Assembly (NCBI GenBank): GCA_016926555.1
Contig: JAFGOI010000013.1
Location: 44,802-108,801 of the forward strand
DNA from: Patescibacteria group bacterium
GTDB taxonomy: Bacteria; Patescibacteriota; WWE3; UBA101185; UBA10185
DNA: 64,000 nucleotides
Direction: 5' to 3'
Notes under the pieces: model-generated
The model's database searches: none
Told to the model about the DNA's origin: nothing
What the model saw: only the letters and a program-made list of their open reading frames with translations
Part shown: piece by piece, positions 1 to 64,000 of the stretch
Layout of the letters: every line of letters starts with the position of its first letter
Numbering within the stretch: the stretch's first letter is position 1
Position numbers and translations under genes: made by a program

Positions 1-543
1 AAAATCATAGATGGAGATGTCGTCGCATATTACTCATCAACTACGGGGGGATATATAGAAAACGTAGGCTGGGACGTTAATGGCAACTGGCCGGGAGACG
101 CATACGAAAAAAAGGCGGACTCACCATGGTTCTATAAGGCATGGTACACAAAAAGCTATAATGATAGCAGTACATGTGATCATGATCACCCTTGGTTAAC
201 AGAAACAGAAATGGCGGATATTCTTAATTCATGGGTAGTTTATACAAAAGGCTCCAGTAACGAAAAGTCACATATTTCACCGTTATCCGACTGCTGGGGA
301 GGAGACCCTTACTCACCAGATGAAATGGCCGAAAAGGCAGATAAATACGGCTACAAATATACTAGTGTGTCCAATGTAGATATTGAAATCAGTAATAATG
401 GATACACTTCTGAAGTTATCTTCGAAACAAATGAGGGAACTGTTCGCATAAACGGGGACACATTTAAAACAGTATTTAACCTTCGAGCTCCGGGTTATGT
501 GTCTATAAGGAGCAGACTCTACGATTTGGAAAGAAGAGATTGA
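1..543 (+). CDS. SpoIID/LytB-domain protein, C-terminal fragment (gene begins upstream of window)
   Basis: Frame 1 is open from base 1 to the stop at 541-543. The translation contains ...VVAYYSSTTGGYIENVGWD..., which resembles the conserved YHSSSGG(R)TEN motif of SpoIID/LytB domains. Confidence 0.45.
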   Translation, partial: KIIDGDVVAYYSSTTGGYIENVGWDVNGNWPGDAYEKKADSPWFYKAWYTKSYNDSSTCDHDHPWLTETEMADILNSWVVYTKGSSNEKSHISPLSDCWGGDPYSPDEMAEKADKYGYKYTSVSNVDIEISNNGYTSEVIFETNEGTVRINGDTFKTVFNLRAPGYVSIRSRLYDLERRD

Positions 544-2042
544 TGGGCGTCAACTGTTTCATCAAAAAAAACATATCTATTATTATAAACGTATTTCTTG
601 TTATTATCAGCACAATCTTACTTTTCTGCCCTCCTACTGATCCCGATTTCGGTTGGCAGTATAAATACGGGGAATATATTGTAACCAACAGAGATATCCC
701 CAAAAAAAACTTTTTTTCTTACCCAAATGCGGGAGAGCCTTGGGCGGATTTTTACTGGGTATCACAGATAATACTCTATGCTCTATACAGCAATTTACCG
801 AGTATTCTAGCGGGGCTGATTCTCAGCGTGGTATTCAGCATTGTGTTTATTAAGCTTCTTGACACCTATGGCACAAGTTATACAGGCAGAATTCTATCTG
901 TATTCCTAATACCTGCATATCTTTCTAGATATATCCTGATTGCTAGACCAATGTTTTTCAGCTCAATCTTTACTATGTTACTCGTGTATATATTTTTAAA
1001 AAAACCTAATTTTCAGCATATAACTCCAATTATTTTCTTAATTTGGGCAAATATGCATGCTGACTGGATATTCGGGATGATAATAACGGGGTTTTTCTAT
1101 TTATTTAGATACCTGGAACAAAAAAACAAAGGGGTAATAGATATCATATTGTTATTAAAGACAATTTTGGCATTAGCCTTGAATTTGTGTGCTACACTGA
1201 TAAATCCCTATAGATTATTTCTCTGGGTAACACTTGGACGTGAAGCCATCATGGCAAATAGAGGATTTATTGCTGAGTGGTCCCCTATAAATATTGGTAC
1301 AGATATCAGCAGCATATTTTATTATCTAGCTTTTATGATCACTGCCGGTACAATACTGGCGGCTACCTTTTTTTACAAGAAAATCCTGCCGAAGTGGTAT
1401 CTAGTATCAATCATATTTTTATTTATATTAGCCTGCAAATCGGGTTATTTTTTTAGATTATTTATTCTTGTTTCTCTTCCCGCACTACCAAATTTCTTAG
1501 GAGTTTTCTCAGGAAATGTGTATACAAATATAGCAACTTTCTTAAAAAATAAAGGCCTCCAAAAAATCTTTCGTGTTCTTGGTATCCTGTTAATTATGAC
1601 GCTTTCATTAATTTCTCTGGAAAACTTCACGTTTAATATAGCTTCCGCACTAAACACAAAATATTGGTCAATAGAAGCAAGATACCCATTCAACGCAGTT
1701 AATACAATAAAAAATGATTCCAGCTCCAGATTCAAGGGAAACATGCTTAATTCGTATAATTGGGGGGGATATCTGATATGGCAGCTTCCTGAACACAAAA
1801 CCTTTATTGACGGCAGACTGCCTGCCTGGTGCAAGGGAAACAAACCCGAACTTATACTCGAATATAGAGCTGCCTCAAAAGATTTCGAAAAGCTTAAATC
1901 CTTAATCCAAGAATACAACATCTCCTGGATTCTTTTAGATACAGAATCACAAATGGGTGAATTGCTGCTGGATCATGAAAGCAATTTTGAAATTATAGAA
2001 AAAGATGATATCTATGTTCTTGCACTACCCAAAGAGGATTAG
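540..2042 (+). CDS. polytopic integral membrane protein, GT-C-like glycosyltransferase / O-antigen-ligase-like (family uncertain)
   Basis: 500-aa ORF with 10 or more hydrophobic helices and a C-terminal soluble region (NSYNWGGYLIW...FIDGR). It overlaps the upstream gene by 4 nt. Confidence 0.5.
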   Translation: MMGVNCFIKKNISIIINVFLVIISTILLFCPPTDPDFGWQYKYGEYIVTNRDIPKKNFFSYPNAGEPWADFYWVSQIILYALYSNLPSILAGLILSVVFSIVFIKLLDTYGTSYTGRILSVFLIPAYLSRYILIARPMFFSSIFTMLLVYIFLKKPNFQHITPIIFLIWANMHADWIFGMIITGFFYLFRYLEQKNKGVIDIILLLKTILALALNLCATLINPYRLFLWVTLGREAIMANRGFIAEWSPINIGTDISSIFYYLAFMITAGTILAATFFYKKILPKWYLVSIIFLFILACKSGYFFRLFILVSLPALPNFLGVFSGNVYTNIATFLKNKGLQKIFRVLGILLIMTLSLISLENFTFNIASALNTKYWSIEARYPFNAVNTIKNDSSSRFKGNMLNSYNWGGYLIWQLPEHKTFIDGRLPAWCKGNKPELILEYRAASKDFEKLKSLIQEYNISWILLDTESQMGELLLDHESNFEIIEKDDIYVLALPKED

Positions 2043-2062
2043 TTGACTCTAATTGATATAAT

Positions 2063-2320
2063 TTGCATATGCATAAAAAAGATACCGATTTAGTATACAC
2101 TCTAGGATTTTGTATTGCGGTATTACTTATATCTAAGAAGGCTTACGCTTACATAGATCTAGGCACCGGAAGTTATATGATTCAAATAGTTCTTGCTGGT
2201 GTGCTCGGAGCTCTATTTGTATTCAAAACTTCCATACTTAAAATTATCGGCAAAATGAAGGCAGCCCTTCAAAAAAGCAAAAAAAATGAAACAAAAGAGA
2301 AAGACAATTCCATTAAATAG
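2063..2320 (+). CDS. small membrane protein, hypothetical
   Basis: 85-aa ORF with two hydrophobic segments and a Lys-rich C-terminus, sitting in operon context. Confidence 0.3.
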   Translation: MHMHKKDTDLVYTLGFCIAVLLISKKAYAYIDLGTGSYMIQIVLAGVLGALFVFKTSILKIIGKMKAALQKSKKNETKEKDNSIK

Positions 2321-3680
2321 TTCCTTCCGAGATCCTAGTGGATATGTTTTCAAAATTGACGACAAAATTTATAGACGAGTAAACTTATCATACAAAGATC
2401 AATACGATCACCTGATATCTTTGAATTTATACCAGGATCTTGTTGAAAAGAATCTGTTAATACCCCACAAAGAAGTTACTCTGAAACAATACACAGATGA
2501 AAATACTTATAAAATACTAGAACCGGACACAATTCCTTTTATTACATACCCATACGAATGGTGTTTTTCTCATCTTAAAGATGCCGCGTTAACTTTACTT
2601 AATATCCAAACTATTGCACTAACTCATGGAATGACGTTAAAAGACGCGAGTTCTTATAATATGCAGATACACGAAGGGAACCATTTGCTAATAGATTCAT
2701 TATCTTTTGAAATATACGAAAAAGGATCGCCGTGGATCGCCTACAGACAATTCTGTCAACATTTCCTAGCTCCGTTAGCCTTAGCGGCCTATAAAGATCC
2801 CAGTCTAATTCAATTACTTAAAATTCACCTGGACGGAATACCTCTTGATCTCGCATCAAAACTTCTTCCAAATAGAAGTTACTTAAATACTGGATTAGGT
2901 ATTCATTTACATCTGCACTCCTTTAGCCAAAAACGAAATAAGAACAGGCACACCCGGCTTCCCAAAGGAAACGTAAGCAAAAATTCCATGTATGGTCTTA
3001 TAGAAAGCCTTAAATCGACCGTACACAGCCTGAAACTTAACGGCAACCAAAAAACAACCTGGGAAAACTACTACAATGAAACCAACTATACAGACACATC
3101 TTTTGAAGAAAAGGTACAGTTCGTTTCTCAATGGGCGGAACAGCTTAAACCAAGTATCGTATGGGACATAGGAGCAAATACAGGAATATTTAGCCGTAAT
3201 GTAGCAAAGTACTGCAAACGGGTCATCTCTATAGATAATGACCTTATGTCTATAGAACAAAACTACTCAATATGCAGAGAGAATCACATTAAAAACTGCA
3301 CTCCGCTTGTCATAGACATAACAAATCCAAGCCCAAACATAGGGTGGAACCTTCAGGAAAGAGTATCCCTTTTAAATCGTAAAAAACCGGATTTAGTTTT
3401 GGCACTGGCACTAATACACCATTTAGTTATAGGAAACAATACACCTCTGGACATGCTCGCAAGTTTCTTTAACGGTTTGACCGATAATTTAATAGTTGAG
3501 TTCATACCAAAGAGTGATTCCCAGGTCCAAAAACTTTTAAGTACGCGTGATGACATTTTTGATACCTACGATAAGAATCAATTTGAAAAAACCTTTAGTA
3601 AATACTATATAATATCTGCGTGTCAGCAGTTAAAAAAATCAAAAAGAATTCTTTATCATATGAGCAAAAAAATGTCTTAA
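2286..3680 (+). CDS. SAM-dependent methyltransferase domain protein with N-terminal domain of unknown function
   Basis: 464-aa ORF. The C-terminal WDIGANTGIFS...VISIDND matches class I methyltransferase motif I (hhDhGxGxG) plus the motif II acidic residue. Confidence 0.55.
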   Translation: MKQKRKTIPLNSSFRDPSGYVFKIDDKIYRRVNLSYKDQYDHLISLNLYQDLVEKNLLIPHKEVTLKQYTDENTYKILEPDTIPFITYPYEWCFSHLKDAALTLLNIQTIALTHGMTLKDASSYNMQIHEGNHLLIDSLSFEIYEKGSPWIAYRQFCQHFLAPLALAAYKDPSLIQLLKIHLDGIPLDLASKLLPNRSYLNTGLGIHLHLHSFSQKRNKNRHTRLPKGNVSKNSMYGLIESLKSTVHSLKLNGNQKTTWENYYNETNYTDTSFEEKVQFVSQWAEQLKPSIVWDIGANTGIFSRNVAKYCKRVISIDNDLMSIEQNYSICRENHIKNCTPLVIDITNPSPNIGWNLQERVSLLNRKKPDLVLALALIHHLVIGNNTPLDMLASFFNGLTDNLIVEFIPKSDSQVQKLLSTRDDIFDTYDKNQFEKTFSKYYIISACQQLKKSKRILYHMSKKMS

Positions 3681-5209
3681 CATTAGGTCCTTTGTTTTTA
3701 ACATTAATTCCTCCTTTATGGCTTCTTTCAAATAATATAGGACTTATGTCCCTTCTAGATATATCTGGTTTGTTAGCTACATTTCTTTTTAGTACTGGAA
3801 TTACGCTCGTCGCGGTTAAATATGTTGTTAAAGATACTCAAAGGACATCGCTAGTCACTACTATAATTATATTTCTATTTTTCTGTTACAGTATGCTAAA
3901 TACTTCTCTTATGAGTTTTTTTCCCCTTTTACCTCCCGAATTTATCAAAGTGCTTACACTTATTATCTATATCCCTATTCTTCTTATAGGGTTTAAATTC
4001 AGGTTCCCAGATGTATTTCCATTGTGGAAATTTAACCAATTTCTAAATATTGTTCTCGGAACTCTGGTTGCCCTTTCAATGTATGATATTGTGCACATCA
4101 GTATATCTGAGAACATACCTATTCACCCTAAAAACATTCCTTCAAACATAGACAAGCCCTTTGTGTCTGACAACACTTATCCAGATATTTATTACATTAT
4201 TCTTGATGCACATTCACGCGCGGATAAAGTCGAAGAAATATTCGGCAGCAAATCAACAACAATATTAGTTGACGAATTGAAAAAAAGGGACTTTTATGTA
4301 GCAGAAAACAGCGTGTCAAATTACCACACTACTCTCTTATCCCTATCATCTTCATTAAACATGAATTATCTTCACAATCTAGTCGAAAAGCCCTCTTCGG
4401 ACAGAATCAACTACGTACCATTTAAAAACTTAATCAATAACTGCTCAATTCAACAAATCCTAGAAGAACACAGTTATGAAACTATAAATGTAAAGTCGAA
4501 GTCCATGTGTACAAACATTACAGCACATACTAGCTTTTTATATCCAAAACATCAGTTCAATGAAGCGGAAAGCAGACTAATCGAAATGACACCTCTCCTA
4601 GATCTGGGTTTTGGAGAAATATTGAAAAAACAAATGCATACCGGCATTGAATATGAGTTTGCAGTGCTACCAAAAGTAGCGTTAAAAGATGAGGCTACCT
4701 TCACATTCGCTCACATCTTATCTCCTCATCCCCCATTTGTATTTAGTAGCACAGGGGAAATGGTAGATAACATCCCTTGGAGAGGATATAAAGAAGCTGT
4801 TTCATATAAAGGCCTCGCTGAAGAATATCTAGCCGGATATAAAGACCAAGTAAGTTATATAGATACCCTAATTCTTGAAACAATAGACCTTATCCTAAAA
4901 AATTCAAAACAAAAACCAATAATTATAATCCAAGCGGACCACGGATCCGGATACAGAGAGCGTCTTTATCCCGAAGATTACAACACCGAAATTAAGCTAA
5001 AAGAAAAAATGTCCATACTTAATGCTATATATTTTCCCGATAATAACTATGAACTTCTGTACGATAACATCACTCCTGTAAATACATTCCGTGTGATACT
5101 AAATAAATTCTTCGGAAAGGATATGGAACTTCTCGAAGACAAAAGCTATCAAACAACCTGCGAAAACCCCTACGCGTATAGGGACGTTACAGAAATAGTA
5201 AAGAAATAA
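3620..5209 (+). CDS. membrane-anchored alkaline-phosphatase-superfamily protein (sulfatase/LtaS-like)
   Basis: 529-aa ORF with about 5 N-terminal TM helices, then a soluble domain with YIILDAHSR...IIIIQADHGSG. These resemble the metal-binding segments of LtaS/sulfatase-family enzymes. The start may be internal, since it overlaps the upstream gene by 61 nt. Confidence 0.5.
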   Translation: MSAVKKIKKNSLSYEQKNVLTLGPLFLTLIPPLWLLSNNIGLMSLLDISGLLATFLFSTGITLVAVKYVVKDTQRTSLVTTIIIFLFFCYSMLNTSLMSFFPLLPPEFIKVLTLIIYIPILLIGFKFRFPDVFPLWKFNQFLNIVLGTLVALSMYDIVHISISENIPIHPKNIPSNIDKPFVSDNTYPDIYYIILDAHSRADKVEEIFGSKSTTILVDELKKRDFYVAENSVSNYHTTLLSLSSSLNMNYLHNLVEKPSSDRINYVPFKNLINNCSIQQILEEHSYETINVKSKSMCTNITAHTSFLYPKHQFNEAESRLIEMTPLLDLGFGEILKKQMHTGIEYEFAVLPKVALKDEATFTFAHILSPHPPFVFSSTGEMVDNIPWRGYKEAVSYKGLAEEYLAGYKDQVSYIDTLILETIDLILKNSKQKPIIIIQADHGSGYRERLYPEDYNTEIKLKEKMSILNAIYFPDNNYELLYDNITPVNTFRVILNKFFGKDMELLEDKSYQTTCENPYAYRDVTEIVKK

Positions 5210-5324
5210 GACATACTTGGCGAATTCGCTTCCGCACAAATTCAAATATAATTTCACAAATGCAATTGGTATTGCAACAAGAGAAGACGTTTCAAATTAA
5301 TTTAATGCTATAATATGCCCACAA

Positions 5325-5930
5325 ATGGTATTTGCATCATTTATAGAAAATCCAAGTAAAACACACTACGATGGGGAGGATAAGGGTGAACGTATTCTTT
5401 ATGTAATGAGAAGCGCATTCTTAACTAACTACAAATGGCTTACCCTAACCATAATCATGATCCTAGCTCCCTTTTTAATGGACATTTTCCTGGCCACACT
5501 AAAATTTGACGGAAGAATGTTGCTGAAACCAGGATTCATAGTTATGTTTACCTTATTTTGGTACACAGGAACATTTGGGTACTTCCTAACGAAGTTCTTA
5601 CTTTGGTATTTCAATGTTTATATAATCACAACAAAAAAAATAGTGGACATGGATTTTAGAGGTCTCTTCTACAAAAATATATCGGAAGCAACTTTAGATA
5701 ATATAGAAGATGTTACATCAACAGTTAAAGGAACGTTTGGCGTTGTCTTTAACATAGGAAATGTTTTCATACAAACTGCTGCTGAAACTAGGGAATTCGA
5801 ATTTGAGGGAGTACACGACCCCGCAAAAGTTAGAGATATAATCTCCGATCTGGTAAGAGATATTAGAGACTCTTACATGCGCGGGAAAGGTTTCTCAAGA
5901 AGGGGGGAAATCCTACTTAAAGAAGATTAA
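5325..5930 (+). CDS. membrane protein, hypothetical
   Basis: 201-aa ORF with 2-3 TM helices followed by a soluble C-terminal domain. A TATAAT-like element lies at about 5305-5310. Confidence 0.45.
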   Translation: MVFASFIENPSKTHYDGEDKGERILYVMRSAFLTNYKWLTLTIIMILAPFLMDIFLATLKFDGRMLLKPGFIVMFTLFWYTGTFGYFLTKFLLWYFNVYIITTKKIVDMDFRGLFYKNISEATLDNIEDVTSTVKGTFGVVFNIGNVFIQTAAETREFEFEGVHDPAKVRDIISDLVRDIRDSYMRGKGFSRRGEILLKED

Positions 5931-5938
5931 GGTTTTAT

Positions 5939-6181
5939 ATGACTAACTATATTGACTTTATAGCAAAACTATTTACAGTGAATGGAGCAGTTGACGTAAT
6001 TGAGTTTTTCGTTTTCATTACAATGGTTATCTATACACTTCTTGCATTTATTCTAACCCGACAAGTAAAACTCATGAATAGAAGTTTTACAACCCCATAC
6101 GCTCCTTTATTTAGAACATTGGCGCTTCTTCACTTTGGAGCTTCTATTCTTGTAGCTACTTTGACTCTTTTCATTATTTAA
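5939..6181 (+). CDS. small membrane protein, hypothetical
   Basis: 80-aa ORF with two hydrophobic helices, tightly spaced between neighbouring genes. Confidence 0.35.
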   Translation: MTNYIDFIAKLFTVNGAVDVIEFFVFITMVIYTLLAFILTRQVKLMNRSFTTPYAPLFRTLALLHFGASILVATLTLFII

Positions 6182-6184
6182 CAT

Positions 6185-8023
6185 ATGAAAAGAAAACTAA
6201 CTGCGAAAATACAAAAACTCAATCCCACACACCAGGGAACAACTACAAAAGCTTTCGCACAAAGTTTAGTCATAGAACCGGAAACTCGCAAACTCGCGTT
6301 GCAAAAAGGCACTATTTACGCCGTATATGATATCTCCAGCGATCTCGAACTGGAACATAGTGTTATATCAAAAATCGTCCATGATATACTTCGGGATCTG
6401 TACTTCCAGTCGGAAAATATATCCCCAACACAAACTCTGGAAAAAACCATCTTAGAAATAAGAAACAAAGTCACGCAAATGGACGAAACTAGCAAAACTA
6501 GATTTAACATTGTCGCGGCAGTATTATGGGGAAATGTATTATATTCAGTACAGTTCGGCTCCGGAAAAAGCTACCTCGTCCAAGAAGGTGAAATTAGACC
6601 GATAAGTACTATCTCTGAAGGAAATTTCGCGGCAGCTTCAGGAGTAGTCAACGATGATGACGTAGTCATTCTATCCACAGAATCCTTTGACAACGAGTTC
6701 CCGCCAAAAAAGCTACTATCATCATCCATACCGGAAAATAATCTCGCGGCACAGCAGGCCGCAATACTAATGAAATTCATTGTAGACACTGAGTTTTCCG
6801 AAAACGAAATAGTAGACTTTGGTCTTGAAGAAACCAAAAGAAAAGGCAACCTGTCTCAGAAAATAAAAAATCTCTTCAAAAAACTTACTAACGCCATTAA
6901 AAAAGGTAGACTACAGGCAAAATCTACTAATATGTCAAACAGGAAATTAATCATCATTATAGGCCTTACCGTACTATTAATACCTATCGCGGTTTTAATT
7001 GTCAAGAAAAGTAAAAAAACCGAAGAACCCACAGAACCCGCACAGGAGCAACTCTTAGGCATGGATATCAAAAGGGAAACAAATACTTGGGAGGAGGAAA
7101 AAAAGAATGACGAGAAAAACAAAGTCGTCAGAATATCCCCAGAAGCATTCTTTGATATTAAAATCATAGACGACACAACTGATCCTACTGAAATAGAAGT
7201 AGTCGATGAAAAGATTATAGTAGCAGCAAAAGACAGCGGTAAAATCTTCATATCCGAGATGGAAACTCCCAATTTCGAAAAAACAAACCTTGAATTTCCG
7301 GGGGTTGAGAGTCTAAACAGCTCAAAAAGCGCCTTATCCTTCAACGATAATGAAGGGTTCAAATATTTCAACATAGAAACAGCTGAAGTAGACGAAAGCT
7401 ACGAAGATCCTGATCTTACACTTACAGATACATACATGGACTTTATATACGCCATAAAAGGCAATCAGATAATCAAGTTCACAAAAGAAAATGGTTATCT
7501 AAGCAACACAGTATGGAGCGACGATGAAAGGTTTTCAAACGCAGTGTCTTTATCTATAGCATACAGTATTTTTGTAACTACAAAGGACAGTTCGATTTTA
7601 AAGTATACTGCGGGAGAATTTGACCCTTTCGAACATACCAAATTAGAAATACCTTTAGGACCTAGAATAAAAATATTTTCCGATACGTTACTGAACGATA
7701 TATACATCCTGGATCCGGATAACAAAAGAGTAGTCATCTTCAACGATTCGGGCGAACTTATAAAACAATACAAAACGGAAAAGGAGGAGACCTGGAATAA
7801 TATGAAGGATATCTCGGTTTCTGATGACGAAAAATATATTTATGTGCTTAATGACACAAAAATATACGTAATAGGTCTTGATGTTGAAGAATTCGAAGAA
7901 GAAGCAGAGACAGAAGAATCCCCACAGGTGGAAGAAAGCGTGGATACAACAGAAAACACTTATACGAATACTTCCACAGATAATGTTGAAGTAGGAGACA
8001 CTTCCGCAGGTATTACCGAGTAA
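6185..8023 (+). CDS. bitopic membrane protein: cytoplasmic degenerate PP2C-like domain, one TM helix, extracellular beta-rich domain, acidic tail
   Basis: 612-aa ORF. The N-terminal segment GTIYAVYDISSD...NIVAAVLWGNVLYSVQFGSGKSYLVQEGEIRPIS...DDDVVILSTESFDNEF parallels PP2C motifs (DGxGGH, GDSRxYLxRDGExxQLT, LLLCSDGL), but the metal-binding Asp residues are replaced. A TM helix spans about residues 255-275, and the C-terminus is Glu/Asp-rich. Confidence 0.5.
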   Translation: MKRKLTAKIQKLNPTHQGTTTKAFAQSLVIEPETRKLALQKGTIYAVYDISSDLELEHSVISKIVHDILRDLYFQSENISPTQTLEKTILEIRNKVTQMDETSKTRFNIVAAVLWGNVLYSVQFGSGKSYLVQEGEIRPISTISEGNFAAASGVVNDDDVVILSTESFDNEFPPKKLLSSSIPENNLAAQQAAILMKFIVDTEFSENEIVDFGLEETKRKGNLSQKIKNLFKKLTNAIKKGRLQAKSTNMSNRKLIIIIGLTVLLIPIAVLIVKKSKKTEEPTEPAQEQLLGMDIKRETNTWEEEKKNDEKNKVVRISPEAFFDIKIIDDTTDPTEIEVVDEKIIVAAKDSGKIFISEMETPNFEKTNLEFPGVESLNSSKSALSFNDNEGFKYFNIETAEVDESYEDPDLTLTDTYMDFIYAIKGNQIIKFTKENGYLSNTVWSDDERFSNAVSLSIAYSIFVTTKDSSILKYTAGEFDPFEHTKLEIPLGPRIKIFSDTLLNDIYILDPDNKRVVIFNDSGELIKQYKTEKEETWNNMKDISVSDDEKYIYVLNDTKIYVIGLDVEEFEEEAETEESPQVEESVDTTENTYTNTSTDNVEVGDTSAGITE

Positions 8024-8079
8024 ATATATAAAATTATCCTTTACATCAACCAAAATGGAAGGTAGAATACGTTTCGCTA

Positions 8080-8424
8080 ATGCTTGAAAAGAAATATATA
8101 ACAGAAATTCTACAAAGAACATATTGTTATAAATGCGGTGCTAGCATGGAAAATGCAAAAATTATACCAATAACTGAAGCCCCGTTAGCCTTAGTAGCTC
8201 ACACAGTATGCCCTGCATGTCAAGCAGAAGCTATGCTTACTATCACTCCCGTTGGAAGTGGTTTGATGCCCATCAGATCAGATCTAAAGGGGGACGAGAT
8301 TAAAAAGTTTATAGGTGCTAATTCCGTGAGTTTTAAGGAACTGCTAAAACTGCACGCATCATTAAAGAAAGAAAGTATATGGAACTTACTGCAGAAAAAA
8401 GACAGGAATCAGGAAAAAAAGTAA
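8080..8424 (+). CDS. zinc-ribbon protein, hypothetical
   Basis: 114-aa ORF with a CYKCG...CPACQ four-Cys arrangement. Its 3' end overlaps the rplY start by 46 nt, so its status is uncertain. Confidence 0.35.
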   Translation: MLEKKYITEILQRTYCYKCGASMENAKIIPITEAPLALVAHTVCPACQAEAMLTITPVGSGLMPIRSDLKGDEIKKFIGANSVSFKELLKLHASLKKESIWNLLQKKDRNQEKK

Positions 8425-9044
8425 GACACTTACGAAAAGAAAATAAAATACCTGCCGTTATGTTTGGCAAAGGTCTTGAATCAGTGTCTTTGTCCTTGAA
8501 TTATCTTGATTTTGATAGATTATACAAGGAGGCAGGTGAAACTAATCTTATTGACCTAAATTATAACAGTGAATCTCATAAGGTTCTGATCAAAGAAGTC
8601 CAGTATGACCCTATATCAGACAAAATAATCCATGTGGGATTTTATAAACCAGACCTTACCGAAAAAGTAGAAGTAAATGTACCTGTGGAAGTAATCGGTG
8701 AAGAAGAAAACGACCTTATTAAAAGCGGTGAAGCTGTTGTACTGGTACTCCTTCAGGAAATAACAATAAGCGCGCTTCCTACCGAGCTAAAAGATGCTTT
8801 TGTCATTGATGTTTCTAAACTAACTGAAGTCGGCGCTGCTGTTACAGTCGCACAATTAGACTATGACAGGGAAAAAGTTGAAATCGTTGACGTGGAAAAG
8901 GATGAGGCTGTTGTAAGGCTAGATTACGCTCAAATGGCCGAAGAAGAAGAGGAAGTCAGCGAAGAAGAGCTTATAGAGGGTATTGAAGCCACTGAAGAGA
9001 CTGAAAAAGACGAAGAAGAGGCTGAAGATACAGCCGAAAGTTGA
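8379..9044 (+). CDS. rplY: 50S ribosomal protein L25 / general stress protein Ctc form
   Basis: The N-terminus LTAEKRQESGKKVRHLRKENKIPAVMFGKG is the canonical L25 start. The long acidic C-terminal tail is typical of Ctc-type L25. Confidence 0.8.
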   Translation: MELTAEKRQESGKKVRHLRKENKIPAVMFGKGLESVSLSLNYLDFDRLYKEAGETNLIDLNYNSESHKVLIKEVQYDPISDKIIHVGFYKPDLTEKVEVNVPVEVIGEEENDLIKSGEAVVLVLLQEITISALPTELKDAFVIDVSKLTEVGAAVTVAQLDYDREKVEIVDVEKDEAVVRLDYAQMAEEEEEVSEEELIEGIEATEETEKDEEEAEDTAES

Positions 9045-9067
9045 ATTCTATAGATTGACCTATAATA

Positions 9068-9096
9068 TTGCACCCCCTATAATTTTATAGTATACT
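9068..9096 (+). promoter_or_regulatory. candidate sigma70-type promoter (TTGCAC-N17-TATACT) in the AT-rich leader before the GC-rich island
   Basis: Read directly from the sequence. It lies about 200 nt upstream of the first island gene. No transcript data are available. Confidence 0.3.
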
Positions 9097-9303
9097 TCAA
9101 ACAATTTTCCAACTTGTAATCTGCTCTTAGTGCAGGTGAAAACTAATTATTATGGCACCTTGAAAACCCGTATGGGTTGATAGGTCCTACATACACTTAT
9201 ATTTCCCTCTAGTTATCCTGGGATTTGAGTGTATGTTGGGCTTATTAACCCGAATGAACTGGAAAACTGAATAAGAACATAAACTTTTGAAAGGAGGAAG
9301 GCC

Positions 9304-11112
9304 GTGGCGAAAAAGAAGAAAGGCCACGAGAAGAAGAGCGGAATTTCGATCTGGCAATTCCTCGGAAAAGCCCTATCGATTTTTACCGCTTTCTTCCTGT
9401 GGTTCGCCACAGGATTACCCTTCTCGCTGGTGCCCAAGTGGCAGAAGTGGACAGTGGCAACGGTTGCCGTTGCTGAAGGCGCTGATATTGGCAGGACTGC
9501 AATCTCATGGAACGCTGACCTGCTTCCTGATCTTACCCCAGAACTCATAGCCGTTGGCATTGAGAATGGGGTGCATCCGGATGCTTTGAGTGGGATGGTG
9601 AAAGCCTCTGCGCTCGAACGGAGCATTGCGTCCGGACTTCCAGAAGCCGGTACAGGCCTGAGAGTAGATATGTACACGATAGGCGGTATTGGTGATATCG
9701 AGAGTTCTCTCGATGTGGACTCCGTGAACCCGGAGGAAAAGAACGTTACCGGGGGATGCAACGCGGTGTGGGAGCTAATGCACCACCCGTTGCTGGACGG
9801 AGTTAAGGAGGTAAACGCCCTTCGCCAGATAGCTAAGGCACAGGGCTTAAACCTCTGGAAGATCAAGGGAAGCTGCGGAGCCGGCTGCGTGGGGTGGAAT
9901 CAAAGTCTCCCTACTAACTGGATCCGACTAATGGGACCCGAGTTCGACCCATGGAACCGCGAACACGCGCAAGAGTTCACAGCGCGTTACTTGGTCGCGG
10001 ATGGTGATTACTTCACCATGGGTCGTGAGCACGCAATTAGGGCTTACAACCCTAATGCAAGCGACGCGGAATACTTGCAACCAGTACTCGCAAGAGCAGC
10101 TCAGTTGCAGACGGCTTTTGAGGAAGCAGAGCTAGCTGCCCCGGAAGTTGAGCTCAGAACATCAGAGCTTACACTGGCGGGAGATGAAGAAACAGAAGAA
10201 AACATAGTTGAAGTCGAACTTGAGGAACCGACAACAGAGTCGGTTACTGAACTCGACGGATGGCCCGTTCCCCTAGGTACGGGCAGAACTGGCGTACCTT
10301 TTGGAGCACCGTCTAGTTACCAGCCTCAAGGGCATTCAGGGATCGACCTGGGCGTATCTACAGGCACCCCGATCAAGAGTGTCGGGTCCGGAGTCGTCGT
10401 CTACGTTGGTTGGTTCCCGCAGCAGGCGTTGTGGAAACTGAGAAACATCGGTCACGGTAATACTGTGATCGTGTACCACGGGGTAGCATCGGATGGAGAC
10501 CCTGTGTATTCCTACTACGCACACCTTTCTGAATTCGCTGTTGAAACCGGCGAGTACGTTCAGGAAGGCGATATCGTAGGTTTATCAGGAAACACAGGCG
10601 CATCCAGCGGTCCCCATCTCCATTTCGCCATCCGAAAGGGCGGTGGAATCGAGTATGACGGGGCTGATGCAGACGGCCGTGATTGGTCAGACGGCCAGTG
10701 GGTTGATCCAGATCTCTGGGTCAACAACACCCAAGGAGGTGGTGAATTCGAACTTACAGCAGAGGTCCCAATCAGAGGCAGAATCACCGGAGGTACGTCG
10801 AGAGAGGTGACAGTTATACTCTTGAATACTCCCTCCGTAGAATTTGCAGCTTGGTTGGGAAAGGTTTCGCGAGCGGCAGAACAAGGCGTGGCCATCCTTG
10901 AACGTACTCCTATCCCGGAAGTAGTTCGGGAAACGGAGCGTGTTTCTACTCTGACCGAGCTTCTCGAATCAATCAGCTCGGCAGGAAAAAGGTGGTATGT
11001 GCCAGTTTCTACCCTCGCCATAGCGGGTCAACCTAAAGAGCTAGGGCTCAACCCGCTGGTAGACTGGGCTATCATCAGTATCGGTGAAGAAACTGATAGC
11101 CCTTTTAAATGA
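9304..11112 (+). CDS. membrane-anchored M23 (LytM-type) peptidase with large N-terminal domain of unknown function; first gene of GC-rich island
   Basis: 602-aa ORF starting at GTG, preceded by AAAGGAGGAAGG. It has a Lys-rich N-terminus and one TM helix. The C-terminal domain carries M23 signatures GHSGIDLG (HxxxD) and GPHLHFAI (HxH), plus YYAHLSEF. GC content is far above the flanks. Antisense ORFs in this stretch are GC artefacts. Confidence 0.75.
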   Translation: MAKKKKGHEKKSGISIWQFLGKALSIFTAFFLWFATGLPFSLVPKWQKWTVATVAVAEGADIGRTAISWNADLLPDLTPELIAVGIENGVHPDALSGMVKASALERSIASGLPEAGTGLRVDMYTIGGIGDIESSLDVDSVNPEEKNVTGGCNAVWELMHHPLLDGVKEVNALRQIAKAQGLNLWKIKGSCGAGCVGWNQSLPTNWIRLMGPEFDPWNREHAQEFTARYLVADGDYFTMGREHAIRAYNPNASDAEYLQPVLARAAQLQTAFEEAELAAPEVELRTSELTLAGDEETEENIVEVELEEPTTESVTELDGWPVPLGTGRTGVPFGAPSSYQPQGHSGIDLGVSTGTPIKSVGSGVVVYVGWFPQQALWKLRNIGHGNTVIVYHGVASDGDPVYSYYAHLSEFAVETGEYVQEGDIVGLSGNTGASSGPHLHFAIRKGGGIEYDGADADGRDWSDGQWVDPDLWVNNTQGGGEFELTAEVPIRGRITGGTSREVTVILLNTPSVEFAAWLGKVSRAAEQGVAILERTPIPEVVRETERVSTLTELLESISSAGKRWYVPVSTLAIAGQPKELGLNPLVDWAIISIGEETDSPFK

Positions 11113-11150
11113 TCTAACTTCACACACATCAAATAAGAGGAGTTACAACA

Positions 11151-12089
11151 ATGGAAGCCAAGTTTTGGACGTGGATGAAAGCATTCGTGGTTATCATCCT
11201 GGCCGGAGCACTATCCGGGACGGGATGGTGGGTACTAGTCGGTCGCGGTCTCAAAGGAATCACAACCGCGCCGGGACAGGTGGCACAAGGATATACTGGG
11301 GAAGAGAATCCTTCGATTCAGATACCAGGAGGTCCTCACTGCCTGTTCGGAGGCAAACTGTGCGTCAACATGGGGGGTACCACTTTCTACCTCCCGACTG
11401 GCGAAGAAAGCTGGCTCGACGAAGGCGGCAGTGGAGGCAGTGAAAGCCAAATCGTCACGTTCGAAGTTCCGGAAGAGTCTGAGGACACGACTGGAGCTCA
11501 GACAGCACCGGAGACCAATACGGGTGGCGCAGCTGAGTACATTCGTTCAGGCAAGTGCGCCATGTACGTTGGGTTCCTCAAGGGACTTGGCGACGGCGCA
11601 GACTACACACTCGTAGAGGAACAAGCCAACGAAGTTCTGGCTGAGTGCCCCGGAAACGACGTGGAAGCCATGGAAGTGGCAGCCGCAGCAATGGGGGCGG
11701 TGGGCCTGTACAAGGCGCGACTCCAGGCGGAAGCCGATACAAGACAAATGGCGATCGACTCATGGAACACCGTCGCAATGGCAGCCGAAAGCCTCAGTCC
11801 GACGGACACACGAGGCTTTAAAAGCATCGTCACGGAGCTAGGTGGAACGTTTCACCTGGCCGAGATCGAAGGCTTGTTGCCGAAGATCCTACAGAGGATT
11901 GTTGGAGGCGGTGAGCCTTGCCATGTGTACGTCAACCCACCGACTCTTATGGCAGGCGACGTTAAGGCCGTAGAGATGACGGTTCAACTAGCCGTCCTCT
12001 GGGACCTTGGTATAGGCGCGGAAGGACATGGGCTGACCCTGCCGACAGTTCCCGAGTTCCCAGCGGACTATACACTGACGGAGGAGTGA
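11151..12089 (+). CDS. hypothetical signal-anchored or secreted protein (island gene 2)
   Basis: 312-aa ORF preceded by AAGAGGAG. It has an N-terminal hydrophobic helix (FVVIILAGALSGTGWWVLVG), is GC-rich and has no recognisable domain. It starts 38 nt after the M23 gene stop. Confidence 0.55.
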   Translation: MEAKFWTWMKAFVVIILAGALSGTGWWVLVGRGLKGITTAPGQVAQGYTGEENPSIQIPGGPHCLFGGKLCVNMGGTTFYLPTGEESWLDEGGSGGSESQIVTFEVPEESEDTTGAQTAPETNTGGAAEYIRSGKCAMYVGFLKGLGDGADYTLVEEQANEVLAECPGNDVEAMEVAAAAMGAVGLYKARLQAEADTRQMAIDSWNTVAMAAESLSPTDTRGFKSIVTELGGTFHLAEIEGLLPKILQRIVGGGEPCHVYVNPPTLMAGDVKAVEMTVQLAVLWDLGIGAEGHGLTLPTVPEFPADYTLTEE

Positions 12090-12099
12090 GGAGGCTACT

Positions 12100-12990
12100 A
12101 TGTCCAAGAGATCAAGGCTACTCGAGGAAAAGTACGCCAAAGAAAGGGCGAATCAGGACGCAGATGCCGCAAGAGCAGCCGTAGAGGAGCTGGAAAGTAC
12201 CTGGCAGGCTCGTAAGGGGCTTCTACAGCGACTCTATATCCCTCGGCCCAGCAAGCCGTCATTCCTGGGTTGGGGGTGCCTGTTCGAAATCCTCTACTGG
12301 ACGGCTGTGTTCGTGCTGTGGCTCTACACACCGAGCATTTTGGCACCAGCAGCCGGGATCGGATTGCGACTGTATATGTTGCACAGGTCAGGGAAGCTAC
12401 TGGGGACACTGCCGCAAGATGTACGCGACAAGATCGGCGGTGATGAGGATGAGAATGAGGAATCAGCCGGGAAAGGATCCGGTTTCTTCACCTTCGTGGT
12501 TAAGCTAGGGGTATCCCTGGCTGTCATAATAACCACCGTAGCAATCACCATCAGTGCCCCAGGGTTGGCAGCCCTCTTCGGACTGGTGCTGACGGGTATC
12601 AGCTTCATCTGGCTACGTAAACCAAGCCGACCTTGGCAGGACTCAAAAGGCTTGTGGCATATACACCCCGCCTTCCTGTACTCCCTCCTTACGGGACAGA
12701 TCGGGTACATGTTCCAGAGGTTCTCCTATGGACCGAAAGGAACACGAATTAGCCGCTGGCGGATCTTGAGCTTCGGACGAGGTGAAAGCAATGTGGGAGG
12801 ATCCACAACAGACATCGACGTAGATGTGACTATCCTATCGTGGTTGCTTGGCGCAGCCATTGTTACAATAGGAAGTTCCGGGGGAGATCCCGACGAAGCC
12901 TTCATACCAAGGTGGGCAGACATCGACACCATCCTCAACCACATCATGGAGAACATCAAGGACGAGGGCGATGGGGAGGACGATGAATGA
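12100..12990 (+). CDS. hypothetical polytopic membrane protein (island gene 3)
   Basis: 296-aa ORF preceded by GAGGAGG, starting 10 nt after the stop of gene 2. It has about 4 hydrophobic helices, an acidic loop and an acidic C-terminus, and is GC-rich. Confidence 0.55.
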   Translation: MSKRSRLLEEKYAKERANQDADAARAAVEELESTWQARKGLLQRLYIPRPSKPSFLGWGCLFEILYWTAVFVLWLYTPSILAPAAGIGLRLYMLHRSGKLLGTLPQDVRDKIGGDEDENEESAGKGSGFFTFVVKLGVSLAVIITTVAITISAPGLAALFGLVLTGISFIWLRKPSRPWQDSKGLWHIHPAFLYSLLTGQIGYMFQRFSYGPKGTRISRWRILSFGRGESNVGGSTTDIDVDVTILSWLLGAAIVTIGSSGGDPDEAFIPRWADIDTILNHIMENIKDEGDGEDDE

Positions 12991-13261
12991 AAGCCCAATG
13001 GACGGGGGACCGCCCCATGCAGTTTCGCCAGTTCACATGCGGGAGCAGCAAGAAAGGAGACAAGAAAAGCTAACTGCCCGGAGCCCTCCGCTCTACCTAC
13101 TACACACAATATGTCGTGTGCAGCAAGGGGAACGGGGGGCTTCGTCGTTTTATAGACTTTTTTTGAGTTAGAACCACAACACCTTTACTAACACTTTAGA
13201 TCGCAAAAATATTACTTACTTTCAGAAATGAGAAACCATTCAAAATCTAATAAAATAAATG

Positions 13262-15706
13262 CTAAACTTCAGGCCATTTAGAAACTGCAATAGGATTATC
13301 GTATTTTCTCGGAATATTTTCCCACACAGCCTCAGTCACAAACGGCATAAACGGGTGTAACAACTTCAAACTATTTAAAAACACATGTCTTAACACGCTT
13401 AACCCTATCCTTTTACTCTTTATATCTTCTCTATTCTTAACATCTTCAATATATATATCTGCAATTTCATGCCATAAAAAGTGGTACAGTGCGTCCCCTG
13501 CCTCCATAAATCTGTATTTCTCAAGGTTTTCAGTCACATATGTTACTAAATCTGAATACTTATTTAATATCTCCACATCCACCTCAATGAAATCCTCTGG
13601 ATCTAGCCACGGATTGCAGTCACAAGACTCTGTACAGGTACAATGCTTCAAAAACGGTACATCTTCACCAGTTTCTTCCTTGTATGAATCCGCCATCATA
13701 ATCATAAACCTTCCCATATTCCATATTTTGTTTGCAAAATTCCTGTAACCTCTAACTTTATCGGCGCTAAAAGAAGTAGTTCTAGCTGCTGAATTTCCTC
13801 CAACCAGCATACCCATTCTTAACGCGTCTGCTCCATACTTTTCCACAAATTCCAATGGATCTATAACATTTCCCTTGCTTTTACTCATCTTTTGACCTTT
13901 TTCATCGTCTATTCTTCCGTGAATATATACATTTTCATAAGGAACTTTCGGACCATCTTCATCATCCTTTGTTAAATAGAGCGAAAACATAATCATTCTA
14001 GCTATCCAGAAAAACAGAATGTCCCACATAGAGTCCATAAATTGGGTTGGGAAAAACTCCTTGTAATCGTCACCATCAGGATAACGCAAAGTTGCGAAAG
14101 GCCATTGCCCCGATGAAAACCATGTATCAAATGTGTCTGTTTCAGGTATGAATTCTTCGTTTATCTGATCTTGTCCAGCTTTTTTATCAAGACCCGTATT
14201 GATTCTCTTACCCGGATCTTCAGCGCTTATTTCATATCTTGCATCTTTTGGAACGATTACTTTTTGTAAACCTTCCTTAATTTCATCCAAACTAAAACCT
14301 TCTTCCCTAAGATCGTGCAATAATCCCTCATGACTGTTACCATCTTTGTCAATAAAAACAACAAAGATTCCCCCGTTCTCATTAGATTCAGAATCCTTTA
14401 CGTAATACCAAATAGGAATCCTAATACCAAAAACGGTCTGTCTGCTTATCGGCCAATCATGAATATTTTCAAGCCATTTGAGTGACTCTCTCTTCCACAA
14501 ATTTCTATTGTATTTAACTTTTCCCGTTCTTATTGCCTCTATAGCCATACTTGCCAGATTAATTTTCTTGTCAGTCATTTTTACAAACCAATTTGGCAAA
14601 AGCATAGGCTCAATAGGTTTTTTATCTTTATAATCAACAAGAAGGTTGTGTGTGTACTTCTCGTCTATTTTTTCTAAAGCGCCTTTTTCCTCAAGAATCT
14701 CTACAGTTTTCTTACGAGCTGAATGTACTCTCATTCCGGCTACATCAGAAGCCTCTTTTGTCATTTTCCCTTCCAAATCAACCACGGAAATCATGGGCAA
14801 ATTGTGTTTTTTACCTATTTCATAATCATTAAAATCGTGTCCCGGGGTAATTTTTAACGCACCTGTTCCAAAATCTATATCCACGTACTCATCTTCAATA
14901 ATTTTCATTTCTCTGCTATTTAACGGATTTATAGCTACCTTTCCAACATATTTTTTATACTTTTTATCTTTTGGATTTACCGCAATGGCAACATCGGCAT
15001 ATATTGTTTCTGGGCGCCCGGTCGCCACAGTTACAAATTCATCTGAATCCTTGATTTTGTATTTAACATAGTAAAGCGGAGAAACCTCTTCCACATGTTC
15101 AGTCTCTAAATTGCTAAAAGTGGTCCCATGCGTAGGAGAATAATTCACAAGATAGTCATCCCTGTAAACTAAACCATCTTTGTGCATTTTTTGAAAAGTA
15201 TCGTAGACAGTATCAATTACATGTTGGTCCAACATAAAAGTAGACCGATCCCAATCACAGCTCATGCCCATTTTTTTAAGCTGATCTATTGCCATATCAG
15301 AGTTTTCTAATACAAAATTTAAAATATCGTTGTACAAAGTTTCTCTGTCAAAATCAAATCTGGATTTACCTTCTTTTTTTAGTTTTCGTTCGTATACAAC
15401 TTGAGTTTCAAAACCGGCGTGATCTGTTCCCGGAACATACAAAGTTTTGTATCCTTGCATTCTTTTAAACCTTGTCATTAAATCCTGAATCGCATATGTC
15501 GCGTGCCCACAGTGCAGGGGAGCGTTAGCGTTTGGAGGAGGTATTAAAACAGTGTAAGTTTCATAAGTGCCATCAGCATTTTTCTTTACTTCCAAACCAG
15601 CGTCTTCTCTCATTTTTATACTTTTTTCAGGTGAAAAGACACCAAGTTCTTCCCACTTTTTATATATTTTTTCTTCCCACTCTTTGTGGTCGTATTTTTT
15701 GTCCAT
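13262..15706 (-). CDS. valS: valine--tRNA ligase (ATG at 15706 preferred over the track's GTG start at 15736)
   Basis: HIGH-type motif PLHCGHA and KMSKS are present. The N-terminus MDKKYDHKEWEEKIYKKWEELGVF aligns to the ValRS start. The upstream GTG extension would read through a hairpin and U-tract. Confidence 0.9.
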   Translation of the reverse strand: MDKKYDHKEWEEKIYKKWEELGVFSPEKSIKMREDAGLEVKKNADGTYETYTVLIPPPNANAPLHCGHATYAIQDLMTRFKRMQGYKTLYVPGTDHAGFETQVVYERKLKKEGKSRFDFDRETLYNDILNFVLENSDMAIDQLKKMGMSCDWDRSTFMLDQHVIDTVYDTFQKMHKDGLVYRDDYLVNYSPTHGTTFSNLETEHVEEVSPLYYVKYKIKDSDEFVTVATGRPETIYADVAIAVNPKDKKYKKYVGKVAINPLNSREMKIIEDEYVDIDFGTGALKITPGHDFNDYEIGKKHNLPMISVVDLEGKMTKEASDVAGMRVHSARKKTVEILEEKGALEKIDEKYTHNLLVDYKDKKPIEPMLLPNWFVKMTDKKINLASMAIEAIRTGKVKYNRNLWKRESLKWLENIHDWPISRQTVFGIRIPIWYYVKDSESNENGGIFVVFIDKDGNSHEGLLHDLREEGFSLDEIKEGLQKVIVPKDARYEISAEDPGKRINTGLDKKAGQDQINEEFIPETDTFDTWFSSGQWPFATLRYPDGDDYKEFFPTQFMDSMWDILFFWIARMIMFSLYLTKDDEDGPKVPYENVYIHGRIDDEKGQKMSKSKGNVIDPLEFVEKYGADALRMGMLVGGNSAARTTSFSADKVRGYRNFANKIWNMGRFMIMMADSYKEETGEDVPFLKHCTCTESCDCNPWLDPEDFIEVDVEILNKYSDLVTYVTENLEKYRFMEAGDALYHFLWHEIADIYIEDVKNREDIKSKRIGLSVLRHVFLNSLKLLHPFMPFVTEAVWENIPRKYDNPIAVSKWPEV

Positions 15707-15912
15707 AAAAAACCTCTCATTACTGAGAGGCTCCACAAACTAATTTTAGTGGAAGGTACCAACCTTCTCTATACTTTATTTACAGCTATAACGGGCATTC
15801 CCGTCGGGTTCTAGTTTCCTGCGGAGCGCGTCAAAACAGCGCTACTAGACGCAAAATTTCTTCCCGAAGCATCACCTGGTGACATGATCCAAGCTCAGAC
15901 GCTTTTAGTTTA
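15707..15912 (-). promoter_or_regulatory. candidate T-box-like leader of valS: terminator/SD-sequestrator hairpin plus alternative antiterminator with UGGUACC bulge
   Basis: On the minus strand, CCUCUCA-GUAA-UGAGAGG followed by U6 abuts the ATG, and GAGAGG also serves as the SD. Upstream, GAGAAGG-UUGGUACC-UUCCAC...GUGGAG-CCUCUC can fold as helix A1, a 7-8-nt bulge and helix A2, mimicking the T-box motif AGGGUGGNACCGCG. CCGUUA (F-box-like) lies about 25 nt further 5'. The segment is locally GC-rich (visibly above the surrounding AT-rich DNA). Confidence 0.4.
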
Positions 15913-15920
15913 ATATGAGC

Positions 15921-15948
15921 ATTATAGCAAAAACGTGGAATTTGCCAA
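15921..15948 (-). promoter_or_regulatory. candidate promoter for valS leader (minus strand TTGGCA-N16-TATAAT)
   Basis: Read from the reverse complement. It lies inside the N-terminal extension of the proS ORF as given in the track. Confidence 0.35.
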
Positions 15949-15974
15949 TTAATCTGTTAAAATCGATTGCAGAT

Positions 15975-17669
15975 ATGAGATATTCACATTTATTCGGTAA
16001 AACCGTAAGACAACCTAAAAGAGACATGCAAAATTCCTCACATAAACTTCTTTACCAAGCGGGATTTGTAAGAGAAAGTACCGCAGGAAGATACTACTTC
16101 TTACCTTTAGGTATTCGTGTCAGAAATAAAATCATAAAAGTTATAAGAGAAGAAATGGATGCTACAGGCGCACAGGAAGTTCTCACTCCTGTTATGCATC
16201 CTGTTGAACTGTGGCAGGAAACTAATAGAGATAACGAGGCCGGCTTTGAATTAACAAAAGTAGTTGACAGAAGGGGTGCGGAATTCGCTCTTGGCGGGAC
16301 AGCTGAAGAAATGATGGTAGAGTTATGCAGAAAGTTTGAGCTTTCATATAAAGATTTACCCTTTAATATCTACCAATTTTCACAAAAATTCAGGGACGAA
16401 TTAAGAGCAAGAGGGGGTTTATTAAGAGTAAGAGAATTCACGATGAAAGACGCTTACTCATTTCACACTAATGAGAAAGACTTTGAAAAAGAATACGAAA
16501 AAATGGCTGAAACTTACAAAAGAATTTTTGATCGATTGGGACTAAAAACAGAAAAAGTACTGGCAGACAATGGATATATAGGAGGAGATTACTGCCATGA
16601 GTTCGTCGTCGAATCAGATATTGGAGAAAGCAAGTATTTAGTGAGTGAAGACGGCACATATATCGCTCACGAAGAAGTAGCTAAATTTAAAAGAGAAGAG
16701 GTTAATACAGATGAAGAAGAACAGCCTTTTGAAATAATCCAGCAGCCTGAATGGGTCACCACAATGGAAGACAACTTTAAACACTATAAACTTCCCGCGC
16801 AACGATTTCTAAAAAATGTAGTATACAAAAACCGCGTTTCACAAGAAATAGTAATTGCTGTTATAAGAGGAGACCTTGAAGTAAACAAAACAAAACTTGA
16901 ACACGTCTTAAATGCTGTAGGACAATTAGAAGAAGCTTCAGAAAAAGATCTGGAAAAAATCGGAACTAAACCGGGATATGTTCATTCCTGGGGTCATGAG
17001 AGCGTAACCTACGTAGGAGATATATCTCTTACTACCGTCAAAAACTTTATAGGCGGACAAAAAGAAAAAACTACAGATTCAAAAAATGTAAATTATGGCC
17101 GGGATTTTGAATGTGAAATATTAGCTGATATAGCTTTAGCAAAAGAAGGCTACCTTACGGAAAACGGACAAAAACTTACAGAGAAAAAAGGCATTGAAGT
17201 AGGAAACATTTTCCAACTGGGACTGCATTACTCATCAAAAATGGCAAACGCCGTATTTACTGACACCAATGGTGAAAAAAAACCTTACTATATGGGATGT
17301 TATGGGATCGGAATTGGGCGAACTCTTGCCACTATAGTTGAGGTATATCACGATAATAAAGGTATTATATGGCCGGAAATCGTAGCGCCTTACAAAGTTC
17401 ACTTAATTTCTCTTAACACAGAAAATGATGAAGTCAGACTACGCGCTGAAAAGATATATAAACAGTTCCTAGAGGCAAACATAGAAGTTTTATACGATGA
17501 TCGGGATCAAGTAAGCGCGGGAGAAAAGTTTAGTGATGCTGATTTAATAGGCTGCCCCTACAGAGTAGTCGTTTCGGAAAAAACAGGAGACCAAGTTGAA
17601 ATAAAAATACGGAACGGAGAAAACGCAGAGCTGATTAATACTGATATTTTAATAGAACGTCTGAGATAA
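15975..17669 (+). CDS. proS: proline--tRNA ligase (start at MRYSHLF preferred over 15915)
   Basis: The N-terminus MRYSHLFGKTVRQPKRDMQNSSHKLLYQAGFVRESTAGRYYFLPLG aligns with the bacterial ProRS start. Class II motifs FRDE...RGGLLRVREFTMKDAYSFH are present. Confidence 0.9.
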   Translation: MRYSHLFGKTVRQPKRDMQNSSHKLLYQAGFVRESTAGRYYFLPLGIRVRNKIIKVIREEMDATGAQEVLTPVMHPVELWQETNRDNEAGFELTKVVDRRGAEFALGGTAEEMMVELCRKFELSYKDLPFNIYQFSQKFRDELRARGGLLRVREFTMKDAYSFHTNEKDFEKEYEKMAETYKRIFDRLGLKTEKVLADNGYIGGDYCHEFVVESDIGESKYLVSEDGTYIAHEEVAKFKREEVNTDEEEQPFEIIQQPEWVTTMEDNFKHYKLPAQRFLKNVVYKNRVSQEIVIAVIRGDLEVNKTKLEHVLNAVGQLEEASEKDLEKIGTKPGYVHSWGHESVTYVGDISLTTVKNFIGGQKEKTTDSKNVNYGRDFECEILADIALAKEGYLTENGQKLTEKKGIEVGNIFQLGLHYSSKMANAVFTDTNGEKKPYYMGCYGIGIGRTLATIVEVYHDNKGIIWPEIVAPYKVHLISLNTENDEVRLRAEKIYKQFLEANIEVLYDDRDQVSAGEKFSDADLIGCPYRVVVSEKTGDQVEIKIRNGENAELINTDILIERLR

Positions 17670-17677
17670 CAAAATAG

Positions 17678-18709
17678 TTAAACAATATCAATAATACCTA
17701 AAGATGAATCTGCGTCTATTTCCGAAAGATTTCTAGGATGATTATTAAAATACGCCGCGCTAGCAATGTATACAGCATTATCCGTACATAGATGTAATGG
17801 CGGAATATGAGTTTTTACACCTATATTGGCCGCTTCATTTTTTATTCTTGTGCGTAATTGCAAATTAGCAGACACACCTCCTCCCAGCAACAACGATTTA
17901 ACTTTATATTCTTTAGCAGCCTTTATACTTTTTGATACTAATACATCTACAACAGCATTCTCAAACTCACACGCAATAACATCAGGGGGATAAATATCCT
18001 TTTCAATAAGTCTTTTTACTGCTGTTTTTAAACCTGAAAACGAAAGGTCGTATTTATCACTATCCAGCAACGGCCTTGGTAATACACCTATCGCCTTATT
18101 ATCTTTACATGTAGATGCTAATCTAGATAGTTCAGGACCGCCCAAATACTTAGATAGACCGAGTAAACGAGCTGTTTTATCAAAAGCTTCGCCAACTGCA
18201 TCATCAAGAGTTCCTCCCAAATAAATTAAATCGCCATGCCCTCCCATCAAAACCAAATCTGTATGACCTCCACTTACGACAAGAGCAAGTGAGGGAAATT
18301 CCGGCAAATCTTCCGCATCGACCCAATTAGCATAAATATGTCCGACAAGATGATTTACGGGAATCAAAGATTTTTCCCACGCTAATGAAAGGGCCTTTGC
18401 CGCTTCAACCCCTACCAATAAAGAACCTATTAAACCCGGTCCAACAGTAACTGCAAGCATATCTATATTTTCCCTAGCATAATCAATAGAGGTGTTAGTA
18501 TCAGCTTTATCTGAAAATTTTTTCACGATATTATCCAATACAGGAATGATGAACTCTACTTGCTTTCTAGCAGCAACCTCCGGAACTATCCCCCCCGTTT
18601 CCTCATGAAACTCCCTAGAAGAAGCAACAACACTGCATACCTCTTTTACACCATCTTCTACTATCGCTGCCGCTGTTTCATCACAAGATGTTTCTAAAGC
18701 TAATATTTT
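17678..18709 (-). CDS. tsaD: tRNA N6-adenosine threonylcarbamoyltransferase TsaD (Kae1/YgjD family)
   Basis: N-terminal MKILALETSCDETAAAIV and HLxGH motifs, with the typical TsaD length. The start is taken at the MKILALE methionine. Confidence 0.85.
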   Translation of the reverse strand, partial: KILALETSCDETAAAIVEDGVKEVCSVVASSREFHEETGGIVPEVAARKQVEFIIPVLDNIVKKFSDKADTNTSIDYARENIDMLAVTVGPGLIGSLLVGVEAAKALSLAWEKSLIPVNHLVGHIYANWVDAEDLPEFPSLALVVSGGHTDLVLMGGHGDLIYLGGTLDDAVGEAFDKTARLLGLSKYLGGPELSRLASTCKDNKAIGVLPRPLLDSDKYDLSFSGLKTAVKRLIEKDIYPPDVIACEFENAVVDVLVSKSIKAAKEYKVKSLLLGGGVSANLQLRTRIKNEAANIGVKTHIPPLHLCTDNAVYIASAAYFNNHPRNLSEIDADSSLGIIDIV

Positions 18710-18758
18710 CATAACATCAACTAACAAATTATATTACTTAAAAAGGAATTATTGCTTA

Positions 18759-20087
18759 CTACTGAGATTTTAATATTTTATCCTTTGCTGCGGTTAAAGC
18801 GTCTAACGGAGAAACGCCCTGATGTAACACAGCATCCACTGCCTCCTTCATCGCCGTTACTTGATCCTTATTCCCAGCTCGAGCCGCAATAGAACCTGAC
18901 CTGGCTATTAGCGCATCCTTTACATAAGGCTCCAAAAAGTGCCCGGGGGCTATCTGATCGGCTAGACCAACTTTACTATATACAGGTCCGAATTCACGAT
19001 ACTTCGCAGCAGCATTATAATAGACCAGCTGAGTTTCTTCCTCAGTTAGATACTTTATAAATTCCCATGCCTGTTGCTGGTATTGACTTCCCACCGGAAC
19101 GGCTGCCATCCAATATGTAGCCCAACTAGTATATTTATCACTATCTTTCTCAGTCAATGCCTGAGGTACTTTCGCTACTCCAATATCAAGATCCGGCCTC
19201 TCCTTTAATATATCCAAAACAATCCATGATGGAGCAAATATCATAGATACCTTTTCCTGAGCAAATGCTGTAGCAGATTCAGGCATATTTTCAGACCACA
19301 CTTCGTCCTCCAAAACAAAGTTTACATAAAACTGCAGGGCGTCTGCTGCATATTTCGAATCCAAATCCTCCGGAACATCCGTTAGTGCTTGAACAAACAT
19401 CAAACCTAAGATATCTGAAAAGAAATCGATATTAGAAGCGCATCCTAAAGCCGCACCAGCTCTAATAAGTTCTCTATCTCTGCCCTCGGAAAAAACGGTA
19501 AGCTGCATAGCTAACTTTCTAAATTCCTCCCAAGCAGTAGGAGGATACATCTGGTCAATTTCGTTGAAATGCGCTTTGTTATAAATAAGGGCTAACCCGT
19601 CATAATACATCGGAACCGCATATACTTCACCATTATATACACCGCTTTCGCTAGCCGTGGGATACATATTTTCCGCCACAAAAGTGCTGTCTATATTTTT
19701 AGACGGAACCAAAACATTTCTAAGTCTGGGTACCCACGAATTATGAACTAATACTATATCAAAAGAACCCTCTTGCGATGCTCGTGTAAACACAGCTTCT
19801 TTGTAATCATTTACATTAACTATAGTTCTATCATCAAAGTTAATAGTAATATTTGGATGATCTTGCTTATACTGAGTTATAAGCTCTTCCATTACCTCAG
19901 GTTTCTCCCACAAACTCCAAAAATTTAATGTGACGGGTTCTTCTGTATTACCGCCTCCATCTCCTCCGCCAAAGAATTTCCCAATCAGCGGCAAATCCCG
20001 AAGTGAACAGGCAGTAACAAAAAAAGGTATTATTAACAAAAGGGCAAGTGCAGCCTTCTTACTACGCATCCCTTGTATTATAGGCAT
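18759..20087 (-). CDS. ABC transporter substrate-binding lipoprotein (family 1 solute-binding, probably carbohydrate)
   Basis: Signal peptide with a lipobox-like VTAC, a Gly-rich linker, and a roughly 400-aa periplasmic binding-protein fold. The likely true start is the MRSKK methionine at 20069. Confidence 0.6.
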   Translation of the reverse strand: MPIIQGMRSKKAALALLLIIPFFVTACSLRDLPLIGKFFGGGDGGGNTEEPVTLNFWSLWEKPEVMEELITQYKQDHPNITINFDDRTIVNVNDYKEAVFTRASQEGSFDIVLVHNSWVPRLRNVLVPSKNIDSTFVAENMYPTASESGVYNGEVYAVPMYYDGLALIYNKAHFNEIDQMYPPTAWEEFRKLAMQLTVFSEGRDRELIRAGAALGCASNIDFFSDILGLMFVQALTDVPEDLDSKYAADALQFYVNFVLEDEVWSENMPESATAFAQEKVSMIFAPSWIVLDILKERPDLDIGVAKVPQALTEKDSDKYTSWATYWMAAVPVGSQYQQQAWEFIKYLTEEETQLVYYNAAAKYREFGPVYSKVGLADQIAPGHFLEPYVKDALIARSGSIAARAGNKDQVTAMKEAVDAVLHQGVSPLDALTAAKDKILKSQ

Positions 20088-21399
20088 AAAAAGGATTGTG
20101 TATCAAGGACAAGCCAAGTGTAATCCAGAACAATAAATGGGTTTGATGCATCGTAATTAAGTAGTGATCAAAACACCCTATAAACACCAACGTAAAAAGT
20201 GGGACTAAAAATAAGGTGTTATTACGTAGACACGCTTTTAATGTTAGATAAATTAGACATAAAAACAGCCCTGCTGAAAACACACCCGCTTCCGAAAGAA
20301 TGAGAACAAATATATTATGCACCGGTTGAATAAACCTCACAGATGTATATATCACCTTGTTATCTTCAATAACCGACGTAGATGTTCCATAACCCAGCCC
20401 AAAAAGAGCATTATCCTTAATTATTCTGTAGTTAGAAACAAGCAAATCAGCCCTTCTATAAAAAGAGGAATATTTTGATAAAAGCGCACTTTTTCGAAAA
20501 ACAGGAAGGCTTAATGAAAATATCAGTGTAACAACAATCAGCAAATAAACAAGGCCAACAAACTTTTTGCCTTTTGACATAAACAACAAAAATAAACTCA
20601 AAATAAAACAGACATAAGACACAATGCTGAGGGTTATTAGTAGATTAACCAGAGCCAACAATAGAACCAGGTAATATAGGCCGGTATATTTGTTTTTATA
20701 CAAAGATAGCTTAAATATTAATTTGCTCTTCTTATTTGAAAACTCCACCTCCAAAACAAGAAACATTAAGAACCATACGATAAAAATAGTTAAATATCCC
20801 GAAAATGTATTCGGATGTCTAAACAGCCCATATGGCGGAATAAATTCACTGCCGAAAAAATACTCACTCGTGATTCCTCTAGTCTGTTTGTTGTAAGGTT
20901 GCTCGCCAAAATATAAATAATTGTTAAACACTGATCCCTGTTTAATTAACTGCATAACCCCTAAAACACTTAGCAAAAAAATCGAAACAAAAGATACACA
21001 CACTATATTTTTTATGAACTTTTTTGTACTGACTTCATATCTCACATAAAAAGTAATCAAGCTATATAAAAAGGTCCTCAAAAAAAATGTGACGGAGGCC
21101 ATTTTCCTTTCGGAATTTATAATTGAAAAGATCAACGAAAACAGAAACAAAAAAAGTACCTGACCATACTTATCAAAAAATATACTTCGAAAAGAATCTT
21201 TATCTTTCACAAGTTCCAAAAACCAGAAAAACAGGAGTAATACAACAAGTAAGTCCTGCACGTATATAACAGGGATTAAATAATCAACAGTTAACCCATA
21301 TACATAAGAATCCTTGACAACATAATGCTTACCTATATTAAGAGGCAAAAAAAACACGAGTACTAAAAAGATGTATTGAGATATTTTCTTGTGACTCAT
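20062..21399 (-). CDS. polytopic membrane protein, O-antigen ligase/polymerase (Wzy_C)-like
   Basis: 445-aa ORF with 10 or more TM helices and a large loop near the C-terminal third. It overlaps gatD upstream by 4 nt. Confidence 0.45.
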   Translation of the reverse strand: MSHKKISQYIFLVLVFFLPLNIGKHYVVKDSYVYGLTVDYLIPVIYVQDLLVVLLLFFWFLELVKDKDSFRSIFFDKYGQVLFLFLFSLIFSIINSERKMASVTFFLRTFLYSLITFYVRYEVSTKKFIKNIVCVSFVSIFLLSVLGVMQLIKQGSVFNNYLYFGEQPYNKQTRGITSEYFFGSEFIPPYGLFRHPNTFSGYLTIFIVWFLMFLVLEVEFSNKKSKLIFKLSLYKNKYTGLYYLVLLLALVNLLITLSIVSYVCFILSLFLLFMSKGKKFVGLVYLLIVVTLIFSLSLPVFRKSALLSKYSSFYRRADLLVSNYRIIKDNALFGLGYGTSTSVIEDNKVIYTSVRFIQPVHNIFVLILSEAGVFSAGLFLCLIYLTLKACLRNNTLFLVPLFTLVFIGCFDHYLITMHQTHLLFWITLGLSLIHNPFYAYNTRDA

Positions 21400-22166
21400 T
21401 TATACTTAAATGAGGCAGTGTAAGCAGGAATCACTAACGAATTATCTATAGAAGGCAGACTGTCCATTCCTAAACTTTTAGATATTAAGTAATCAGCTAT
21501 ATGCGCATTCCTTGATAAAAGGGGACCGTGGAAATACGTTCCCAATGTATTCTTAAATAAGATTCCCTCAGTATCATCTTCCCCATTATTACCATAACCT
21601 CTTTCAACATACGCAAGAGGGGCCATGTCATCAGCTAAATAGCTTCTCCCTCCGTGATTACAAAAACCTACAATTTTACCGCCTAGAAAATTAACCTCAG
21701 AAAAGACAGGATCACTAAGAAAATCGCTATTCAAGCGAGCTACAACATTACCAACACACCTTGCTTTTCTACCCCCAAAGTGTTGCGTGTACATATCATA
21801 AATACCCAGTCCTTCTATAAATGTACCGTCATCCGCTTTATAATAGTGCCCTAATAATTGATAAGCTCCACAAATAAACAAACCAACACCTCCCTTTTGA
21901 ATATACTCATTAAGATAATCTCCTTTATTTTTTAACAAATCCTTATATACCTCTTTCTGGCCTGAATCAGGGCCGCCCCCCATGAAAACAATGTCCAGAG
22001 CAGACATAGCTTTCGAATTTATTTTCAAATCAGTATCAATATGTACAATGTCAACATATATATTTCTTCTCAGGGCGCGCATTGTTAATATTTCAACATT
22101 TCCGTTATCTCCATATAAATTGAGCTGATCCTTATAAAAATAGCCAATAGTTAATTTTGTGGTCAT
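21396..22166 (-). CDS. gatD: lipid II isoglutaminyl synthase, glutamine amidotransferase subunit GatD
   Basis: LNLYGDNGN, ICGAYQLLG (catalytic Cys), NHGGRSY and GYGNNGEDDTEGILFKNTLGTYFHGPLL match Staphylococcus GatD segments almost residue for residue. It overlaps murT by 4 nt. Confidence 0.85.
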   Translation of the reverse strand: MTTKLTIGYFYKDQLNLYGDNGNVEILTMRALRRNIYVDIVHIDTDLKINSKAMSALDIVFMGGGPDSGQKEVYKDLLKNKGDYLNEYIQKGGVGLFICGAYQLLGHYYKADDGTFIEGLGIYDMYTQHFGGRKARCVGNVVARLNSDFLSDPVFSEVNFLGGKIVGFCNHGGRSYLADDMAPLAYVERGYGNNGEDDTEGILFKNTLGTYFHGPLLSRNAHIADYLISKSLGMDSLPSIDNSLVIPAYTASFKYK

Positions 22167-23332
22167 AATATAGACCTCCCAACTAACAACTTACGCAGCT
22201 CAAGCATAGATGAATAATTGGGATAACACACAATTGTTTTATCTTTCATACACTTATTTATCTTTTTCAAGCTCTCTTTTATACTCCTGTTTATATTATC
22301 TTTACCAAGAGTTACACCTGCATAATCCAACCTTAGCGCCATTTCAAGATAACGCGTACCACTTACATAAATATCTTTAGAATGACAAACTTTTTTTAGC
22401 AAAACAGGGTCAATATCATATATCCAAGAAACATCTTTTCCGTCAGGGATATTATCGTTTAGTATAAACAATAGAGAGTCTATATGGATTTTTTGAGACA
22501 TAAACATTTTTAAGTTATTGTTGAAACTAGCGGGATTTTTAGCCAGATATATTTTATATATATTCTGAGCATAATTTATTTCCTCCCCTCGACCATAGGC
22601 TAATTTAAAATCGGAAAGTGCAGAGATACTCACTTCTTCCGAAATACCCATTAATTCAACTGCAATTAAAGCCGCATTTAAATTTTTCGCATTAAACTCA
22701 CCTGATAAAGAAGTCTTATCTAGAGCAGTGTAAGAAGAGTCAAAACCATAAGTATCCAGCGTATCATCCACAAAAAAAGGCTTAAAATATTCCTGGGATT
22801 TATCCAACACTATTTTGGTAGGGAAACTAAACTTTTTTAATCCAGCCTTCCATTTATTTAAAACTATATCTGGTTCAAAATATCTATCTAATTGATCTCG
22901 GGACACATTCATTAACAAAGCAGTAACATCAAGTGAAGAAGTTCTATGTTTGCCAAGTAAATCCAGAAAATAGGGAAAAAACAACTCGTCCACTTCCAAT
23001 ACAGCAACATCTCTGTTTAACCTACCAAGTATATTTGTACCTAAAAGTAAAGATGATATGATGCCATTAAGAAGATTCGCACCGCTTTTATTGCTAATTA
23101 CTCTGTAATTATTATTCTGTAAGATATGACTGATTATTTTTGTAGTTGTAGTTTTACCATTAGTACCAGTAACAAGTATGAGTTTACTCGGTAACATGCA
23201 GCAAATTTTTTTAACTATTTTGGGATATATTTTTAGTGCAATATATCCTGGATATGTGTACCCCGCACCTTTGTTTATGATTTTGGAGATTCTGCTGATC
23301 AATTTTGAAATGTAAGTTGTTATAAGATACAT
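22163..23332 (-). CDS. murT: lipid II isoglutaminyl synthase, Mur-ligase-like subunit MurT
   Basis: P-loop LVTGTNGKTTTTKIISHIL of the Mur ligase central domain, a DUF1727-like C-terminus, and the conserved murT-gatD order. Confidence 0.8.
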   Translation of the reverse strand: MYLITTYISKLISRISKIINKGAGYTYPGYIALKIYPKIVKKICCMLPSKLILVTGTNGKTTTTKIISHILQNNNYRVISNKSGANLLNGIISSLLLGTNILGRLNRDVAVLEVDELFFPYFLDLLGKHRTSSLDVTALLMNVSRDQLDRYFEPDIVLNKWKAGLKKFSFPTKIVLDKSQEYFKPFFVDDTLDTYGFDSSYTALDKTSLSGEFNAKNLNAALIAVELMGISEEVSISALSDFKLAYGRGEEINYAQNIYKIYLAKNPASFNNNLKMFMSQKIHIDSLLFILNDNIPDGKDVSWIYDIDPVLLKKVCHSKDIYVSGTRYLEMALRLDYAGVTLGKDNINRSIKESLKKINKCMKDKTIVCYPNYSSMLELRKLLVGRSIL

Positions 23333-23340
23333 ATATCCCC

Positions 23341-23621
23341 AGAGTTATAAAATTTATTATATATATAATACGTAGTAGTTGTAGTAGATGTTGTGTATTT
23401 GTGGAATAGACTTTCTTTGGTTGTGGTATCTGTCAAATTAAATGTATCTGTGCGTGGATAAGTTTCTTTTACTGTACCCGCAGCGTTATTTTTAACTCCA
23501 CATACATAAAAAGGGTTATTTATATACAGAGTTTTTGTTGATAAGATATGAATGTATGTGGGTATCCTTGTGGATAAATCAACTAGTTTATCCACAAACC
23601 TCATAGTTTTGTACTTATTTA
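23341..23621. other. putative chromosomal origin (oriC): AT-rich unwinding region plus DnaA-box cluster
   Basis: Perfect TTATCCACA or TGTGGATAA 9-mers at about 23569-23577, 23588-23596 and 23609-23617. 8/9 matches at about 23453-23461 and 23536-23544. AT-rich (TA)n-containing stretch at 23341-23400. Lies immediately downstream of dnaA. Confidence 0.55.
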
Positions 23622-23649
23622 TCCACATTTTTCCAAAGTTTTTCACAAA

Positions 23650-25050
23650 TTATTCCTCGAATATCATTTGCTTTATGTTAACTATATCTTGCCTTAGTTT
23701 CCCCATTTTTGTAAGTTCTTCCCCTATTTTATCCACACCGTGCATAATTGTTGTGTGATCCCTACCTCCTAAAAATTCTCCGATGGTCATAAACGGTGTG
23801 TCTGTAATATCTTTAATAAGATACATGGCTACTTGTCTGGGGATAACTATTTCTTTTGTTCGTCTTTTCCCTTTTAAATCGGTTGATTTAACAGAGTAAT
23901 AAGTACACACATATTTTAATATTTGGTTCATATTTACAGGTATTGAAGATCTTTCTTTAATCGTGTGCCCGAGTATGTTTGCAGCGTTATCAACAGTGAA
24001 ATCCAACCCGGATGATCGAATGCTTGTTAATACCTGCATGTAAGCTCCTTCTAACTCTCTAATGTTTGTAACCACTTTTTCTGCAATAAAATCAATGACA
24101 TCATTTGGGATAGTGTCTTGGTTTTTGTCTCTTAAATTCCTTAAAATAGCTATTCTCATCTCTAAGTCAGGAGGTTGTATGTCTGCAATTATTCCTGAAG
24201 CAAAGCGTGAAGTAATTCTATCTTCAAGTTTAGTAAATTCTTTAGGTGGTCTATCTGAAGTTATTACTATCTGTTTTTGAGCCATGTAGAGTGTGTTAAA
24301 TGTGTGGAAGAATTCCTCTTGAGTAGTCTCCCTACCTATTACAAATTGGATGTCGTCAATTAGTAGGACATCCGCCTTGCGAAACTTATTTCTAAATTCG
24401 TTAGAAGCGTATTTTCCTCTTCTTCCACTTTGAATTGATTCAATTAACTCATTTGTGAATTGTTCCCCTGTTGTATAAATAACTTTCATGCCAGGTTTAG
24501 ATTGAATAATTCTGTTTCCAATTGCTTGCAGTAGATGTGTTTTTCCTAGTCCCACGCCGGAGTACATAAATACAGGATTGTATTGTTCCCCCGGTCTTTC
24601 TGCTACAGCTATGGCTATTGCATAAGCAAGGTTGTTGTTTCTTCCTGTAACGAAAGTTTCGAACGTAAATTTTGGTGTTAAATTTGATCTTTGCTGTTTT
24701 TCCCTAAAAAGATTTTCCTGGTCCTGCTTTTGTGTAAATAAGGGACCTAGTACAGTATCTTCTTCCATGCCTTCTTCTTCGTATTGTTGCGTTGTTTTGA
24801 ATACTTTGGATGTTAGCTTGCTTTTAGTGTCTGTAGTTTTGTCTATTACCATTTTTATGTTGTCTATGTATTTTGAGTCTATATTCCTTTTAGTAAATGT
24901 GTCTTCACAAATGATCTCATATTTATTGTCAGATATTTTATTAAGAGTTGCCTTGTTGCTTAAAGATCTAAATATAGGTGATTTTATTTCTATTTCACCT
25001 ATAATTGCTTTCCACAATGTAGTTGTATCTACTTGAGTTTTCTTAGACAT
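23650..25050 (-). CDS. dnaA: chromosomal replication initiator DnaA
   Basis: AAA+ Walker A GVGLGKTHLLQAIGN, a C-terminal DNA-binding domain, and a probable start at MSKKTQVDTTTLWKAI. A perfect DnaA box TTATCCACA lies upstream at 25119-25127. Confidence 0.9.
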   Translation of the reverse strand: MSKKTQVDTTTLWKAIIGEIEIKSPIFRSLSNKATLNKISDNKYEIICEDTFTKRNIDSKYIDNIKMVIDKTTDTKSKLTSKVFKTTQQYEEEGMEEDTVLGPLFTQKQDQENLFREKQQRSNLTPKFTFETFVTGRNNNLAYAIAIAVAERPGEQYNPVFMYSGVGLGKTHLLQAIGNRIIQSKPGMKVIYTTGEQFTNELIESIQSGRRGKYASNEFRNKFRKADVLLIDDIQFVIGRETTQEEFFHTFNTLYMAQKQIVITSDRPPKEFTKLEDRITSRFASGIIADIQPPDLEMRIAILRNLRDKNQDTIPNDVIDFIAEKVVTNIRELEGAYMQVLTSIRSSGLDFTVDNAANILGHTIKERSSIPVNMNQILKYVCTYYSVKSTDLKGKRRTKEIVIPRQVAMYLIKDITDTPFMTIGEFLGGRDHTTIMHGVDKIGEELTKMGKLRQDIVNIKQMIFEE

Positions 25051-25154
25051 ACTTATTTGTTGGTATAATAACATTTCGTGGACAGATTACGGGGCAGTAG
25101 ATATAAATTTAGCATGAGTTATCCACAATGATAAAGCAACGTGTGTTGGTTTAA

Positions 25155-25901
25155 CTAATCTTTTTTGTTGATTTTTTCACCTATATTCTCTAAAGCTGCA
25201 TCCCAAGCTTCTTTATATGTGGTGTCAAGTTCATCCGCTAAACTTGAAAAGTCTGGAGCTGCAAAAACTATATTACCAGGATAATCCTTAAGACTTCTGT
25301 TACTGTCTTTAATAAGCACTATATCCATTTTGGCTTCCGCGGCCGCGGTAACTCCGACGACCGAGTCTTCGAATACTACTATTTCTTTTGGTTTTATAGC
25401 ACCCAGATCTTTTGCAACTTTTATGTACATTTCCGGATTTGGTTTTTTATGCTGAACATCATCTCCGAACATTTTTGCGTCTAGACTGGACACGAAACCT
25501 ATTTTGTTTAAGACTTGTTCTGCGACATATCTGGGTGTATTTGTGACCAATCCTAGTTTTAACTTCATATCCTCTTTTAATTTTGCAGCGAGTGACCAGA
25601 AGCCCTCTCTTGGTTCTAGTTCTATAGTTTGAAGTATGTTTACGAAGGATCTGTTTGTTGCTTCTGCGAGTCCTTCGGCGGTTAAATCTTTATCTACGTC
25701 ATATTTGTTAAGAAAATTTTCCCATGTTTTTGTCAAACTAACACCCACCTCGCAGTAGTCTGTTGGTTCTACATATGTGTTCATTTTGAGATTTTCCAAT
25801 ACTAGTCTATGAGCACGCAGCCATATAGGATGCGAATCGACAATAGTGCCGTCAAGATCAAAACACACTGCTTTACGATTTAAAAAAATGTCTTTATACA
25901 T
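25155..25901 (-). CDS. HAD-superfamily hydrolase (subfamily IA, phosphatase/beta-phosphoglucomutase-like)
   Basis: HAD motif I VCFDLDGTIVDS, Lys and Asp motifs in the C-terminal half, and a cap domain. Confidence 0.65.
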   Translation of the reverse strand: MYKDIFLNRKAVCFDLDGTIVDSHPIWLRAHRLVLENLKMNTYVEPTDYCEVGVSLTKTWENFLNKYDVDKDLTAEGLAEATNRSFVNILQTIELEPREGFWSLAAKLKEDMKLKLGLVTNTPRYVAEQVLNKIGFVSSLDAKMFGDDVQHKKPNPEMYIKVAKDLGAIKPKEIVVFEDSVVGVTAAAEAKMDIVLIKDSNRSLKDYPGNIVFAAPDFSSLADELDTTYKEAWDAALENIGEKINKKD

Positions 25902-25902
25902 A

Positions 25903-26331
25903 TTATTTTTCTAAACTTTTAAAGTATCTCCTTAATATTATACCAGCAGCTAGATGGTCTTTGTGTTGCCCTCTTTTTTGGGATATTTCCAGCTCAATAG
26001 AGGCTTCAAGTGCCTCTCTTGAGGAGTCTAGTTCTTCCTGGAATTCCACTGGTTTTTTTGATATCGCTTTTAACAAATTGGCGAACTTTCTAACTTTCTT
26101 GGCCTGATTGGTATCTTTTCCGTCATGTGTTACAGGGAGTCCCAGTACATATAGATCTACCTTATTCTGCATACCGATTCTTGTTATTTCTTGTGCGGCA
26201 AATATGGAATTTTTTCCCGGGATAATATTTAGAGGTTGAACTAACTCGTTTCTTCCGAGTGCAATACCTATATTAGTTTCTCCGTAGTCTATTCCTATAT
26301 AAGTTTTTGCTGATGTGTTTCTTTTATTCAT
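25903..26331 (-). CDS. ruvX: YqgF/RuvX-like RNase H-fold nuclease
   Basis: 142-aa ORF with YIGIDYGETNIGIALG at the N-terminus (RuvX LGxDxGxKxIGVAxS pattern). Confidence 0.55.
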   Translation of the reverse strand: MNKRNTSAKTYIGIDYGETNIGIALGRNELVQPLNIIPGKNSIFAAQEITRIGMQNKVDLYVLGLPVTHDGKDTNQAKKVRKFANLLKAISKKPVEFQEELDSSREALEASIELEISQKRGQHKDHLAAGIILRRYFKSLEK

Positions 26332-27845
26332 TCTCGCACTATTTCTAGGTGAATTTTATCTGTTTCATGTGGGACATATCCGAAAAACGGAATACTGGGT
26401 CTTATTTCTAATTCATATGTTTGAATATTATTTATACCGCCAAGTGTTTTTTGGGCTTCCTCGGGAGTTTTACCCTTAAGACTTTCTATTATATCTTCTT
26501 TGTTTAACTTGGGTACAATATAGGTTTTAAGAGTGACTTGCACATCGGCTTCGGTTGGGGATAATATGCTGTTGGTTGAATTCCCCAGAATATCCACTTT
26601 AGTATCCCTATCACCTTCGTATAGCTCAAATCCTTCGGGTACAATATCCGCTACTATTTTATCCAAAAAACTGTCCAAGTCTTTTTTTGAGTATGATAGT
26701 CCTGTTGCTGTTATTTCTTGTGTAAGTGTGAGTTCTTTTGTTTCTTCACCCAGTTCGTGGCTGTACTTCTCGTTGGTTATGGTGGTCGAATATGAGCCCT
26801 CAATATATTGAAATCCGGTATTTACAGTGTTTTTCAAGGATTTGGCAGCTTTTTCCTCGGCTTCTTCTAAAAGTTCTAATGACAATTTTTCTATATCGTC
26901 CTTGCCCACAGTTTTAATTGTTGTACTTTTCCCACCCTTGAAATCAGAGTTTGCCTCCGCGGCGGCTTTGCTTTTCTTATAGTCGTCCAGTTCTAATGCG
27001 GAGCCTTTTTCTATGTTGTAGGCATCCCCTATGTGTTTTGCTTCAACATCAACCTCTTTCTGCCCGGGGATAAGAGGACTTCCCGGATCTGTAATATCTT
27101 GGGGAGCAAGTGGAGGGATTTTAATATCGTCTAAAGTGACAAATACTAAATCTTCATCGTCTTCTTTATAAGCTAGTTCGGCTCCTTTGTCTAACTCAAT
27201 TTCATCTGTTGTTTTGTTATAAATCAGTACAGTTCCCCTGGCTTTTTCTCCTTCGATTTTTTCTCCTGTTGTTTCAATTGATTTTTCATTTTTTATTTTG
27301 GTTTCAACAGATATACCCTTGAGTATTTTGTTTTCTATATTTGTGTCTGAAGTTGATGAAACTTTTACTGTGATGCTGCGTGTAAGTGGCTGTGCGTTAA
27401 CGAAAATTTTTGCATAGGCCTCGGGTTTTTTCGAGAGCATCTTTAGTCCGAAATATCCTATTATCGCGATAACTAAGGGAATCACCAAAAATAGAAGATT
27501 GAATTTCAATTTCGGAAATTTACGTTTTTTTCTGGGCTTAGTTTCTGCAGCGGACCCTTCAAATGTGGCTACTTCGTCTATACTGTCTGAATCCTCTAGT
27601 ACGCTTGTGCCTACTTTTTCCTCCATCATCTCAATTAATGTGTTTCCCTGCTCATCTGTTGTCGTGAAATGTACGCTTACGTCGTTTTTGTCGCAGAAGG
27701 AATTTATTAGCTTAAGATTAATGATGTTGTCGAAAAGAACGGAGCCATCTGGAACTATAAGTTCTATGCCGGAGTCATTGATATTTCTGATTTTATTTAT
27801 GGTGGATATTGTATCGTCGTAAAGTTCAAGTTCTATTTTAGTCAT
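26328..27845 (-). CDS. bitopic membrane protein, hypothetical (part of VirB4-like operon)
   Basis: 505-aa ORF with a basic stretch plus a TM helix around residues 105-135 and a large charged extracellular region. Its ends overlap both neighbouring genes. Confidence 0.5.
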   Translation of the reverse strand: MTKIELELYDDTISTINKIRNINDSGIELIVPDGSVLFDNIINLKLINSFCDKNDVSVHFTTTDEQGNTLIEMMEEKVGTSVLEDSDSIDEVATFEGSAAETKPRKKRKFPKLKFNLLFLVIPLVIAIIGYFGLKMLSKKPEAYAKIFVNAQPLTRSITVKVSSTSDTNIENKILKGISVETKIKNEKSIETTGEKIEGEKARGTVLIYNKTTDEIELDKGAELAYKEDDEDLVFVTLDDIKIPPLAPQDITDPGSPLIPGQKEVDVEAKHIGDAYNIEKGSALELDDYKKSKAAAEANSDFKGGKSTTIKTVGKDDIEKLSLELLEEAEEKAAKSLKNTVNTGFQYIEGSYSTTITNEKYSHELGEETKELTLTQEITATGLSYSKKDLDSFLDKIVADIVPEGFELYEGDRDTKVDILGNSTNSILSPTEADVQVTLKTYIVPKLNKEDIIESLKGKTPEEAQKTLGGINNIQTYELEIRPSIPFFGYVPHETDKIHLEIVRE

Positions 27846-29142
27846 ATTTTACTCCTGTTATTTCACTATATATTATTGAAAGGCAGGCTAGAGGCAGCCA
27901 TTCAGAATTGTTTGTTCTTCCTGTAGCGTCATTTATTTTACTTAGATCCATAAAATCAAGTTTTTTAAAATCCGGAGGCTGTTTGAAAGGAACAGATCTC
28001 ATCCAAGGCTCCTCAGATACAGTTTCTACAAGGTTTGGAATATGTGTCGCGGCTCCGGTTAGATATACTTTGGGAGAGAAGGTTTTGACGCCGCTAAATT
28101 CACCAAATAGAAGTTCAAGACCTTGCAGCCATACGTCTAGAGTTTCAAGCAAACACGAATGGACAATGGCGCTTTCTCCGGGAGTTAATTTCTCAGATAT
28201 AAATGCCTCCAACACTTTTTCTGCTTCCATGGGAGTTAAACCCATTTTTTCACCTAGATCCTCAATAAAATGATTGTATCCTATATTTAAACTTCTGGTT
28301 GCAGCGATTCCCTTTCCGAATACGACGGCTACATTAGTCGAATCATTGCTAGTATCGATGATAACGTAGTCGGTGTTTTCAAGGGAGGCAAAGTTTAACT
28401 GTTGCGCGATTGAGTATGTTTCCGATCCTACTGCAAATAAGTTAAGACCGCTAGCGTCGATGACTTTCTCAAGTGTTCTTAAGTGAAACTTTGGGCAGAA
28501 AGAGTTAAATACGGCAGTTTCAATGACCTTTCCTTCCTTCCCTTCCAGTTCGTCAATAAATTTTCCGTCCAGTTTTGTATATACGTTTGATGTGGTTATT
28601 ACTTCTAAGTCTGCGTCGGGATTACCCGTTTTATTTAAATAGTCATTTTGGACCTGCATATAGGCTGCTTCTAGAAGCTGTTTATATATCTTGTCTATAT
28701 CTTTTTTCGAAATTGGGGATTTAGTTCCTCGATTTACTCTTACAGTTGTCATTAATCCCATACACATGTCTCCTGTTACGCCAACGATAACTTGTTTGAT
28801 ATTTTCTTCCAGATCTTTGGTAGCGTTTACTACAGCAATTTTTATTGCTTCTTCTACATCGGATTGGTCTATAATTGTCCCAGAGAGTACACTTCCCAGT
28901 TCCAGCTTCTGCTTGTCATGACCTATAATTTTACAGGAAGATTCTTCCTGGTACATAACTAAACACCTCACATAAGAAGAACTTATCTCCAGAGTAAAAA
29001 ATTTATTAGAATCTCTTTGGGACTTTTTCAGGAAGGGTAGCATAACCATTGGCTTTATTTTAGAATATTTTGCTTTAAAAGGGAATTTTACCAGGAGGTA
29101 TTTTGGGAGGAGGCGGTTTTTCTGTTTCGTTAAATCCGGCAC
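27838..29142 (-). CDS. actin-fold ATPase of FtsA/PilM family
   Basis: 434-aa ORF. Alternating beta/alpha segments with Gly-rich phosphate-loop-like regions (VIVGVTGD, YVIIDTSNDSTNVAV) are typical of the ASKHA FtsA/PilM fold. No ftsZ is adjacent. Confidence 0.45.
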   Translation of the reverse strand: MPDLTKQKNRLLPKYLLVKFPFKAKYSKIKPMVMLPFLKKSQRDSNKFFTLEISSSYVRCLVMYQEESSCKIIGHDKQKLELGSVLSGTIIDQSDVEEAIKIAVVNATKDLEENIKQVIVGVTGDMCMGLMTTVRVNRGTKSPISKKDIDKIYKQLLEAAYMQVQNDYLNKTGNPDADLEVITTSNVYTKLDGKFIDELEGKEGKVIETAVFNSFCPKFHLRTLEKVIDASGLNLFAVGSETYSIAQQLNFASLENTDYVIIDTSNDSTNVAVVFGKGIAATRSLNIGYNHFIEDLGEKMGLTPMEAEKVLEAFISEKLTPGESAIVHSCLLETLDVWLQGLELLFGEFSGVKTFSPKVYLTGAATHIPNLVETVSEEPWMRSVPFKQPPDFKKLDFMDLSKINDATGRTNNSEWLPLACLSIIYSEITGVKYD

Positions 29143-31525
29143 GTTCTTGTATGTATTTTTCTACTTCAGCTACTGGTGTTCCGTATTTCATACGTGACAT
29201 TTCTCTTATTTGTGCCGCAACTTGTATATTTTTAGGGATTTTGTTTACTTCTTCCCAATTGAGAAATACAGAGAAGGGAGGGGTTGGGTGCCCATTTACA
29301 AGCAGTCTCATATAGAAGTTACCTATGGGAAGATTGCTCATGTCTTGCGGCGTGAAAACGGGTGCCATTTCGCTTTCGAACACTTCTGCGTCTTCTATGC
29401 CAATTCTGAATACAGCTTTGGTTCCAACGTTTCCCATTACGGCATTTTTAATATCTTCATCCAATTGCGAAATAAACTGATGCGCGACAACGAGTGCGAG
29501 TTTGTATTTTCTGGCTTCTGATAATATGGTCGCGAAGTCCTCTGTAGCGAAATTCTGGAACTCGTCTACATAGAGATAAAACGGAGGGAAGTCTCTATCC
29601 CCGCGGGAAAGTCTTTCTTGTCGTCGTAGAGCTGATGCAAGAATTCTGGGTATTATTAGAAGTCCCAAAAAGTTGGCGTTTTCTTCCCCTATCATTCCCT
29701 TTGCTAATTTTATAAGAAGGATTTTTTTATTATCCATAATCTCTGTGAAATTGAAAGCTGATTTTGGTTGACCTAGTATATTTCTCATTAATCTATCTGT
29801 AACAAATCTATCAAACTTGGAGACGAAATAACCCATTTTTTCACCCTTATGATAATCACTTGTGTTTGCCATTTCGTCTGTCCAATACCTTTTGACTAGA
29901 GGGTCTTCCAGTTTGTCAATGAACTTTTGCGAGTATTTAGGATCAATAAGTAGGCGCAGTACATCTACCATCGATGCTGCCGGGTCCACCATTGCCGTTA
30001 ACATGACGTTTCTAATGGCACGTTCCAATTGGGGGCCCATAATTCCTTGTCTGTTTGGGTCATACATCTTGTATAGTAGGGCAATAAAAGCATTTACTAT
30101 CATATGTTTTTCCTCTTCACTATGAGCTTCTAGCATATTGATACCCATAGGGCGTTCTGTATCTGAAGGATCGAATAAAATTACATCGTTTATTCGTTCC
30201 GGGGGTATCTTTTCCAGAAGTTCATCTATGTCTCCTCCATGGGGATCTATAATCGCTAAACCCTCTCCGTTTAGAATATCTTGTAGTGCTAAAGACATCA
30301 TATAGACTGATTTACCTGTGCCGGTTTGGCCGATAATATAGAAATGACGCAACCTATCTTTATCAAGCATATGAATTCTTTTTTCTACTCCTCTATAAAC
30401 ACTAGAACCTAGGTTCAAGCCCTCTTCGGGAATATTAGTTGGTGCGGGAGCTTTTCGAGCAGTTAACCACATAATGTTTGGAGTTAATACGTCTTTGTTG
30501 GGGAAGTGGAATATTGTAGCCAATTCTTTAATACTGAGTATTGAACAGTTTGAGGCAAGTGTGATACCAAGTACGGGAACGGTAATATCTTTAACACTCA
30601 TACGTCTGTATATAAAGTCGTCCACAACTTTCATTGTTGACCAGAATCCCCTAGTTACGAACTTGTTGTAATTTGGATCTGTGAATTGTTCAAAGGCGCT
30701 TAGCATGTTTTGTGTATGATTTTGTGCAGCTATATTGTCTTTTCCTATAGCTATTATCCTAATTTTTGTGTAAAGTCCTGGATGGGCGATCTTCTTTTCC
30801 ACACCTTCAATAAAGGAGGTATCCACAAAGGTTTTATTTTCCGTATCAGCGCTTTTCTGCTTTATTTTTGCGATATATCCGCGTCCTGCATAACGCCAGT
30901 TGTCGTTAGCAGGTTGAACAATATATTGGACGGATACAACCTCTTCCTCACCCAGTTTACTCATAGCGGACGTAATGGAATTAAGAGCATCGTTTTTAAG
31001 TTCCTCATAGTCTTTAATAGGATAGTAGTTCGGGCCTTTCAGTTTAAGTTCTGTTACTTTTGTGTACTCACCTCTATCCCATATTTCTTGCGGATTGACT
31101 ATATCTATTTCAGCAGACGGATAGGCCGCGTGTATCTGTTTTTCTACAAGAGCAGCTATTTCGTCTGGTATTACTACATAAAAACCAATGCCATCTGTTT
31201 TTGACACTATCTCAAAAGAAATTCGGTATTGTCCTGTAAAGAAAGCGCCCCACAAAGTTTTTCTAAATCCCATAAGGTTAGAGAACATATGTTCAGCCGA
31301 GTCAACTTCTATTTCATTATCTTTTGGGAGTTTTATCTGCAAGAATGTGAGATTATATGCATGCTTCTGCTCCTCGGCTTTTTTCTTTTTAGATATTAAA
31401 AAATAGATAATTCCCAAGACAGACCCAATGGCTACTGCTGTGTATATAGAAACCCAAAATATTGAATAAAATGGATTATTTATGTCCATGGGCAGCCTCA
31501 ACCTCTTGAATAAATTTTTCTTCAT
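29075..31525 (-). CDS. VirB4/TraC-like (DUF87-type) AAA+ ATPase with N-terminal TM segment (VirB3-VirB4-fusion-like)
   Basis: 816-aa ORF with an N-terminal helix, Walker A GQTGTGKS at about residue 395, a Walker B/DE region LYVDEFQNF, and an overall length and ATPase position like VirB4. Confidence 0.65.
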   Translation of the reverse strand: MKKNLFKRLRLPMDINNPFYSIFWVSIYTAVAIGSVLGIIYFLISKKKKAEEQKHAYNLTFLQIKLPKDNEIEVDSAEHMFSNLMGFRKTLWGAFFTGQYRISFEIVSKTDGIGFYVVIPDEIAALVEKQIHAAYPSAEIDIVNPQEIWDRGEYTKVTELKLKGPNYYPIKDYEELKNDALNSITSAMSKLGEEEVVSVQYIVQPANDNWRYAGRGYIAKIKQKSADTENKTFVDTSFIEGVEKKIAHPGLYTKIRIIAIGKDNIAAQNHTQNMLSAFEQFTDPNYNKFVTRGFWSTMKVVDDFIYRRMSVKDITVPVLGITLASNCSILSIKELATIFHFPNKDVLTPNIMWLTARKAPAPTNIPEEGLNLGSSVYRGVEKRIHMLDKDRLRHFYIIGQTGTGKSVYMMSLALQDILNGEGLAIIDPHGGDIDELLEKIPPERINDVILFDPSDTERPMGINMLEAHSEEEKHMIVNAFIALLYKMYDPNRQGIMGPQLERAIRNVMLTAMVDPAASMVDVLRLLIDPKYSQKFIDKLEDPLVKRYWTDEMANTSDYHKGEKMGYFVSKFDRFVTDRLMRNILGQPKSAFNFTEIMDNKKILLIKLAKGMIGEENANFLGLLIIPRILASALRRQERLSRGDRDFPPFYLYVDEFQNFATEDFATILSEARKYKLALVVAHQFISQLDEDIKNAVMGNVGTKAVFRIGIEDAEVFESEMAPVFTPQDMSNLPIGNFYMRLLVNGHPTPPFSVFLNWEEVNKIPKNIQVAAQIREMSRMKYGTPVAEVEKYIQERAGFNETEKPPPPKIPPGKIPF

Positions 31526-31889
31526 CCGCGTCAGCCCGGTCAGTTATTTTGTCTTTTGGTGTTTTTATTTCGTGTAGTTCTGTTACTTTCTCCGTTTTAT
31601 CTACAATGTTAAGTTCTTCTTGAGCTACTTCAGTATCAAGCGAAATTGTTTGTGGTTCTGGGAGTTTCTTTGGTTGCGGAGTTTCAGACACAGGTTTTGG
31701 TTCTGTTTCCGGTGCCTTTTGAACCTCTTGGGCTTCCTGAACTTCCGATGGTGTATATGTCTCGAAAGAAGGTACGTACCCTTCGGGGTTTTTTGGTTCG
31801 GCAGGTTTGGATGGGGCTTGTTGTGGAGGAATATCGTCAGCACCTTGATTATTTAGATTTGTGACTGGAGGTTGTTTAGATACATCCAT
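31476..31889 (-). CDS. Pro/Glu/Lys-rich low-complexity protein, hypothetical
   Basis: 137-aa ORF whose 3' end overlaps the VirB4-like gene start by 50 nt. Several competing frames exist here; this one is chosen for operon continuity. Confidence 0.35.
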   Translation of the reverse strand: MDVSKQPPVTNLNNQGADDIPPQQAPSKPAEPKNPEGYVPSFETYTPSEVQEAQEVQKAPETEPKPVSETPQPKKLPEPQTISLDTEVAQEELNIVDKTEKVTELHEIKTPKDKITDRADADEEKFIQEVEAAHGHK

Positions 31890-31959
31890 ATTACGATTTT
31901 AACACTTTACGCGCAAAATTATGAGTATATCTTATATATCTAATAAATCAGTCCTGTTT

Positions 31960-32304
31960 TTAGATTTCTTCCGATTCTCGTTCAGTGTCGTTTTTTGTGG
32001 TTTTAAATAATCTTTTTACCTTTTTAGTACTCTTTTCCATTCCGGCGGCTAAGTCTTCTAGTTTATCTTCTATTACCGCGCTTGTATCTGAGATATTTTC
32101 TGAAACAGTCTCTACCATGTCTCCGATTTTTGCTTTTACGTTATCGACCGCTTCCTTGCCTTTGTCTAGAGCGTCCTCTCCCGCCTCTTTTATTTTCTTT
32201 CGGGTTTCTTTACCGGGAGCTGGAGCGAACAGCATTCCTAATAACGCTCCAAGCGCTGCTCCTAAGGCGGCCCCCTTAACAAATGATTTCTTTGAACCTG
32301 TCAT
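31960..32304 (-). CDS. YtxH-like small membrane/stress protein
   Basis: An N-terminal Gly/Ala-rich helix (GAALGAALGALLGMLFAPAPGK) followed by a charged coiled segment, the architecture of YtxH/DUF948-like proteins. Confidence 0.45.
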   Translation of the reverse strand: MTGSKKSFVKGAALGAALGALLGMLFAPAPGKETRKKIKEAGEDALDKGKEAVDNVKAKIGDMVETVSENISDTSAVIEDKLEDLAAGMEKSTKKVKRLFKTTKNDTERESEEI

Positions 32305-32305
32305 A

Positions 32306-32578
32306 TTAATCCTCCTTGTATTTAGAATTATCTATAAGACTGCTGATACCTTTAACAGCCCTAACACTTTCGGAAATTCCTGAGATAAATCCTGCAATTG
32401 TTGATACAGGACCTGATACAGCCCCTGTAACATCGCCTACGTCATCTAATACCCTGTTTGCCTTTTTCACGGTTTCGAGAAAATTTTTCAGAACCAACAC
32501 CAAATAAACCCCAACGAAGGTAAGATTGGCAGCCAGTATTATAAGAACTATTATTAATGTGACCTGTAAGTAGTCCAT
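32306..32578 (-). CDS. small membrane protein (DUF948-like)
   Basis: 90-aa ORF with an N-terminal TM helix and an amphipathic C-terminal region, adjacent to the YtxH-like gene. Confidence 0.4.
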   Translation of the reverse strand: MDYLQVTLIIVLIILAANLTFVGVYLVLVLKNFLETVKKANRVLDDVGDVTGAVSGPVSTIAGFISGISESVRAVKGISSLIDNSKYKED

Positions 32579-32628
32579 AGAGCAGTACTTAGATTATATC
32601 TTAGTGATGTGTACAGTCAACGTTTTAG

Positions 32629-34548
32629 CTAGTCGTCAATAACTTCTCCCTCTACGGGCTCATCGTTTTCTTCATCCCCGTTTTGGTCTTTGGAAGGTCC
32701 TTCTGTAGTTTCTCCTTGGTTTTGCGAGGTATCTCCAGAGGTAGTTTGGCTACCTGCCTGGTCATACATGTATTGGCCAATTTTCTGAAGCGACTCCGAC
32801 AAACTTTGGGTCTTATTTTTAAGTTCTTCATAAGATGCTGTTTGGAGTACTTTTCTTATATCGGCCACTTTATCCTCTATTTCTTTTTTGAGTTCGTCAG
32901 TTATTTTGTTTCCGGCATCTCTTAATGTTTTCTCGGATGTATAGCATAAAGTGTCTGCGGTGTTTCTCATCTCAACTTGCTCTTTTCGTTTTTTGTCTTC
33001 GGCTACGTGTGACTCCGCATCTTTAACCATCTTTTCTATTTCGTCTTTTGCAAGTCCGGTACCCCCTTGAATTGTGATTTTTTGCTCTTTGTTTGTTGCT
33101 TTATCTTTTGCAGTAACATTTATTATTCCGTTCGCGTCTATATCAAATTTAACTTCTATTTGGGGGATGCCTCTAGGAGCGGGAGGAATTCCGTCCAAAA
33201 TAAATCTACCGAGACTTTTGTTATCACCAGACATCTCTCGTTCGCCTTGAAGGACATTTATCTCCACGCTGGTTTGGTTATCTCCGGCAGTGCTGAATAT
33301 TTGTGATGCGGAAGTTGGAATAGTCGTGTTTCTTTTGATAAGCGGTGTAGATATACCGCCTAGTGTTTCAATTCCAAGTGTCAGAGGCGTAACGTCCAGT
33401 AATAGAATGTCTTTGACTTCTCCTCTCAGTACACCTCCTTGAATTCCGGCTCCGACGGCTACTACTTCATCTGGATTTATGCCTTGATGGGGATCTTTTC
33501 CTAAAAAGTTTTTGACGATTTCAATAATTTTAGGCATTCTTGTCATTCCGCCAACCATGACTATTTCATCTATATCGCCTTTTTTCATTCCGGCATCAGT
33601 AAGAGCGTCTTCCATTGGTTTTATAGTCCTTTGAACTAGGTCTTCTACCATCTGCTCCAGCTTGGATCTGGTGAGTTTTACGTTTAAGTGTTTTGGCCCG
33701 GCTTGATCAGCTGTTATAAAAGGAACATTTATTTCTGTTTCCATTGTGGAAGAAAGCTCAATTTTTGCTTTTTCGGCTGCGTCCTTTAGTCTCTGCATGG
33801 CCTGTCTGTCATGGGAGAGATCTAAGCCGTTGTCTTTTTTGAACTCTTCAAGTAGCCATTCAATGACTTTTCTGTCAAAATCGTCTCCTCCCAAGTGTGT
33901 ATCTCCTTTGGTTGCTTTTACTTCAAAAACCCCCTCGCCTATTTCTAGTATTGATACATCAAAGGTTCCGCCTCCAAGGTCGTATACAAGGATCTGCTCA
34001 TTGGCTTTTTTGTCTAAACCGTATGCTAAGGAAGCGGCTGTAGGCTCGTTTATTATTCTTTGGACATTGAACCCGGCAATTTGTCCCGCTTCTTTTGTGG
34101 CATTTCTCTGTGGGTCATTAAAATACGCAGGTACAGTAATAACAGCATCAGTAATTTTTTCGCCCAGAAACTTTTCGGCGTCCGCTTTCATTTTCGCAAG
34201 TATTTTTGCCGAAATTTCTTGCGGGGTATAAACCTTTCCCTCAACTTCTACACAGGCAAGGCCGTTTTGACCTTCAATTATCTCATAGGGATAGACTTCC
34301 TTCATTGATTGAACCTCTGGGTCGCTGTATTTTCTACCCATCAGTCTTTTTATGCTGAAAATTGTATTTTTGGGGTTGACCACCTGTTGTCTTTTTGCAG
34401 GGATACCGACGATATTTTGATCTGGCACAACAATGGATGGTGTAGTATTAGCGCCTTCGGCATTTGGTATAACCTTTGGGCTGCCGCCTTCCATCAAGGA
34501 CATGACACTATTGGTTGTTCCTAAATCTATTCCTATTATTTTACTCAT
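32629..34548 (-). CDS. dnaK: molecular chaperone DnaK (Hsp70)
   Basis: [21 protein letters not shown] and the Hsp70 signatures throughout. Confidence 0.95.
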
Positions 34549-34562
34549 TTTATAATCCTCCT

Positions 34563-35129
34563 TTATCTGTTTGGGGTTTCTTCCGTTTCTTTAGCGGGTG
34601 TTTCTTCCCCTGTACCTACCTTGACTCGGGCAGGTCTAATTAACTTTTCATTTATCATGTACCCTTTTTGCATTACCTCTACAACCTTATTTTTCTCTCC
34701 GGGTGCCGGTTGAATCGCTTCCATGATATCCGGATTAAACATCGCGTTTTCGGGGTTTAGTTCTTTAAGTCCTTCATTTTCTAAAATGAATCGAAATTCA
34801 TTTAGGATAAGTGTGAAACCTTCATCTTTCACATATTTTTCTAAATTTTCAAGATGAGCTAAGACGTGAATTAATTTTTCCATTAGATTTTCATTTGCGT
34901 GTAAGATAATTTCTGCTCGATCTTCTTCAACTCTTTTTTTAAGATTTTGGTAATCCGCAAGAGCTCTTTTCCAGCCGTTTTCAAATTCACTGAGTTGCTC
35001 TTTTAATTCCGAAATTTCCTTTTTTAGGGCTTCAATATCATCAATTGAACTGGCATTATCAACAGAATCCGTTCCGTTCCGAATTTGATCATCTGAAGTA
35101 TTCATATTGTTTCCGTTATCGTTTTCCAT
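34563..35129 (-). CDS. grpE: nucleotide exchange factor GrpE
   Basis: Coiled-coil N-terminus, a GrpE C-terminal beta domain, and a position between hrcA and dnaK. Confidence 0.85.
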
Positions 35130-35148
35130 AAAATTTCCCTAAATAAAT

Positions 35149-35874
35149 TTACCAGGATCCGCCCAACTCTTCTAGTAAGTCTTTGGCATATCGAATAAAA
35201 GGTATTACCGTTGAATAGTTTAAACGGGATGGGCCAAGAACTCCTATAAAGCCAGCTTTGTTTCCTCCTTTGTAGGGGACAAATAGAAGAGCTGCTCTAT
35301 TTAGGTTTTCTATTCCTATTTCTTTTTCGATTAGAGACAACACTCTTCCATCTGGATTGGGGATGCTGGTGAAAAGCTTGTTTAAGATCTCATAACTGTC
35401 TGTGAGAAGGAGAGCTGTTTTTGCCGTGTCGATATCCCAGAATTCCTTGTGCTCAAGTACATACACGCTTCCCGCGTGAGAAACATAGTTGTCTTCGGTC
35501 GTGGCAATGGAAAGTAATTTTGTGTTTTCGGATAATGACAGAACAGTTTCCCTTAGAAGTCTTTCGAACGCAAATCTGTTAGGCCACAATCGCTGTTTCA
35601 TGGCCACTTCTTGAAGAACTGGAAGATCTTCTTCCTCCATAAGTTCAGAAATATACAATCGATAGGCGGTTCTTGTAGGTATGCGTCCTGAGGAGGTATG
35701 TAGCATTTCTAAGAAACCCAACTCTATAAGTTTGGCCATTTCATTTCTAATGGTAGCCGCTGAACAGCTTAAGTTATAATTTTTAACGATCTCCATAGAA
35801 CCGACAGGTTCTGCCGTTTGTATATATCTGTCTATTATCGCTTGTATTAAACTTATTTGTCTTTCTGTAAGCAT
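35149..35874 (-). CDS. hrcA: heat-inducible transcription repressor HrcA (short form)
   Basis: LTERQISLIQAIIDRYIQTAEPVGS winged-helix N-terminus and the operon hrcA-grpE-dnaK. Confidence 0.75.
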   Translation of the reverse strand: MLTERQISLIQAIIDRYIQTAEPVGSMEIVKNYNLSCSAATIRNEMAKLIELGFLEMLHTSSGRIPTRTAYRLYISELMEEEDLPVLQEVAMKQRLWPNRFAFERLLRETVLSLSENTKLLSIATTEDNYVSHAGSVYVLEHKEFWDIDTAKTALLLTDSYEILNKLFTSIPNPDGRVLSLIEKEIGIENLNRAALLFVPYKGGNKAGFIGVLGPSRLNYSTVIPFIRYAKDLLEELGGSW

Positions 35875-35912
35875 TTATGAACCTTTCTGGACAGAATGAA
35901 AAAGCCACTGTG

Positions 35913-35948
35913 TTATCAGAATAATATCACGAGTGCTAAGTGTGTCAA
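35913..35948 (-). promoter_or_regulatory. hrcA promoter (TTGACA-N16-TATTAT) overlapping a CIRCE-like half-site (TTAGCACTC) with a degenerate partner arm
   Basis: The minus strand reads TTGACAcacTTAGCACTCgtgatattaTTCTGATAA. One arm is a perfect CIRCE 9-mer and the other matches 5/9 at the canonical 9-nt spacing. Confidence 0.4.
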
Positions 35949-35960
35949 GCTGTTAGAACT

Positions 35961-37733
35961 TTATTTCTTTAAAATTTGTCTGAATGCTTCCTGTGGAATG
36001 TCCACCTTTCCAAACTTTTTAAGGCGCGCCTTGCCCTTTTTTTGTCTTTCCAGGAGTTTGTCTTTACGTTCCCTATGGCCCCCGTAAATTCCCGCGAGGA
36101 CGTCTTTTCTGGTAGCCGGGATGTCTTCTCGAGCTACGATTTTTCCTCCAATAGCTGCCTGCAACGCCACTTTGAATTGTTGACGGGGGATTACTTCCTT
36201 TAGCTTTTTTAATAGCTTGCGCCCGTTTTCTTCCGCTTTGTTTTTTAGAACTATATAGGATAGAGGCTCAATTATTTCTCCGTGTACAAGAATATCCAGT
36301 TTGACAGCTTCAACCGGCCTAAAATCAAGAAAATTGTAATCTAAGCTCGCAAAACCTGAAGACACGCTTTTTAGATCGTCGAAGAAGTTGTATACGAGTT
36401 CCGATAGAGGCAGTTCATACTCGAATAAAACAGTATTTTCTGAGGGATATTCCATGTTTTTCTGAATACCTCTCCTTTCCTCGCATAGAGAGATTATATT
36501 TCCCGTGTATTCTGTTGGGGATACAAGAGTGAGTTTTATCCAGGGCTCTTTGACTTGTCTTATTTTCGTTGGATCCAGGAATTCTGAGGCGGTTCTGATA
36601 TTTACAACTTCTCCGTCAGTTTTAATAATTTGATACTCGACTGTAGGGGTTGTTGATACGAGGTTCAGGCTGTATTCTCTTTCCAGTCTTTCCTGGATTA
36701 TATCCGCGTGAAGTAGGCCCAAAAATCCGCATCTGAATCCAAATCCTAAAGCAGTACCGGTCTCGGGTTCGTATGTTAATGATGCATCAGACAATGAAAG
36801 TTTATCTAGGGCATTTCTGAGCTGATTATATTTATCGTTTTCCACTGGAAATATAGAGACGAAGACGAAAGGCTTTATGTTTTTATATCCCGGAAGAGGT
36901 TTAGGGTTCTGTGTCTCGTATCCGACTGTGTCGCCTACTTTAACTGCATGAATATCTTTTAGTCCCGTAGCAATATATCCTACTTCCCCTGTTGACAGTC
37001 TCTGTGACTTCTTTCTTTTGGGTGAGAAATACCCAATTTCATCGCATTTTGTAGTTTTATTGGTCGCGAGGAATCTTATTTCTCTATCACTCGATATCCT
37101 CCCGTCGACTACTTTTACGGCAGCAATCACACCCATGTATTCATCATAGTAGGAGTCAAATATTAGAGCGCGCATGTTGGTATCAGGATTCCCTTTAGGT
37201 GCCGGTATCTTCTCTATAAGGGTATCTAAAAGTCTGTCTATTCCCTCACCCGTTTTTGCCGATACCTTGATTATCTCATCTATGCTAAAGCCAAACATAT
37301 TTGTAATGTCTTTTGTGACTTTGTTTATATCGCTACCTTTTAGATCTATTTTGTTTATTACGGGAATAATAGTCAGATCCGCTTCTAGCGCTTTATATAT
37401 ATTTGATACTGTTTGTGCCTGAATTCCCTGGGAAACATCAACAACTAGAATCGCGCCCTCACAAGCTGCAAGGGAACGAGATACCTCGTAGGAGAAATCA
37501 ACATGTCCGGGCGTATCTATTAGATTTAATTGATATCCTTTATAAGCCATTCGGACCGCCTTTAGTTTGATTGTAATTCCTTTCTCGCGTTCAAGTTCCA
37601 TAGAATCCAGAAATTGGGTTTTTAGGTTTCTTTTATCCACTGTTTCTGTTATCTCAAGAAACCTATCAGCGAGAGTAGATTTTCCGTGGTCTATGTGAGC
37701 TATAATGCAGAAATTTCTGATTTTATCTTGCAT
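35961..37733 (-). CDS. lepA: elongation factor 4 (LepA)
   Basis: G1 motif AHIDHGKSTL, DTPGHVDF, and the EF4 C-terminal domain. Confidence 0.95.
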   Translation of the reverse strand: MQDKIRNFCIIAHIDHGKSTLADRFLEITETVDKRNLKTQFLDSMELEREKGITIKLKAVRMAYKGYQLNLIDTPGHVDFSYEVSRSLAACEGAILVVDVSQGIQAQTVSNIYKALEADLTIIPVINKIDLKGSDINKVTKDITNMFGFSIDEIIKVSAKTGEGIDRLLDTLIEKIPAPKGNPDTNMRALIFDSYYDEYMGVIAAVKVVDGRISSDREIRFLATNKTTKCDEIGYFSPKRKKSQRLSTGEVGYIATGLKDIHAVKVGDTVGYETQNPKPLPGYKNIKPFVFVSIFPVENDKYNQLRNALDKLSLSDASLTYEPETGTALGFGFRCGFLGLLHADIIQERLEREYSLNLVSTTPTVEYQIIKTDGEVVNIRTASEFLDPTKIRQVKEPWIKLTLVSPTEYTGNIISLCEERRGIQKNMEYPSENTVLFEYELPLSELVYNFFDDLKSVSSGFASLDYNFLDFRPVEAVKLDILVHGEIIEPLSYIVLKNKAEENGRKLLKKLKEVIPRQQFKVALQAAIGGKIVAREDIPATRKDVLAGIYGGHRERKDKLLERQKKGKARLKKFGKVDIPQEAFRQILKK

Positions 37734-37747
37734 GGAGTGATTTTACA

Positions 37748-39388
37748 CTAGTCGATCTGGTTTTGGTTTACTGCTGAAAGTTGATTGTTCTTAATGAACC
37801 TTGATAAGTTTAGCCGCTTTACCAGTTCATAGAAGAGTTGTATTTCCTCAACCTTTAACATGTAAGTGAAGAAGAGATAGGTTACACATCCGGCCAGGGT
37901 TGTCAAAGCAGTAAGTATCAACATATTGAGAGTTTTTGTTGTATCCAGGACAGTTATATCAAGCAATTTTAAACCGCCGTATATGGTTGCTCCCATCATT
38001 ACGGTGGCGTAGGAGATCTTAACAAAGGGGATAATTATTTTTTTTGGATTTATCCCGTTTACTTTTGGAGATAAAAAGTACACCAGAAATACAGTTTCCA
38101 GTATTGCCGACACCGAGTATACTAATGCAACACTCCACACGCCGAACCCTAAGATATGCACAAGAGTAAATGCAGTTGAAACGTTAAATAATGAGGATAT
38201 GATGCTTATATTTACTGGGATTTTGGTGTTCTTAAGAGCGAAAAAGGCTCTTGTTAATATATAGTTTGCGCTTTGCGCAAAAATACTTACGCTGAAAAAA
38301 CCCAGTACGTACGAGGTTTTTATGGTTGCTTCCCAGGGAAAATTACTAACGCCGTAAACAATTCTTACGGAGGGAACTCTTAACACAAACAAGATCATGC
38401 TTATTGGCATTACTAGAAACAGCATCTGGTGTAAGGATGTATATAGGGATCTTTTAAATTTATCTATATTCTCCGGGTCACTTTGCGTGGATAAAGTTGG
38501 CAAAGCAGCGGATGCAATGGACATTCCGAATATACCTACAGGGAAAAATTGAAGCTGATTAGCGAATTTTAAATATACTACTGAAGAAGCCGAAATTAAA
38601 AGGGCGAGAGAATTATTTATTGTTTGTACTAGTCCTGCTAAGGTTACTTGTGCAATACGCGACGGTACGAGTTTCAGAGTTTCCAGCATGTGCGTATCTT
38701 TAAAAGGTTGGAAAACATGAAACTTAAATTCAGATCTAAGTAGTAAGGGTATTTGTATCCCAACATGAAGCAGAGCGCCAATTAAAACGCCGAAAGTGGG
38801 TCCGTAAATGCCAAATTCCGAGGAAAAGAAGAAAGTTCCAAACATCATACCCAGGTTGTAGAAGACGGGGGCTAATGCGGGAACTATAAAGTATTTGTAT
38901 GACTGTAAAACGCTCGTGGCGAGACTTCCTCCTACGAGTAATACTTGTGCGAGAATCATAATTCTCATAATATTTACGCCCAGATAGATTTCATCGGCGG
39001 TAAAATTGCCGACGGCTAAGAGAGACAAAATTTGAGGGGCAAAAATAAAAATCAGAATTCCCATTGCGATAAATGCAATTAGTACGCTGATTATCATAGA
39101 GGTAGCTGTCCTATGGGCGACTTCTTTGTTTTGCTTTTTTAAACTTGTGAATGTTGGAATAAATACTGTCGAAACCACCCCGATAACCAGTATAGAATAT
39201 ATGAGATTGGGTATTCTGTCTGCAGTGTAGAATATAGCCAGTTGGTTGGAAACACCAAAAAAGTGTGCTAGAAGTCTGTTTTTGGCGAAACCCAATACAG
39301 CGTTGAACCCCGTCGTGATGGACAGGACAAAGGCTGCAGATAGGATAGTATTTTGTGTTCTTGCAAGAGATAACTTACCGTTTATCAT
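37748..39388 (-). CDS. murJ: lipid II flippase MurJ (MviN family)
   Basis: 546-aa ORF with 14 TM helices, N-terminal LSAAFVLSITTGFNAVLGFAKNRLLAHFFG and DRIPNLIYSILVIGVVSTVFIPTF, as in MurJ. Confidence 0.75.
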   Translation of the reverse strand: MINGKLSLARTQNTILSAAFVLSITTGFNAVLGFAKNRLLAHFFGVSNQLAIFYTADRIPNLIYSILVIGVVSTVFIPTFTSLKKQNKEVAHRTATSMIISVLIAFIAMGILIFIFAPQILSLLAVGNFTADEIYLGVNIMRIMILAQVLLVGGSLATSVLQSYKYFIVPALAPVFYNLGMMFGTFFFSSEFGIYGPTFGVLIGALLHVGIQIPLLLRSEFKFHVFQPFKDTHMLETLKLVPSRIAQVTLAGLVQTINNSLALLISASSVVYLKFANQLQFFPVGIFGMSIASAALPTLSTQSDPENIDKFKRSLYTSLHQMLFLVMPISMILFVLRVPSVRIVYGVSNFPWEATIKTSYVLGFFSVSIFAQSANYILTRAFFALKNTKIPVNISIISSLFNVSTAFTLVHILGFGVWSVALVYSVSAILETVFLVYFLSPKVNGINPKKIIIPFVKISYATVMMGATIYGGLKLLDITVLDTTKTLNMLILTALTTLAGCVTYLFFTYMLKVEEIQLFYELVKRLNLSRFIKNNQLSAVNQNQID

Positions 39389-39471
39389 TTTTATACTTTA
39401 ACTTTCCTCTATAAAATAACAGTTAATTAGTTTGGAAAATAGCTTTTCCTATGCTATCATACTAGCCGATT

Positions 39472-39789
39472 ATGCCAAATACTAAATCAGCAAAAAAAGC
39501 AGTGAGATCTTCTTCGAAGAAAAAGGCGCGCAACTTTTTTTGGAAAGGTAGAATAAAGAGGTCTGCAAAGACTTTAGCTAGGGTTTTGGTTGAAACGGAT
39601 GTGGAAGGCAAGGTCCTAAATGAACAGCTATCTGGTTTGCAGAAGGTTTTAGACAAAGCCTCAAAGAATAAAATTATTTCTAAAAATAAGGCTAATAGGC
39701 TAAAATCTAGGTATGCCCAAAAAGTTAAGTCTAATCTTACAAAAGCTGCCAAAACTCAAAAATCTACTAAAAATCTCGCGGAAGAATAA
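39472..39789 (+). CDS. rpsT: 30S ribosomal protein S20
   Basis: MPNTKSAKKAVRSSSKKKARN N-terminus. A candidate promoter TTGGAA-N17-TATCAT lies at about 39432-39461. Confidence 0.8.
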   Translation: MPNTKSAKKAVRSSSKKKARNFFWKGRIKRSAKTLARVLVETDVEGKVLNEQLSGLQKVLDKASKNKIISKNKANRLKSRYAQKVKSNLTKAAKTQKSTKNLAEE

Positions 39790-40324
39790 GCAAAATGAAG
39801 GCGGAGAAACTTTAAATCTACTCGCATCTGTTACAGAGGTGACCCAAAATATTCTTCAGATACCTCGTCCAATTAAAATATACAGACAAATTATTCTGGT
39901 TATCCTGTTGAGTTTTTCATTAGGCCTTTTTATCGATAATCGGATTCAGAGGCGTCTTTATGAGTTAAAATCAGAATTAGATTTAGCAGAGGAGAATGTA
40001 TGGGAACTGGTTTATGTAGAGGATCTAGCAAGGGATTTGGATAAGAAAATTCATCAGTACCAATATCTTCTTGAAAAACGTGCAATCTTTACAAGTAAAT
40101 TAGAGTCAGTTTTAGCTCCGTTGAGTTCGTCAGACGTGTCGAAGATTTCAATAAGATTTGGCGATTTTTCAGTCAGTACAGTAGAAAGTAGTCCATATAC
40201 CGCGGCAAGACTAATCGGTACATATTTAGAAGACGAAAATATTGATTATATTTTGTTACAATCAGCCTCTTTTGATGTTAAAAATAAAAATGTTCAGATT
40301 GAATTAAAAGGAGGGTTTAGGTGA
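39713..40324 (+). CDS. bitopic membrane protein with coiled coil (PilN-like topology); true start probably downstream of the rpsT stop
   Basis: As drawn, the ORF overlaps rpsT by 77 nt in another frame. A TM helix (IILVILLSFSLGLF), then a coiled coil, then a beta-rich domain. It is the first of four overlapping genes. Confidence 0.4.
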   Translation: MPKKLSLILQKLPKLKNLLKISRKNKQNEGGETLNLLASVTEVTQNILQIPRPIKIYRQIILVILLSFSLGLFIDNRIQRRLYELKSELDLAEENVWELVYVEDLARDLDKKIHQYQYLLEKRAIFTSKLESVLAPLSSSDVSKISIRFGDFSVSTVESSPYTAARLIGTYLEDENIDYILLQSASFDVKNKNVQIELKGGFR

Positions 40325-40845
40325 AAAGTATTAAGAGGTTATCAAACTCTGTACGACTTCATCAGATGTGGGTTCTATGTGTTTTTATTGTGTTTGTACT
40401 ATTTGGGGGGGTTTTATTATCAAGGAACCTGTATAACAAGGTTATATTAATTGGTAAGATGAAGAAAGTGACTGTGGCGTTAAATAATAAGTCAAAGAAG
40501 TTGGAGAAAATGAGAAACGACATACGGAATTTGGATATCAAAATTTCTGCGCTCGATAAAAAAGTTTCCCCCGAAGTCCACCTGGGTGACTATATGGTTG
40601 AGCTTGCTGTTGCATGTGGTAAGTCGGGGTATGTGTTGGAAAAATTTGCCCCTACTTACCACAATACTACGGGGAATTACACGATTATATTGTCCGTTAC
40701 TGGGAGCAGGGATCCAGCGAGGTTGACAGCTGAAATAGAATCTCTGGATAGAATAACTAAAATAGAAGGTATGGATATTGACATAGGAAAATCTGTTAAC
40801 TCTATAACTATGAGTATAACTGTATTTTCCGGAAATGTTTTATGA
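40321..40845 (+). CDS. bitopic membrane protein with coiled coil (PilO-like topology), hypothetical
   Basis: N-terminal TM helix, coiled coil, then a soluble domain. 4-nt overlaps on both sides. Confidence 0.45.
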   Translation: MKSIKRLSNSVRLHQMWVLCVFIVFVLFGGVLLSRNLYNKVILIGKMKKVTVALNNKSKKLEKMRNDIRNLDIKISALDKKVSPEVHLGDYMVELAVACGKSGYVLEKFAPTYHNTTGNYTIILSVTGSRDPARLTAEIESLDRITKIEGMDIDIGKSVNSITMSITVFSGNVL

Positions 40846-41027
40846 AAGCAGTGATTGGCTTAATAATTCTTAATATAGTGGTGGTAGTCATAGCGATAGT
40901 TTCGCGTTTTTGGGAATACTCTGAGAATAAATTCATATCCGAAGAAGTACTTGAAATGAGTACCCCCTTTGATGTTACAATAGATACAGAATTCTTAGAG
41001 AATTTAAAGCCTGCCTATGAACAATAG
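40842..41027 (+). CDS. small membrane protein, hypothetical
   Basis: 61-aa ORF with one N-terminal TM helix. It is translationally coupled to its neighbours. Confidence 0.3.
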   Translation: MKAVIGLIILNIVVVVIAIVSRFWEYSENKFISEEVLEMSTPFDVTIDTEFLENLKPAYEQ

Positions 41028-41475
41028 TACACAAGCACAAAAAGGATTTCAGACATTTGTACTTACTCTGTCAGTATCTCTTATTATATTTAGTGTTATT
41101 TACTACTTTGTCACAAACTCTAACAGGACTCCGGATATAACTACGTCTGTTACAGAGGAAGTATATACAAAAGACACACCGGACTCAGAAGATGAGGCGT
41201 CTTCCGGAGCAGATACGGTTTTTGGAAAACTAGCAAGTCAAGAAATGGATGTTCCAAGAAGGGCTGTTTTGTCTGGAGCTACAGAAGAGACCGTAAATTC
41301 ACCAGATGAAACCGAAGAGACAACTGAAAGTACTGTTCCTAACGGGGGAGTTGTAAGCATTACATTTGGATTGTTCTCTTCCGTGCTATTCCTCCTGTTT
41401 GCAGCTTGGATGATAGGGAGAAATACAAAGGGTGCGGCTCTAGTAAGATTTGAGAATCAATTTATTAGAGATTAA
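41017..41475 (+). CDS. membrane/surface protein with C-terminal sorting-signal-like tail (motif VPNGG, hydrophobic helix, basic tail)
   Basis: 152-aa ORF with an N-terminal signal anchor and an acidic Ser/Thr/Glu-rich middle. It ends ...TESTVPNGGVVSITFGLFSSVLFLLFAAWMIGRNTKG.... Its stop is convergent with, and overlaps, the sortase gene stop. Confidence 0.45.
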   Translation: MNNSTQAQKGFQTFVLTLSVSLIIFSVIYYFVTNSNRTPDITTSVTEEVYTKDTPDSEDEASSGADTVFGKLASQEMDVPRRAVLSGATEETVNSPDETEETTESTVPNGGVVSITFGLFSSVLFLLFAAWMIGRNTKGAALVRFENQFIRD

Positions 41476-42233
41476 TCCGTTCTTACTGCTCTTATCATAA
41501 ACCTTTTTGATTTTGTTCCCGGGGGCCAACATGTCATGAGTGTAAGAGTAGATTCATTTGAGTAATCCGGTTTGAATTCTGCAAGTGGATTGATGTCGGC
41601 CGGTTTCTGTATTTCCTCGTATTCGACTCTATATGTAATTGGAACGTTATTGTACGTTATTATTATCTTGTCTCCGGTATCTAGTCTGTCAAGTGTAGAG
41701 AATATGGTCATGTAGTTTTTGGGGTTAAAAAACCAAGGAAGCACTGAATGGCCGTATATGAATGTGTTTCCCTTTTGCCCGGGTAATGCTGAGTGCTTGT
41801 AATGGCCAAGTTTGTCTTTAGGGCCCAAGTCCTCTGCGTTTGTTTCAACCACGGCGTTTTTTATGTTCAGTTTGGGTATAGATAAGTAAAAGAATTTAGG
41901 CGTGTTAATATCCATTGCTTTGGTTGTTTCTATAGAAACATCTTCGTCTGTTGGTGTAAGTTCAGTGAACTGAAAGTAGTTAAAGCCAGTTGCTACGCCC
42001 AACACACTTCCGGCTATTTCGGGAGTTACTTTTTCGTGAGTTTTGAAAAAAATCAGAGGCAGGATGACTTGCGTTACTAGGAGTACAATCCCAAGAGATG
42101 CAAATATGCCAGGTAAGACGCGAGATCTGAATAAGAAGTCGAAGTTTATGGAATGATATATGGGATCAAAGGACTCATCTTTTAGATATATTTTCTTTTT
42201 AGACTTGGGCATGCTTTTTAACCTTTGTATCAA
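41472..42233 (-). CDS. sortase family transpeptidase
   Basis: N-terminal TM anchor, catalytic His context IYGHSV, and the TLxTC signature TLMTCWP. Confidence 0.75.
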   Translation of the reverse strand: MIQRLKSMPKSKKKIYLKDESFDPIYHSINFDFLFRSRVLPGIFASLGIVLLVTQVILPLIFFKTHEKVTPEIAGSVLGVATGFNYFQFTELTPTDEDVSIETTKAMDINTPKFFYLSIPKLNIKNAVVETNAEDLGPKDKLGHYKHSALPGQKGNTFIYGHSVLPWFFNPKNYMTIFSTLDRLDTGDKIIITYNNVPITYRVEYEEIQKPADINPLAEFKPDYSNESTLTLMTCWPPGTKSKRFMIRAVRTD

Positions 42234-42931
42234 GAGTTTAACACTTTTTCAATACTTCTTGTAATCAATATATCGGGGGTTAGCTCGCCTATTTTCACCA
42301 TTTTATCGTTCTGGTAAAATGTCCTGAAAATTTCAAGCAGTGCTTGGTCGCTAAATAGCTGGGCCTGGTTTTGGAACTTATTTTTTTGAAAAGGTTTTAA
42401 AGATTCAAAAGCCGGTGAGTTGTGCTTAGCATGCGCTATGTTTTTGAGATTGTAGTAGAGAATTGAGAAGATATGGAATTCGTCGCTTCTATCACTGATT
42501 AGATGCGCTAATTCTCTGTAGGCCTTTGTCCTGTTTTTATAAAAAACACTATCAGCAAAATCAAAAATGTTTCCTTTGGGTTCTATTTGTGTATGAATTA
42601 TTTTAGCGTTTAAGGTGGTTGCGTTCTTAATAAACGTATTACTTTTTGGGAGGCTTTTGTTCGTCAGCAGAACAATACTATTATCACTAACAGCATCTTT
42701 TAAGATGGCTATACATTTATCTGCCCTTGCCGTATCAACTTTACTAATGTCCACAAGTATTAGCTCTTTTTGACCAAAAAGGTTAGTTTGTGTGACGAGG
42801 TTTTTGAAGTCGCGAGGTTCAATCTCTGTTAAATCTATTTCTTGTTTGGTTTCAATTCCCAGTTTCTTTTGCTGATTAACGACTAAACTTCTAGAAGTTG
42901 AAATGTCATCTCCATGTACTATATATATCAT
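42230..42931 (-). CDS. DNA polymerase III delta subunit (HolA)-like
   Basis: 233-aa ORF starting MIYIVHGDD, a HolA-like N-terminal beta-alpha pattern. It is shorter than typical and the assignment is tentative. Confidence 0.4.
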   Translation of the reverse strand: MIYIVHGDDISTSRSLVVNQQKKLGIETKQEIDLTEIEPRDFKNLVTQTNLFGQKELILVDISKVDTARADKCIAILKDAVSDNSIVLLTNKSLPKSNTFIKNATTLNAKIIHTQIEPKGNIFDFADSVFYKNRTKAYRELAHLISDRSDEFHIFSILYYNLKNIAHAKHNSPAFESLKPFQKNKFQNQAQLFSDQALLEIFRTFYQNDKMVKIGELTPDILITRSIEKVLNS

Positions 42932-42935
42932 TGAG

Positions 42936-44027
42936 TTATTTATCTCCGAAAAGATACTTTTTTACATAGGCATGGATTTGTGAAAAATCACCTGTTTGGG
43001 GAATTAGAACGTATTGATCCCCATACAGCGTTGTATCTTCGGGAGCGTATAGTAAGCCCCCTTCTATAGCTTGACTCCTATCATCCAAGACTACAGATAC
43101 AACTTTATCGAAGTCTATTTGCTGGCTTAGCAGATAGAAACTCTGAATTACTCCAAAGTCGATGTTTGTGTCTACGTTATCAGAATAAGTGTCGTATAGT
43201 TCCTTTAGTTTAATTGGGTTAATTAAGGTTTTTATGGATAACGCTTTGTCTTTAATAGCCATGATAACCTTTTGCTGTCTTTTTGACCTTGCGAAGTCTG
43301 AACCTTCCCCGTTGTCTCCCTTCCTTGATCGCGCAAATTTGAGAGCTCTATCTCCGTTCATTGTTTGTGTACCCTTTTCAAAAGACACAACCTCATACCT
43401 TTCCTCAAGGGGGGCGTTTTCCTTGCCTTCAACCGGGTAATAATAGTCAGTAAAGGATTTTTCAACATCAATGTCTATTCCGTCAACAATATCTACAAAC
43501 TCTTTAAACACATTGAATGTTACAACTCCGTAATAATGAATAGGGATGTCCAAAGTTTCGTTGATAACCTGTATAAGATTATCTATGCCCCCTATTTTTT
43601 CACCGTGGTAAGTAGTATAGTCATAAACTGCATTTATTTTCGAAAAGGTTTCCTCTCCATTGTCAGTCTTCCACTTAATCCACAAATCTCTTGGGACCGA
43701 TATCAGAACCACATCTTTATCTAAACTGCCTATTGATGCTACCAATATAGTGTCGGTTAAAGTGGGTTTATTGATCTCCGCGCCTTCTTTTCTCATATCT
43801 GACCCTAGTAGCAGTATGTTAGTTCGTCCGTCTGTAGTGTGTAGCTCGGCCGCCACCACTTTTCCTATTATAGAAATAGGGTTGAAGGCAGTTTTAATTC
43901 TATCTCTAAAAATGAATAGTACTGCGGCACTCAAAATGGCGAAGGTAAAAACTGCTATTAGTTTGGTGTTTCCAGGTCTTTTTTTGTGATTATTCAGTTT
44001 TAAGTTTTTAGCATCTGTATATCTCAT
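42936..44027 (-). CDS. LytR-CpsA-Psr (LCP) family cell-envelope phosphotransferase
   Basis: N-terminal TM helix, NILLLGSDMR...TDTILVASIG...ISVPRDLWI core, and an accessory C-terminal domain. Confidence 0.8.
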   Translation of the reverse strand: MRYTDAKNLKLNNHKKRPGNTKLIAVFTFAILSAAVLFIFRDRIKTAFNPISIIGKVVAAELHTTDGRTNILLLGSDMRKEGAEINKPTLTDTILVASIGSLDKDVVLISVPRDLWIKWKTDNGEETFSKINAVYDYTTYHGEKIGGIDNLIQVINETLDIPIHYYGVVTFNVFKEFVDIVDGIDIDVEKSFTDYYYPVEGKENAPLEERYEVVSFEKGTQTMNGDRALKFARSRKGDNGEGSDFARSKRQQKVIMAIKDKALSIKTLINPIKLKELYDTYSDNVDTNIDFGVIQSFYLLSQQIDFDKVVSVVLDDRSQAIEGGLLYAPEDTTLYGDQYVLIPQTGDFSQIHAYVKKYLFGDK

Positions 44028-44711
44028 TCACGTTTTATGTATTTTGGGCTTAAATTCGTAGGTGCGAATAATATCAAGAAAATGGCGGGGTTCCAAACTG
44101 GCATTTCCTACTAAGACACCATTTAACTCGTTTATGTTTACTATACTCTTGACGTTTTGTCTATTAACAGATCCTCCATATATAACAGGAGCTTCTTTAG
44201 GTAATAAAGTTCTGATTTCTTTAGCGCCTGCACGTATTTCATCTTCAGGTTTTTCCCGATATACTCCTTCTTGTGAGATGTTTTGTGGATCTTCCCATGC
44301 CAGGATGCACCCTTCTATATAGTAGTGATTGGCGTTCTTTGGATTTATAAAGCAGATAATGGGTATTAATCCTGTTTCTAAACACCTATCTCTTTTTTCC
44401 GTAACAATTTCCGGAGGTTCTCTTCTTTCGCTATGCCCGAGGATGGCGTATTTGCAAAATTCTTTGATCTGGAATGCCCCTATGTCTCCTGTGTGGGCGC
44501 CTTTCCTATTTGGTGATGCGTCCTGCGAAGAAAGTCTAATCGAGTCTCCTGTGAGAGAGGCTAATAGAGGTATGTGGATTGAACTTGGTGCTAGTATGAC
44601 TTCTATACCGGTGCCCTCAAAATTCTTTTTCAATTCATTCCAGTTATCAAACCACTCAAGCATTTCTCTTGAGGTCATTTTCATTTTCCAGTTCCCAACT
44701 ATATAATCCAT
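44028..44711 (-). CDS. tpiA: triosephosphate isomerase
   Basis: GNWKMK near the N-terminus and the catalytic GHSERR motif. Confidence 0.85.
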   Translation of the reverse strand: MDYIVGNWKMKMTSREMLEWFDNWNELKKNFEGTGIEVILAPSSIHIPLLASLTGDSIRLSSQDASPNRKGAHTGDIGAFQIKEFCKYAILGHSERREPPEIVTEKRDRCLETGLIPIICFINPKNANHYYIEGCILAWEDPQNISQEGVYREKPEDEIRAGAKEIRTLLPKEAPVIYGGSVNRQNVKSIVNINELNGVLVGNASLEPRHFLDIIRTYEFKPKIHKT

Positions 44712-45569
44712 TTAGTTTCCTGTTCTATTTAAATTTTGTAGTGTTTTTTCCACGAGGTTTGGTAAATTTTGAAGATCCTCGTGAGTGTAATCGTACCCCA
44801 AAATATTAAGACATGAAAAGAGGGTTCCTATATCAGAGTATATATTTTCTGCGTATCCGCAGGCAACAAGACTGTGCAAAAGTATATTTCCGCCTATTTC
44901 TCCGGTTTTTGACTGCTCGCAACCTAGTGGACAATTTGAGCAAGCCGGCTTGTTTGATGCGACTGTGTTGAGAATGCCACTTTTGTTTAGTATATATTCG
45001 TATAATTTTTGATATTCAGCCATGTTTTTGAGAGTGAAATTTTTTGTGCCCGTTATGACCAAACCCGCTACATTTTTTTCGATAAAACTCTTTTCTAATA
45101 TTTCCTCCGGGCTTTCAAAGTATCTATCCGCCACAAGATTTAGTTCGTTGAATTCAAGCACACTCCTTTTTCCGGGTAATCCCAGTTCTTTGGTTTCTGT
45201 GGGGCTTTTTTCCAGTTTTACATCTTCATTGAATATATTGATGATCTTAGCTGTAGGAGATTTTCCGCATATAACGATTGCATTTATGCCAGCAAATCTT
45301 ATTCTCAAAGATAAACTTCCCCCGATGTAGATATCCTCAACTCTGTTTCTGCTGTTTACTACTATTGACGTCTTAGATGCAAAGGGGAAAAAGCCGTTAA
45401 GGGGCCCTACGCCGAAAATAATAGGATTAGCGTCTTTATAAATTTCCATCAATTTTAGTCCAAGACCAGTCCCACCTATATATTTATTAAGGTTATCGTA
45501 ACTCTTTGTATTTGAGGTTTTTTGCTGAAGATCAATTTCTAATACTTTTTGGACTTTTGTGTTTAGCAT
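44712..45569 (-). CDS. mini aldehyde:ferredoxin oxidoreductase-like protein (AFOR N-terminal domain plus CxxCxxxC)
   Basis: 285-aa ORF. YIGGTGLGLKLM...IIFGVGPLNG...ASKTSIVVNSR...FAGINAIVICGKS parallels the AOR N-domain consensus (GGRGLG...GPLTG...KSPLTG...AGYDAIVIEGKA). The C-terminal CSNCPLGC has the AOR-type CxxCxxxC spacing. Full-length AORs are about 600 aa. Confidence 0.5.
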   Translation of the reverse strand: MLNTKVQKVLEIDLQQKTSNTKSYDNLNKYIGGTGLGLKLMEIYKDANPIIFGVGPLNGFFPFASKTSIVVNSRNRVEDIYIGGSLSLRIRFAGINAIVICGKSPTAKIINIFNEDVKLEKSPTETKELGLPGKRSVLEFNELNLVADRYFESPEEILEKSFIEKNVAGLVITGTKNFTLKNMAEYQKLYEYILNKSGILNTVASNKPACSNCPLGCEQSKTGEIGGNILLHSLVACGYAENIYSDIGTLFSCLNILGYDYTHEDLQNLPNLVEKTLQNLNRTGN

Positions 45570-45571
45570 GC

Positions 45572-45814
45572 TTATGAAATATCAAATACGTCTTTAGGGC
45601 ATATGTTTTTAATTTTTTCAACATTTTGAGATTCTATACGCGGGTCAATATCTACAGAAAAGGTAGGTTTGTTTGAGTTCATCCTGAAATCTTTTAATAT
45701 TCTAATTAGCGCCTCTTCCAGGCCGATTTTTCCGGCTTGTCTTTGTGTTTCCAATACACACAGTTCGCACCCGTTGCAATTTTGGCTTCTGCTGGCTTGT
45801 ATATTTTTAGTCAT
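45572..45814 (-). CDS. small ferredoxin-like protein (CxxCxxC...CP)
   Basis: 80-aa ORF with CNGCELC...CP, the spacing of a single [4Fe-4S]-binding motif. It lies between pgk and the AOR-like gene. Confidence 0.4.
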   Translation of the reverse strand: MTKNIQASRSQNCNGCELCVLETQRQAGKIGLEEALIRILKDFRMNSNKPTFSVDIDPRIESQNVEKIKNICPKDVFDIS

Positions 45815-45817
45815 AAC

Positions 45818-46789
45818 TTAGTTAAGAGCTTCTAATCCGATTAATGTCCCTTCAGCAAGGAATTTTAACATCGCACTTCCTCCTGAAGAAATAAAACTTA
45901 TACTATCTCGCACCCCTGCTTTTTCAATGCATGCTAGTGTATCACCCCCACCAACGACTGAAAACGCGTTATTGTCCTTTGTTGTTTTCGCAATTGCTTG
46001 TGCTATAGTCTTTGAACCCGCAAAGTACTTGTCTTCTTCATATTTTCCAAGTGGCCCCGCCCATAGAATAGTTTTTGCTTGAGATATTATTTTCGTATAT
46101 TTATCCATTGTATTATTTCCGATATCCATGGAGTTTTCAGCAGAATCAACAGGTAGCATTAAATTGTCCGGGATTTCAGTGTGCCAGTCCAAAGCTACTT
46201 TCCCTCCCAACAAAATATAATCGGCTATACCTATAAAGTTTGTTACAACGGGTTCTTTATCTTTTATTTTTGCCCCCCCAATAATGACAACAAGCGGTCT
46301 CTTAGGTTTCTTAAAAATACGTTCAAGAGTTGTAACCTCCTTCTGAAGTCTAAAACCCCCATATGACGGAAGATATTTTGTAATGCCGATAAATGAAGCG
46401 TGATTTCTATGACTGGTTGAAAAGCATTCGTTAACGTACAAATCAGCTAAGTCAGCCAAATCTTTTGCGTATTCTTCAGTATTTTCTTCTTCCCCCTTGT
46501 TGAATCTCAGATTCTCCAAAAGTTCGTAGTTTCCGCCACCGTATTTTTTATCAAAGTATGATGTTAATTGTTTGGTGGACAGATTCTTTTTGTAAACTCC
46601 CCCTGGTCTTCCCATGTGGCCGCCAATGATTGGGTGACCATTTTTTTCCAGTATGAAAGTTATTGTGTCGCTCATATTTTCGAGTCGTGTTGTGTCAATT
46701 ATAATTCCGTTTTCTATTGGGACATCAAGGTCACCCCTGACAAATACTTTTGTTCTGTTTGAAATATTAGCTTCCACAATACTTTTCAT
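45818..46789 (-). CDS. pgk: phosphoglycerate kinase (short form)
   Basis: FVRGDLDVP N-terminus, hinge and C-terminal GGGDT-type nucleotide-binding region. It is 323 aa against the usual ~395. Confidence 0.85.
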   Translation of the reverse strand: MKSIVEANISNRTKVFVRGDLDVPIENGIIIDTTRLENMSDTITFILEKNGHPIIGGHMGRPGGVYKKNLSTKQLTSYFDKKYGGGNYELLENLRFNKGEEENTEEYAKDLADLADLYVNECFSTSHRNHASFIGITKYLPSYGGFRLQKEVTTLERIFKKPKRPLVVIIGGAKIKDKEPVVTNFIGIADYILLGGKVALDWHTEIPDNLMLPVDSAENSMDIGNNTMDKYTKIISQAKTILWAGPLGKYEEDKYFAGSKTIAQAIAKTTKDNNAFSVVGGGDTLACIEKAGVRDSISFISSGGSAMLKFLAEGTLIGLEALN

Positions 46790-46825
46790 CAGGATTATTT
46801 TATCACTAATAAGCGAAGGTACATG

Positions 46826-47839
46826 TTAGCCAGATATTACTTGAGCCATATCTATAAGTCTGTGGCTGTAACCCCACTCATTATCGTACCAAGCTAGTAC
46901 TTTAACAAAGTCACCGTCAATAACTTTGGTCATGTTTAAATCAACTATGGCTGAATAAGTGGTACCTACTATATCTGAAGAGACAAGGGGTTTATCTGAG
47001 ACAGCGATGACTCCTTTATAAAACGAGTTTTCACTTGCTTCAACGAATTTCTGATTTACTTCCTCAACGGTTGTTTTTTTCTCAACTAGATATGTGGTAT
47101 CGGTTAAAGATCCGACAAGAACAGGTACTCTGATAGCTATGCCATCAAACTTATCTTTTAATTCAGGTATGACTTTTGTGGTTGCGATGGCTGCTCCGGT
47201 GGTTGTTGGAATCATGTTTGTGATTGCCGCACGGGCGCGTCTTAGATCTTTGTGAATAGGCGGAGGGAAGCCATCCACCAGATTTTGTTCCGCTGTTACT
47301 GCATGTATAGTAGTCATGGCTGATTTAATAACCTTAAAGCTTTTATGTATTACGTGTGTCACTGGAGCTACGCAGTTTGTTGTGCAGGAAGCGTTCGAGA
47401 TTGCATTTTGGCCGAGATATTGATCCTGGTTTACACCTTTCAGAAAAGTCTGTATGTCATTATTGTCTCCCTTTGTGGGGGCGGACACGATGACCCCTTT
47501 TGCCCCTGCTTCAAGATGTGCCTTAGCGGCGTTGTCCTTCACAAATCTTCCTGTGCATTCTAATACAACGTCAACTTCGTATTCTTTCCATGGCAATTTG
47601 GCCGGTTCTTTTTCTGACAGGACTACATATTTTTTACTGTCGACGATTACGTGGCTATCGTCGTAGGAAACTTCTTTTTGGTAGATCCCATAAGCCGAAT
47701 CGTATTTTAGGAGATGTGCAATTGATTCTAAATCTGAAAGGTCATTTATAGCAACAACTTCAATACCTTTATCAAGAGCTATTTTGAAACTTGCTCTTCC
47801 TATTCTTCCAAATCCATTGATGGCTATACGGACAGTCAT
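46826..47839 (-). CDS. gap: glyceraldehyde-3-phosphate dehydrogenase (type I)
   Basis: INGFGRIGR Rossmann motif and the catalytic SCTTNC. Confidence 0.95.
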   Translation of the reverse strand: MTVRIAINGFGRIGRASFKIALDKGIEVVAINDLSDLESIAHLLKYDSAYGIYQKEVSYDDSHVIVDSKKYVVLSEKEPAKLPWKEYEVDVVLECTGRFVKDNAAKAHLEAGAKGVIVSAPTKGDNNDIQTFLKGVNQDQYLGQNAISNASCTTNCVAPVTHVIHKSFKVIKSAMTTIHAVTAEQNLVDGFPPPIHKDLRRARAAITNMIPTTTGAAIATTKVIPELKDKFDGIAIRVPVLVGSLTDTTYLVEKKTTVEEVNQKFVEASENSFYKGVIAVSDKPLVSSDIVGTTYSAIVDLNMTKVIDGDFVKVLAWYDNEWGYSHRLIDMAQVISG

Positions 47840-47889
47840 ATATAAAATAATTCTAACACGTTTTTGTATAGTTTTAAGTTAGATGAAGA

Positions 47890-48156
47890 TTATGAGATAT
47901 GTGAATCTATCCAGCTCTTGAACACCTCTAGAGGCATGGCGCCCTGCTTTCTGTCGAGTTCGACCTTATCTTTTTCGATAACAAAGGTCGGGATGCTCAT
48001 GATTCCGTATGCTTCTGTTAGTGTACCATCAATTTCGACATCAACTTTTTGGAATTCAATTTTGTCTTTGTATTCTTTTTCTACAGACTCAAAGACTGGT
48101 TTCATGATCTTACAAGGACCACACCAATCAGCATAGAAGTCTAACAATTTAATCAT
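47890..48156 (-). CDS. trxA: thioredoxin
   Basis: WCGPCK active site in an 88-aa protein. Confidence 0.85.
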   Translation of the reverse strand: MIKLLDFYADWCGPCKIMKPVFESVEKEYKDKIEFQKVDVEIDGTLTEAYGIMSIPTFVIEKDKVELDRKQGAMPLEVFKSWIDSHIS

Positions 48157-48305
48157 ATCCTGCCTCCATTTGGTGGAACTTTGAAATAGTAACAGGTTCT
48201 ATAATATCATAACTTTTTGATCCGAAAAGACCTTTTAGATATATGTCTTTTTCGCTGGTATCGCGCCAATTAGTACGAAAATGTCACTATTTTTGTTTTC
48301 AATGT

Positions 48306-48869
48306 TTAGAGAGATACTACATCTCCTGTTTGGATGTTATTTTCTGTGGTCCAATTATTTGGAGCAAATAATAAATATTTAACTCTCTTTTGGGAAGCAA
48401 TCCGTGTGCAGGGATTTGTGTTGCACGGTTGTACTGAATTTTTGATATCTACTACCCTGAGATTTCTATCAATCCAGATGATATCCGTTTCCTTTGTAAA
48501 TTCGTCTGTTCCGATAACAGGTCTTTCGCTATCGTATTCAAATGATGTTAAAAGACAGACCGGTATACCTAGATAACTTTTTGAACCTGTGTAGAGTGTA
48601 TTTTCCTCAGAGTATTCCTCGTGTGTTATGTATAAGAATTTATTTTGGATCTTAATTTTTGAGTAGTCTTTGAAGTTAATATACTCTAATGCGAACAATA
48701 TTGTACTTATAGCAATCAGCAGAAATAAAACGTGTGAAATTCTTAAAGATCTTAATATTTTATTCATATTTTGATAGTATTTTATCATGCCTACTTCTCG
48801 TAAATCAGAGAAGTCCACAAAGTCTTCTTCGAAAAAGAATAATTTAAGTGTAGATAACATGACCGTCAC
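48306..48869 (-). CDS. membrane-anchored hypothetical protein
   Basis: 187-aa ORF with one TM helix and a soluble domain of unknown family. Confidence 0.35.
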   Translation of the reverse strand: MTVMLSTLKLFFFEEDFVDFSDLREVGMIKYYQNMNKILRSLRISHVLFLLIAISTILFALEYINFKDYSKIKIQNKFLYITHEEYSEENTLYTGSKSYLGIPVCLLTSFEYDSERPVIGTDEFTKETDIIWIDRNLRVVDIKNSVQPCNTNPCTRIASQKRVKYLLFAPNNWTTENNIQTGDVVSL

Positions 48870-49044
48870 AGTGATAATGATTTTATGTACATTGGTTGTA
48901 TTCGTATCGGCTTTAGTTTACGGCTATTGTTTCAAACAACTTGAAAGAGTTGACAGCTTGACTGAAGAGCCGAAACGCGCAGATATACGTTCTACTTCGA
49001 ATGTAGTTTTTGAGTGATGGGGTTGTGCATGTTATTCTTGCTTC

Positions 49045-50991
49045 GTGGTCTCTGATATTTATTCCAATTTAAATGAGCAGCAAATAGAGGCTGTAAAGCA
49101 CCTTGATGGCCCCGCTTTAGTGGTTGCAGGTCCTGGGAGCGGTAAAACGCGTGTGTTAACACACAGAGTGTGTTATTTAATACAGGAACATAATGTATCT
49201 GAATACAACATTTTGTGTGTTACTTTTACGAATAAAGCAGCAAATGAGTTAAAAGTCAGAGTAAGAAACCTTTTTTTGGGAGGGGACAAAATGCTGCCTT
49301 GGGTGGGCACTTTCCATTCCGTTTGTTCCAAGATACTTAGGCGGGAAGGCGGAAAAATAGGAATTCCGCCTTCATATGTGATTTACGATACGGACGATCA
49401 GCTGGCGTTGGTAAAGCAAATAATTAAGGATTTTGGTATAGATCCCAAAAAGTTTAATCCGAAAGCTGTTTTGATTACTATTTCCAGTGCAAAGTCAGAG
49501 TTGGTGTCTTCTTCCGAGTATTCTGCACTGGCAAAAGGCTATTTTCAAAGAACTGTATCTAAAGTATATCCAGAGTATCAAAAGAGACTCAGGTCAAATG
49601 ATGCCTTGGATTTCGATGATTTACTTGTGGAGACTATTAATTTATTTGATAGAGTATCTCCTGTCCTGGACAAGTATAGAGATATATTTAGATATATATT
49701 GGTTGACGAATATCAGGATACTAATAAAGCGCAATATGTATTAATAAGTGTTTTGGGGGGAGATAAGTCAAATGTGTATGTGGTAGGTGATATGTCACAG
49801 GCTATATATAGTTTTAGGGGGGCTGATTACAGAAATATCCTAAATTTTCAAAATGATTATCCTGGAGCTAGAGTTTATAATCTTGAAAGAAATTATAGAT
49901 CCACGCAGTATATACTAGATGCGGCGAAAAATGTTATTTCAAATAATAAAACTCATATTCCGCTAGATTTGTGGACAGAAAATGGTTTGGGCGAAAAAGT
50001 TGTGATGTTTTCCGGTTATTCGGATAAAGATGAAGTTGCGTTTGTTGTTGAGAATATAGAACAGCAGCTATTGAGTGGGAAGGCTTTTAAAGATATCGCA
50101 GTGCTTTACAGAACTAATGCTCAATCCAGAATTTTGGAGGAAGCGTTTATAAAGAGTAATATTCCGTACAAAATAATTGGAGGTGTCAGGTTTTACTCTC
50201 GTAAGGAGGTTAAAGATGTGATCGCATATTTGAGAATAGTTCACAATCCTAAAGATACGGTTTCGTGGGAGAGGATTATTAATGTACCCACGCGGGGGAT
50301 AGGTAAAAAAACCCAGGAAAAATTGAGACAAGTGAATTGGGATATTGAGACAGTAAGTGGGGTGTCTAAACTGCCGCTTAAAGCGTGGCTTGAAAGAAAA
50401 GATGAACTTAGCACATTGGAGATAATGGAGCTGGTGTTAGATGATGTTGGTTATATAGATTATCTGGACGATGGTTCGGAAGAGAATAAGTCCCGTATAG
50501 AGAATATTCATGAACTTAAGTCGGTGGCCGCTCAGTTTATTGAACTTGAGGGTTTTTTGGAAAATGTAGCTTTAATTGAAAGTTCCAATAAAGCAAATCC
50601 GGAACAGTATAATGCCGTAACCCTTATGACCATACATTCAGCTAAAGGTCTTGAGTTTCCCGTTGTATTCGTTGTTGGTATGGAAGAGGGTTTATTCCCG
50701 CATTCCCAGTCCATGGAGTCTTTAGAGGAATTAGAGGAGGAGAGACGTTTATGTTATGTCGCTATTACAAGGGCCATGGAAAAGCTTTACTTATCCCATG
50801 TTTCTTCCCGTTTGTATTTTGGGAATGTACAAGCAAATTTGCCCAGCAGATTTTTATCCGAAGTTCCTGAGGAGGTTGTGGAGATTATAAACAGACCGGG
50901 AAATCATAGTAAAATGAATAACAGGAGTTATTCTGTAGAGAGATTTCTTGATTCTCTAGATGAGAACAGCTCGAATTTTTATTGGGAGTAA
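49045..50991 (+). CDS. ATP-dependent DNA helicase, UvrD/PcrA family
   Basis: GTG start. Motif I AGPGSGKT, and motifs II-VI including DEYQDTN and VTLMTIHSAKGLEF. Confidence 0.85.
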   Translation: MVSDIYSNLNEQQIEAVKHLDGPALVVAGPGSGKTRVLTHRVCYLIQEHNVSEYNILCVTFTNKAANELKVRVRNLFLGGDKMLPWVGTFHSVCSKILRREGGKIGIPPSYVIYDTDDQLALVKQIIKDFGIDPKKFNPKAVLITISSAKSELVSSSEYSALAKGYFQRTVSKVYPEYQKRLRSNDALDFDDLLVETINLFDRVSPVLDKYRDIFRYILVDEYQDTNKAQYVLISVLGGDKSNVYVVGDMSQAIYSFRGADYRNILNFQNDYPGARVYNLERNYRSTQYILDAAKNVISNNKTHIPLDLWTENGLGEKVVMFSGYSDKDEVAFVVENIEQQLLSGKAFKDIAVLYRTNAQSRILEEAFIKSNIPYKIIGGVRFYSRKEVKDVIAYLRIVHNPKDTVSWERIINVPTRGIGKKTQEKLRQVNWDIETVSGVSKLPLKAWLERKDELSTLEIMELVLDDVGYIDYLDDGSEENKSRIENIHELKSVAAQFIELEGFLENVALIESSNKANPEQYNAVTLMTIHSAKGLEFPVVFVVGMEEGLFPHSQSMESLEELEEERRLCYVAITRAMEKLYLSHVSSRLYFGNVQANLPSRFLSEVPEEVVEIINRPGNHSKMNNRSYSVERFLDSLDENSSNFYWE

Positions 50992-51773
50992 TGCATATGT
51001 ATGAACCCATTAAGAAATTAGGACAAAATTTTCTATCGGATCCTTTATTGGCTGGAAGAATGGTTGATGCTCTCGATATTCAGGAGGGAGATGTCCTAAT
51101 AGAAGTTGGCGCTGGACATGGTTTTTTAACGGAGGAATTGTCTAATAGAATAGAAGGGATATCTGTTCAGGTATATGCTGTTGAAGTAGATAGAAGGTTT
51201 TCCGAGAAATTAGCCACCATGTTTTATGACAGATCTAATGTCCTGATTATTAATCAGGATATTCTTAGATGGCTTCCCAATTTCGTATCTGAAAAACGCA
51301 TAAAATTGTTGGGATCTCTTCCCTACTACATAACTTCTCCGATAATACATACGACTATGGAGATGAGGAAACATCCTTTTAAGTTTGTTTATCTTATGCA
51401 AAAAGAAGTTGCCCAGAAAATTTCCGCGCAAGCTCCAGATGCTTCTTACTTATCTTCATTTGCTCAGTCTTTTTATGTGGTTGAATATCTAGAGGATATA
51501 AGCAAGGAGAAGTTTGAGCCGATTCCTAAAGTTGATGGCGGAATAGTGTCTTTTACGCGAAAGGAAAAAGATTACACTAATGAATTTATTCAGAAATATG
51601 AGGGATTTCTGCATAAAGCGTTTAGCACTCCAAGGAAGATGCTTAACAAGGTTTTTACAAAACAGGAGTTGCGTCTAATTAATATAGATCCAAAATTAAG
51701 ACCGCAAAATATACAGCCCGAACAATGGCTAGACGCTTTTATAAAATTGAACCCGGAGTTTCATGAAGTATAG
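50982..51773 (+). CDS. rsmA: 16S rRNA (adenine1518/1519-N6)-dimethyltransferase
   Basis: KKLGQNFL N-terminal signature and a SAM-binding VGAGHG. The probable start is at MYEPIKK (50997). Confidence 0.85.
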   Translation: MGVMHMYEPIKKLGQNFLSDPLLAGRMVDALDIQEGDVLIEVGAGHGFLTEELSNRIEGISVQVYAVEVDRRFSEKLATMFYDRSNVLIINQDILRWLPNFVSEKRIKLLGSLPYYITSPIIHTTMEMRKHPFKFVYLMQKEVAQKISAQAPDASYLSSFAQSFYVVEYLEDISKEKFEPIPKVDGGIVSFTRKEKDYTNEFIQKYEGFLHKAFSTPRKMLNKVFTKQELRLINIDPKLRPQNIQPEQWLDAFIKLNPEFHEV

Positions 51774-52503
51774 TATTGTAATTCCCACTCTTAATGAAGA
51801 GAAATATGTCGGTATTCTTTTGGAGAGTTTGAAAAAGCAGAGTTTCAAAGATTTTGAAGTACTTGTTATTGAGGGTAATTCCAAGGATAAAACTAAGGAA
51901 GTAGTATCGCAGTTTTGTGGGCAAATTGAGAATTTGAAACTGATAGATTCTCCTAAAACAGGGGCGGCTTTTCAGAGGAATTATGGGGCGGAAAAGGCGA
52001 AATCAGATAATTTGATGTTTATGGACGCAGATATAAAATTGGATCCGGATTTTCTACAAAAGATAGATAAATATCTCAAGACAAATGATGTAGATGTTCT
52101 TACTGTTAAGAATATACCGATATCCAACAAACTAGTTGATAAATTTATATACTGGTTATTTTGTGACGTATATCTTCCTATATTTAGCAAAATAAGCCCT
52201 GTGGCCATTGGTACTTTCATATATATAAAAAGGGAAGCTTTGGAAGCTGTTGGAGGTTTTCCTGAAGATATATTTCTTGGCGAAGACTTTAATCTTGTGA
52301 GAAGTGTGCACAAAAAAGGCTATAAAAAATTTAGGATTATAAAGGATCCACCCATTTATTTTTCTGTAAGACGTCTAAATGAACAGGGGCGTTTCAAATT
52401 TGTGATGAATAACGTTAGGGGTTCGTACTATTACTTTTTCAAAGGGGGAATAAAGCGTAAGTATGCCGATAAGTTTGACTTTGAAACGGGCAAACATAAG
52501 TGA
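51763..52503 (+). CDS. family 2 glycosyltransferase
   Basis: YSIVIPTLNEEKYV N-terminus, DxD (MDAD), and the GT-A fold length. Confidence 0.7.
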   Translation: MKYSIVIPTLNEEKYVGILLESLKKQSFKDFEVLVIEGNSKDKTKEVVSQFCGQIENLKLIDSPKTGAAFQRNYGAEKAKSDNLMFMDADIKLDPDFLQKIDKYLKTNDVDVLTVKNIPISNKLVDKFIYWLFCDVYLPIFSKISPVAIGTFIYIKREALEAVGGFPEDIFLGEDFNLVRSVHKKGYKKFRIIKDPPIYFSVRRLNEQGRFKFVMNNVRGSYYYFFKGGIKRKYADKFDFETGKHK

Positions 52504-52680
52504 GAGAAAAAGCTTAAAATGACCAAGGCCCAAACGGGCCATCTTTAGAAAACTACAACTTGTATCGTTGCAGTTTCCATAGATTAGATTTTGCGTTCGG
52601 GCCTGATACTCCCCTTATTGTAAACCCCGCTCAAATTCGAGCTGGGATTATTGTAGCATATTCAGTGTTATACTCTAGCT

Positions 52681-53616
52681 ATGGATCAGCATGTGATGCA
52701 GTCTCCTCTGTGGGCGCGGTTTAAAAGTGAATATGGAACACCTGCTGTAATTTCAGAGGGCACATTGTATACGAAGCATAAGATCCCGTTTACATCTTAT
52801 TACTTTGCTTATTGTCCCAGAGTAGATCCTTTTAAGATCAAGTTTGATTCGCTTGAGAAATCACTCAAAGAGAACTCATGTGTTGCGGTACACTTTGACG
52901 TCCCAAATATTATAGAAGGAACTAAGGAGGCGGAAAAAGCCAAAAAAATATTTGAAGAAAGATGTGTTTTATCAGGCAGAAATGAGTTTGCGCGAGGGAA
53001 TTTATTGCTTGATATAACCAAAAGTGATGATGAGTTACTAGAGAATATGTATAAGAAGCATAGGTACAATATTAACTATGCTGAAAGAAAAGGAGTTGTT
53101 GTAGAAGAAGTTCAGTCGGATAGTGACTTTGATATTTTCTATTCTTTGTACAAAAAGACCGCGGAGAGGCAAGCGTATTATTTCAGAGTGAAGGGATATT
53201 TAAGTAAATTATGGGATATTTTTCATAACGAAGGTAAAGCGCACATTCTTATAGCGAAATATGATAATACTCCGTTGGCGGCATGGCTGCTTTTGGTGCA
53301 TGGAGATGTAATTTATTATCCTTATGGCGGGTCTTCGGAGGAATATAAAAATTTGCATGGGAGCTGTTTAATTGGATGGGAGACCATTAAACTGGGTAAA
53401 AAGCTTGGTTGTAAATCTCTGGATATGTGGGGTGCTGCGGAGGACCTTAATGATAAATCCGACCCGTATCACGGTTTCTCTGTATTTAAGTCCAAGTTTG
53501 GCCCCAGACATGCGACTTATTTGAACTCATATGATTTCGTAGTTAATAATGCCCTGTATAAAATGTTTATAAGAGCCAATGATTTTAGATGGAAACTTCT
53601 TAAGTTCCTGAAATGA
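52681..53616 (+). CDS. FemAB-family peptidoglycan aminoacyl/peptidyl transferase (FemX-like), paralog 1
   Basis: 311-aa ORF. YYPYGGSSEEYKNLHGS...IGWETIKLGKKLGCKSLDMWG...FSVFKSKFG matches the FemAB (PF02388-type) core pattern. Confidence 0.65.
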   Translation: MDQHVMQSPLWARFKSEYGTPAVISEGTLYTKHKIPFTSYYFAYCPRVDPFKIKFDSLEKSLKENSCVAVHFDVPNIIEGTKEAEKAKKIFEERCVLSGRNEFARGNLLLDITKSDDELLENMYKKHRYNINYAERKGVVVEEVQSDSDFDIFYSLYKKTAERQAYYFRVKGYLSKLWDIFHNEGKAHILIAKYDNTPLAAWLLLVHGDVIYYPYGGSSEEYKNLHGSCLIGWETIKLGKKLGCKSLDMWGAAEDLNDKSDPYHGFSVFKSKFGPRHATYLNSYDFVVNNALYKMFIRANDFRWKLLKFLK

Positions 53617-54506
53617 TCAAGTACCACTATATTAAGCAGAGCAAGCCTTGGGGGGAGTATCTCAGTGAATTGGGCTGGAAGTGTTTTTATACAAAAGATA
53701 ATGTGGGTGTTTATGTACTCAAGACGATTTTTGGGGGACTGGCAAAAGTTCAGCGACCATATGTATTAGACGTCAAAGTGCTTGATGAGATAGAAGTTAT
53801 ATGTAAAGAAAATAGAGCAGTATTGGTTAAAGTAGAACCCAATTTACAGCAAAATGGAAAATTGCTTTTAGAAAGGGGTTACAAATTGAGCCCGACGCCT
53901 TTAAGTCCCTCTAAATCTATGTATATGGATTTGGGAAAATCTCTAGATGGCCTTTGGAGGAATCTCTCAAGAAGTGGTAAGTATGGCGTAAACAGGGCAT
54001 TAAGGGAAGGGACAACTATATCCTGTTTTAAATATCCTAAAGAAGAAATGTTGCAAGAATACTGCGAGATCCTAAAGCAAACAGAAAGGCGGGGGAAGTT
54101 CGTTTCGCAAAATTCCAAGGAAATAAGAATACTAACGGAAGTATTTAGAGAAAAAGCCTATCTTTTTTTTGCATATACGTCCAAGGGAGCTTTAGCAGGC
54201 GCAAAGTTTTTCTTAGGTGATGAAAAAGTTATAACTTACTTAAATGGTGCGACGTCGAGGGCCGGTTTGGAATGTAAGGCCGGATATGCCCTTTTTTGGG
54301 AGGCGGTCAGATATTTTAAGCAGAATGAAGATTATAAACTTATGGATCTAGAAGGGTGTTATGATGCGCGTTATCCTCTCTTTACAAAAAACTGGGAGGG
54401 GTTTACGGAGTTTAAAATGAAATTTGGGCCCGAGGTTGTGGAGTTTCCTGGAGCTTATGTTAAATATTTTTCACCGATATTTAAGGTTTTTCTAGGTAGA
54501 TTGTGA
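53613..54506 (+). CDS. FemAB-family peptidoglycan aminoacyl/peptidyl transferase (FemX-like), paralog 2
   Basis: 297-aa ORF overlapping paralog 1 by 4 nt. YLNGATSRAG...ALFWEAVRYF...FTEFKMKFG is the same fold pattern, and it diverges from paralog 1. Confidence 0.65.
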   Translation: MIKYHYIKQSKPWGEYLSELGWKCFYTKDNVGVYVLKTIFGGLAKVQRPYVLDVKVLDEIEVICKENRAVLVKVEPNLQQNGKLLLERGYKLSPTPLSPSKSMYMDLGKSLDGLWRNLSRSGKYGVNRALREGTTISCFKYPKEEMLQEYCEILKQTERRGKFVSQNSKEIRILTEVFREKAYLFFAYTSKGALAGAKFFLGDEKVITYLNGATSRAGLECKAGYALFWEAVRYFKQNEDYKLMDLEGCYDARYPLFTKNWEGFTEFKMKFGPEVVEFPGAYVKYFSPIFKVFLGRL

Positions 54507-54523
54507 GTGTTGAGTACGCGAGT

Positions 54524-57409
54524 TTATTCCGACCACGCGTTGGGGCATATATCTTTATAGTCGCACCATTTGCATATCATGCCTGGGGTTGCTTCAAAGT
54601 TTCCTGATTTAATTTTTTCTATGGTACTCTTAGCTTTTTGTTTTTCTTTTTGCAGTTGCTCAGGAGATCTTGTTGTTGATATTTTTTGATCCTGTTGAAC
54701 AAAGTAGTAAGTCAGCTTTTTAGGCTCCAAGTTCAGCGCTTCTTTTGCCGCAATAGCGTAGAAGGCTACCTGATCATCCATGTCCACTTCTTTTTGGGTT
54801 TTCGCGCTTCCCGTTTTATAGTCTATTATTTCTACTCCCGCGCCGGGCAGTTTGTCTATTCGGTCTATTCTTCCGTAAAACTTAATTCCGTCTATATTTA
54901 GTTTGAAAGATTTCTCTAGCTCTATGGGTTTTTCTTTTATGTCCTTGTTTTTTTCGTAGTATGTTTTTAATAGTTTTTTTCCTTCTTCGTAACTTAAGTT
55001 TCTGTGTTCTTCATTCAGATATCCAAGAGGTTGCCAGTTTTTATCGTACATCTCTAGGAGTTCATTAAAGGACACCCGGCCAAAAAGTAGTTTTCTATGA
55101 AAATCTCTAAGTGTGTCGTGGATAGTAATTCCGAAGCTAAGCGCGTGGCTGGGTTTTGTTGGTATGTTTAATATATAGCTGTATTTGTATTGCAGGGGAC
55201 ATGTATTATATGTATTGATTTGAGAATAGCTAAGGAATTTGGGCGTAAATTCCAGAGTCTTTTGAGGAGCGGTTCTGTAACCTGATTCAACTCCAAATAA
55301 TCCTGTTTGAGTATTTCGATTTTCATCAAACTTGTGTTGCTCGGTTTTTATACCTGTCTCACCTAAAAATCCGCTGGGAATTTTCTCTTTTTTTCCGCCG
55401 TAATTTTTTGCATAGGTTAGATATAAGTATTTCTTTGCTCTTGTTATGCCAACATACAAAAGTCTTCTCTCTTCTTGTATATGAGCATTTCCCGAGGGGA
55501 GAAGTTCCTTTATCAATTGCTCGGGAATTTCAATAGGATCGCTTCTATTTCTTGTGGGAAATCTTCCCGCGACGAGATTAATAATAAATACAATTGGAAA
55601 TTCCAACCCTTTGGAGGCATGAGCTGTAAGCAAATTTACTGTATCAACGTCTTCGATTTCAGCTTGAGCGGGATTTTCTCCCGCTTCAATAATGAGTTCC
55701 AAATAGTCCATAAAATCTACAATTGTGGGCAGGGATCTTTGTTCGGAGTGGTAATCAACCTGGAATTGTTTAATCCTGTTTAAGAATATATCGAGGTTTT
55801 TGATGCAAAGTTGGTTTTGGACGTTTTCCTCTTTAGTAAAATTCTCGATGTATTTTATAGACTGCACTAGTTCATAAACAAATTCGACGGGTGTTATGTT
55901 AGTCATCTCTTGTTGCGATTTTCTAATTTTCCCGCAAAGGGAAGATACGTTTTCATCGTTGGAAGCGCACATTAGTTCCCACAGCGAAACCTTTCTAAAT
56001 TTAGATTGTGCCAGTATGTCCGCTGTCAGTTCATACGGAATGTTGAGAGACGCGATACTGAGAATTCTATAAAGGTTGATATTATCACGCGGGTTTATAA
56101 TGACCTTTAACAGAGAAATAATATCTCGTATTTCGTCTCTGTCGTACAGTCCTCTATTACCGACAAGTTGATAGGGAATTCCGTGTTGTCTTAATCCCAT
56201 GACAACAGGTTCAAGGTGATTGTTGGCACGGGCTAGCACGGCAATATCTTTAAAAGTATATGTAGGTTCAGTTCCAAGTATTTCGTATATTTTTTCGATT
56301 ATGAATTCAACCTCGTCGTTATGAGTTTCGAGTTCTATTGCCTTTGGTTTAACTTGGTTCCCGACACTTTGACTAATTAGTTTTTTCGAGATTCCAAGTT
56401 TGTGTTCAAGTGTATCGGGGTTGTTTTCTTGTATAAGTTTATACGCGGGATCCAGAATATTTTGTGTTGATCTGTAGTTTTGCAAAAGGGTTATGGTGTC
56501 AGCCGATTTGTAATCTTCTCTAAACTGCATAATGTTTGAAATAGCAGCTCCCCTGAATTTATAAATTGATTGCGAGTCGTCTCCGACTGCTAATAAACTT
56601 CGGTTTTTATATTTAGAGTGTTTTTCTGTATTGTCTGGTGGGAATAGAATTTTGACCAGCTCATACTGAGCGTAGTTTGTGTCTTGAAATTCGTCTACCA
56701 GGATGTATTTGAATTGTTCTTTGTACTTGTTGAGTATTATTTCTCTTGTTTTTAGTAGTTTTATAGTCCATGTTATAAGGTCGCCAAAATCCATTTTTGA
56801 GTTTTGGAGTTTTAGTTCGTCATATTTTTCGTATATGTGAAGGAGTTCTTTGTATCTTAATTTTTCTTCTTTATCCCCTTTATACTTTTCGACGAAATCT
56901 CTGTATTCAACAGGTGTTATATTTTCGTCCTGTAATCTTGAGATGAATTTCAAAGCTGCGGATATAAATTTGGTGGGGTTTCCCAGTGGCCTGAAATAAT
57001 CAAGGTCTAATTTAAATAGATTTTTCCTAAGAAGGAGCCATTGTTCGGGGTATGCCAGAACTTTATAAGAAGGGTCAATACCTATTTCCAAGCCCTCGGC
57101 GCGCAGAAGTCTATCGGCGAATGAGTGAAAAGTTGATATCCAAGGTTCTACGTACCCAAGAGGCATTATATCCCCAACGCGCTCCTCCATTTCTTGAGAT
57201 GCCTTATCTGTGAACGTTAAAGCCAGAATTTCTTCAGGGGATGCTTTTTTGTTTTGTATAAGGTGGCGGATTCTTTCTGTTATGACCCGCGTTTTTCCTG
57301 TACCAGCTCCTGCGATGACTAGCAAGGGGCCTGTTTTATGTTGGACAGCTTTTTGCTGATTTTCGTTTAGGTTTATTTTAGGCTGCATTGCTTTTGTATT
57401 ATAGAGCAT
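54524..57409 (-). CDS. UvrD-family helicase fused to C-terminal RecB/Cas4-like PD-(D/E)xK nuclease with Cys cluster (AddA/AddB-like single polypeptide)
   Basis: Motif I AGAGTGKT and DEFQDTN. The C-terminus has CPLQYKY...GRIDRID...IIDYKTG...CKWCDYKDICP, a nuclease core with an Fe-S-type Cys quartet. Confidence 0.8.
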   Translation of the reverse strand: MLYNTKAMQPKINLNENQQKAVQHKTGPLLVIAGAGTGKTRVITERIRHLIQNKKASPEEILALTFTDKASQEMEERVGDIMPLGYVEPWISTFHSFADRLLRAEGLEIGIDPSYKVLAYPEQWLLLRKNLFKLDLDYFRPLGNPTKFISAALKFISRLQDENITPVEYRDFVEKYKGDKEEKLRYKELLHIYEKYDELKLQNSKMDFGDLITWTIKLLKTREIILNKYKEQFKYILVDEFQDTNYAQYELVKILFPPDNTEKHSKYKNRSLLAVGDDSQSIYKFRGAAISNIMQFREDYKSADTITLLQNYRSTQNILDPAYKLIQENNPDTLEHKLGISKKLISQSVGNQVKPKAIELETHNDEVEFIIEKIYEILGTEPTYTFKDIAVLARANNHLEPVVMGLRQHGIPYQLVGNRGLYDRDEIRDIISLLKVIINPRDNINLYRILSIASLNIPYELTADILAQSKFRKVSLWELMCASNDENVSSLCGKIRKSQQEMTNITPVEFVYELVQSIKYIENFTKEENVQNQLCIKNLDIFLNRIKQFQVDYHSEQRSLPTIVDFMDYLELIIEAGENPAQAEIEDVDTVNLLTAHASKGLEFPIVFIINLVAGRFPTRNRSDPIEIPEQLIKELLPSGNAHIQEERRLLYVGITRAKKYLYLTYAKNYGGKKEKIPSGFLGETGIKTEQHKFDENRNTQTGLFGVESGYRTAPQKTLEFTPKFLSYSQINTYNTCPLQYKYSYILNIPTKPSHALSFGITIHDTLRDFHRKLLFGRVSFNELLEMYDKNWQPLGYLNEEHRNLSYEEGKKLLKTYYEKNKDIKEKPIELEKSFKLNIDGIKFYGRIDRIDKLPGAGVEIIDYKTGSAKTQKEVDMDDQVAFYAIAAKEALNLEPKKLTYYFVQQDQKISTTRSPEQLQKEKQKAKSTIEKIKSGNFEATPGMICKWCDYKDICPNAWSE

Positions 57410-57435
57410 CTTTGTCTATTTTTTGTGGAGTGTGT

Positions 57436-57464
57436 TTGCAGGGAAGGTGCTTCCGAAGTAGAAT
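57436..57464 (+). promoter_or_regulatory. candidate sigma70 promoter TTGCAG-N17-TAGAAT
   Basis: Read from the sequence. It lies about 30 nt upstream of the SD of the small ORF at 57498. Confidence 0.3.
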
Positions 57465-57497
57465 CTGTATATCTTATCAACAAAGGAGGTAAAGAAG

Positions 57498-57581
57498 ATG
57501 TGGGGCATCATTATTGCCGGGGCCTGTGCACTCGGGTTCATGATTTGGGCCGGAGCCTTGCTCCGGATTAAAATATCATGA
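57498..57581 (+). CDS. 27-aa hydrophobic peptide MWGIIIAGACALGFMIWAGALLRIKIS (candidate small membrane protein)
   Basis: Perfect SD AAAGGAGGT 7 nt upstream of the ATG. It is locally GC-richer than the surrounding AT-rich DNA, and is not in the ORF track (below the size cutoff). Confidence 0.3.
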   Translation: MWGIIIAGACALGFMIWAGALLRIKIS

Positions 57582-57653
57582 ACCAAGCTCCCCTTAACTA
57601 GAAACTGCAGAACATCGCAGGAGTAGGGTTAGGGGGAGCTCAAACAACTCAAA

Positions 57654-58721
57654 TCACTCAATCAGGTTATTTTGTTCATTCAGCTTATTCTGCTCGCCCT
57701 GACCGAGATTTTGGACACTATCTATTTTTGTAAACAGCTTTACGAACTTACTCTTTACATGGTCCATTGATTTAAACGCGTTTGATACATGTCTTTCTAA
57801 AACGCCCAGATCTTCTTCGAATTTACCTGCTTCCTGTTTGATCCCTTTGAGTGCTCTTAAAACATCGTCCGCGTGTTTTTGAAGCTCTCTTTGCTGGTAA
57901 AAAGTTGCTAAGTTTCTTAAGAACAAGACCAGTGTGTTTGGAGACGCCATAAATACTTTTTTCTCTCTTGCGTATTCAGTAACTTTGGGTGAGTTAACAG
58001 CCAGTTCATAGTAGACGTTTTCGGAAGGAATGTACATTATTGCCTGATCTCCCGTTCCTTCTTCGGGAAGAATGTACTTGGAGGCTATTTCATCAATCCT
58101 TTTTTTAACATCAGACACAAAAGTTTTTTTAAATTTGTCCCTATCTTCTTGTTTTTCAGCGGTGAGCATTGCCTGGAAGTTTTCCATCGGGAACTTAGAG
58201 TCTATGGGTATGATTTCCTCATCAATGTAGACGACAGCGTCGCAGACACTTCCGTCTTTGAATCTGTATTGTGTAGAAAAGAAGTCTTTGGGGATGTAAT
58301 TTTCTAAAATATCGTATAAAAGCTGTTCACCTAAACCACCCCGCAACTTAGGGGATTTTAAAATATTACTAAGATCTTTAATGTCTTTTCCGAATTCCTG
58401 AATTCCCCCGATTTGCTCTTTCATACTGCTAATTACTTTTTGAGCCTCGTCCAGTCTTTCCCATACCATTTTAGTTTGCGCGTTCATGGCTTGTCTTTGG
58501 GATTTAAGTTGTTCTTCTAAGGATTGTCTTTGGTCTGTCAGTTTTGAATCAAGTGTTTTTGAGCTTGTATCTACGGATGCTTTCATATCCTTTAACCACT
58601 CCATCAGCACCTTGTTGTCGTCAGAGTTCAGATCCTTTTTAAGTAGTTTGAGCTGGCTAGACAAATACAGCGCTGTGAATAGTATTAAGGCCGCGATTAT
58701 AACTATAAATATTGGATCCAT
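57654..58721 (-). CDS. rmuC: DNA recombination protein RmuC
   Basis: N-terminal TM helix, a long coiled coil, and a C-terminal region with AIMYIPSENVYYE, typical of RmuC. Confidence 0.7.
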   Translation of the reverse strand: MDPIFIVIIAALILFTALYLSSQLKLLKKDLNSDDNKVLMEWLKDMKASVDTSSKTLDSKLTDQRQSLEEQLKSQRQAMNAQTKMVWERLDEAQKVISSMKEQIGGIQEFGKDIKDLSNILKSPKLRGGLGEQLLYDILENYIPKDFFSTQYRFKDGSVCDAVVYIDEEIIPIDSKFPMENFQAMLTAEKQEDRDKFKKTFVSDVKKRIDEIASKYILPEEGTGDQAIMYIPSENVYYELAVNSPKVTEYAREKKVFMASPNTLVLFLRNLATFYQQRELQKHADDVLRALKGIKQEAGKFEEDLGVLERHVSNAFKSMDHVKSKFVKLFTKIDSVQNLGQGEQNKLNEQNNLIE

Positions 58722-58834
58722 GTAAAGAGTATATATAAATCCCGGTTTGTATACAAAAGTTTATGATTTTGGTAAATTTGAAACAATGATCCCCGTTATT
58801 ATAATAAATTCCTTGTCTCTATCTTTCCGAGGAA

Positions 58835-59194
58835 ATGTATAACTTTTTGTATTCAGTAATCATAGTAAATATAGTGCTATGGGTGTGTGTGCTGCTTGTT
58901 TTACTTTTTGTGCCCCCTAATACTTTTATAAATATATTTGTCTTTCTGTTTTTGGCGATGCTTGCTATTGGCGTTACCGCCTCTTTATCGATCTTTAAAT
59001 TTAGAACTTCAAAACAACAATGGTCTGGGCCGCGGTTGCTTTTTAGAAAGAGTCTTAGATGGGGTATTTTTGTTGGTTTTTTTGTTGCGGGAACATTGGG
59101 ATTTAAAGCTTTTGATCTTATAAATCCACTAAATTATGGTCTTTTTATGCTTATAAATTTGGGTATATATTTTTGGCTTAGGAGTATCAGGTAA
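58835..59194 (+). CDS. membrane protein, hypothetical
   Basis: 119-aa ORF with four hydrophobic helices. Confidence 0.4.
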   Translation: MYNFLYSVIIVNIVLWVCVLLVLLFVPPNTFINIFVFLFLAMLAIGVTASLSIFKFRTSKQQWSGPRLLFRKSLRWGIFVGFFVAGTLGFKAFDLINPLNYGLFMLINLGIYFWLRSIR

Positions 59195-59196
59195 AA

Positions 59197-59976
59197 ATGC
59201 TTATAGATTCTCATTGTCATATTCCACATAAAAAGTACGAAATGCCTCCCGACCAGATTATAAAGGAAGCGAATTTGGCCGGTGTTGAAAAAATGATAAG
59301 TATCGGTACTTCTATTAAGGATAATGAAGATGTGATTTCATTGTCAGATAAATATGCCTGTGTATTTCACACAGTTGGTATTTATCCACACGATGACTTG
59401 GACCACGAGGTCCCTGATTTAAAGGAAATTCTTATTAAGCAGATAAATAAATCCGGCAAAGCTGTGGGTATAGGAGAGTGCGGCATAGACGTAACAAACT
59501 GGAAGGGAGGCCGTTCTCTTGAAGACCAAGAGGCTTTATTTGAAATGCAGATTAAATTGGCAAAAGAGTATAGGCTTCCTTTAGTTATCCACAACAGAAA
59601 CGGTGATGCCCCCGTTTTCAAGCTTCTTAATGATACAGGGGTGGAATGGCTCAGAGGTGTTTCGCATTGTTTTTCTTCAAGCTGGGAAACTGCTGAGAAG
59701 TTTTTAGACTTAGGGTTTTATCTTTCATTTTCCGGAAATACTACTTACCCCTCTGCAAAATCGCTTCGGGAAGTAGTCAAAAAAGTGCCTTTGGAAATGT
59801 TTATATTAGAGACGGATTCACCTTATTTGCCTCCGCAGGAGCATCGCGGCAAAATTAACTATCCAAAATATGTTAAAATTGTCGCTGAAGAAGTGGCTCA
59901 GGTAAAGCAAAAATCCCTAGAGGAAATTGAGAAGTTCTCGTATGAGAACACCTGCAGACTTTTTAATTTACTATGA
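59197..59976 (+). CDS. tatD: TatD-family metal-dependent hydrolase/DNase
   Basis: MLIDSHCHI N-terminus and the GECGID motif. Confidence 0.85.
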   Translation: MLIDSHCHIPHKKYEMPPDQIIKEANLAGVEKMISIGTSIKDNEDVISLSDKYACVFHTVGIYPHDDLDHEVPDLKEILIKQINKSGKAVGIGECGIDVTNWKGGRSLEDQEALFEMQIKLAKEYRLPLVIHNRNGDAPVFKLLNDTGVEWLRGVSHCFSSSWETAEKFLDLGFYLSFSGNTTYPSAKSLREVVKKVPLEMFILETDSPYLPPQEHRGKINYPKYVKIVAEEVAQVKQKSLEEIEKFSYENTCRLFNLL

Positions 59977-61517
59977 TGAAAAGTTTCGTAGAAAAAAACG
60001 ATAGGTTTGTCCAGAGATTCTTTGAAATATCTTTGGGGCTATCAACATGGGCGTTGTTAACGTCTCCTTTATGGCTCGGGTTTTTATATCCCGAGGCTGT
60101 TGTTTACATGCTGACCTTTTTAACAGTGTACTGGTCTTATCTTGCGTTTAGACACACGTATGGGCTGGTAATAGGCTATAATAAGCATAAGAGTGAGCTT
60201 AAAATTGATTGGCTTTCGGAATGTAAAAAGTTGGATTTCTCCGAACTCCCCGATAAGAAAACCCTTCCCCCGAGTTTGGAGGATGTTAGACATTTAATCT
60301 TGGTTCCTTTAGTAGCGGAGCCGGAAGGTGTCATTAGGGATACTATGGGCGGAATTCTCCGTCAGACCTTTTCTAAAAAACAAATTGTTGTAGCGTTTAC
60401 TATAGAAGAAAGGGGTGTTGACAAGGTCAAGTCGGCTGTTGAAAAAGTAATGGGAGAGTGTGGCCACGAATTCCATGATTATATGATATATGTCCATCCT
60501 GCCGGTATTCCCGGAGAGGCAGTTGGTGTGGCAGCCGCCAACAGAACTTGGGGATCTAAAAACGCTGTGGTGGACCTTGAAAAGAAGGGTGAAAATATTA
60601 GGAATTATATTTACAGTTCAATTGACGGAGACCACATAATCCATCCACAATATATATCCAGGCTTACACATTTGTATCTATCATCTGATAACAGAGATAA
60701 TCATTACTACTCAACGGCAGTTCCTCTTTTTGACAATAACCTATGGAGGGTTCCTCTCATGATGAGAATTGAGGCAAGCGCTGTTACGATGGGTGTTTTA
60801 TCGGATTGGATTGTTACTAAAAAAACCTTAAAAGATACGTTTTCTGCTTTTTCTATTTCGCTTAAAACACTGATAGAAGCCGATTACTGGGATGTGACCT
60901 TGGGAGTTGATGACACAATTTTCTATTGGAGGGCATTTTTCGCCAAAGGAGGAAAATTCGACGGTCTTCCCCATTTTATACCTTATTCCGCGGATGCTGT
61001 TGAGGGAAGAAGTTATTGGGAGTCGCATAAGAGTTTGTATAAACAGCTTTTAAGATGGGGGTGGGGAGTCATAGACTTTCCGCTATCGATGAAGGGGTTT
61101 CTTAAGGATAAGAGGGTTGCGTTTTCAAAGAAAATGGGCTGGTTTATCAAGCACATCCAAAAAAGAGTTGTCTTTGTGAATATAGTGTTTCTTATAACCT
61201 TTGGCTTCGGGCTTGTAACTGTGGTAAATCCATTAGTTAAACAATCCAATTTTGCGTATAGTCTTCCGGATATTATGAGTACCATACTTACAGTAACATT
61301 AATATTTCTTATTCCTGGCACCATATATAGGTTCAAATTGTCCGGGCCGATACCTAAGGAATTTCCGTGGTGGAAAAAACTGCTAGTATATCTGGAGGGA
61401 CCTTTAATAATTCTTAATTTGTTGACTTTCTCTTTTATTCCAACTATTGAGGCCCAAACGAGATTGCTCCTTGGAAAGAAGAAGGATGATTTGTATTTTA
61501 CTCCTAAGGTAAGATGA
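59973..61517 (+). CDS. membrane glycosyltransferase (GT2-like catalytic region flanked by TM helices)
   Basis: 514-aa ORF with N- and C-terminal TM helices and a central region with LVPLVAEPEG...SSIDGDHII (DxD-like). Confidence 0.45.
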   Translation: MMKSFVEKNDRFVQRFFEISLGLSTWALLTSPLWLGFLYPEAVVYMLTFLTVYWSYLAFRHTYGLVIGYNKHKSELKIDWLSECKKLDFSELPDKKTLPPSLEDVRHLILVPLVAEPEGVIRDTMGGILRQTFSKKQIVVAFTIEERGVDKVKSAVEKVMGECGHEFHDYMIYVHPAGIPGEAVGVAAANRTWGSKNAVVDLEKKGENIRNYIYSSIDGDHIIHPQYISRLTHLYLSSDNRDNHYYSTAVPLFDNNLWRVPLMMRIEASAVTMGVLSDWIVTKKTLKDTFSAFSISLKTLIEADYWDVTLGVDDTIFYWRAFFAKGGKFDGLPHFIPYSADAVEGRSYWESHKSLYKQLLRWGWGVIDFPLSMKGFLKDKRVAFSKKMGWFIKHIQKRVVFVNIVFLITFGFGLVTVVNPLVKQSNFAYSLPDIMSTILTVTLIFLIPGTIYRFKLSGPIPKEFPWWKKLLVYLEGPLIILNLLTFSFIPTIEAQTRLLLGKKKDDLYFTPKVR

Positions 61518-62992
61518 TTAATTGGCAGAGAACAACATATAGACTAAAAAATAGACTTAAAAAAACTTGGCAGAGTCTTGTTGAAAGTATTAAGAACAAA
61601 CTGGTTTCCTACTCACTGATAAATCTCGCTATTATTCTGTTTCAATATATTTATCTGGATTTACGGTTTGAGTATATTAACGATGTGATTCCCCTCTGGT
61701 ATACAAAAATGTGGGGGTCTTACCAGCTTGCACCTAAAGATAATATTTACATAATACCGCTAGTTTCCATAGTTATTACTTTGCTGGGCTTAATGATTCT
61801 GGTATTGCTGAATAAATATTTTGTGAGATATCTTCACTTTGTTATTACGTCCATAGCTGTGATGACAAACAGTTTGCTTACGTATTCACTTTTGCGGATT
61901 GTTTTCAAAGCATCTGTGCCCTTCCCTCCTTTGGTAGCCCCGCAATATTTGAGTTTAGTAGTGCCGTTTCTTGTTGGGTTTATAGCGTGTATTAATTTGC
62001 TGCCGAAGTTTGTGGATTTGGCTAGAGATTTAAGACTTGTAACCATTCCGAGTCTACATAGCCATCCGGCCATGCTTCTTCAAAGTCCTTCGGCGAGAGG
62101 AGGAGGGGTTTTTTATGGGCTGTTATTCCTGGTACTATCAATCATTTTTGCTGGATTTCATAAGATATACCTTGGGTTTTATCTGGCGATTTTGATGCTT
62201 GTGATATTGTCCCTGGTTGATGACTATCAGAATACTCATCCGAGAACAGAATTTAGACTTATAGAGTCTCCTGTACTAAGACTGCTCTTTTTGTTTTCGG
62301 TAGTTTCCTTGGTTGTGCTTTCCGGGATTAACTTTGAGTCTATTGGCGTTTTTTCCGGAGCTATAGGTACATTTGGGGGGCTGCTATCTCTGGTTATTAC
62401 AGCTGTATGGATAGTATGGGTGCTGAACGTTCTGTCGTGGTCGAACGGAATCGATGGCCAATATTGCGGTATTGTAAGTATAGCCTCTCTCATCATCGCG
62501 ATATTAGCTTTAAGGTTTGATCCGCTTGAACCTGTTCATAAACAGGTTGCTGTAATGGCTGCTCTAAGCGCAGGGATTTCGCTTGGATTCGCGAAGCTTA
62601 CGTGGCACCCGTCGAGGATTATGTGGGGTTTTGGTGCAACACTTGCAGGGTTAGTTATTTCAACATTGTCTATTTTGGTTAGCACTAAGATTGTGACCTC
62701 TATATTGATCATACTGGTCCCCCTTATTGATGCTGTGGTAACTGTATTTAGAAGGCTGTTACAGGGAAGAAGTCCCTTTGAGGGAGATAAAGGTCATTTA
62801 CATCATATACTCATGGAAAAGGGTTGGAGTGTCGGCGGTATTGCGCTGTTTTATTGGGTGTCAACTGCTCTGTTCGGTTTTATAGGTCTTATTTCTGCAG
62901 ACAGATACGCAGCTCAAGTGGCGCTGCTTATGGCAGGTGTGGTAGCCTTTTTTATCATTCTTCTTAATGTGCAGTTTTATAAAAAGAAATAA
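61514..62992 (+). CDS. polyprenyl-phosphate N-acetylhexosamine-1-phosphate transferase (MraY/WecA GT4 family) with N-terminal extension
   Basis: LNVLSWSNGIDGQYCG matches the NxxNxxDGIDGL signature. It has 10 or more TM helices and overlaps the upstream gene by 4 nt. Confidence 0.6.
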   Translation: MINWQRTTYRLKNRLKKTWQSLVESIKNKLVSYSLINLAIILFQYIYLDLRFEYINDVIPLWYTKMWGSYQLAPKDNIYIIPLVSIVITLLGLMILVLLNKYFVRYLHFVITSIAVMTNSLLTYSLLRIVFKASVPFPPLVAPQYLSLVVPFLVGFIACINLLPKFVDLARDLRLVTIPSLHSHPAMLLQSPSARGGGVFYGLLFLVLSIIFAGFHKIYLGFYLAILMLVILSLVDDYQNTHPRTEFRLIESPVLRLLFLFSVVSLVVLSGINFESIGVFSGAIGTFGGLLSLVITAVWIVWVLNVLSWSNGIDGQYCGIVSIASLIIAILALRFDPLEPVHKQVAVMAALSAGISLGFAKLTWHPSRIMWGFGATLAGLVISTLSILVSTKIVTSILIILVPLIDAVVTVFRRLLQGRSPFEGDKGHLHHILMEKGWSVGGIALFYWVSTALFGFIGLISADRYAAQVALLMAGVVAFFIILLNVQFYKKK

Positions 62993-63050
62993 TTTAACCA
63001 GTTAATCTTCTATTAATGTTTTATATCTGAAAATCTAATATAGTTTATTA

Positions 63051-63716
63051 ATGAGGTTACTTTTTATCGATAGTACTAATAGCTTAGAGGAACTGCAAAA
63101 CGATGTTGAGGAAAATTATATTGTCGATAAAGCCTGTAGTGGCGATGAAGGAATATTCATGTTTCAAGTTAATGATTACGATGCTGTAGTTATAGACTAT
63201 TGTTTATCTGATATTAAAAGTGAAGAAACTTGTGAGGCTGCGCGAGCTTCGGGTGTGAAGACGCCTCTTCTTGTTCTCACCAATCAGGATGATCCAAAGG
63301 GACGCGCAGATTTGCTTGATGCTGGTGCAGACGTGTGTTTATCAAAGCCGGTAAACTCAGAAGAACTGGAAGCCAATATTCGGGCTCTTGTGAGGAGAAA
63401 CCGTTCGAGTGACTTGAGTAGTAGAATACAAAGTGGAGAGTTTGAGCTGGACATGAGAAACAGACAGGTCAAGGTTAAGGGCTGTTTAGTTCCCTTAAGG
63501 AGAAAAGAGTATGAATTACTTGAGTATCTCGCTATAAATGCCGGCAGAATAGTGTCCAAAGAGGAAATATTAGAGCACGTTTGGGAAGGCGGTATTTTTG
63601 TCTTTTCGAACACAGTAGAAGTTCATATTAGGAATCTACGTGATAAAATAGAAAAGGTCAGCAAAACGGTTTTAATTGAGACCGTTAGAGGTTTTGGTTA
63701 TAGGATAAAAAAATAA
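63051..63716 (+). CDS. OmpR-family response regulator (receiver plus winged helix)
   Basis: Receiver residues D (VVIDYCLSD), T (LVLTNQDD) and K (LSKPV) are present. The C-terminal winged-helix domain has KEYELLEYLAINAGRIVSKEEILEHVW...VEVHIRNLRDKI. One of the N-terminal acidic-pocket Asp residues is replaced (FIDST). Confidence 0.7.
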   Translation: MRLLFIDSTNSLEELQNDVEENYIVDKACSGDEGIFMFQVNDYDAVVIDYCLSDIKSEETCEAARASGVKTPLLVLTNQDDPKGRADLLDAGADVCLSKPVNSEELEANIRALVRRNRSSDLSSRIQSGEFELDMRNRQVKVKGCLVPLRRKEYELLEYLAINAGRIVSKEEILEHVWEGGIFVFSNTVEVHIRNLRDKIEKVSKTVLIETVRGFGYRIKK

Positions 63717-63719
63717 AAA

Positions 63720-64000
63720 TGATTAGTACTCTTTATCAGATTATTCGTACTGCTCGTGTTAGACAATGGTTGAAAAACTTTAGTCTATTTGCAGCACCTG
63801 TGTTTTCGGGGCTCTTGTTTTCTGGAGATACTTTTACATTGTCACTAAAGGCATTCTTTGCCTTCTGTGCGGTTTCATCAGGGTCATATTTTGTTAATGA
63901 TATTGTTGATGTCCCTAAAGATCAGCTTCATCCAATAAAGAAGAATCGTCCGATTGCATCCGGGAAATTGTCTATAAAACTGGCTAAGACAATCGCAGTG
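63720..64000 (+). CDS. UbiA-family prenyltransferase (decaprenyl-phosphate phosphoribosyltransferase-like), N-terminal part; continues beyond window
   Basis: ARVRQWLKN...YFVNDIVDVPKDQLHPIKKNRPIASG matches the UbiA superfamily N-terminal motif (NDxxDxxxD followed by RP). Confidence 0.5.

Follow-up and report, generated by a model that had tools for sequence, protein, structure and literature searches.

A GC-rich island between rplY and valS of a low-GC Patescibacteria chromosome, probably a laterally acquired gene cassette

The spacer between rplY and valS in a Patescibacteria chromosome holds a GC-rich island of ~3.85 kb (positions 9298-13140, plus strand, of the 64-kb stretch of DNA analysed here, the window). 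The best explanation, to which we give a probability of about 70%, is that the island truly belongs to the chromosome, and that its DNA evolved in a genome richer in GC before being laterally inserted into the Patescibacteria chromosome. Judged by sequence and gene order, its three ORFs, g1, g2 and g3, correspond to the first three of the four genes in a conserved cassette, g1-g2-g3-g4.

Composition of the island

The GC content of the island was 54.8%, compared to 37.6% for the remaining window (0.548 and 0.376, with the island taken as 9304-13140). All 300-nt windows from 9300 to 13050 had GC contents of 0.53-0.59, compared to 0.33-0.43 on both flanks, and no 1-kb bin of the window outside the island exceeded 0.426. 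Both edges were sharp, GC climbing at ~9290-9300, at the Shine-Dalgarno (SD) sequence and start codon of g1, and dropping at ~13140. The initial annotation had described a sharply bounded high-GC island, and these profiles agree. The windowed GC, codon and tetranucleotide comparisons it had proposed all placed the island outside the host range. The tetranucleotide L1 distance between the island and the remaining window was 0.61, compared to a median of 0.15 for 3.8-kb windows and a non-island maximum of 0.22. Relative synonymous codon usage (RSCU) correlated with that of the host at r = -0.16, compared to 0.58-0.86 for host genes. GC1/GC2/GC3 were 0.61/0.47/0.57 compared to 0.46/0.33/0.34 over 18,055 host codons, and when amino-acid content was controlled the GC3 of the island was still 0.213 over expectation. 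All three codon positions and a 150-nt non-coding tail support the conclusion that the island DNA is foreign by composition. The three co-oriented ORFs encode 602, 312 and 296 aa, are separated by spacers of 38 nt (g1-g2) and 10 nt (g2-g3) and are each preceded by a strong SD site (AAGGAGG, AGAGGAG and GGAGG, respectively), while the minus strand carries long spurious ORFs of 103-217 aa, all as first described.

Contiguity of the island with the chromosome

At each end of the island the GC content changes abruptly, as it would in an assembly or binning chimera in which a fragment from a high-GC organism had been joined into a low-GC contig, the alternative raised in the initial annotation. However, a separate Logan assembly of SRR13394437 matched with 0 mismatches across both island junctions, on a 26.7-kb contig extending >9 kb past the left junction and ~730 nt past the right. 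The insert is placed exactly in the intergenic spacer, leaving rplY and valS both intact, and the same cassette with the same GC step was found in nine other independent low-GC contigs, one of them 865 kb long. Given the Logan match over both junctions and these nine contigs, a chimera was rejected as a very unlikely source of the island.

Flanking genes, leader and mobility marks

Upstream of the island is rplY (8379-9044; L25/TL5), as annotated. The right flank had been read as the valS leader, which proved mistaken: valS is a minus-strand gene (13262-15736), and the island adjoins its 3' end in convergent orientation. The leader of the island (9045-9290) is 34% GC. A putative sigma-70-like promoter, TTGACC-17-TATAAT (9055-9083, plus strand), with 11/12 consensus positions, is located ~220 nt upstream of g1 within this AT-rich, host-like DNA. 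It is followed by a long imperfect hairpin (9174-9251, plus strand; inverted repeat I1) with 29-nt arms that are 79% complementary, and the leader fold had a z-score of -3.06. The leader had no Rfam match and no conservation in the other cassette loci.

No tRNA gene was found in the whole window, no significant direct repeats flank the island, and the three island proteins had no significant match to integrase families, the single DUF3701 match being sub-threshold (14.5 bits, cut-off 26.9). In these respects the initial annotation was correct. It was also right that TTTTATAGW is present at both edges (9083 and 13148), but since this motif occurs nine times in the window compared to 3.7 expected, a count that 4/100 shuffles reach, it is not evidence of an attachment site.

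g1 is a predicted murein hydrolase

The sequence of g1 (9304-11112, plus strand; SD at 9291-9297) predicts a membrane-anchored bifunctional murein hydrolase that combines a lytic transglycosylase-like module with an M23 endopeptidase. A transmembrane segment (aa 14-43) is followed by an SLT_2-like module (aa ~60-275), the M23 domain (aa 343-447) and a conserved C-terminal tail (IAGQP..L.L.P). The M23 (LytM/lysostaphin) family profile, PF01551, matched aa 343-447 with 89.9 bits (cut-off 28.7), and all of the M23 motifs are present, namely HxxxD (H344-SGI-D348), the central His (YAH407L) and HxH (H438-L-H440). From LytM and lysostaphin, we take H344/D348, H407 and H438/H440 to be the zinc ligands and catalytic residues. 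The best PDB profile matches to solved structures were zoocin A and lysostaphin, with E-values of 3e-13 to 1e-11. The SLT_2 profile (PF13406) matched three of six family N-domains (best E = 3.5e-4), the window g1 not being among them; the N-terminal module of g1 had no match to solved structures by sequence, and the AF2 model was unusable. E133 in IESS, Q200 in a GW(T/N)Q-type motif and Y248-N249-P250 in an AYNP motif are invariant in all six N-domain sequences, and presumably correspond to the SLT catalytic Glu and the motifs downstream of it. A distant relative, P0171, carries SLT_2 and M23 in precomputed Pfam annotation.

The catalytic domains of the anchored protein would be extracellular, the SLT_2-like domain cleaving the glycan strands of peptidoglycan and the M23 domain its peptide cross-links. 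The target may be the cell's own wall, giving passage to a trans-envelope structure, or the wall of an attached host cell.

The genes downstream of g1

The predicted product of g2 (11151-12089, plus strand) crosses the membrane once, with its transmembrane segment at aa 5-30, and had no match in Pfam, NCBIfam, PHROG, PADLOC or PDB. Its C-terminal module is conserved (GGTF.L..IEGL.P......GGGE.C). Syntenic homologues of 25-34% identity are present in loci L002-L005 and L009, and L012, L013 and L015 have genes that match g2 in position and size, the g2 proteins of L005 and L015 being 32% identical. The product of g3 (12100-12990, plus strand) has two hydrophobic hairpins by hydropathy (aa ~55-87 and ~130-170), with about four predicted membrane spans, and its syntenic homologues are 20-25% identical. 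Its C-terminal domain may be bPH-like: the L005 orthologue alone matched bPH_2 (PF03703; 20.7 bits, cut-off 22, E = 5e-4), and the window g3 had no match to this profile. Both structure models, the AF2 model above among them, were unusable, with pLDDT values of 38.6 and 49.0.

The fourth gene, g4, which encodes a small membrane protein with two transmembrane segments, is present in L003, L005, L009, L012, L013 and L015. It is absent from the window, where tblastn detected no trace of it, and the position that g4 has in other loci is occupied by the GC-rich non-coding tail (12991-13140, plus strand), which is 58.7% GC compared to 36% for host non-coding DNA. Here (fold z = -2.0) a U-rich run (13147-13166) follows a long GC-rich hairpin (~13080-13143), an arrangement after g3 whose sequence resembles a terminator. 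Of a rare envelope cassette with four genes, the window would hold a 3'-truncated copy that has kept g1-g3 and lost g4. Transcription may start at the host-type promoter or by read-through from rplY, and would stop at the GC-rich hairpin and U-tract. The membrane proteins encoded by g2 and g3, and by g4 in other loci, would be co-transcribed with g1 and probably serve to position its activity or to hold it back.

Phage and conjugative systems

The M23 domain of g1 matched PHROG families of phage endolysins, tape-measure proteins and peptidases, and its order of a transmembrane segment, lytic transglycosylase and peptidase recalls the two-domain VirB1-like hydrolases found in type IV secretion systems of monoderms. 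In Patescibacteria, VirB1 homologues carrying additional M23 domains have been reported (PMC12102498). The window has a type IV secretion ATPase-like gene (29075-31525), and the small two-span g4 of other loci is holin-like or VirB3-like in size. These observations would be consistent with the leftover lysis module of a prophage, or with a conjugative VirB1-type wall-breaching module, the remaining element having decayed. However, the PHROG matches are confined to the M23 part of g1 (aa ~330-470), the ATPase-like gene is 16 kb distant, and none of g2, g3 and g4 matched a VirB8, VirB6, VirB3 or holin family. In loci with precomputed Pfam tables, the surroundings of the cassette contained no gene recognisable as phage, integrase, relaxase or VirB4, and no virB4 or other type IV secretion genes were present within +/-10 kb in L012, L013 and L015. 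Searches of IMG/VR contigs with the g1 profile, of GenBank phages with the g1 N-domain and g2, and of PLSDB plasmids with the g1 N-domain and g3 detected no homologue, and they gave no phage context or phage homology beyond M23. We therefore consider such a remnant improbable. A phage, a conjugative element or a high-GC host bacterium had been put forward as the donor, and this proposal was not upheld by the same searches or by the full-length relatives found for the cassette, which are all on low-GC contigs.

Distribution and composition of the cassette family

Syntenic g1-g2-g3(-g4) genes are present in L002-L006, L009, L011-L013 and L015, and the named hosts are Patescibacteria (Pacebacteria and Gottesmanbacteria). 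Only about eight full-length family clusters were found among 1.84 billion representative proteins, and every full-length relative found there was on another low-GC contig. All ten loci are low-GC, with no family member in a GC-rich genomic context. The flanking genes differ from locus to locus: rplY and valS in the window, rplA ... HD-thrS in a Pacebacteria genome, rplJ in L015, Radical-SAM and AI-2E transporter genes in L012, and AbiEii and DUF4143 genes in L013. Of the features of genomic islands, atypical composition and a patchy distribution at variable sites were found, and mobility marks were not.

The cassette was GC-richer than its flanks in 10/10 loci, and its GC content tracked that of the host (r = 0.74). 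Part of the excess, about +0.06 to +0.09, is due to the composition of the proteins, which are rich in Gly, Ala, Trp and Pro. The amino-acid-controlled GC3 excess in seven loci was -0.04 (L011), +0.04 (L012), +0.11, +0.15, +0.18, +0.21 and +0.22. The consistent GC difference, together with the excess of +0.11 to +0.22 in 5/7 loci, would be consistent with a long-resident, in essence vertically inherited Patescibacteria cassette, its GC content being maintained by codon or mRNA selection or by GC-biased gene conversion at a locus that recombines often, rather than being a donor signature. The same reading is favoured by the lack of a GC-rich carrier in the 1.84 billion representatives, by the lack of mobility genes in the window island or of conspicuous ones in the gene tables of other loci, and by the host-like, AT-rich leader with its GC step at the g1 start codon. 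Divergence within the family is as deep as that of host core genes (between two cassette hosts, g1 was 35% and g2 32% identical, compared to 26% for RplJ and 53% for RplL), which leaves room for ancient residence. However, the silent-site excess is gone in L011 and L012, and the cassette is therefore not under any universal force. The window's non-coding 3' tail shares the high GC content, and the distribution is very patchy, with a different genomic site in every lineage. Reported recombination-associated GC3 shifts in bacteria are a few points, whereas the shift here is ~20 points. Long residence with maintained GC is thus unlikely to explain the island.

Origin and proposed history

Lateral insertion from a GC-richer genome remains the preferred reading. 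The GC3 excess of about 0 to +0.22 across loci looks like amelioration at different stages, a graded silent-site pattern that is expected of transfers of different ages. The initial annotation had proposed a recent horizontal acquisition. The lateral part is upheld by GC content, RSCU, GC3, tetranucleotides and the tail; "recent" is not, because the nearest homologue of the window copy is only 47-49% identical, and for that reason the transfer cannot be dated. The homologue searches and tree suggested for naming a donor did yield homologues, among which the window copy is a lone deep branch, and no donor lineage or near-identical copy of the cassette was present in the databases searched. Host ValS and DnaK were singletons at 90% identity, with no close host relative found. 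Further points against lateral insertion are that none of the ten loci is a GC-rich carrier, where a sampled reservoir should have yielded GC-rich examples of the family, and that no mobility gene, tRNA or significant repeat was found.

From the block's own GC1 and GC3, the source genome would have had a GC content in the low-to-mid 50s %. The block would have been inserted into the convergent rplY-valS spacer of the 37.6%-GC chromosome, likely by DNA uptake and then illegitimate or homology-facilitated recombination, leaving no site-specific scar. The GC3 of 0.21 over the host codon-choice prediction would be a donor signature that has yet to decay. In Patescibacteria, genomic islands have been documented, as has horizontal transfer through competence, conjugation or transduction (PMC12455944).

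Comparison with known systems

Like those genomic islands (PMC12455944), the window island is a sharp block of accessory genes with atypical GC content, tetranucleotide composition and codon usage in a streamlined, low-GC CPR genome. In contrast, it is only 3.85 kb long, lacks an integrase, a tRNA target and direct repeats, and carries as cargo one conserved operon that is found at unrelated sites in other CPR genomes and whose GC content exceeds that of the host in every case.

The N-terminal membrane anchor of g1, followed by a lytic-transglycosylase-type domain and then a peptidase for the peptide stem or cross-link, is shared with PrgK (pCF10), TraG (pIP501), CwlT (ICEBs1) and the Patescibacteria VirB1+M23 proteins (PMC12102498). 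Unlike in PrgK, TraG and CwlT, the second domain of g1 is M23 rather than CHAP or NlpC/P60. Further differences are a highly divergent SLT module, which would be of the SLT_2 (MltB-like) type, a conserved C-terminal tail and, in loci with examined gene tables, the lack of an adjoining virB4 or type IV secretion gene. The metal-binding and catalytic motifs of g1, as well as its best structure matches, link it to lysostaphin, zoocin A and LytM-type M23 enzymes. These are secreted, with one catalytic domain and cell-wall-targeting domains, whereas g1 is predicted to be membrane-anchored and fused to a transglycosylase-like module, and is encoded with three membrane proteins. P0171 (L016) and P0211 (L018) have the same transmembrane-SLT_2-M23 order as g1, with 25% identity over 330 aa, but have other neighbours: upstream, a protein of 780-944 aa is encoded, and downstream an unrelated one of 245 aa. 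The P0171 gene is close to compositional equilibrium (L016 is 42% GC, the gene's own bins <=0.49), and the P0211 gene, which adjoins mreB and PBP2, is at equilibrium with its genome (L018 is 60% GC throughout).

A sharply bounded, contiguous GC-rich block between rplY and valS

The initial annotation had described a sharply bounded GC-rich island between rplY and valS, and the composition of the window agreed with this description. In 300-nt windows the GC content was 0.53-0.59 at 9.3-13.05 kb, compared to 0.33-0.43 before and 0.33-0.39 after it, while no non-island 1-kb bin of the 64-kb window exceeded 0.426. Overall, the GC content was 54.8% in 9304-13140 and 37.6% in the remainder of the window. 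With 50-nt windows, the left rise was located at ~9290-9300, where the first ORF has its AAGGAGG Shine-Dalgarno site and GTG start codon, and the right fall at ~13140. The island was the sole outlier in tetranucleotide distance (L1 0.61; elsewhere median 0.15, maximum 0.22), and its relative synonymous codon usage correlated with that of the host at r = -0.16, compared to 0.58-0.86 for single host genes. Its proteins were rich in Gly (11.7% versus 5.7% in the host), Ala (9.2% versus 5.5%) and Trp (3.0% versus 0.9%) and poor in Lys (3.7% versus 8.1%). High expression was ruled out as the source of the GC excess, the top host-gene GC3 in the window being 0.41. The three ORFs were found as annotated, with their 38-nt and 10-nt spacers, Shine-Dalgarno sites and antisense shadow ORFs, and spacers of 10-38 nt together with strong Shine-Dalgarno sites constitute an operon organisation. 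The right flank had been taken for the valS leader, which is wrong: with valS (13262-15736) encoded by the minus strand, the island faces its 3' end. On the left, a 114-aa zinc-ribbon ORF (8080-8424) overlaps the start of rplY (8379-9044) by 46 nt, and RplY has a long acidic C-terminal tail coded by an imperfect GAA-rich repeat.

A chimeric assembly join had been offered as the alternative to horizontal acquisition. The island protein record (MBN1162814.1, "Patescibacteria group bacterium") belongs to a 170.8-kb contig, and the Logan assembly of SRR13394437 contains a 26.7-kb contig with a 13.9-kb stretch that shows no difference from the window and spans both junctions; this contig probably represents the same reads put together by a different assembler. 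The identical gene set with an upward GC step was also found in nine further independent contigs. The chimeric join is thus rejected, and the block is real DNA.

Gene content of the cassette

The first gene, g1 (9304-11112), encodes a 602-aa protein with a single N-terminal transmembrane segment. This is followed by a helical module of ~250 aa with invariant E133 (IESS), Q200 of a GW(T/N)Q motif and Y248-N249-P250 of an AYNP motif. The module matched Pfam SLT_2 weakly, in three of six family members, and in a distant relative (P0171) the same module is annotated as SLT_2 directly. From these sequence features, the SLT_2-like module carries a conserved, putatively catalytic Glu. The M23 domain scored 89.9 bits and contains its catalytic motifs H344xxxD348, H407 and H438xH440; the closest solved structures to it are those of zoocin A and lysostaphin. 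The C-terminal tail, IAGQP.EL.L.P, is conserved. An AlphaFold2 model of g1 from a 4-sequence alignment was unusable (pLDDT 38.6). In one g1 relative, P0004 (L004 2612-5155), both the SLT_2-like module at the N-terminus and the C-terminal tail are retained, and a polysaccharide deacetylase domain (PF01522) plus ~300 unassigned aa takes the place of M23; this is a catalytic-module swap on a common scaffold. In a distant relative, P0158 (L017 8001-11428), the SLT-like module is C-terminal, and this gene and the next two (one with SH3_3) have a GC content of 0.50-0.59, moderately above their flanks at ~0.44.

The second gene, g2 (11151-12089), encodes a single-pass membrane protein and g3 (12100-12990) a protein with two hydrophobic hairpins, whose C-terminal domain gave a marginal match to bPH_2 in one orthologue only. 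PADLOC and other profile and structure searches returned no family, defence-system, phage or solved-structure match for g2 or g3, the NCBIfam search matched M23 alone, and an AlphaFold2 model of g2 from the single sequence was unusable (pLDDT 49.0). Assignment of g2, g3 and g4 to VirB8, VirB6 and VirB3 was considered, and profile searches gave it no support. The fourth gene, g4, encodes a small membrane protein with a GG.(T/S)GEEI motif and follows g3 wherever the contig extends far enough. It is missing in the window, where its slot is 150 nt of non-coding DNA (58.7% GC) whose fold is a long GC-rich hairpin with a U-run behind it; tblastn gave no signal of a g4 remnant in this tail.

The cassette is rare and has different flanks in each lineage

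Word-based searches recovered only three full-length g1 relatives, and searching all 1.84 billion representatives with HMMER gave ~8 full-length clusters. The same word-based searches with g2 and g3 returned self-matches only, and their relatives came from synteny alone. The cassette contigs were L002, L003, L004, L005=L006=L007, L008=L009, L011, L012, L013=L014 and L015, one carrier contig being 865 kb long. In all contigs of the full-length clusters the g1-g2-g3 order is constant, and the flanks of the cassette differ in each lineage. Hosts with a name are Candidatus Pacebacteria and, through an identical flanking RNase HII, Candidatus Gottesmanbacteria.

Several of these settings are described here in their own right. 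A ribosomal-protein gene directly adjoins the cassette in three of ten loci (window 8379-9304, L006 7662-8884 of Pacebacteria and L015 4119-5464), namely rplY, rplA and a divergent rplJ, respectively, which by a rough post-hoc estimate exceeds the expectation for random insertion. In the Pacebacteria genome (L006 6466-8408, L005 631-10703), the normally contiguous nusG-rplK-rplA / rplJ-rplL cluster is split by ~9 kb in which the cassette is accompanied by an HD-domain gene, thrS and two small ORFs (127 and 154 aa). Upstream of the cassette in the Gottesmanbacteria-like contig (L013 449-8859) are three AbiEii toxin genes packed with two AAA_14/DUF4143 ATPases, marking this as a variable region of the defence type. 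In L009 the cassette is likewise followed by an AbiEii-like gene, and in L011 it is preceded by a DUF4143 ATPase. The RNase HII of L013 (3137-3790) is identical to that of the Candidatus Gottesmanbacteria MAG RIFCSPLOWO2_02_FULL_38_8, and the g1 protein of this locus, P0125, is on record from ENA assemblies only. This MAG may allow comparison with an empty site, or it may be broken at the GC step. For the window, an exact-protein look-up of RplY, aimed at a strain with an empty site, returned no record.

The island 5' leader lacks known or conserved RNA elements

The 5' leader of the island is AT-rich and host-like, with a near-consensus promoter at 9055-9083. It contains a 78-nt imperfect hairpin with 29-nt arms (9174-9251; leader fold z = -3.06). 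Rfam searched over 8900-13400 gave only a chance miRNA match (E = 0.33), so neither leader nor tail is a known RNA. Aligning the upstream leaders of six loci revealed nothing common beyond the Shine-Dalgarno site, so these loci share no conserved leader RNA or attachment site. As annotated, no integrase and no meaningful flanking direct repeat (repeats at chance level) were found at the island, and ARAGORN detected zero tRNA or tmRNA genes in the 64 kb. The occurrence of TTTTATAGW at both edges, which had been pointed out, is not significant.

GC excess across loci is consistent with lateral acquisition and amelioration

The GC content of the cassette exceeded that of its flanks in 10/10 loci, by +0.06 to +0.20. 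GC1 and GC2 together were raised by 0.05-0.14 in all loci, which is the protein-composition component. The GC3 excess, calculated relative to the value that host codon choice would give for the amino acids of the cassette, ran from -0.04 (L011) and +0.04 (L012) through +0.11 (L013), +0.15 (L009) and +0.18 (L006) to +0.21 in the window and +0.22 in L015. This graded series, running from equilibrated to strongly foreign loci, is the pattern predicted for amelioration following transfers of different ages. It also shows that silent sites are not kept GC-rich by a universal force, and the non-coding tail of the window, itself GC-rich, points in the same direction. We conclude that the island is a laterally acquired islet with a new, rare Patescibacteria envelope-hydrolase cassette.

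Two further claims about this acquisition found no support. Its description as recent is unsupported, since the window g1 is a lone deep branch with at most 47% N-domain identity to any relative. A phage, conjugative element or high-GC host bacterium as donor is likewise unsupported: searches of IMG/VR contigs (with the g1 family profile), GenBank phages (g1 N-domain and g2) and PLSDB plasmids (g1 N-domain and g3) yielded no relative. The deep branching and the missing donor are awkward for simple lateral transfer, as are the host-like and non-conserved leaders and the lack of integrase, tRNA and meaningful direct repeat. The same applies to the divergence of the cassette between two hosts, which matches the depth seen for their ribosomal proteins, and to the genomic context, in that no family member was found in GC-rich surroundings (a distant protein of the same architecture does occur at equilibrium, in a contig of 60% GC). 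Because of these points we retained the explanation that cassette GC is kept high rather than left over from a donor, which we nevertheless regard as quite improbable, given that the silent-site excess runs down to equilibrium in L011 and L012. A broader reading, unlikely in our estimation, is that of a Patescibacteria-restricted, integrase-less envelope module with GC held well above that of all its genomes. Behind it would be either a non-neutral process at the locus (selection on codons or mRNA, for instance, or GC-biased conversion driven by recombination) or a hidden reservoir of high GC, be it a lineage or an extrachromosomal element, that is missing from the 15 billion proteins sampled and repeatedly seeds low-GC CPR genomes.

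Possible role of the islet and comparison with known systems

The laterally acquired islet would have entered the chromosome through DNA uptake and illegitimate recombination; among Patescibacteria, competence and pili are regarded as prevalent (PMC12455944). We propose that g1, acting on the external side of the membrane, cuts both the glycan and the peptide bonds of peptidoglycan and that g2 and g3 (in other loci also g4) determine its location or gate it. Its purpose may be a local wall breach, either against a host cell wall or for a trans-envelope structure. With regard to the latter, the window encodes the type IV secretion ATPase-like protein described below, and in Patescibacteria the VirB1 homologues that carry M23 domains mostly lie apart from virB4 (PMC12102498). 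MurT/GatD (21396-23332) and MurJ (37748-39388) indicate that the organism makes its own peptidoglycan, probably amidated. The minus-strand dnaA (23650-25074) is ~10.5 kb away, placing the island near the probable replication origin. An 816-aa protein encoded 16 kb from the island (29075-31525, minus strand) has HerA/DUF87, TraG-D_C and TrwB domains, which mark it as a type IV secretion ATPase-like protein of the VirB4/coupling-protein type. Two large ORFs beside it (505 and 434 aa) had no Pfam match, and 26328-31525 (minus strand) may be a Patescibacteria type IV secretion locus.

No description of the cargo family or of its systematic GC excess was found in the literature searched. The cargo is an undescribed operon for a membrane-anchored, putatively double-headed murein hydrolase and three membrane proteins that have no assigned family. 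It could plausibly serve as an accessory means of breaching the cell's own or a host's wall, which makes it worth studying in the few CPR systems that can be cultivated. That cassette GC is higher than in each of ten hosts, with no GC-rich carrier sampled, is a small unexplained regularity testable across the Patescibacteria pangenome. The type of feature, a compositionally foreign genomic islet, is already known; here it represents a clean, contig-verified lateral gain in a streamlined Patescibacteria genome without the usual mobility marks, and bears on gene acquisition by competence- and pilus-equipped episymbionts.

Follow-up and report, generated by a model that had tools for sequence, protein, structure and literature searches.

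The 64,000-nucleotide stretch of Patescibacteria DNA analysed here, hereafter called the window, contains a block of GC-rich sequence (about 9290-13150), and the locus raises the question of what the first gene of this block encodes and on which cell wall the product would act. An earlier note, made from the DNA alone, had proposed an acquired, membrane-anchored M23 peptidase with a possible lysozyme-like module. The gene probably encodes a peptidoglycan hydrolase which is anchored in the membrane, faces away from the cytoplasm and has two active sites, and stands at the head of a horizontally moving cassette of accessory membrane-protein genes. The evidence is computational and consists of domain identities, conservation of the catalytic residues and of the cassette, atypical composition and differing insertion sites.

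The open reading frame at 9304-11112 on the forward strand, hereafter gene 1, is a real gene which corresponds to 602 amino acids with a GTG start codon. An identical protein is found at NCBI, labelled 'M23 family metallopeptidase [Patescibacteria group bacterium]'. The predicted bifunctional hydrolase consists of five parts: a transmembrane (TM) anchor, a transglycosylase domain, an acidic linker, an M23 domain and a C-terminal module. A Lys-rich N-terminus (MAKKKKGHEKK) is followed by one hydrophobic helix, identified from hydropathy (residues about 14-43, 9343..9432, + strand), as the single anchor of the earlier note would require, and the anchor residues W33, F34, T36, G37 and P39 are invariant in the four closest members of the family. 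The topology is predicted to be N-in/C-out (type II). Residues 1-290 were not assigned to any family by Pfam, NCBIfam or PHROGs, in keeping with the description of a domain of about 330 amino acids without a family, but this region resolves into a fold of about 225 amino acids and an acidic linker of 55 amino acids (residues 276-330, 10129..10293, + strand), the latter being poorly conserved (identity within the family is only 18-35 %, and the alignment has gaps). An AlphaFold2 model of the full-length protein, based on an alignment of four sequences, had a pLDDT of only 38.6.

The M23 (LytM/lysostaphin-type) zinc metallopeptidase domain (residues 331-478, 10294..10737, + strand) was identified with Pfam and with phmmer searches of the PDB. 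Residues 343-447 matched Peptidase_M23 (PF01551) with an E value of 1.2e-25 and 89.9 bits, compared to a cutoff of 28.7 bits, and the HxxxD and HxH motifs which had been read from the sequence are present as HSGID (344-348) and HLHF (438-441). TagE, zoocin A and lysostaphin were matched in the PDB at 2e-16 to 3e-14 with their catalytic residues aligned. The predicted zinc ligands (H344, D348 and H440) and the predicted catalytic residues (H407 and H438) were all conserved in this alignment, which had been suggested as a check, and in all M23-bearing members of the family (8/8), suggesting a catalytically complete zinc endopeptidase. The domain does not, as had been supposed, form the C-terminal 150 or so amino acids of the protein: it is followed by a conserved, non-catalytic module of 124 amino acids, recognized from the family alignment (residues 479-602, 10738..11109, + strand), which ends in the motif IAGQP-x-x-L-x-L-x-P-x-x-x-W (573-588), is predicted to be helical from low-confidence secondary structure, and has no significant family match. 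In the relative P0004 the N- and C-terminal modules are kept and Polysacc_deac_1 takes the place of M23; among the relatives the second catalytic domain may be M23, a deacetylase or VanW-like.

The N-terminal domain (residues about 50-275, 9451..10128, + strand) did not match the Pfam SLT_2 model directly, even at E ≤ 1, and the family members P0122 and P0123 scored 18.4 and 22.3 bits against a cutoff of 24.3. A search of the PDB with an N-terminal profile of four sequences (hmmsearch) also gave nothing at E ≤ 10. A profile built from four members of the family only, however, retrieved Pfam-certified SLT_2 proteins from among 1.84 billion representative sequences, and an hhalign comparison of the family by itself (10 sequences) with the SLT_2 set gave a probability of 99.9 % (E = 3e-33, 180 columns), with the vES column of SLT_2 opposite the iES of the family, i.e. 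at the position of Glu133. This residue (codon 9700-9702, + strand), part of IESS at residues 132-135, is the candidate catalytic glutamate; it is invariant in the core family (10/10), and E133-S134 was aligned with the ES or ET of SLT_2 proteins and PDB chains, the single Glu followed by Ser/Thr thus lying at the catalytic position of Slt35 and SltB1. Among 34 sequences, E133, Q200, Y248 and N249 were invariant or nearly so. With a mixed profile, MltB, SltB1 and Slt35 were matched in the PDB at about 1e-18. The structure prediction that the earlier note had called for gave a confident AlphaFold2 model of residues 45-292 (34-sequence alignment, pLDDT 90.3, pTM 0.88) with a predicted lysozyme-like fold nearest to solved family-3 enzymes: the best seven Foldseek matches were all family-3 transglycosylases, with modest TM-scores of about 0.47. 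Both profile and model thus support a family-3 lytic transglycosylase of the SLT_2/MltB-like type, in divergent form.

The proposal of a lysozyme-like module with a catalytic Glu is supported computationally in this respect, but the family is 3 rather than 1. The protein has no match to family 1 (Pfam SLT, PF01464), and between E133 and the Q-containing motif there is a distance of 64 residues, compared to about 10-20 for the E-S...G-L-M-Q of family 1; the A-Y-N motif (AYNPN, 247-251) is the sole resemblance of the domain to that family. The GGCNAVWELM segment which had been taken as the equivalent of GLMQ aligns to a different segment of SLT_2, and the counterpart of G-x-x-Q-(F/L)-M-P-S-T is G197-W-N-Q-S-L-P-T-N-W (197-206). 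The other motifs of the domain are GSCGAGC (189-195), DPW (215-217) and FTARYL (225-230).

The catalytic Glu-Ser/Thr of the family-3 enzymes (E. coli MltB/Slt35 and P. aeruginosa SltB1 and SltB3; SLT_2, PF13406; CAZy GH103) aligns with that of gene 1, the glutamate of Slt35 being E162, and their G-S-x-A-G-A-x-G-x-x-Q-F-M-P-S-T motif and D-x-W...A-x-Y-L helix are recognizable as GSCGAGCVGWNQSLPTNW...DPW...FTARYL. The gene 1 domain is only about 15-20 % identical to these enzymes, below the threshold of the Pfam model, and differs from them in having insertions around the catalytic helix, two cysteines (C152 and C191) that are invariant within the gene 1 family, and the family-1-like A-Y-N-P-N. 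It also forms one protein with further parts (TM anchor, M23 domain and novel C-terminal module) and occurs in a monoderm-type organism. The closest sequence relatives of the N-terminal domain outside the family (E about 1e-9 to 1e-7) are CPR proteins of about 450 amino acids with SLT_2 and M23 domains (WWE3/Katanobacteria KKS34861.1-type and Ca. Gottesmanbacteria OGG01487.1), which have the same order of transglycosylase and M23. Unlike gene 1 they match Pfam SLT_2 directly and have no C-terminal module, their length is smaller, and their operon, of Band_7, four unknown genes, the hydrolase and one more unknown gene, differs from the cassette.

The hhalign alignment with the SLT_2 set places an insertion of 9 residues directly after the catalytic Glu and one of 14 residues ahead of its helix, and these family-specific insertions could have altered or abolished transglycosylase activity. 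The domain would then be a non-catalytic, lysozyme-fold module for peptidoglycan binding or regulation, and gene 1 a monofunctional M23 endopeptidase. The failure of Pfam SLT_2 on the protein and the position of the insertions beside the catalytic helix are compatible with this, degenerate hydrolase domains are frequent among cell-wall proteins, and matches to EnvC, NlpD and SpoIIQ, non-catalytic relatives of M23, provide a precedent. Nevertheless, the Glu-Ser/Thr, G-x-x-Q-x-x-P and Y-N motifs are invariant throughout the family and aligned to their SLT_2 counterparts, as would be expected for an active site, which makes a loss of catalysis doubtful. The earlier call of a protein cleaving both glycan and peptide is supported computationally by the SLT_2 profile homology, the AlphaFold2 model and the invariance of E133.

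Gene 1 is the first gene of a cassette that comprises three genes in the window and four in most other loci, all coding for membrane proteins. Gene 2 (11151..12089, + strand) codes for a bitopic membrane protein of 312 amino acids with one N-terminal TM segment and a conserved C-terminal domain with the motif GGTFxL..IEGL..GGGE.C..PP, and gene 3 (12100..12990, + strand) for a polytopic membrane protein of 296 amino acids with a conserved soluble C-terminal domain. The gaps between genes 1 and 2 and between genes 2 and 3 are 38 and 10 nt. Gene 4, where present, codes for 86-97 amino acids with two TM segments and a charged C-terminus. In the window its place is taken by a GC-rich non-coding tail of the island (12991..13150, + strand), tblastn found no remnant of it in 12991-13300, and the cassette may here be decaying. 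No significant match to genes 2-4, nor to the N-terminal domain or C-terminal module of gene 1, came from Pfam, NCBIfam, PHROGs or PADLOC; a profile search for homologues of gene 2 found two proteins only, the word index limiting its sensitivity, and genes 2-4 had no sequence homology to the genes next to P0127 and P0128, two distant relatives.

Upstream of gene 1, a promoter-like site of the sigma-70 type (TTGACC-17-TATAAT, 9055..9083, + strand, 11 of 12 positions matching) lies in AT-rich, host-like DNA; the match is to the consensus alone, and similar numbers of such sites arise in shuffled sequence. It is followed by a long imperfect hairpin in the putative 5' leader of gene 1, seen as an inverted repeat with no T-run behind it (9169..9256, + strand, MFE −45.6 kcal/mol, z = −6.4). 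All 8 loci examined have an analogous hairpin ahead of gene 1, at a distance of 10-65 nt, and the hairpins share no sequence similarity. The one Rfam match on the island, miRNA-like and lying on this hairpin, was considered spurious. A Shine-Dalgarno sequence, AGGAGG, was read 6 nt ahead of the GTG (9292..9297, + strand), and AGGAGG or GGAGG is also found just 5' of the gene 1 start in other loci examined.

The GC island is real, with a GC content of 52-59 %, compared to about 37 % in its flanks, which code for L25 and ValRS. The source genome is metagenome-assembled and the steps at both ends of the block are sharp, as they would be if a fragment of another organism had been mis-joined. However, at least six other independent assemblies, among them a contig of 865 kb, have the same cassette embedded in low-GC Patescibacteria DNA, and the promoter-like site, hairpin and ribosome binding site at the left junction are laid out as in other loci, so that an assembly chimera is very improbable indeed.

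At least six distinct loci of Patescibacteria, with no flanking genes in common, were found to carry the cassette, and the order of genes 1-3 is identical in the window, L001, L002, L004/5, L007/8, L009 and L010/11. Shared synteny with L005, suspected from similar ORF lengths, was rejected on account of differing flanking genes. The cassette is rare, 1.84 billion representative proteins yielding about 13 clusters. In every locus found, the GC content of the cassette was 10-25 points above that of the flanks, and GC3 was 0.53-0.62 in the cassette and 0.29-0.40 in host genes. This contrast and the differing genomic positions bear out the suggestion that the gene was acquired, and support an accessory element which moves horizontally among Patescibacteria, in which genomic islands and transfer within the phylum have been reported to be common (PMC12455944). 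No convincing integrase, transposase, flanking direct repeats or attachment sites that would explain the movement were found, nor any tRNA within the 64 kb.

The atypical composition and variable insertion sites might also point to a mobile element, cryptic or degraded, of which the cassette would be the lysis module, with gene 1 as a signal-anchored endolysin and gene 4 as the holin. Gene 4 is indeed holin-like where it occurs, and the M23 domain matches many PHROG families of phage lysins and tape-measure proteins. However, gene 4 is missing from the copy in the window, relatives of the N-terminal domain were found neither in IMG/VR viral contigs nor among INPHARED phages or plasmids, and the flanks examined were without phage structural, integrase or replication genes. 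Viral fold matches were weak (E ≥ 0.013), and known endolysins differ from a stably anchored enzyme of 600 amino acids that has a conserved TM motif. The tail-associated hydrolase gp13 of phage phi29 (PDB 3csq/3csr) is a soluble virion protein which, in contrast to gene 1, has neither TM anchor nor C-terminal module; its structural likeness is far below that of SltB1, and the cassette has no phage context. A lysis module is accordingly improbable.

CwlT of ICEBs1 and PrgK of pCF10 combine an N-terminal membrane anchor, a glycan-cleaving domain and a peptidase domain. In such monoderm conjugation hydrolases, anchored glycan-cleaving and peptidase domains open the wall locally (PMC12102498), and gene 1 shares this layout. 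It could serve a type IV secretion system or pilus as a VirB1-like hydrolase that makes space, in the manner of PrgK, TraG (pIP501) and CwlT, and VirB1 homologues with an added M23 domain have been reported in Patescibacteria (PMC12102498). A gene for a VirB4-like ATPase is present in the window (29075-31525), but it is 18 kb away with housekeeping genes in between, and no secretion genes adjoin the cassette in the window or in L004/5, L008, L009 and L010, whereas PrgK, TraG and CwlT are encoded within type IV secretion operons. The known enzymes also differ in having family-1 SLT/muramidase and CHAP or NlpC-P60 domains (PrgK also LytM), and the commoner CPR proteins with SLT_2 and M23 belong to another conserved operon. 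A role in secretion is as improbable as the lysis module, and the likeness to secretion and phage-tail hydrolases which the earlier note had seen holds for the domain architecture and not for the neighbouring genes.

If the anchored two-enzyme hydrolase is the correct reading, the single acid/base would be Glu133, cleaving the MurNAc-GlcNAc bond to give a 1,6-anhydro-MurNAc end, and the M23 endopeptidase, with zinc held by H344, D348 and H440 and with H407 and H438 as catalytic residues, would cut peptide cross-links, the two activities jointly making a hole in the sacculus. The TM helix with its conserved motif, the transglycosylase and the helical C-terminal module are the constant parts of the family, and the second enzyme is exchangeable. 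The genes of two membrane proteins (of three in most loci elsewhere) would share a transcript with gene 1, and these proteins may dock onto the constant parts so as to position the hydrolase or gate it; judged from co-occurrence, the products of genes 1, 2 and 3 may form a complex.

As to the target, there is roughly an even chance that the producer's own wall is opened locally; the wall of an attached host cell is appreciably less probable, and lysis is unlikely. An epibiotic Patescibacterium might, in line with the suggestion of the earlier note, use the protein as a weapon to breach the wall of the cell to which it is attached, with the second enzyme tuned to the peptidoglycan type of the host. 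As an accessory element, the cassette is rare and moves horizontally, and swaps of the second catalytic domain are typical of arms-race enzymes. Peptidoglycan hydrolases have been proposed as host-wall degraders in the CPR predator Vampirococcus (PMC8080830), and epibiotic growth of Southlakia requires peptidase and lysozyme homologues, according to work cited in PMC12102498. Against this, the membrane anchor is conserved and gene 1 has no evident cleavage or secretion signal, so the protein should stay on the producer membrane beneath its own wall, and its partners in the cassette are all proteins of the producer membrane. Such a weapon is therefore rather unlikely. Somewhat more speculative still is a self-contained, Patescibacteria-specific wall-breaching kit in circulation, in which the constant modules of the anchored two-enzyme hydrolase would plug into bitopic, polytopic and small two-TM partners, and the second enzyme, whether M23, VanW-like or a deacetylase joined by a possible Cys-peptidase, would be exchanged so as to fit the peptidoglycan chemistry of the host cell on which the epibiont feeds.

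The type of enzyme is already known, whereas the cassette has not been described before. Since the public label names only the M23 metallopeptidase and the transglycosylase is missed by standard libraries, the wall-degrading capacity of Patescibacteria is under-counted. The finding would be ordinary if the gene 1 protein remodels the producer's own wall only. Few gene classes have been linked by experiment to the epibiotic way of life of Patescibacteria, and cell-wall hydrolases are one of them. This makes a mobile, modular hydrolase cassette a concrete candidate, open to testing, for a part in host interaction or in remodelling of the envelope, and the wall-breaching kit, if true, would be a host-range determinant of these ultra-small epibiotic bacteria.

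The protein encoded by the ORF at 9304-11112 (+), hereafter gene 1, has 602 amino acids and contains a Peptidase_M23 domain (Pfam, residues 343-447, E=1.2e-25), which places it in the M23 family. The motifs H344-S-G-I-D348 and H438-L-H440 are present, as had been reported in the earlier note together with the ORF itself, and H407 is the third catalytic histidine. All zinc-binding and catalytic residues are kept in each of the eight core family members (the closest relatives of gene 1 by N-terminal profile) that carry an M23 domain. The closest solved M23 structures are those of the active enzymes TagE, zoocin A and lysostaphin, whereas the non-catalytic relatives EnvC and NlpD scored much lower. 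The M23 domain does not form the C-terminal 150 or so residues, as first thought, but extends over residues 331-478 and is followed by a conserved module of 124 amino acids (479-602). This module has 25-39 % identity across the family and a terminal motif, I-A-G-Q-P-x-x-L-x-L-x-P-x-x-x-W, and was not recognized by any family library searched. At the other end of the protein, a Lys-rich N-terminus precedes a single hydrophobic helix (approximately residues 14-43), in which W33, F34, T36, G37 and P39 are invariant in the four closest members.

The region between the helix and the M23 domain had been described as a single unassigned domain of about 330 amino acids, one stretch of which loosely resembles the catalytic region of family-1 lytic transglycosylases. 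Residues 1-290 were indeed not assigned by Pfam, NCBIfam or PHROGs, but the region consists of approximately 225 folded residues and an acidic linker of 55 residues. Only three relatives of the N-terminal region were retrieved when 5.8 billion proteins were searched with a word index: P0002 and P0003, with 44-45 % identity to the gene 1 product over the full length, and P0004, with 47 % identity across the N-terminal 43 %. When 1.84 billion cluster representatives were searched exhaustively with HMMER, a profile made only from the four N-terminal regions identified 41 proteins at E<=0.001, including nine below 1e-30, which constitute the core family, and four at 1e-17 to 1e-10. A tail of matches aligned at profile positions 160-270, and many of these were Pfam-certified proteins of the family-3 transglycosylase domain SLT_2 (PF13406), often also with an M23 domain (e.g. 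P0136, 6e-22; P0143, 6e-23; P0134, P0137 and P0139, approximately 3e-8). Two core members had SLT_2 matches below threshold in the homologous stretch.

In the HMMER alignments and in a MAFFT alignment of 34 sequences, I-E133-S-S of the family was superposed on V-E-S/T of the SLT_2 proteins, and Q200, Y248 and N249 were invariant or nearly so. E133 is the glutamate proposed in the earlier note; the GGCNAVWELM stretch, proposed there as the 'GLMQ' block, aligns with another helix, and the counterpart of the block is G189-SCGAGCVGWNQSLPTNW-206, followed by D215-P-W and F225-TARYL. Ten core sequences and 15 SLT_2 sequences, each set realigned independently, matched in hhalign with 99.9 % probability (E=3e-33, 180 columns), and a mixed profile matched MltB, SltB1, Slt35 and SltB3 in the PDB at 6e-19 to 2e-13. 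The AlphaFold2 model of residues 45-292, based on the 34-sequence alignment, had a pLDDT of 90.3 and a pTM of 0.88, and its best seven Foldseek matches in the PDB were all family-3 transglycosylases (E 2e-4 to 2e-2, TM approximately 0.47). On the basis of these profile matches, the hhalign and PDB comparisons and the modelled fold, the N-terminal domain is predicted to be a divergent family-3 lytic transglycosylase, which agrees with SLT_2 in profile, fold and catalytic residues without reaching the Pfam threshold. Peculiar to the core family are two insertions, one of 14 residues ahead of the catalytic helix and one of 9 residues behind the glutamate, and the invariant cysteines C152 and C191. 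The proposed pairing of a lysozyme-like, glycan-cleaving fold with an endopeptidase is retained, with family 3 replacing family 1. The finding is real, the main inference of the earlier note is upheld with these corrections, and the enzyme represents a divergent form of an architectural class that is already known.

Gene 1 begins with a GTG codon, 6 nt after AGGAGG, and is followed on the same strand by gene 2 (11151-12089 (+), 312 amino acids) after 38 nt and gene 3 (12100-12990 (+), 296 amino acids) after a further 10 nt. The three genes occupy a block with sharp edges (approximately 9290-13150) of 52-59 % GC, compared with about 37 % elsewhere in the window, between the genes for ribosomal protein L25 (8379-9044) and ValRS (13262-15736 (-), assigned by translation). 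A protein identical to the gene 1 product, encoded on a 170.8-kb contig, is already in NCBI under the name 'M23 family metallopeptidase [Patescibacteria group bacterium]'. An antisense ORF of 217 amino acids (9213-9866 (-)), which overlaps gene 1 and whose BLAST matches are antisense ORFs in loci L001 and L003, was rejected as a separate gene, being the shadow of the conserved sense strand. Between a promoter-like site and the ribosome binding site of gene 1 there is a very stable hairpin (9169-9256 (+), -45.6 kcal/mol, z=-6.4). Each of the eight loci compared (the window, L001, L002, L003, L005, L008, L009 and L010) has a hairpin 10-65 nt 5' of gene 1 (z -3.1 to -7.8); these hairpins are not similar in sequence, and some resemble terminators belonging to the preceding gene.

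In every sufficiently long locus, gene 1 relatives are followed directly by homologues of genes 2 and 3, in the same order. Besides the window, this cassette is found in L001, L002, L004/L005 (Ca. Pacebacteria, PFJN01000054.1), L007/L008, L009 (an 865-kb contig) and L010/L011. Gene 2 encodes a bitopic protein and gene 3 a polytopic one; the C-terminal domain is conserved in both, and in the gene 3 product it is soluble. Neither belongs to a known family in Pfam, NCBIfam, PHROGs or PADLOC. Most loci have a fourth gene (L009 14004-14264; L010 13883-14176; L008 7595-7879; L001 4907-5131; L004 approximately 4707-4975), encoding 86-97 amino acids that include two TM segments and a GG-x-x-GEEI motif and end in a charged tail. 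Its size, TM segments and charged tail are holin-like. Gene 4 is absent from the window, where 12991-13150 contains only 160 nt of GC-rich non-coding DNA.

No flanking genes are common to different cassette loci. In the Ca. Pacebacteria locus (L005 6466-12944 with L004 5077-10703) the cassette follows the genes for NusG, L11 and L1, and in the remaining loci it lies beside radical-SAM, methyltransferase or AbiEii genes. A ribosomal protein gene is upstream of the cassette both in the Ca. Pacebacteria locus and in the window (L25). L10- and L7/L12-like ORFs, read from translations, occur approximately 5 kb further downstream in L004/L005, after ThrRS, an uncharacterised ORF and PIN-like genes. 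In L010 (449-8859) the cassette adjoins three AbiEii toxin genes and two AAA_14/DUF4143 ATPase genes, surroundings which look like a variable defence or mobile region.

The GC content of the cassette is 10-25 points above that of its flanks in every locus, and in the window its third-position GC is 0.53-0.62, compared with 0.29-0.40 in host genes. Across the window, L001, L002, L004/L005, L008, L009 and L010, cassette GC rises with host GC (host to cassette, roughly: 30 to 40, 34 to 47, 37 to 55, 42 to 57 and 45 to 60). An offset that tracks host GC is explained neither by simple recent transfer nor by full amelioration. No integrase genes, convincing flanking repeats or tRNA were found, nor any relatives in IMG/VR, INPHARED or PLSDB. 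A chimeric assembly is unlikely, because the cassette recurs in independent assemblies.

The second enzyme of the protein varies. P0004 (847 amino acids; L002 2612-5155), the hydrolase of a variant cassette, has Polysacc_deac_1 (2e-23) and approximately 250 extra residues instead of M23, while its TM helix, transglycosylase and C-terminal module are retained. In more distant members the transglycosylase is combined with regions resembling VanW. Judging from these replacements, the constant parts are the TM helix, transglycosylase and C-terminal module, and the second enzyme is exchangeable. The extra residues of P0004 have no significant Pfam match; they contain a GLNCGG...HHHV pattern that could be part of a Cys-peptidase. 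In L015 (1054-7174), the gene for the distant relative P0128 (TM, transglycosylase and VanW-like regions) is followed by genes for bitopic (433 amino acids), polytopic (460 amino acids) and small (105 amino acids) membrane proteins, mirroring the architecture of cassette genes 2-4 with no detectable sequence homology.

By sequence, the nearest relatives are SLT_2+M23 proteins of approximately 450 amino acids from other CPR lineages, WWE3 and Gottesmanbacteria. The genes for these commoner proteins (WWE3 type) belong to a conserved operon different from the cassette. That operon (L012 2139-10095; L014 1437-10161) contains Band_7, four unannotated genes (approximately 110, 500, 233 and 734-944 amino acids), the hydrolase and a gene of 233-245 amino acids. 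The architecture also resembles that of PrgK, TraG and CwlT from monoderm conjugation systems and of phage phi29 gp13, and PMC12102498 mentions Patescibacteria VirB1 homologues that have acquired extra M23 domains. Membership of gene 1 in a secretion or phage system was rejected on its genomic context. Elsewhere in the window, 29075-31525 (-) encodes an 816-amino-acid VirB4-like ATPase (matching DUF87/HerA and TraG-D_C), followed by two ORFs with no Pfam match (27838-29142 and 26328-27845 (-)); this region, 18 kb from the island, is possibly a Patescibacteria type IV secretion locus. These searches brought up no earlier description of the cassette, of the modular exchange of the second enzyme or of the persistent GC offset.

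From sequence and model, the gene 1 product is predicted to be anchored N-in, so that its transglycosylase domain and its M23 active site both face the outside of the membrane. By family knowledge, the Glu133 domain would cut glycan strands to 1,6-anhydro-MurNAc and the zinc site would cut peptide cross-links, and the two activities combined could open the sacculus. The TM motif and the C-terminal module are conserved and the protein strictly co-occurs with membrane proteins, which suggests a membrane complex that might position or gate the hydrolase. The window also contains genes for DnaA, MurT/GatD (stem-peptide amidation) and MurJ (21396-25074 (-) and 37748-39388 (-)); MurJ and MurT/GatD point to an organism that synthesises peptidoglycan of its own, in which the stem peptides are amidated. 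The target may be the organism's own wall, opened locally, or the wall of an attached host, or the enzyme may serve cell lysis. The accessory status of the gene and the swapping of domains tend to favour a role in interaction or conflict; the permanent anchor, beneath the wall of the producer itself, tends to favour action in cis.

Follow-up and report, generated by a model that had tools for sequence, protein, structure and literature searches.

The window, a stretch of 64,000 nucleotides from a Patescibacteria genome, contains an island of 3.7 kb that has a GC content of 55% within a 38% GC genome and carries three genes on the forward strand: g1 (9304..11112) encodes a signal-anchored muralytic enzyme of 602 aa, g2 (11151-12089) a bitopic membrane protein of 312 aa and g3 (12100-12990) a polytopic membrane protein of 296 aa. 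The reading frames of g2 and g3 are intact, start with ATG and correspond exactly to the two frames of a preliminary description of this DNA. The GC content of g1-g3 (54.6%) is 17 points above that of the remaining window (37.6%), and GC3 is 0.53-0.62 for the three genes in comparison to 0.29-0.37 for the host genes. The idea of an assembly chimera was rejected: a Logan assembly, made independently from this sample, has the same island junctions, and low-GC flanks around the module recur in other genomes. Thus, the island that had been proposed for this region is real, both by its foreign GC and GC3 and by its reproduced junctions. The same gene order, g1-g2-g3, usually followed by a fourth gene (g4), was found at 12 distinct loci, all of them with identifiable flanks and in CPR-type low-GC genomes.

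The operon looks self-contained, with an AT-rich leader, strong Shine-Dalgarno sites and a terminator hairpin. The leader 5' of g1 contains a candidate sigma-70-like promoter on the + strand (TTGACC-17-TATAAT, 9055..9083; 11 of 12 positions match the consensus), followed by a long imperfect hairpin (9169..9256, + strand) with an inverted repeat as its arms (9174-9202 / 9223-9251). Its minimum free energy is -46.7 kcal/mol (z -5.4) and none of 200 shuffled sequences folded equally well. A similarly strong hairpin precedes g1 at six of seven loci, but its sequence differs, and an Rfam search with the leader and tail of the module found no family match. The Shine-Dalgarno sequence of g2 (AAGAGGAG, 11135-11142, + strand) lies 8 nt upstream of the start codon; that of g3 (GAGGAGG, 12088-12094, + strand) overlaps the stop codon of g2 and lies 5 nt upstream of the g3 ATG. 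Both sites are strong; the near-zero spacing described with them applies to g2 and g3 (10 nt) but not to g1 and g2 (38 nt). We infer that g2 and g3 are translationally coupled to the genes upstream. Downstream of g3 there is a GC-rich non-coding spacer (12991..13078, + strand) at the position that is occupied by g4 in relatives, and then, before the convergent valS gene, a long GC-rich hairpin (13079-13144) with a U-rich tract (entire feature 13079..13165). This hairpin folds with z-scores of -3.1 (+ strand) and -4.7 (- strand) and is likely a (bidirectional) terminator of g3 and valS. Terminator hairpins are also present 3' of g4 at the loci L008, L009, L010, L011 and L012.

The g1 protein starts with a K/R-rich stretch and a transmembrane helix (aa 25-43) that carries a conserved WFxTGxP motif. 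These are followed by a conserved N-terminal domain (aa ~60-290) and, behind an acidic linker, by the M23 endopeptidase domain (aa 343-447); the C-terminal region is again conserved and ends in IAGQPxELxLxP. The preliminary description had placed an M23 peptidase upstream of g2, which is borne out by the match to Pfam PF01551 (E 1.2e-25; 89.9 bits for a gathering cut-off of 28.7) and by both metal-ligand motifs in the translation, HxxxD (HSGID) and HxH (HLH). The enzyme had also been called secreted, which is doubtful: because it is signal-anchored with a conserved transmembrane motif, it is not obviously secreted. The catalytic HxxxD and HxH motifs are shared with M23/LytM endopeptidases such as lysostaphin, LytM, MepM and ShyA, but g1 scores far under the cut-offs of all curated NCBIfam equivalogs and its terminal parts are found only in the module: relatives of the N-terminal domain are exclusively module-borne, and none were found outside the module for either the N- or the C-terminal part. 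The N-terminal domain has transglycosylase-like motifs (ES, GW(T/N)Q and YNPN) when the alignment is inspected by eye. An SLT_2 search gave sub-threshold matches in three relatives only (L008, E 1.4e-3; L010, E 0.016; L009, E 0.21) and no match in the window's copy, and a PDB profile search with the domain returned 0 matches; the three sub-threshold matches hint at a possible transglycosylase-like domain. No internal homology was found between the C-terminal tail of g1 and g2.

In g2, a single hydrophobic segment near the N-terminus (aa 12-30) precedes an acidic tail of 282 aa, which supports the earlier assignment of g2 as signal-anchored. The transmembrane helix has a conserved motif (LGALxxTG) and is followed by a short juxtamembrane segment that is also conserved. 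A variable linker, acidic and Pro-rich, leads to a helical region in which two cysteines (C136/C166) co-vary, and the protein closes with a C-terminal domain that is conserved as well (GGxFxL..IEGL.PG...GGGE.C...PP). The two cysteines are jointly present in most homologues and jointly missing in L004. This co-occurrence and the acidic composition suggest that the helical ectodomain is outside of the cell. The structure model of g2, made from a single sequence, is poor (pLDDT 49), and a PDB profile search with g2 returned nothing significant.

For g3, the AF2 model has a cytoplasmic N-terminal helix, a first transmembrane hairpin (helices 58-76 and 81-97), a disordered acidic loop (aa 98-125), a second hairpin (127-152 and 154-173) and a WLRKPxxP motif (WLRKPSRP in the window). 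Behind the motif, aa ~180-286 form a PH-like beta-sandwich in the cytoplasm, capped by a C-terminal helix. Both termini are predicted to be inside, with flanking charges that follow the positive-inside rule, and extracytoplasmic exposure is almost nil in the model. The four helices and the loop thus agree with the preliminary description, but the acidity of the loop, emphasised there, is not kept in relatives; conserved are, instead, the motifs W..FTA..WPW..AI..R..WW and WLRKPxxP. Among solved structures, the model matches the bacterial PH domains 3dcx and 3hsa best. In the model, g3 also has the architecture of membrane-anchored bacterial PH proteins of the bPH_2/DUF304 type (YdbS/YdbT of B. 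subtilis, DdE/DdF of E. faecalis): a beta-sandwich capped by a C-terminal helix, with a transmembrane hairpin directly N-terminal to the intracellular PH domain. YdbT repeats its own unit, and in some g3 relatives the transmembrane-hairpin unit is likewise repeated. In contrast to the bPH_2/DUF304 type, the g3 family has two or three hairpins with a single PH-like domain and lacks a match to bPH Pfam families, which did not recognise any of eight family members even at E <= 10; a PDB profile search with g3 also found nothing significant. A hairpin ahead of the PH domain is the published architecture of membrane-anchored bacterial PH families, in which the domain is intracellular; soluble members assemble into rings (PMC2817789).

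Searches of g2, g3 and g4 against Pfam, PHROGs, NCBIfam and PADLOC returned nothing above noise. The absence of a conserved domain in g2 and g3, already noted in the preliminary description, is therefore correct at the level of sequence for these collections; of the remote homology searches proposed there, the sequence and PDB profiles of both proteins were without result and the structure model of g3 revealed the resemblance to the bacterial PH fold. Sub-threshold matches to the following were rejected as driven by transmembrane segments or composition: beta-lactamase Sed1, DUF3483 on g3 (E 0.008) and a DUF3701 'phage integrase' on the tail of g1 (E 0.005-0.04).

A word-index homology search with g2 and g3 identified only the proteins themselves. 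This result is misleading, because relatives emerged through synteny with g1 homologues and when 1.84 billion representative proteins were searched exhaustively with phmmer; the latter search identified only five relatives of g2 and seven of g3. Every phmmer relative examined is part of the module. A g1-family gene lies 5' of g2 at all nine loci with available upstream sequence, and g3 lies 3' of g2 at all ten loci with available downstream sequence. Whether homologues of g2 and g3 always neighbour an M23 peptidase had been raised as a check; at the loci with available flanking sequence, their constant neighbour is a g1-family gene. The operon is rare and found only in ultrasmall (Patescibacteria/CPR) bacteria.

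The pattern of substitutions was compared for two pairs of loci. Between L009 and L015, the numbers of synonymous and amino-acid changes are 138/44 for g1, 67/43 for g2 and 67/116 for g3, and between L003 and L014 they are 150/123 for g2. For g3, replacements (116) exceed silent changes (67), yet the rough per-site ratio is below 1. Mismatches are least frequent at second codon positions, more frequent at first and most frequent at third positions, which are saturated. From these patterns, g1-g3 appear to be under purifying selection, at loci far from any prophage. It could be argued that g2 and g3 have no functional link to g1 and are either incidental cargo or spurious frames of high-GC DNA, as the word-index search found self matches only and no domain is recognised. 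However, this explanation is refuted by the strict synteny across 12 loci and by amino-acid conservation with saturated third positions, and in g1 and g2 synonymous changes equal or exceed replacements; we regard it as having almost no chance of being correct. The 11 other loci hold homologues at the same position, with codon periodicity, and the frames are not GC-driven artefacts. Synteny and conservation support the earlier view of g2 and g3 as genuine, conserved and previously undescribed partners of a lytic enzyme.

At each of the loci, the module is richer in GC than its flanks (by 2.5 to 20 points); its GC3 is host-like in L010 and reaches about 0.6 in the window. The flanking genes are different in each genome. 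The best reading of this composition and context is that the operon was probably acquired horizontally, from promoter to terminator; the copy in the window would have arrived fairly recently, from a donor richer in GC, with g4 already lost. No integrase, recombinase or transposase that explains the mobility was found, and a search for attachment sites or direct repeats at the module ends gave nothing convincing. A tRNA is present within 500 nt of the module at three loci (L008, L010, L012) and there is none in the window. An exact-protein look-up of the neighbouring L25, intended to find a sister strain in which the site is empty, returned no record. The GC3 gradient clearly illustrates how the module was repeatedly transferred horizontally, and then ameliorated, in a group with reduced genomes.

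The fourth gene, g4, encodes a membrane protein of 86-99 aa with two to three transmembrane segments and a charged hydrophilic C-terminus. It starts 2-9 nt downstream of g3 and is present at seven of the eight observable loci. It is missing in the window: tblastn of the 12991..13078 spacer with g4 of L003, L008 and L009 found no remnant, and the spacer has no hydrophobic reading frame. The window's copy has lost g4 and may therefore be impaired or decaying. Owing to this loss, g4 was out of sight in the preliminary description. In its size, number of transmembrane segments and charged tail g4 fits a holin, with lesion formation putative, but holin families gave no match. The module could hence be a cryptic or domesticated lysis cassette of phage type, with g4 as holin, g1 as signal-anchored endolysin and g2 and g3 as antiholin- or spanin-like accessories. 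Like phage holin-endolysin cassettes, it tightly links a small membrane protein with a charged tail to a signal-anchored muralytic enzyme; the unit is compact, of foreign composition and bounded by a terminator, and the M23 part of g1 matches PHROG endolysin and tail-lysin families. However, the gene order differs from such cassettes, two additional conserved membrane proteins are present, and there is no phage context: other phage genes are absent from all 12 loci and the flanks are housekeeping genes. PHROGs, 2.9 million viral contigs, 50,697 phage genomes and BFVD contain no match to g2, g3 or the N-terminal domain of g1, and no relatives were found in the viral collections (IMG/VR patterns, INPHARED, BFVD) or among plasmids (PLSDB). 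Moreover, the probable purifying selection on g1-g3 acts at loci distant from prophages, and g1-g3 of the window are intact though g4 is gone. We consider a lysis cassette quite unlikely.

One locus, L004, is informative about what g2 and g3 may recognise. At the position where M23 normally sits, its g1 has a polysaccharide deacetylase domain (Polysacc_deac_1, E 2e-23, with PdaB/PgdA-like matches); both terminal parts of this g1 are kept, as are g2 and g3. An NlpC/P60-like domain, suspected by eye in this enzyme, was unconfirmed on checking. The peptidase, thought to be the constant partner, is thus exchangeable; the constant partner of g2 and g3 is the g1 scaffold, consisting of the transmembrane helix, the N-terminal domain and the C-terminal tail. 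Since g2 and g3 are kept in spite of the catalytic swap, they probably recognise the scaffold rather than the catalytic domain. Their persistence, unchanged, with a deacetylase also argues against enzyme-specific immunity, and g3, with almost no surface outside of the membrane, is therefore not a classical immunity protein that blocks an active site. A hydrolase-specific immunity protein would be expected to co-vary with the catalytic domain that it neutralises and to be exposed in the same compartment; g2 and g3 occur also with a deacetylase-bearing g1, and g3 is almost wholly membrane-embedded and cytoplasmic.

These data bear on the possibility that g1 is a bacteriolysin with which neighbouring or host bacteria are attacked, with g2, g3 and g4 protecting the producer or aiding release. 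Bacteriocins are found among M23 enzymes, YdbS/YdbT act in the resistance of B. subtilis to peptides of other bacilli, and the module is an accessory one that has spread horizontally, as is often the case with weapons. The sole functional data on membrane bacterial PH proteins concern the export of a leaderless bacteriocin by DdE/DdF (PMC8657885), and g3 appears to share this architecture at the level of the predicted fold. In the present module, however, g3 is paired with a peptidoglycan hydrolase instead of a leaderless bacteriocin plus ABC transporter. Besides the deacetylase swap that leaves g2 and g3 unchanged and the near absence of an extracytoplasmic surface on g3, the signal anchor of g1 is conserved and looks uncleaved, no locus has an ABC transporter or a Fem-type immunity gene, and there is no match to a PADLOC or Pfam immunity family. 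A bacteriolysin is, in our view, unlikely.

The module could also be a VirB1-like sub-assembly that opens the wall for a trans-envelope machine, such as pili or the type IV secretion system of Patescibacteria. The combination of an N-terminal transmembrane anchor, a possible domain of the type that cleaves glycan strands and a peptidase in one protein resembles hydrolases of monoderm conjugation systems (pIP501 TraG, pCF10 PrgK and ICEBs1 CwlT), whose genes are likewise on horizontally moving DNA. Some patescibacterial VirB1 homologues have M23 domains and most are not adjacent to virB4 (PMC12102498), and the window encodes a DUF87/TraG-D_C ATPase (29075-31525). On the other hand, the conjugation hydrolases have CHAP or NlpC/P60 peptidases instead of M23, and the transglycosylase assignment of g1 is sub-threshold. 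The module has no VirB4, VirB6 or coupling protein, g2-g4 match no T4SS family and no T4SS gene adjoins the module at any locus; the module loci contain no ATPase, the nearest DUF87/TraG-D_C being 16 kb away in the window. T4SS are widespread in Patescibacteria (PMC12102498), whereas the module is known from about a dozen loci, and its foreign GC3 indicates a history unlike that of the host genome. Faint matches of g4 to TraQ and of L010 g3 to IcmT/TraK (E 0.016-0.17) are driven by transmembrane segments; TraQ and IcmT were rejected as far under threshold and composition-driven. A role in type IV secretion seems very unlikely.

We favour the reading that g2 and g3 are subunits of a rare, CPR-restricted and horizontally acquired operon that builds a membrane-embedded muralytic complex, to which we assign a probability of roughly 45%. 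A membrane platform of the enzyme is a more likely role for the two proteins than an antidote. The conserved transmembrane motifs of g1, g2 and g3 suggest intramembrane contacts. In the proposed complex, g1 would dock on a g2-g3-g4 platform via its conserved transmembrane helix and C-terminal tail, g2 would serve as stalk or adaptor outside of the membrane, and g3 would work within the membrane with its PH-like domain beneath it, possibly oligomerising in the manner of known bacterial PH domains. Such a platform would position or gate local peptidoglycan cleavage by the possibly bifunctional enzyme, be it in the cell's own wall or in that of the bacterium on which it lives, and no secreted toxin would be neutralised. 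Anchored hydrolases under polytopic membrane partners are known from LytH-ActH (PMC9245657) and SagB-SpdC (bioRxiv 10.1101/2021.03.06.434200). These S. aureus pairs of a type-II-anchored hydrolase and a controlling multi-pass protein may serve as working analogy for g1 and g3, but there is no homology to ActH or SpdC, and the present operon has two or three putative partners. Of the roles suggested in the preliminary description (immunity, export or localisation), localisation or control is plausible, export is weakly alive through the bPH-like fold of g3, and immunity is disfavoured. As the module is rare, it does not have a core function in wall growth.

The lifestyle of Patescibacteria is one of attachment to other bacteria, and to our knowledge few details have been established of how they handle their own and their hosts' cell walls. 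A bolder version of the membrane-complex reading, which we regard as speculative and unlikely to be right in full, is a hitherto undescribed, Patescibacteria-specific machine of four proteins that travels between lineages as a cassette bare of anything but its promoter, genes and terminator: a muralytic enzyme with a swappable head, an extracellular stalk, a polytopic protein whose cytoplasmic PH domain acts as a gate and possibly forms rings, and a small membrane subunit. Episymbionts could use it to breach peptidoglycan in a controlled way, such as that of the host wall where they are attached.

Two ORFan genes have thus become members of a strictly co-inherited four-gene module that has a recognisable enzymatic head and about a dozen natural variants, one of them with an exchanged catalytic domain. 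The module is a concrete candidate for a regulated wall-cutting complex, with the putative membrane-tethered bacterial PH domain as first structural handle, and bacterial PH-domain membrane proteins would gain a second functional context besides bacteriocin export.

The window is part of a metagenome-assembled genome of the Patescibacteria (CPR). The contig is 170,802 nucleotides long, and the island proteins on it have the locus tags JXA34_03695 and JXA34_03700. From about 9.3 to 13.15 kb the GC content is 53-55%, that of the genome around it 35-39%; the GC-rich stretch separates the gene of ribosomal protein L25 (8379-9044) from that of valyl-tRNA synthetase (13262-15736), which is convergent. 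It contains three ORFs, all on one strand: g1 (9304-11112, 602 amino acids), encoding the anchored M23 enzyme, and the membrane protein genes g2 (11151-12089, 312 amino acids) and g3 (12100-12990, 296 amino acids). The intergenic gaps are 38 nucleotides (g1-g2) and 10 nucleotides (g2-g3), and the Shine-Dalgarno sites named in the preliminary description are found in the window. GC is elevated at codon positions 1, 2 and 3 (GC3 is 0.53-0.62 in the island versus 0.29-0.37 in host genes) and the proteins are rich in glycine, alanine, proline and tryptophan. The island junctions are identical in an independently made Logan assembly of the same run, ruling out an assembly chimera.

Neither g2 nor g3 is recognised by the sequence libraries searched, and among 5.8 billion proteins in a word index each matched only itself. 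g1 has full-length relatives (P0004-P0006, 44-47% identity), and on their contigs g2 homologues lie immediately downstream (29-32% identity, pairwise E 2e-25 to 2e-29), accompanied by g3 homologues (32% over the C-terminal 133 amino acids, E 2e-19). Further loci, from metagenomes and from one Candidatus Pacebacteria genome, came out of pattern searches with the g1 N-domain, and an exhaustive phmmer search with g2 and g3 across 1.84 billion cluster representatives found just five g2 and seven g3 relatives; all of these with a fetched contig show the same gene arrangement. Among the 12 distinct loci (the window, L002, L003, L004, L008, L009, L010, L011, L012, L013, L014 and L015), g1 precedes g2 in 9/9 observable cases, g3 follows g2 in 10/10, and a small fourth gene, g4, lies 3' of g3 in 7/8. 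Codon-aligned comparisons show least variation at position 2, with position 3 saturated. Synonymous/amino-acid changes, counted in moderately diverged pairs, are 138/44 for g1 and 67/43 and 150/123 for g2; in g3 replacements exceed silent changes (67/116), though a rough ratio per site stays under 1. The shared arrangement and the coding constraint refute an origin of the two ORFs as GC-driven artefacts, and the preliminary observation of g2 and g3 is confirmed.

The g1 protein has a K/R-rich N-terminus followed by a single trans-membrane helix with an invariant WFxTGxP motif. Its N-domain of 230 amino acids is strongly conserved (mean column identity 66%) and has ES, GW(T/N)Q and YNPN motifs; an acidic linker, an M23 domain whose HxxxD and HxH ligands are intact, and a conserved C-terminal region with a near-invariant IAGQPRELxLDP..W motif at its end follow. 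SLT_2 matches of the N-domain are sub-threshold in three relatives and absent from the window's copy, and a PDB profile search was empty, which is why we call the domain transglycosylase-like and claim no family membership. At the related locus L004 (2612-5155), a polysaccharide/peptidoglycan (PdaB/PgdA-like) deacetylase domain stands in place of M23, together with about 250 further unassigned amino acids that have, by eye only, an NlpC/P60-like Cys/His pattern. Despite this swap, L004 keeps the g1 N-domain, the C-tail, g2 and g3: judged from sequence, the enzyme head of g1 is swappable. The preliminary description had suggested that g2 and g3 may be immunity, export or localisation partners of an M23 peptidase, which is partly right. 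They are genuine partners of the lytic enzyme, not described before, linked to its scaffold and not to M23; probably they are not immunity proteins, as they are unchanged when the catalytic domain changes and g3 is modelled as not exposed in the enzyme's compartment.

In g2, the single N-terminal trans-membrane helix carries a conserved LGALxxTG motif; the protein further has a juxtamembrane segment, short and conserved, a variable acidic/Pro-rich linker and a conserved C-terminal domain of about 90 amino acids. Its helical region has a Cys pair, both present in most homologues and both missing in L004; Cys pattern and acidic composition place most of g2 outside the cell. A single-sequence structure model (pLDDT 49) was too low in confidence to give a fold. 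For g3, a model from an 8-sequence alignment (pLDDT 72, reaching about 80-90 over the C-terminal half) predicts a cytoplasmic N-terminal helix, a trans-membrane hairpin (58-97), a disordered loop, a second hairpin (127-173), a conserved WLRKPxxP motif and a seven-strand sandwich with helix cap. g4, known from relatives only, is a protein of 86-99 amino acids with 2-3 trans-membrane segments and a charged tail; it carries a GGxTGEEI motif. These features would suit a holin-endolysin cassette, which we consider improbable given that phage context is found at no locus. In the window g4 is absent: its position is occupied by about 90 nucleotides of GC-rich non-coding DNA (12991-13078) with no detectable remnant, followed by the terminator hairpin.

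Three features suggest a membrane complex in which the g1 enzyme would be held, placed or gated by g2, g3 and g4: strict co-inheritance, conserved motifs in the trans-membrane helices of g1, g2 and g3, and a conserved C-terminal tail of g1 that does not depend on the catalytic head. As working analogies, LytH-ActH and SagB-SpdC come closest, polytopic membrane partners of anchored hydrolases (PMC9245657; bioRxiv 10.1101/2021.03.06.434200). By its modelled structure, g3 is most closely related to membrane-tethered bacterial PH proteins, whose PH domain is predicted to be intracellular and whose soluble forms make rings (PMC2817789). Their sole experimentally tested role is leaderless bacteriocin export (PMC8657885), which keeps an export or weapon role of the module alive, at lower probability than the membrane complex. 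A VirB1-like role for a type IV secretion system is conceivable too: VirB1 homologues of Patescibacteria may include M23, and most of them show no linkage to virB4 (PMC12102498), and 16 kb from the island the window encodes an 816-amino acid VirB4- or coupling-protein-like ATPase with DUF87/HerA and TraG-D_C domains (29075-31525, minus strand), probably of a Patescibacteria type IV secretion system. However, none of the loci shows linkage to such a system, and the module is far rarer. Two large ORFs adjoining the ATPase (505 and 434 amino acids; 26328-29142, minus strand) have no Pfam match.

At every locus the GC-rich part starts approximately at the g1 start codon, with an AT-rich leader and strong Shine-Dalgarno site 5' of it; 3' of the last gene is a strong hairpin (13079-13144 in the window, where the module and the convergent valS share it), in many cases with a U-tract behind it. 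Leader and hairpin indicate that the module is a self-contained operon. Six of seven loci (window 9169-9256, L003, L004, L008, L009 and L010) also have a long near-perfect hairpin 40-110 nucleotides 5' of the g1 start (z -2.9 to -5.4), with no sequence common to them; it could be an attenuator, mRNA stabiliser or insulating terminator. Among the window's 19 intergenic regions, only the g1 leader, the island terminator and one other have comparable structure. The intergenic region at 57410-57653 is strongly structured (z -5.3, dinucleotide shuffles), has no Rfam match and contains an ORF of 27 codons (57499-57582) that encodes a hydrophobic peptide, with two strong hairpins after it.

No two genomes have the same neighbours of the module: L25 and ValRS in the window, an HD-domain gene and ThrRS in L009, a tRNA array and AI-2E transporter in L010, an AAA_14 ATPase gene and S6-SSB-S18 in L011, tRNA-Arg and an AbiE-like gene in L008. 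Neither recombinase nor flanking repeats were found at the module. Its GC exceeds that of the flanks in all loci (+2.5 to +20 points), and GC3 ranges from near host level in L010 (0.25-0.38 versus 0.18-0.29) through intermediate in L009 and L011 to about 0.6 in the window, L003, L004, L008 and L012. The spread from host-like L010 (7969-12232) to the strongly foreign copies of the window (9304-12990), L003, L008 and L012 suggests different residence times after horizontal transfer. Most simply, this would reflect repeated transfer out of lineages richer in GC, with subsequent amelioration; on this view the window copy is a relatively recent arrival that lost g4. This copy is the most divergent member (23-36% identity to all others), so its donor lineage would be unsampled. 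Three loci have tRNA genes within about 450 nucleotides of the module (L010 6515-7524, L008 3231-3304, L012 2543-2615), and in L010 two partial tRNA-Lys copies (6600-6709) adjoining the intact gene resemble old integration scars; the 64-kb window has no tRNA gene.

The window also encodes, all on the minus strand, DnaA (23650-25074, about 11 kb from the island), a MurT/GatD pair (22163-23332 and 21396-22166) and MurJ (37748-39388). By its gene content the host makes peptidoglycan, which is probably amidated. The module is new and very rare, with an enzyme of known kind at its core and, from the g3 model, one link to bacterial PH proteins at the level of the fold; it may serve to remodel the cell's own wall, to breach that of the host or to assemble a machine.
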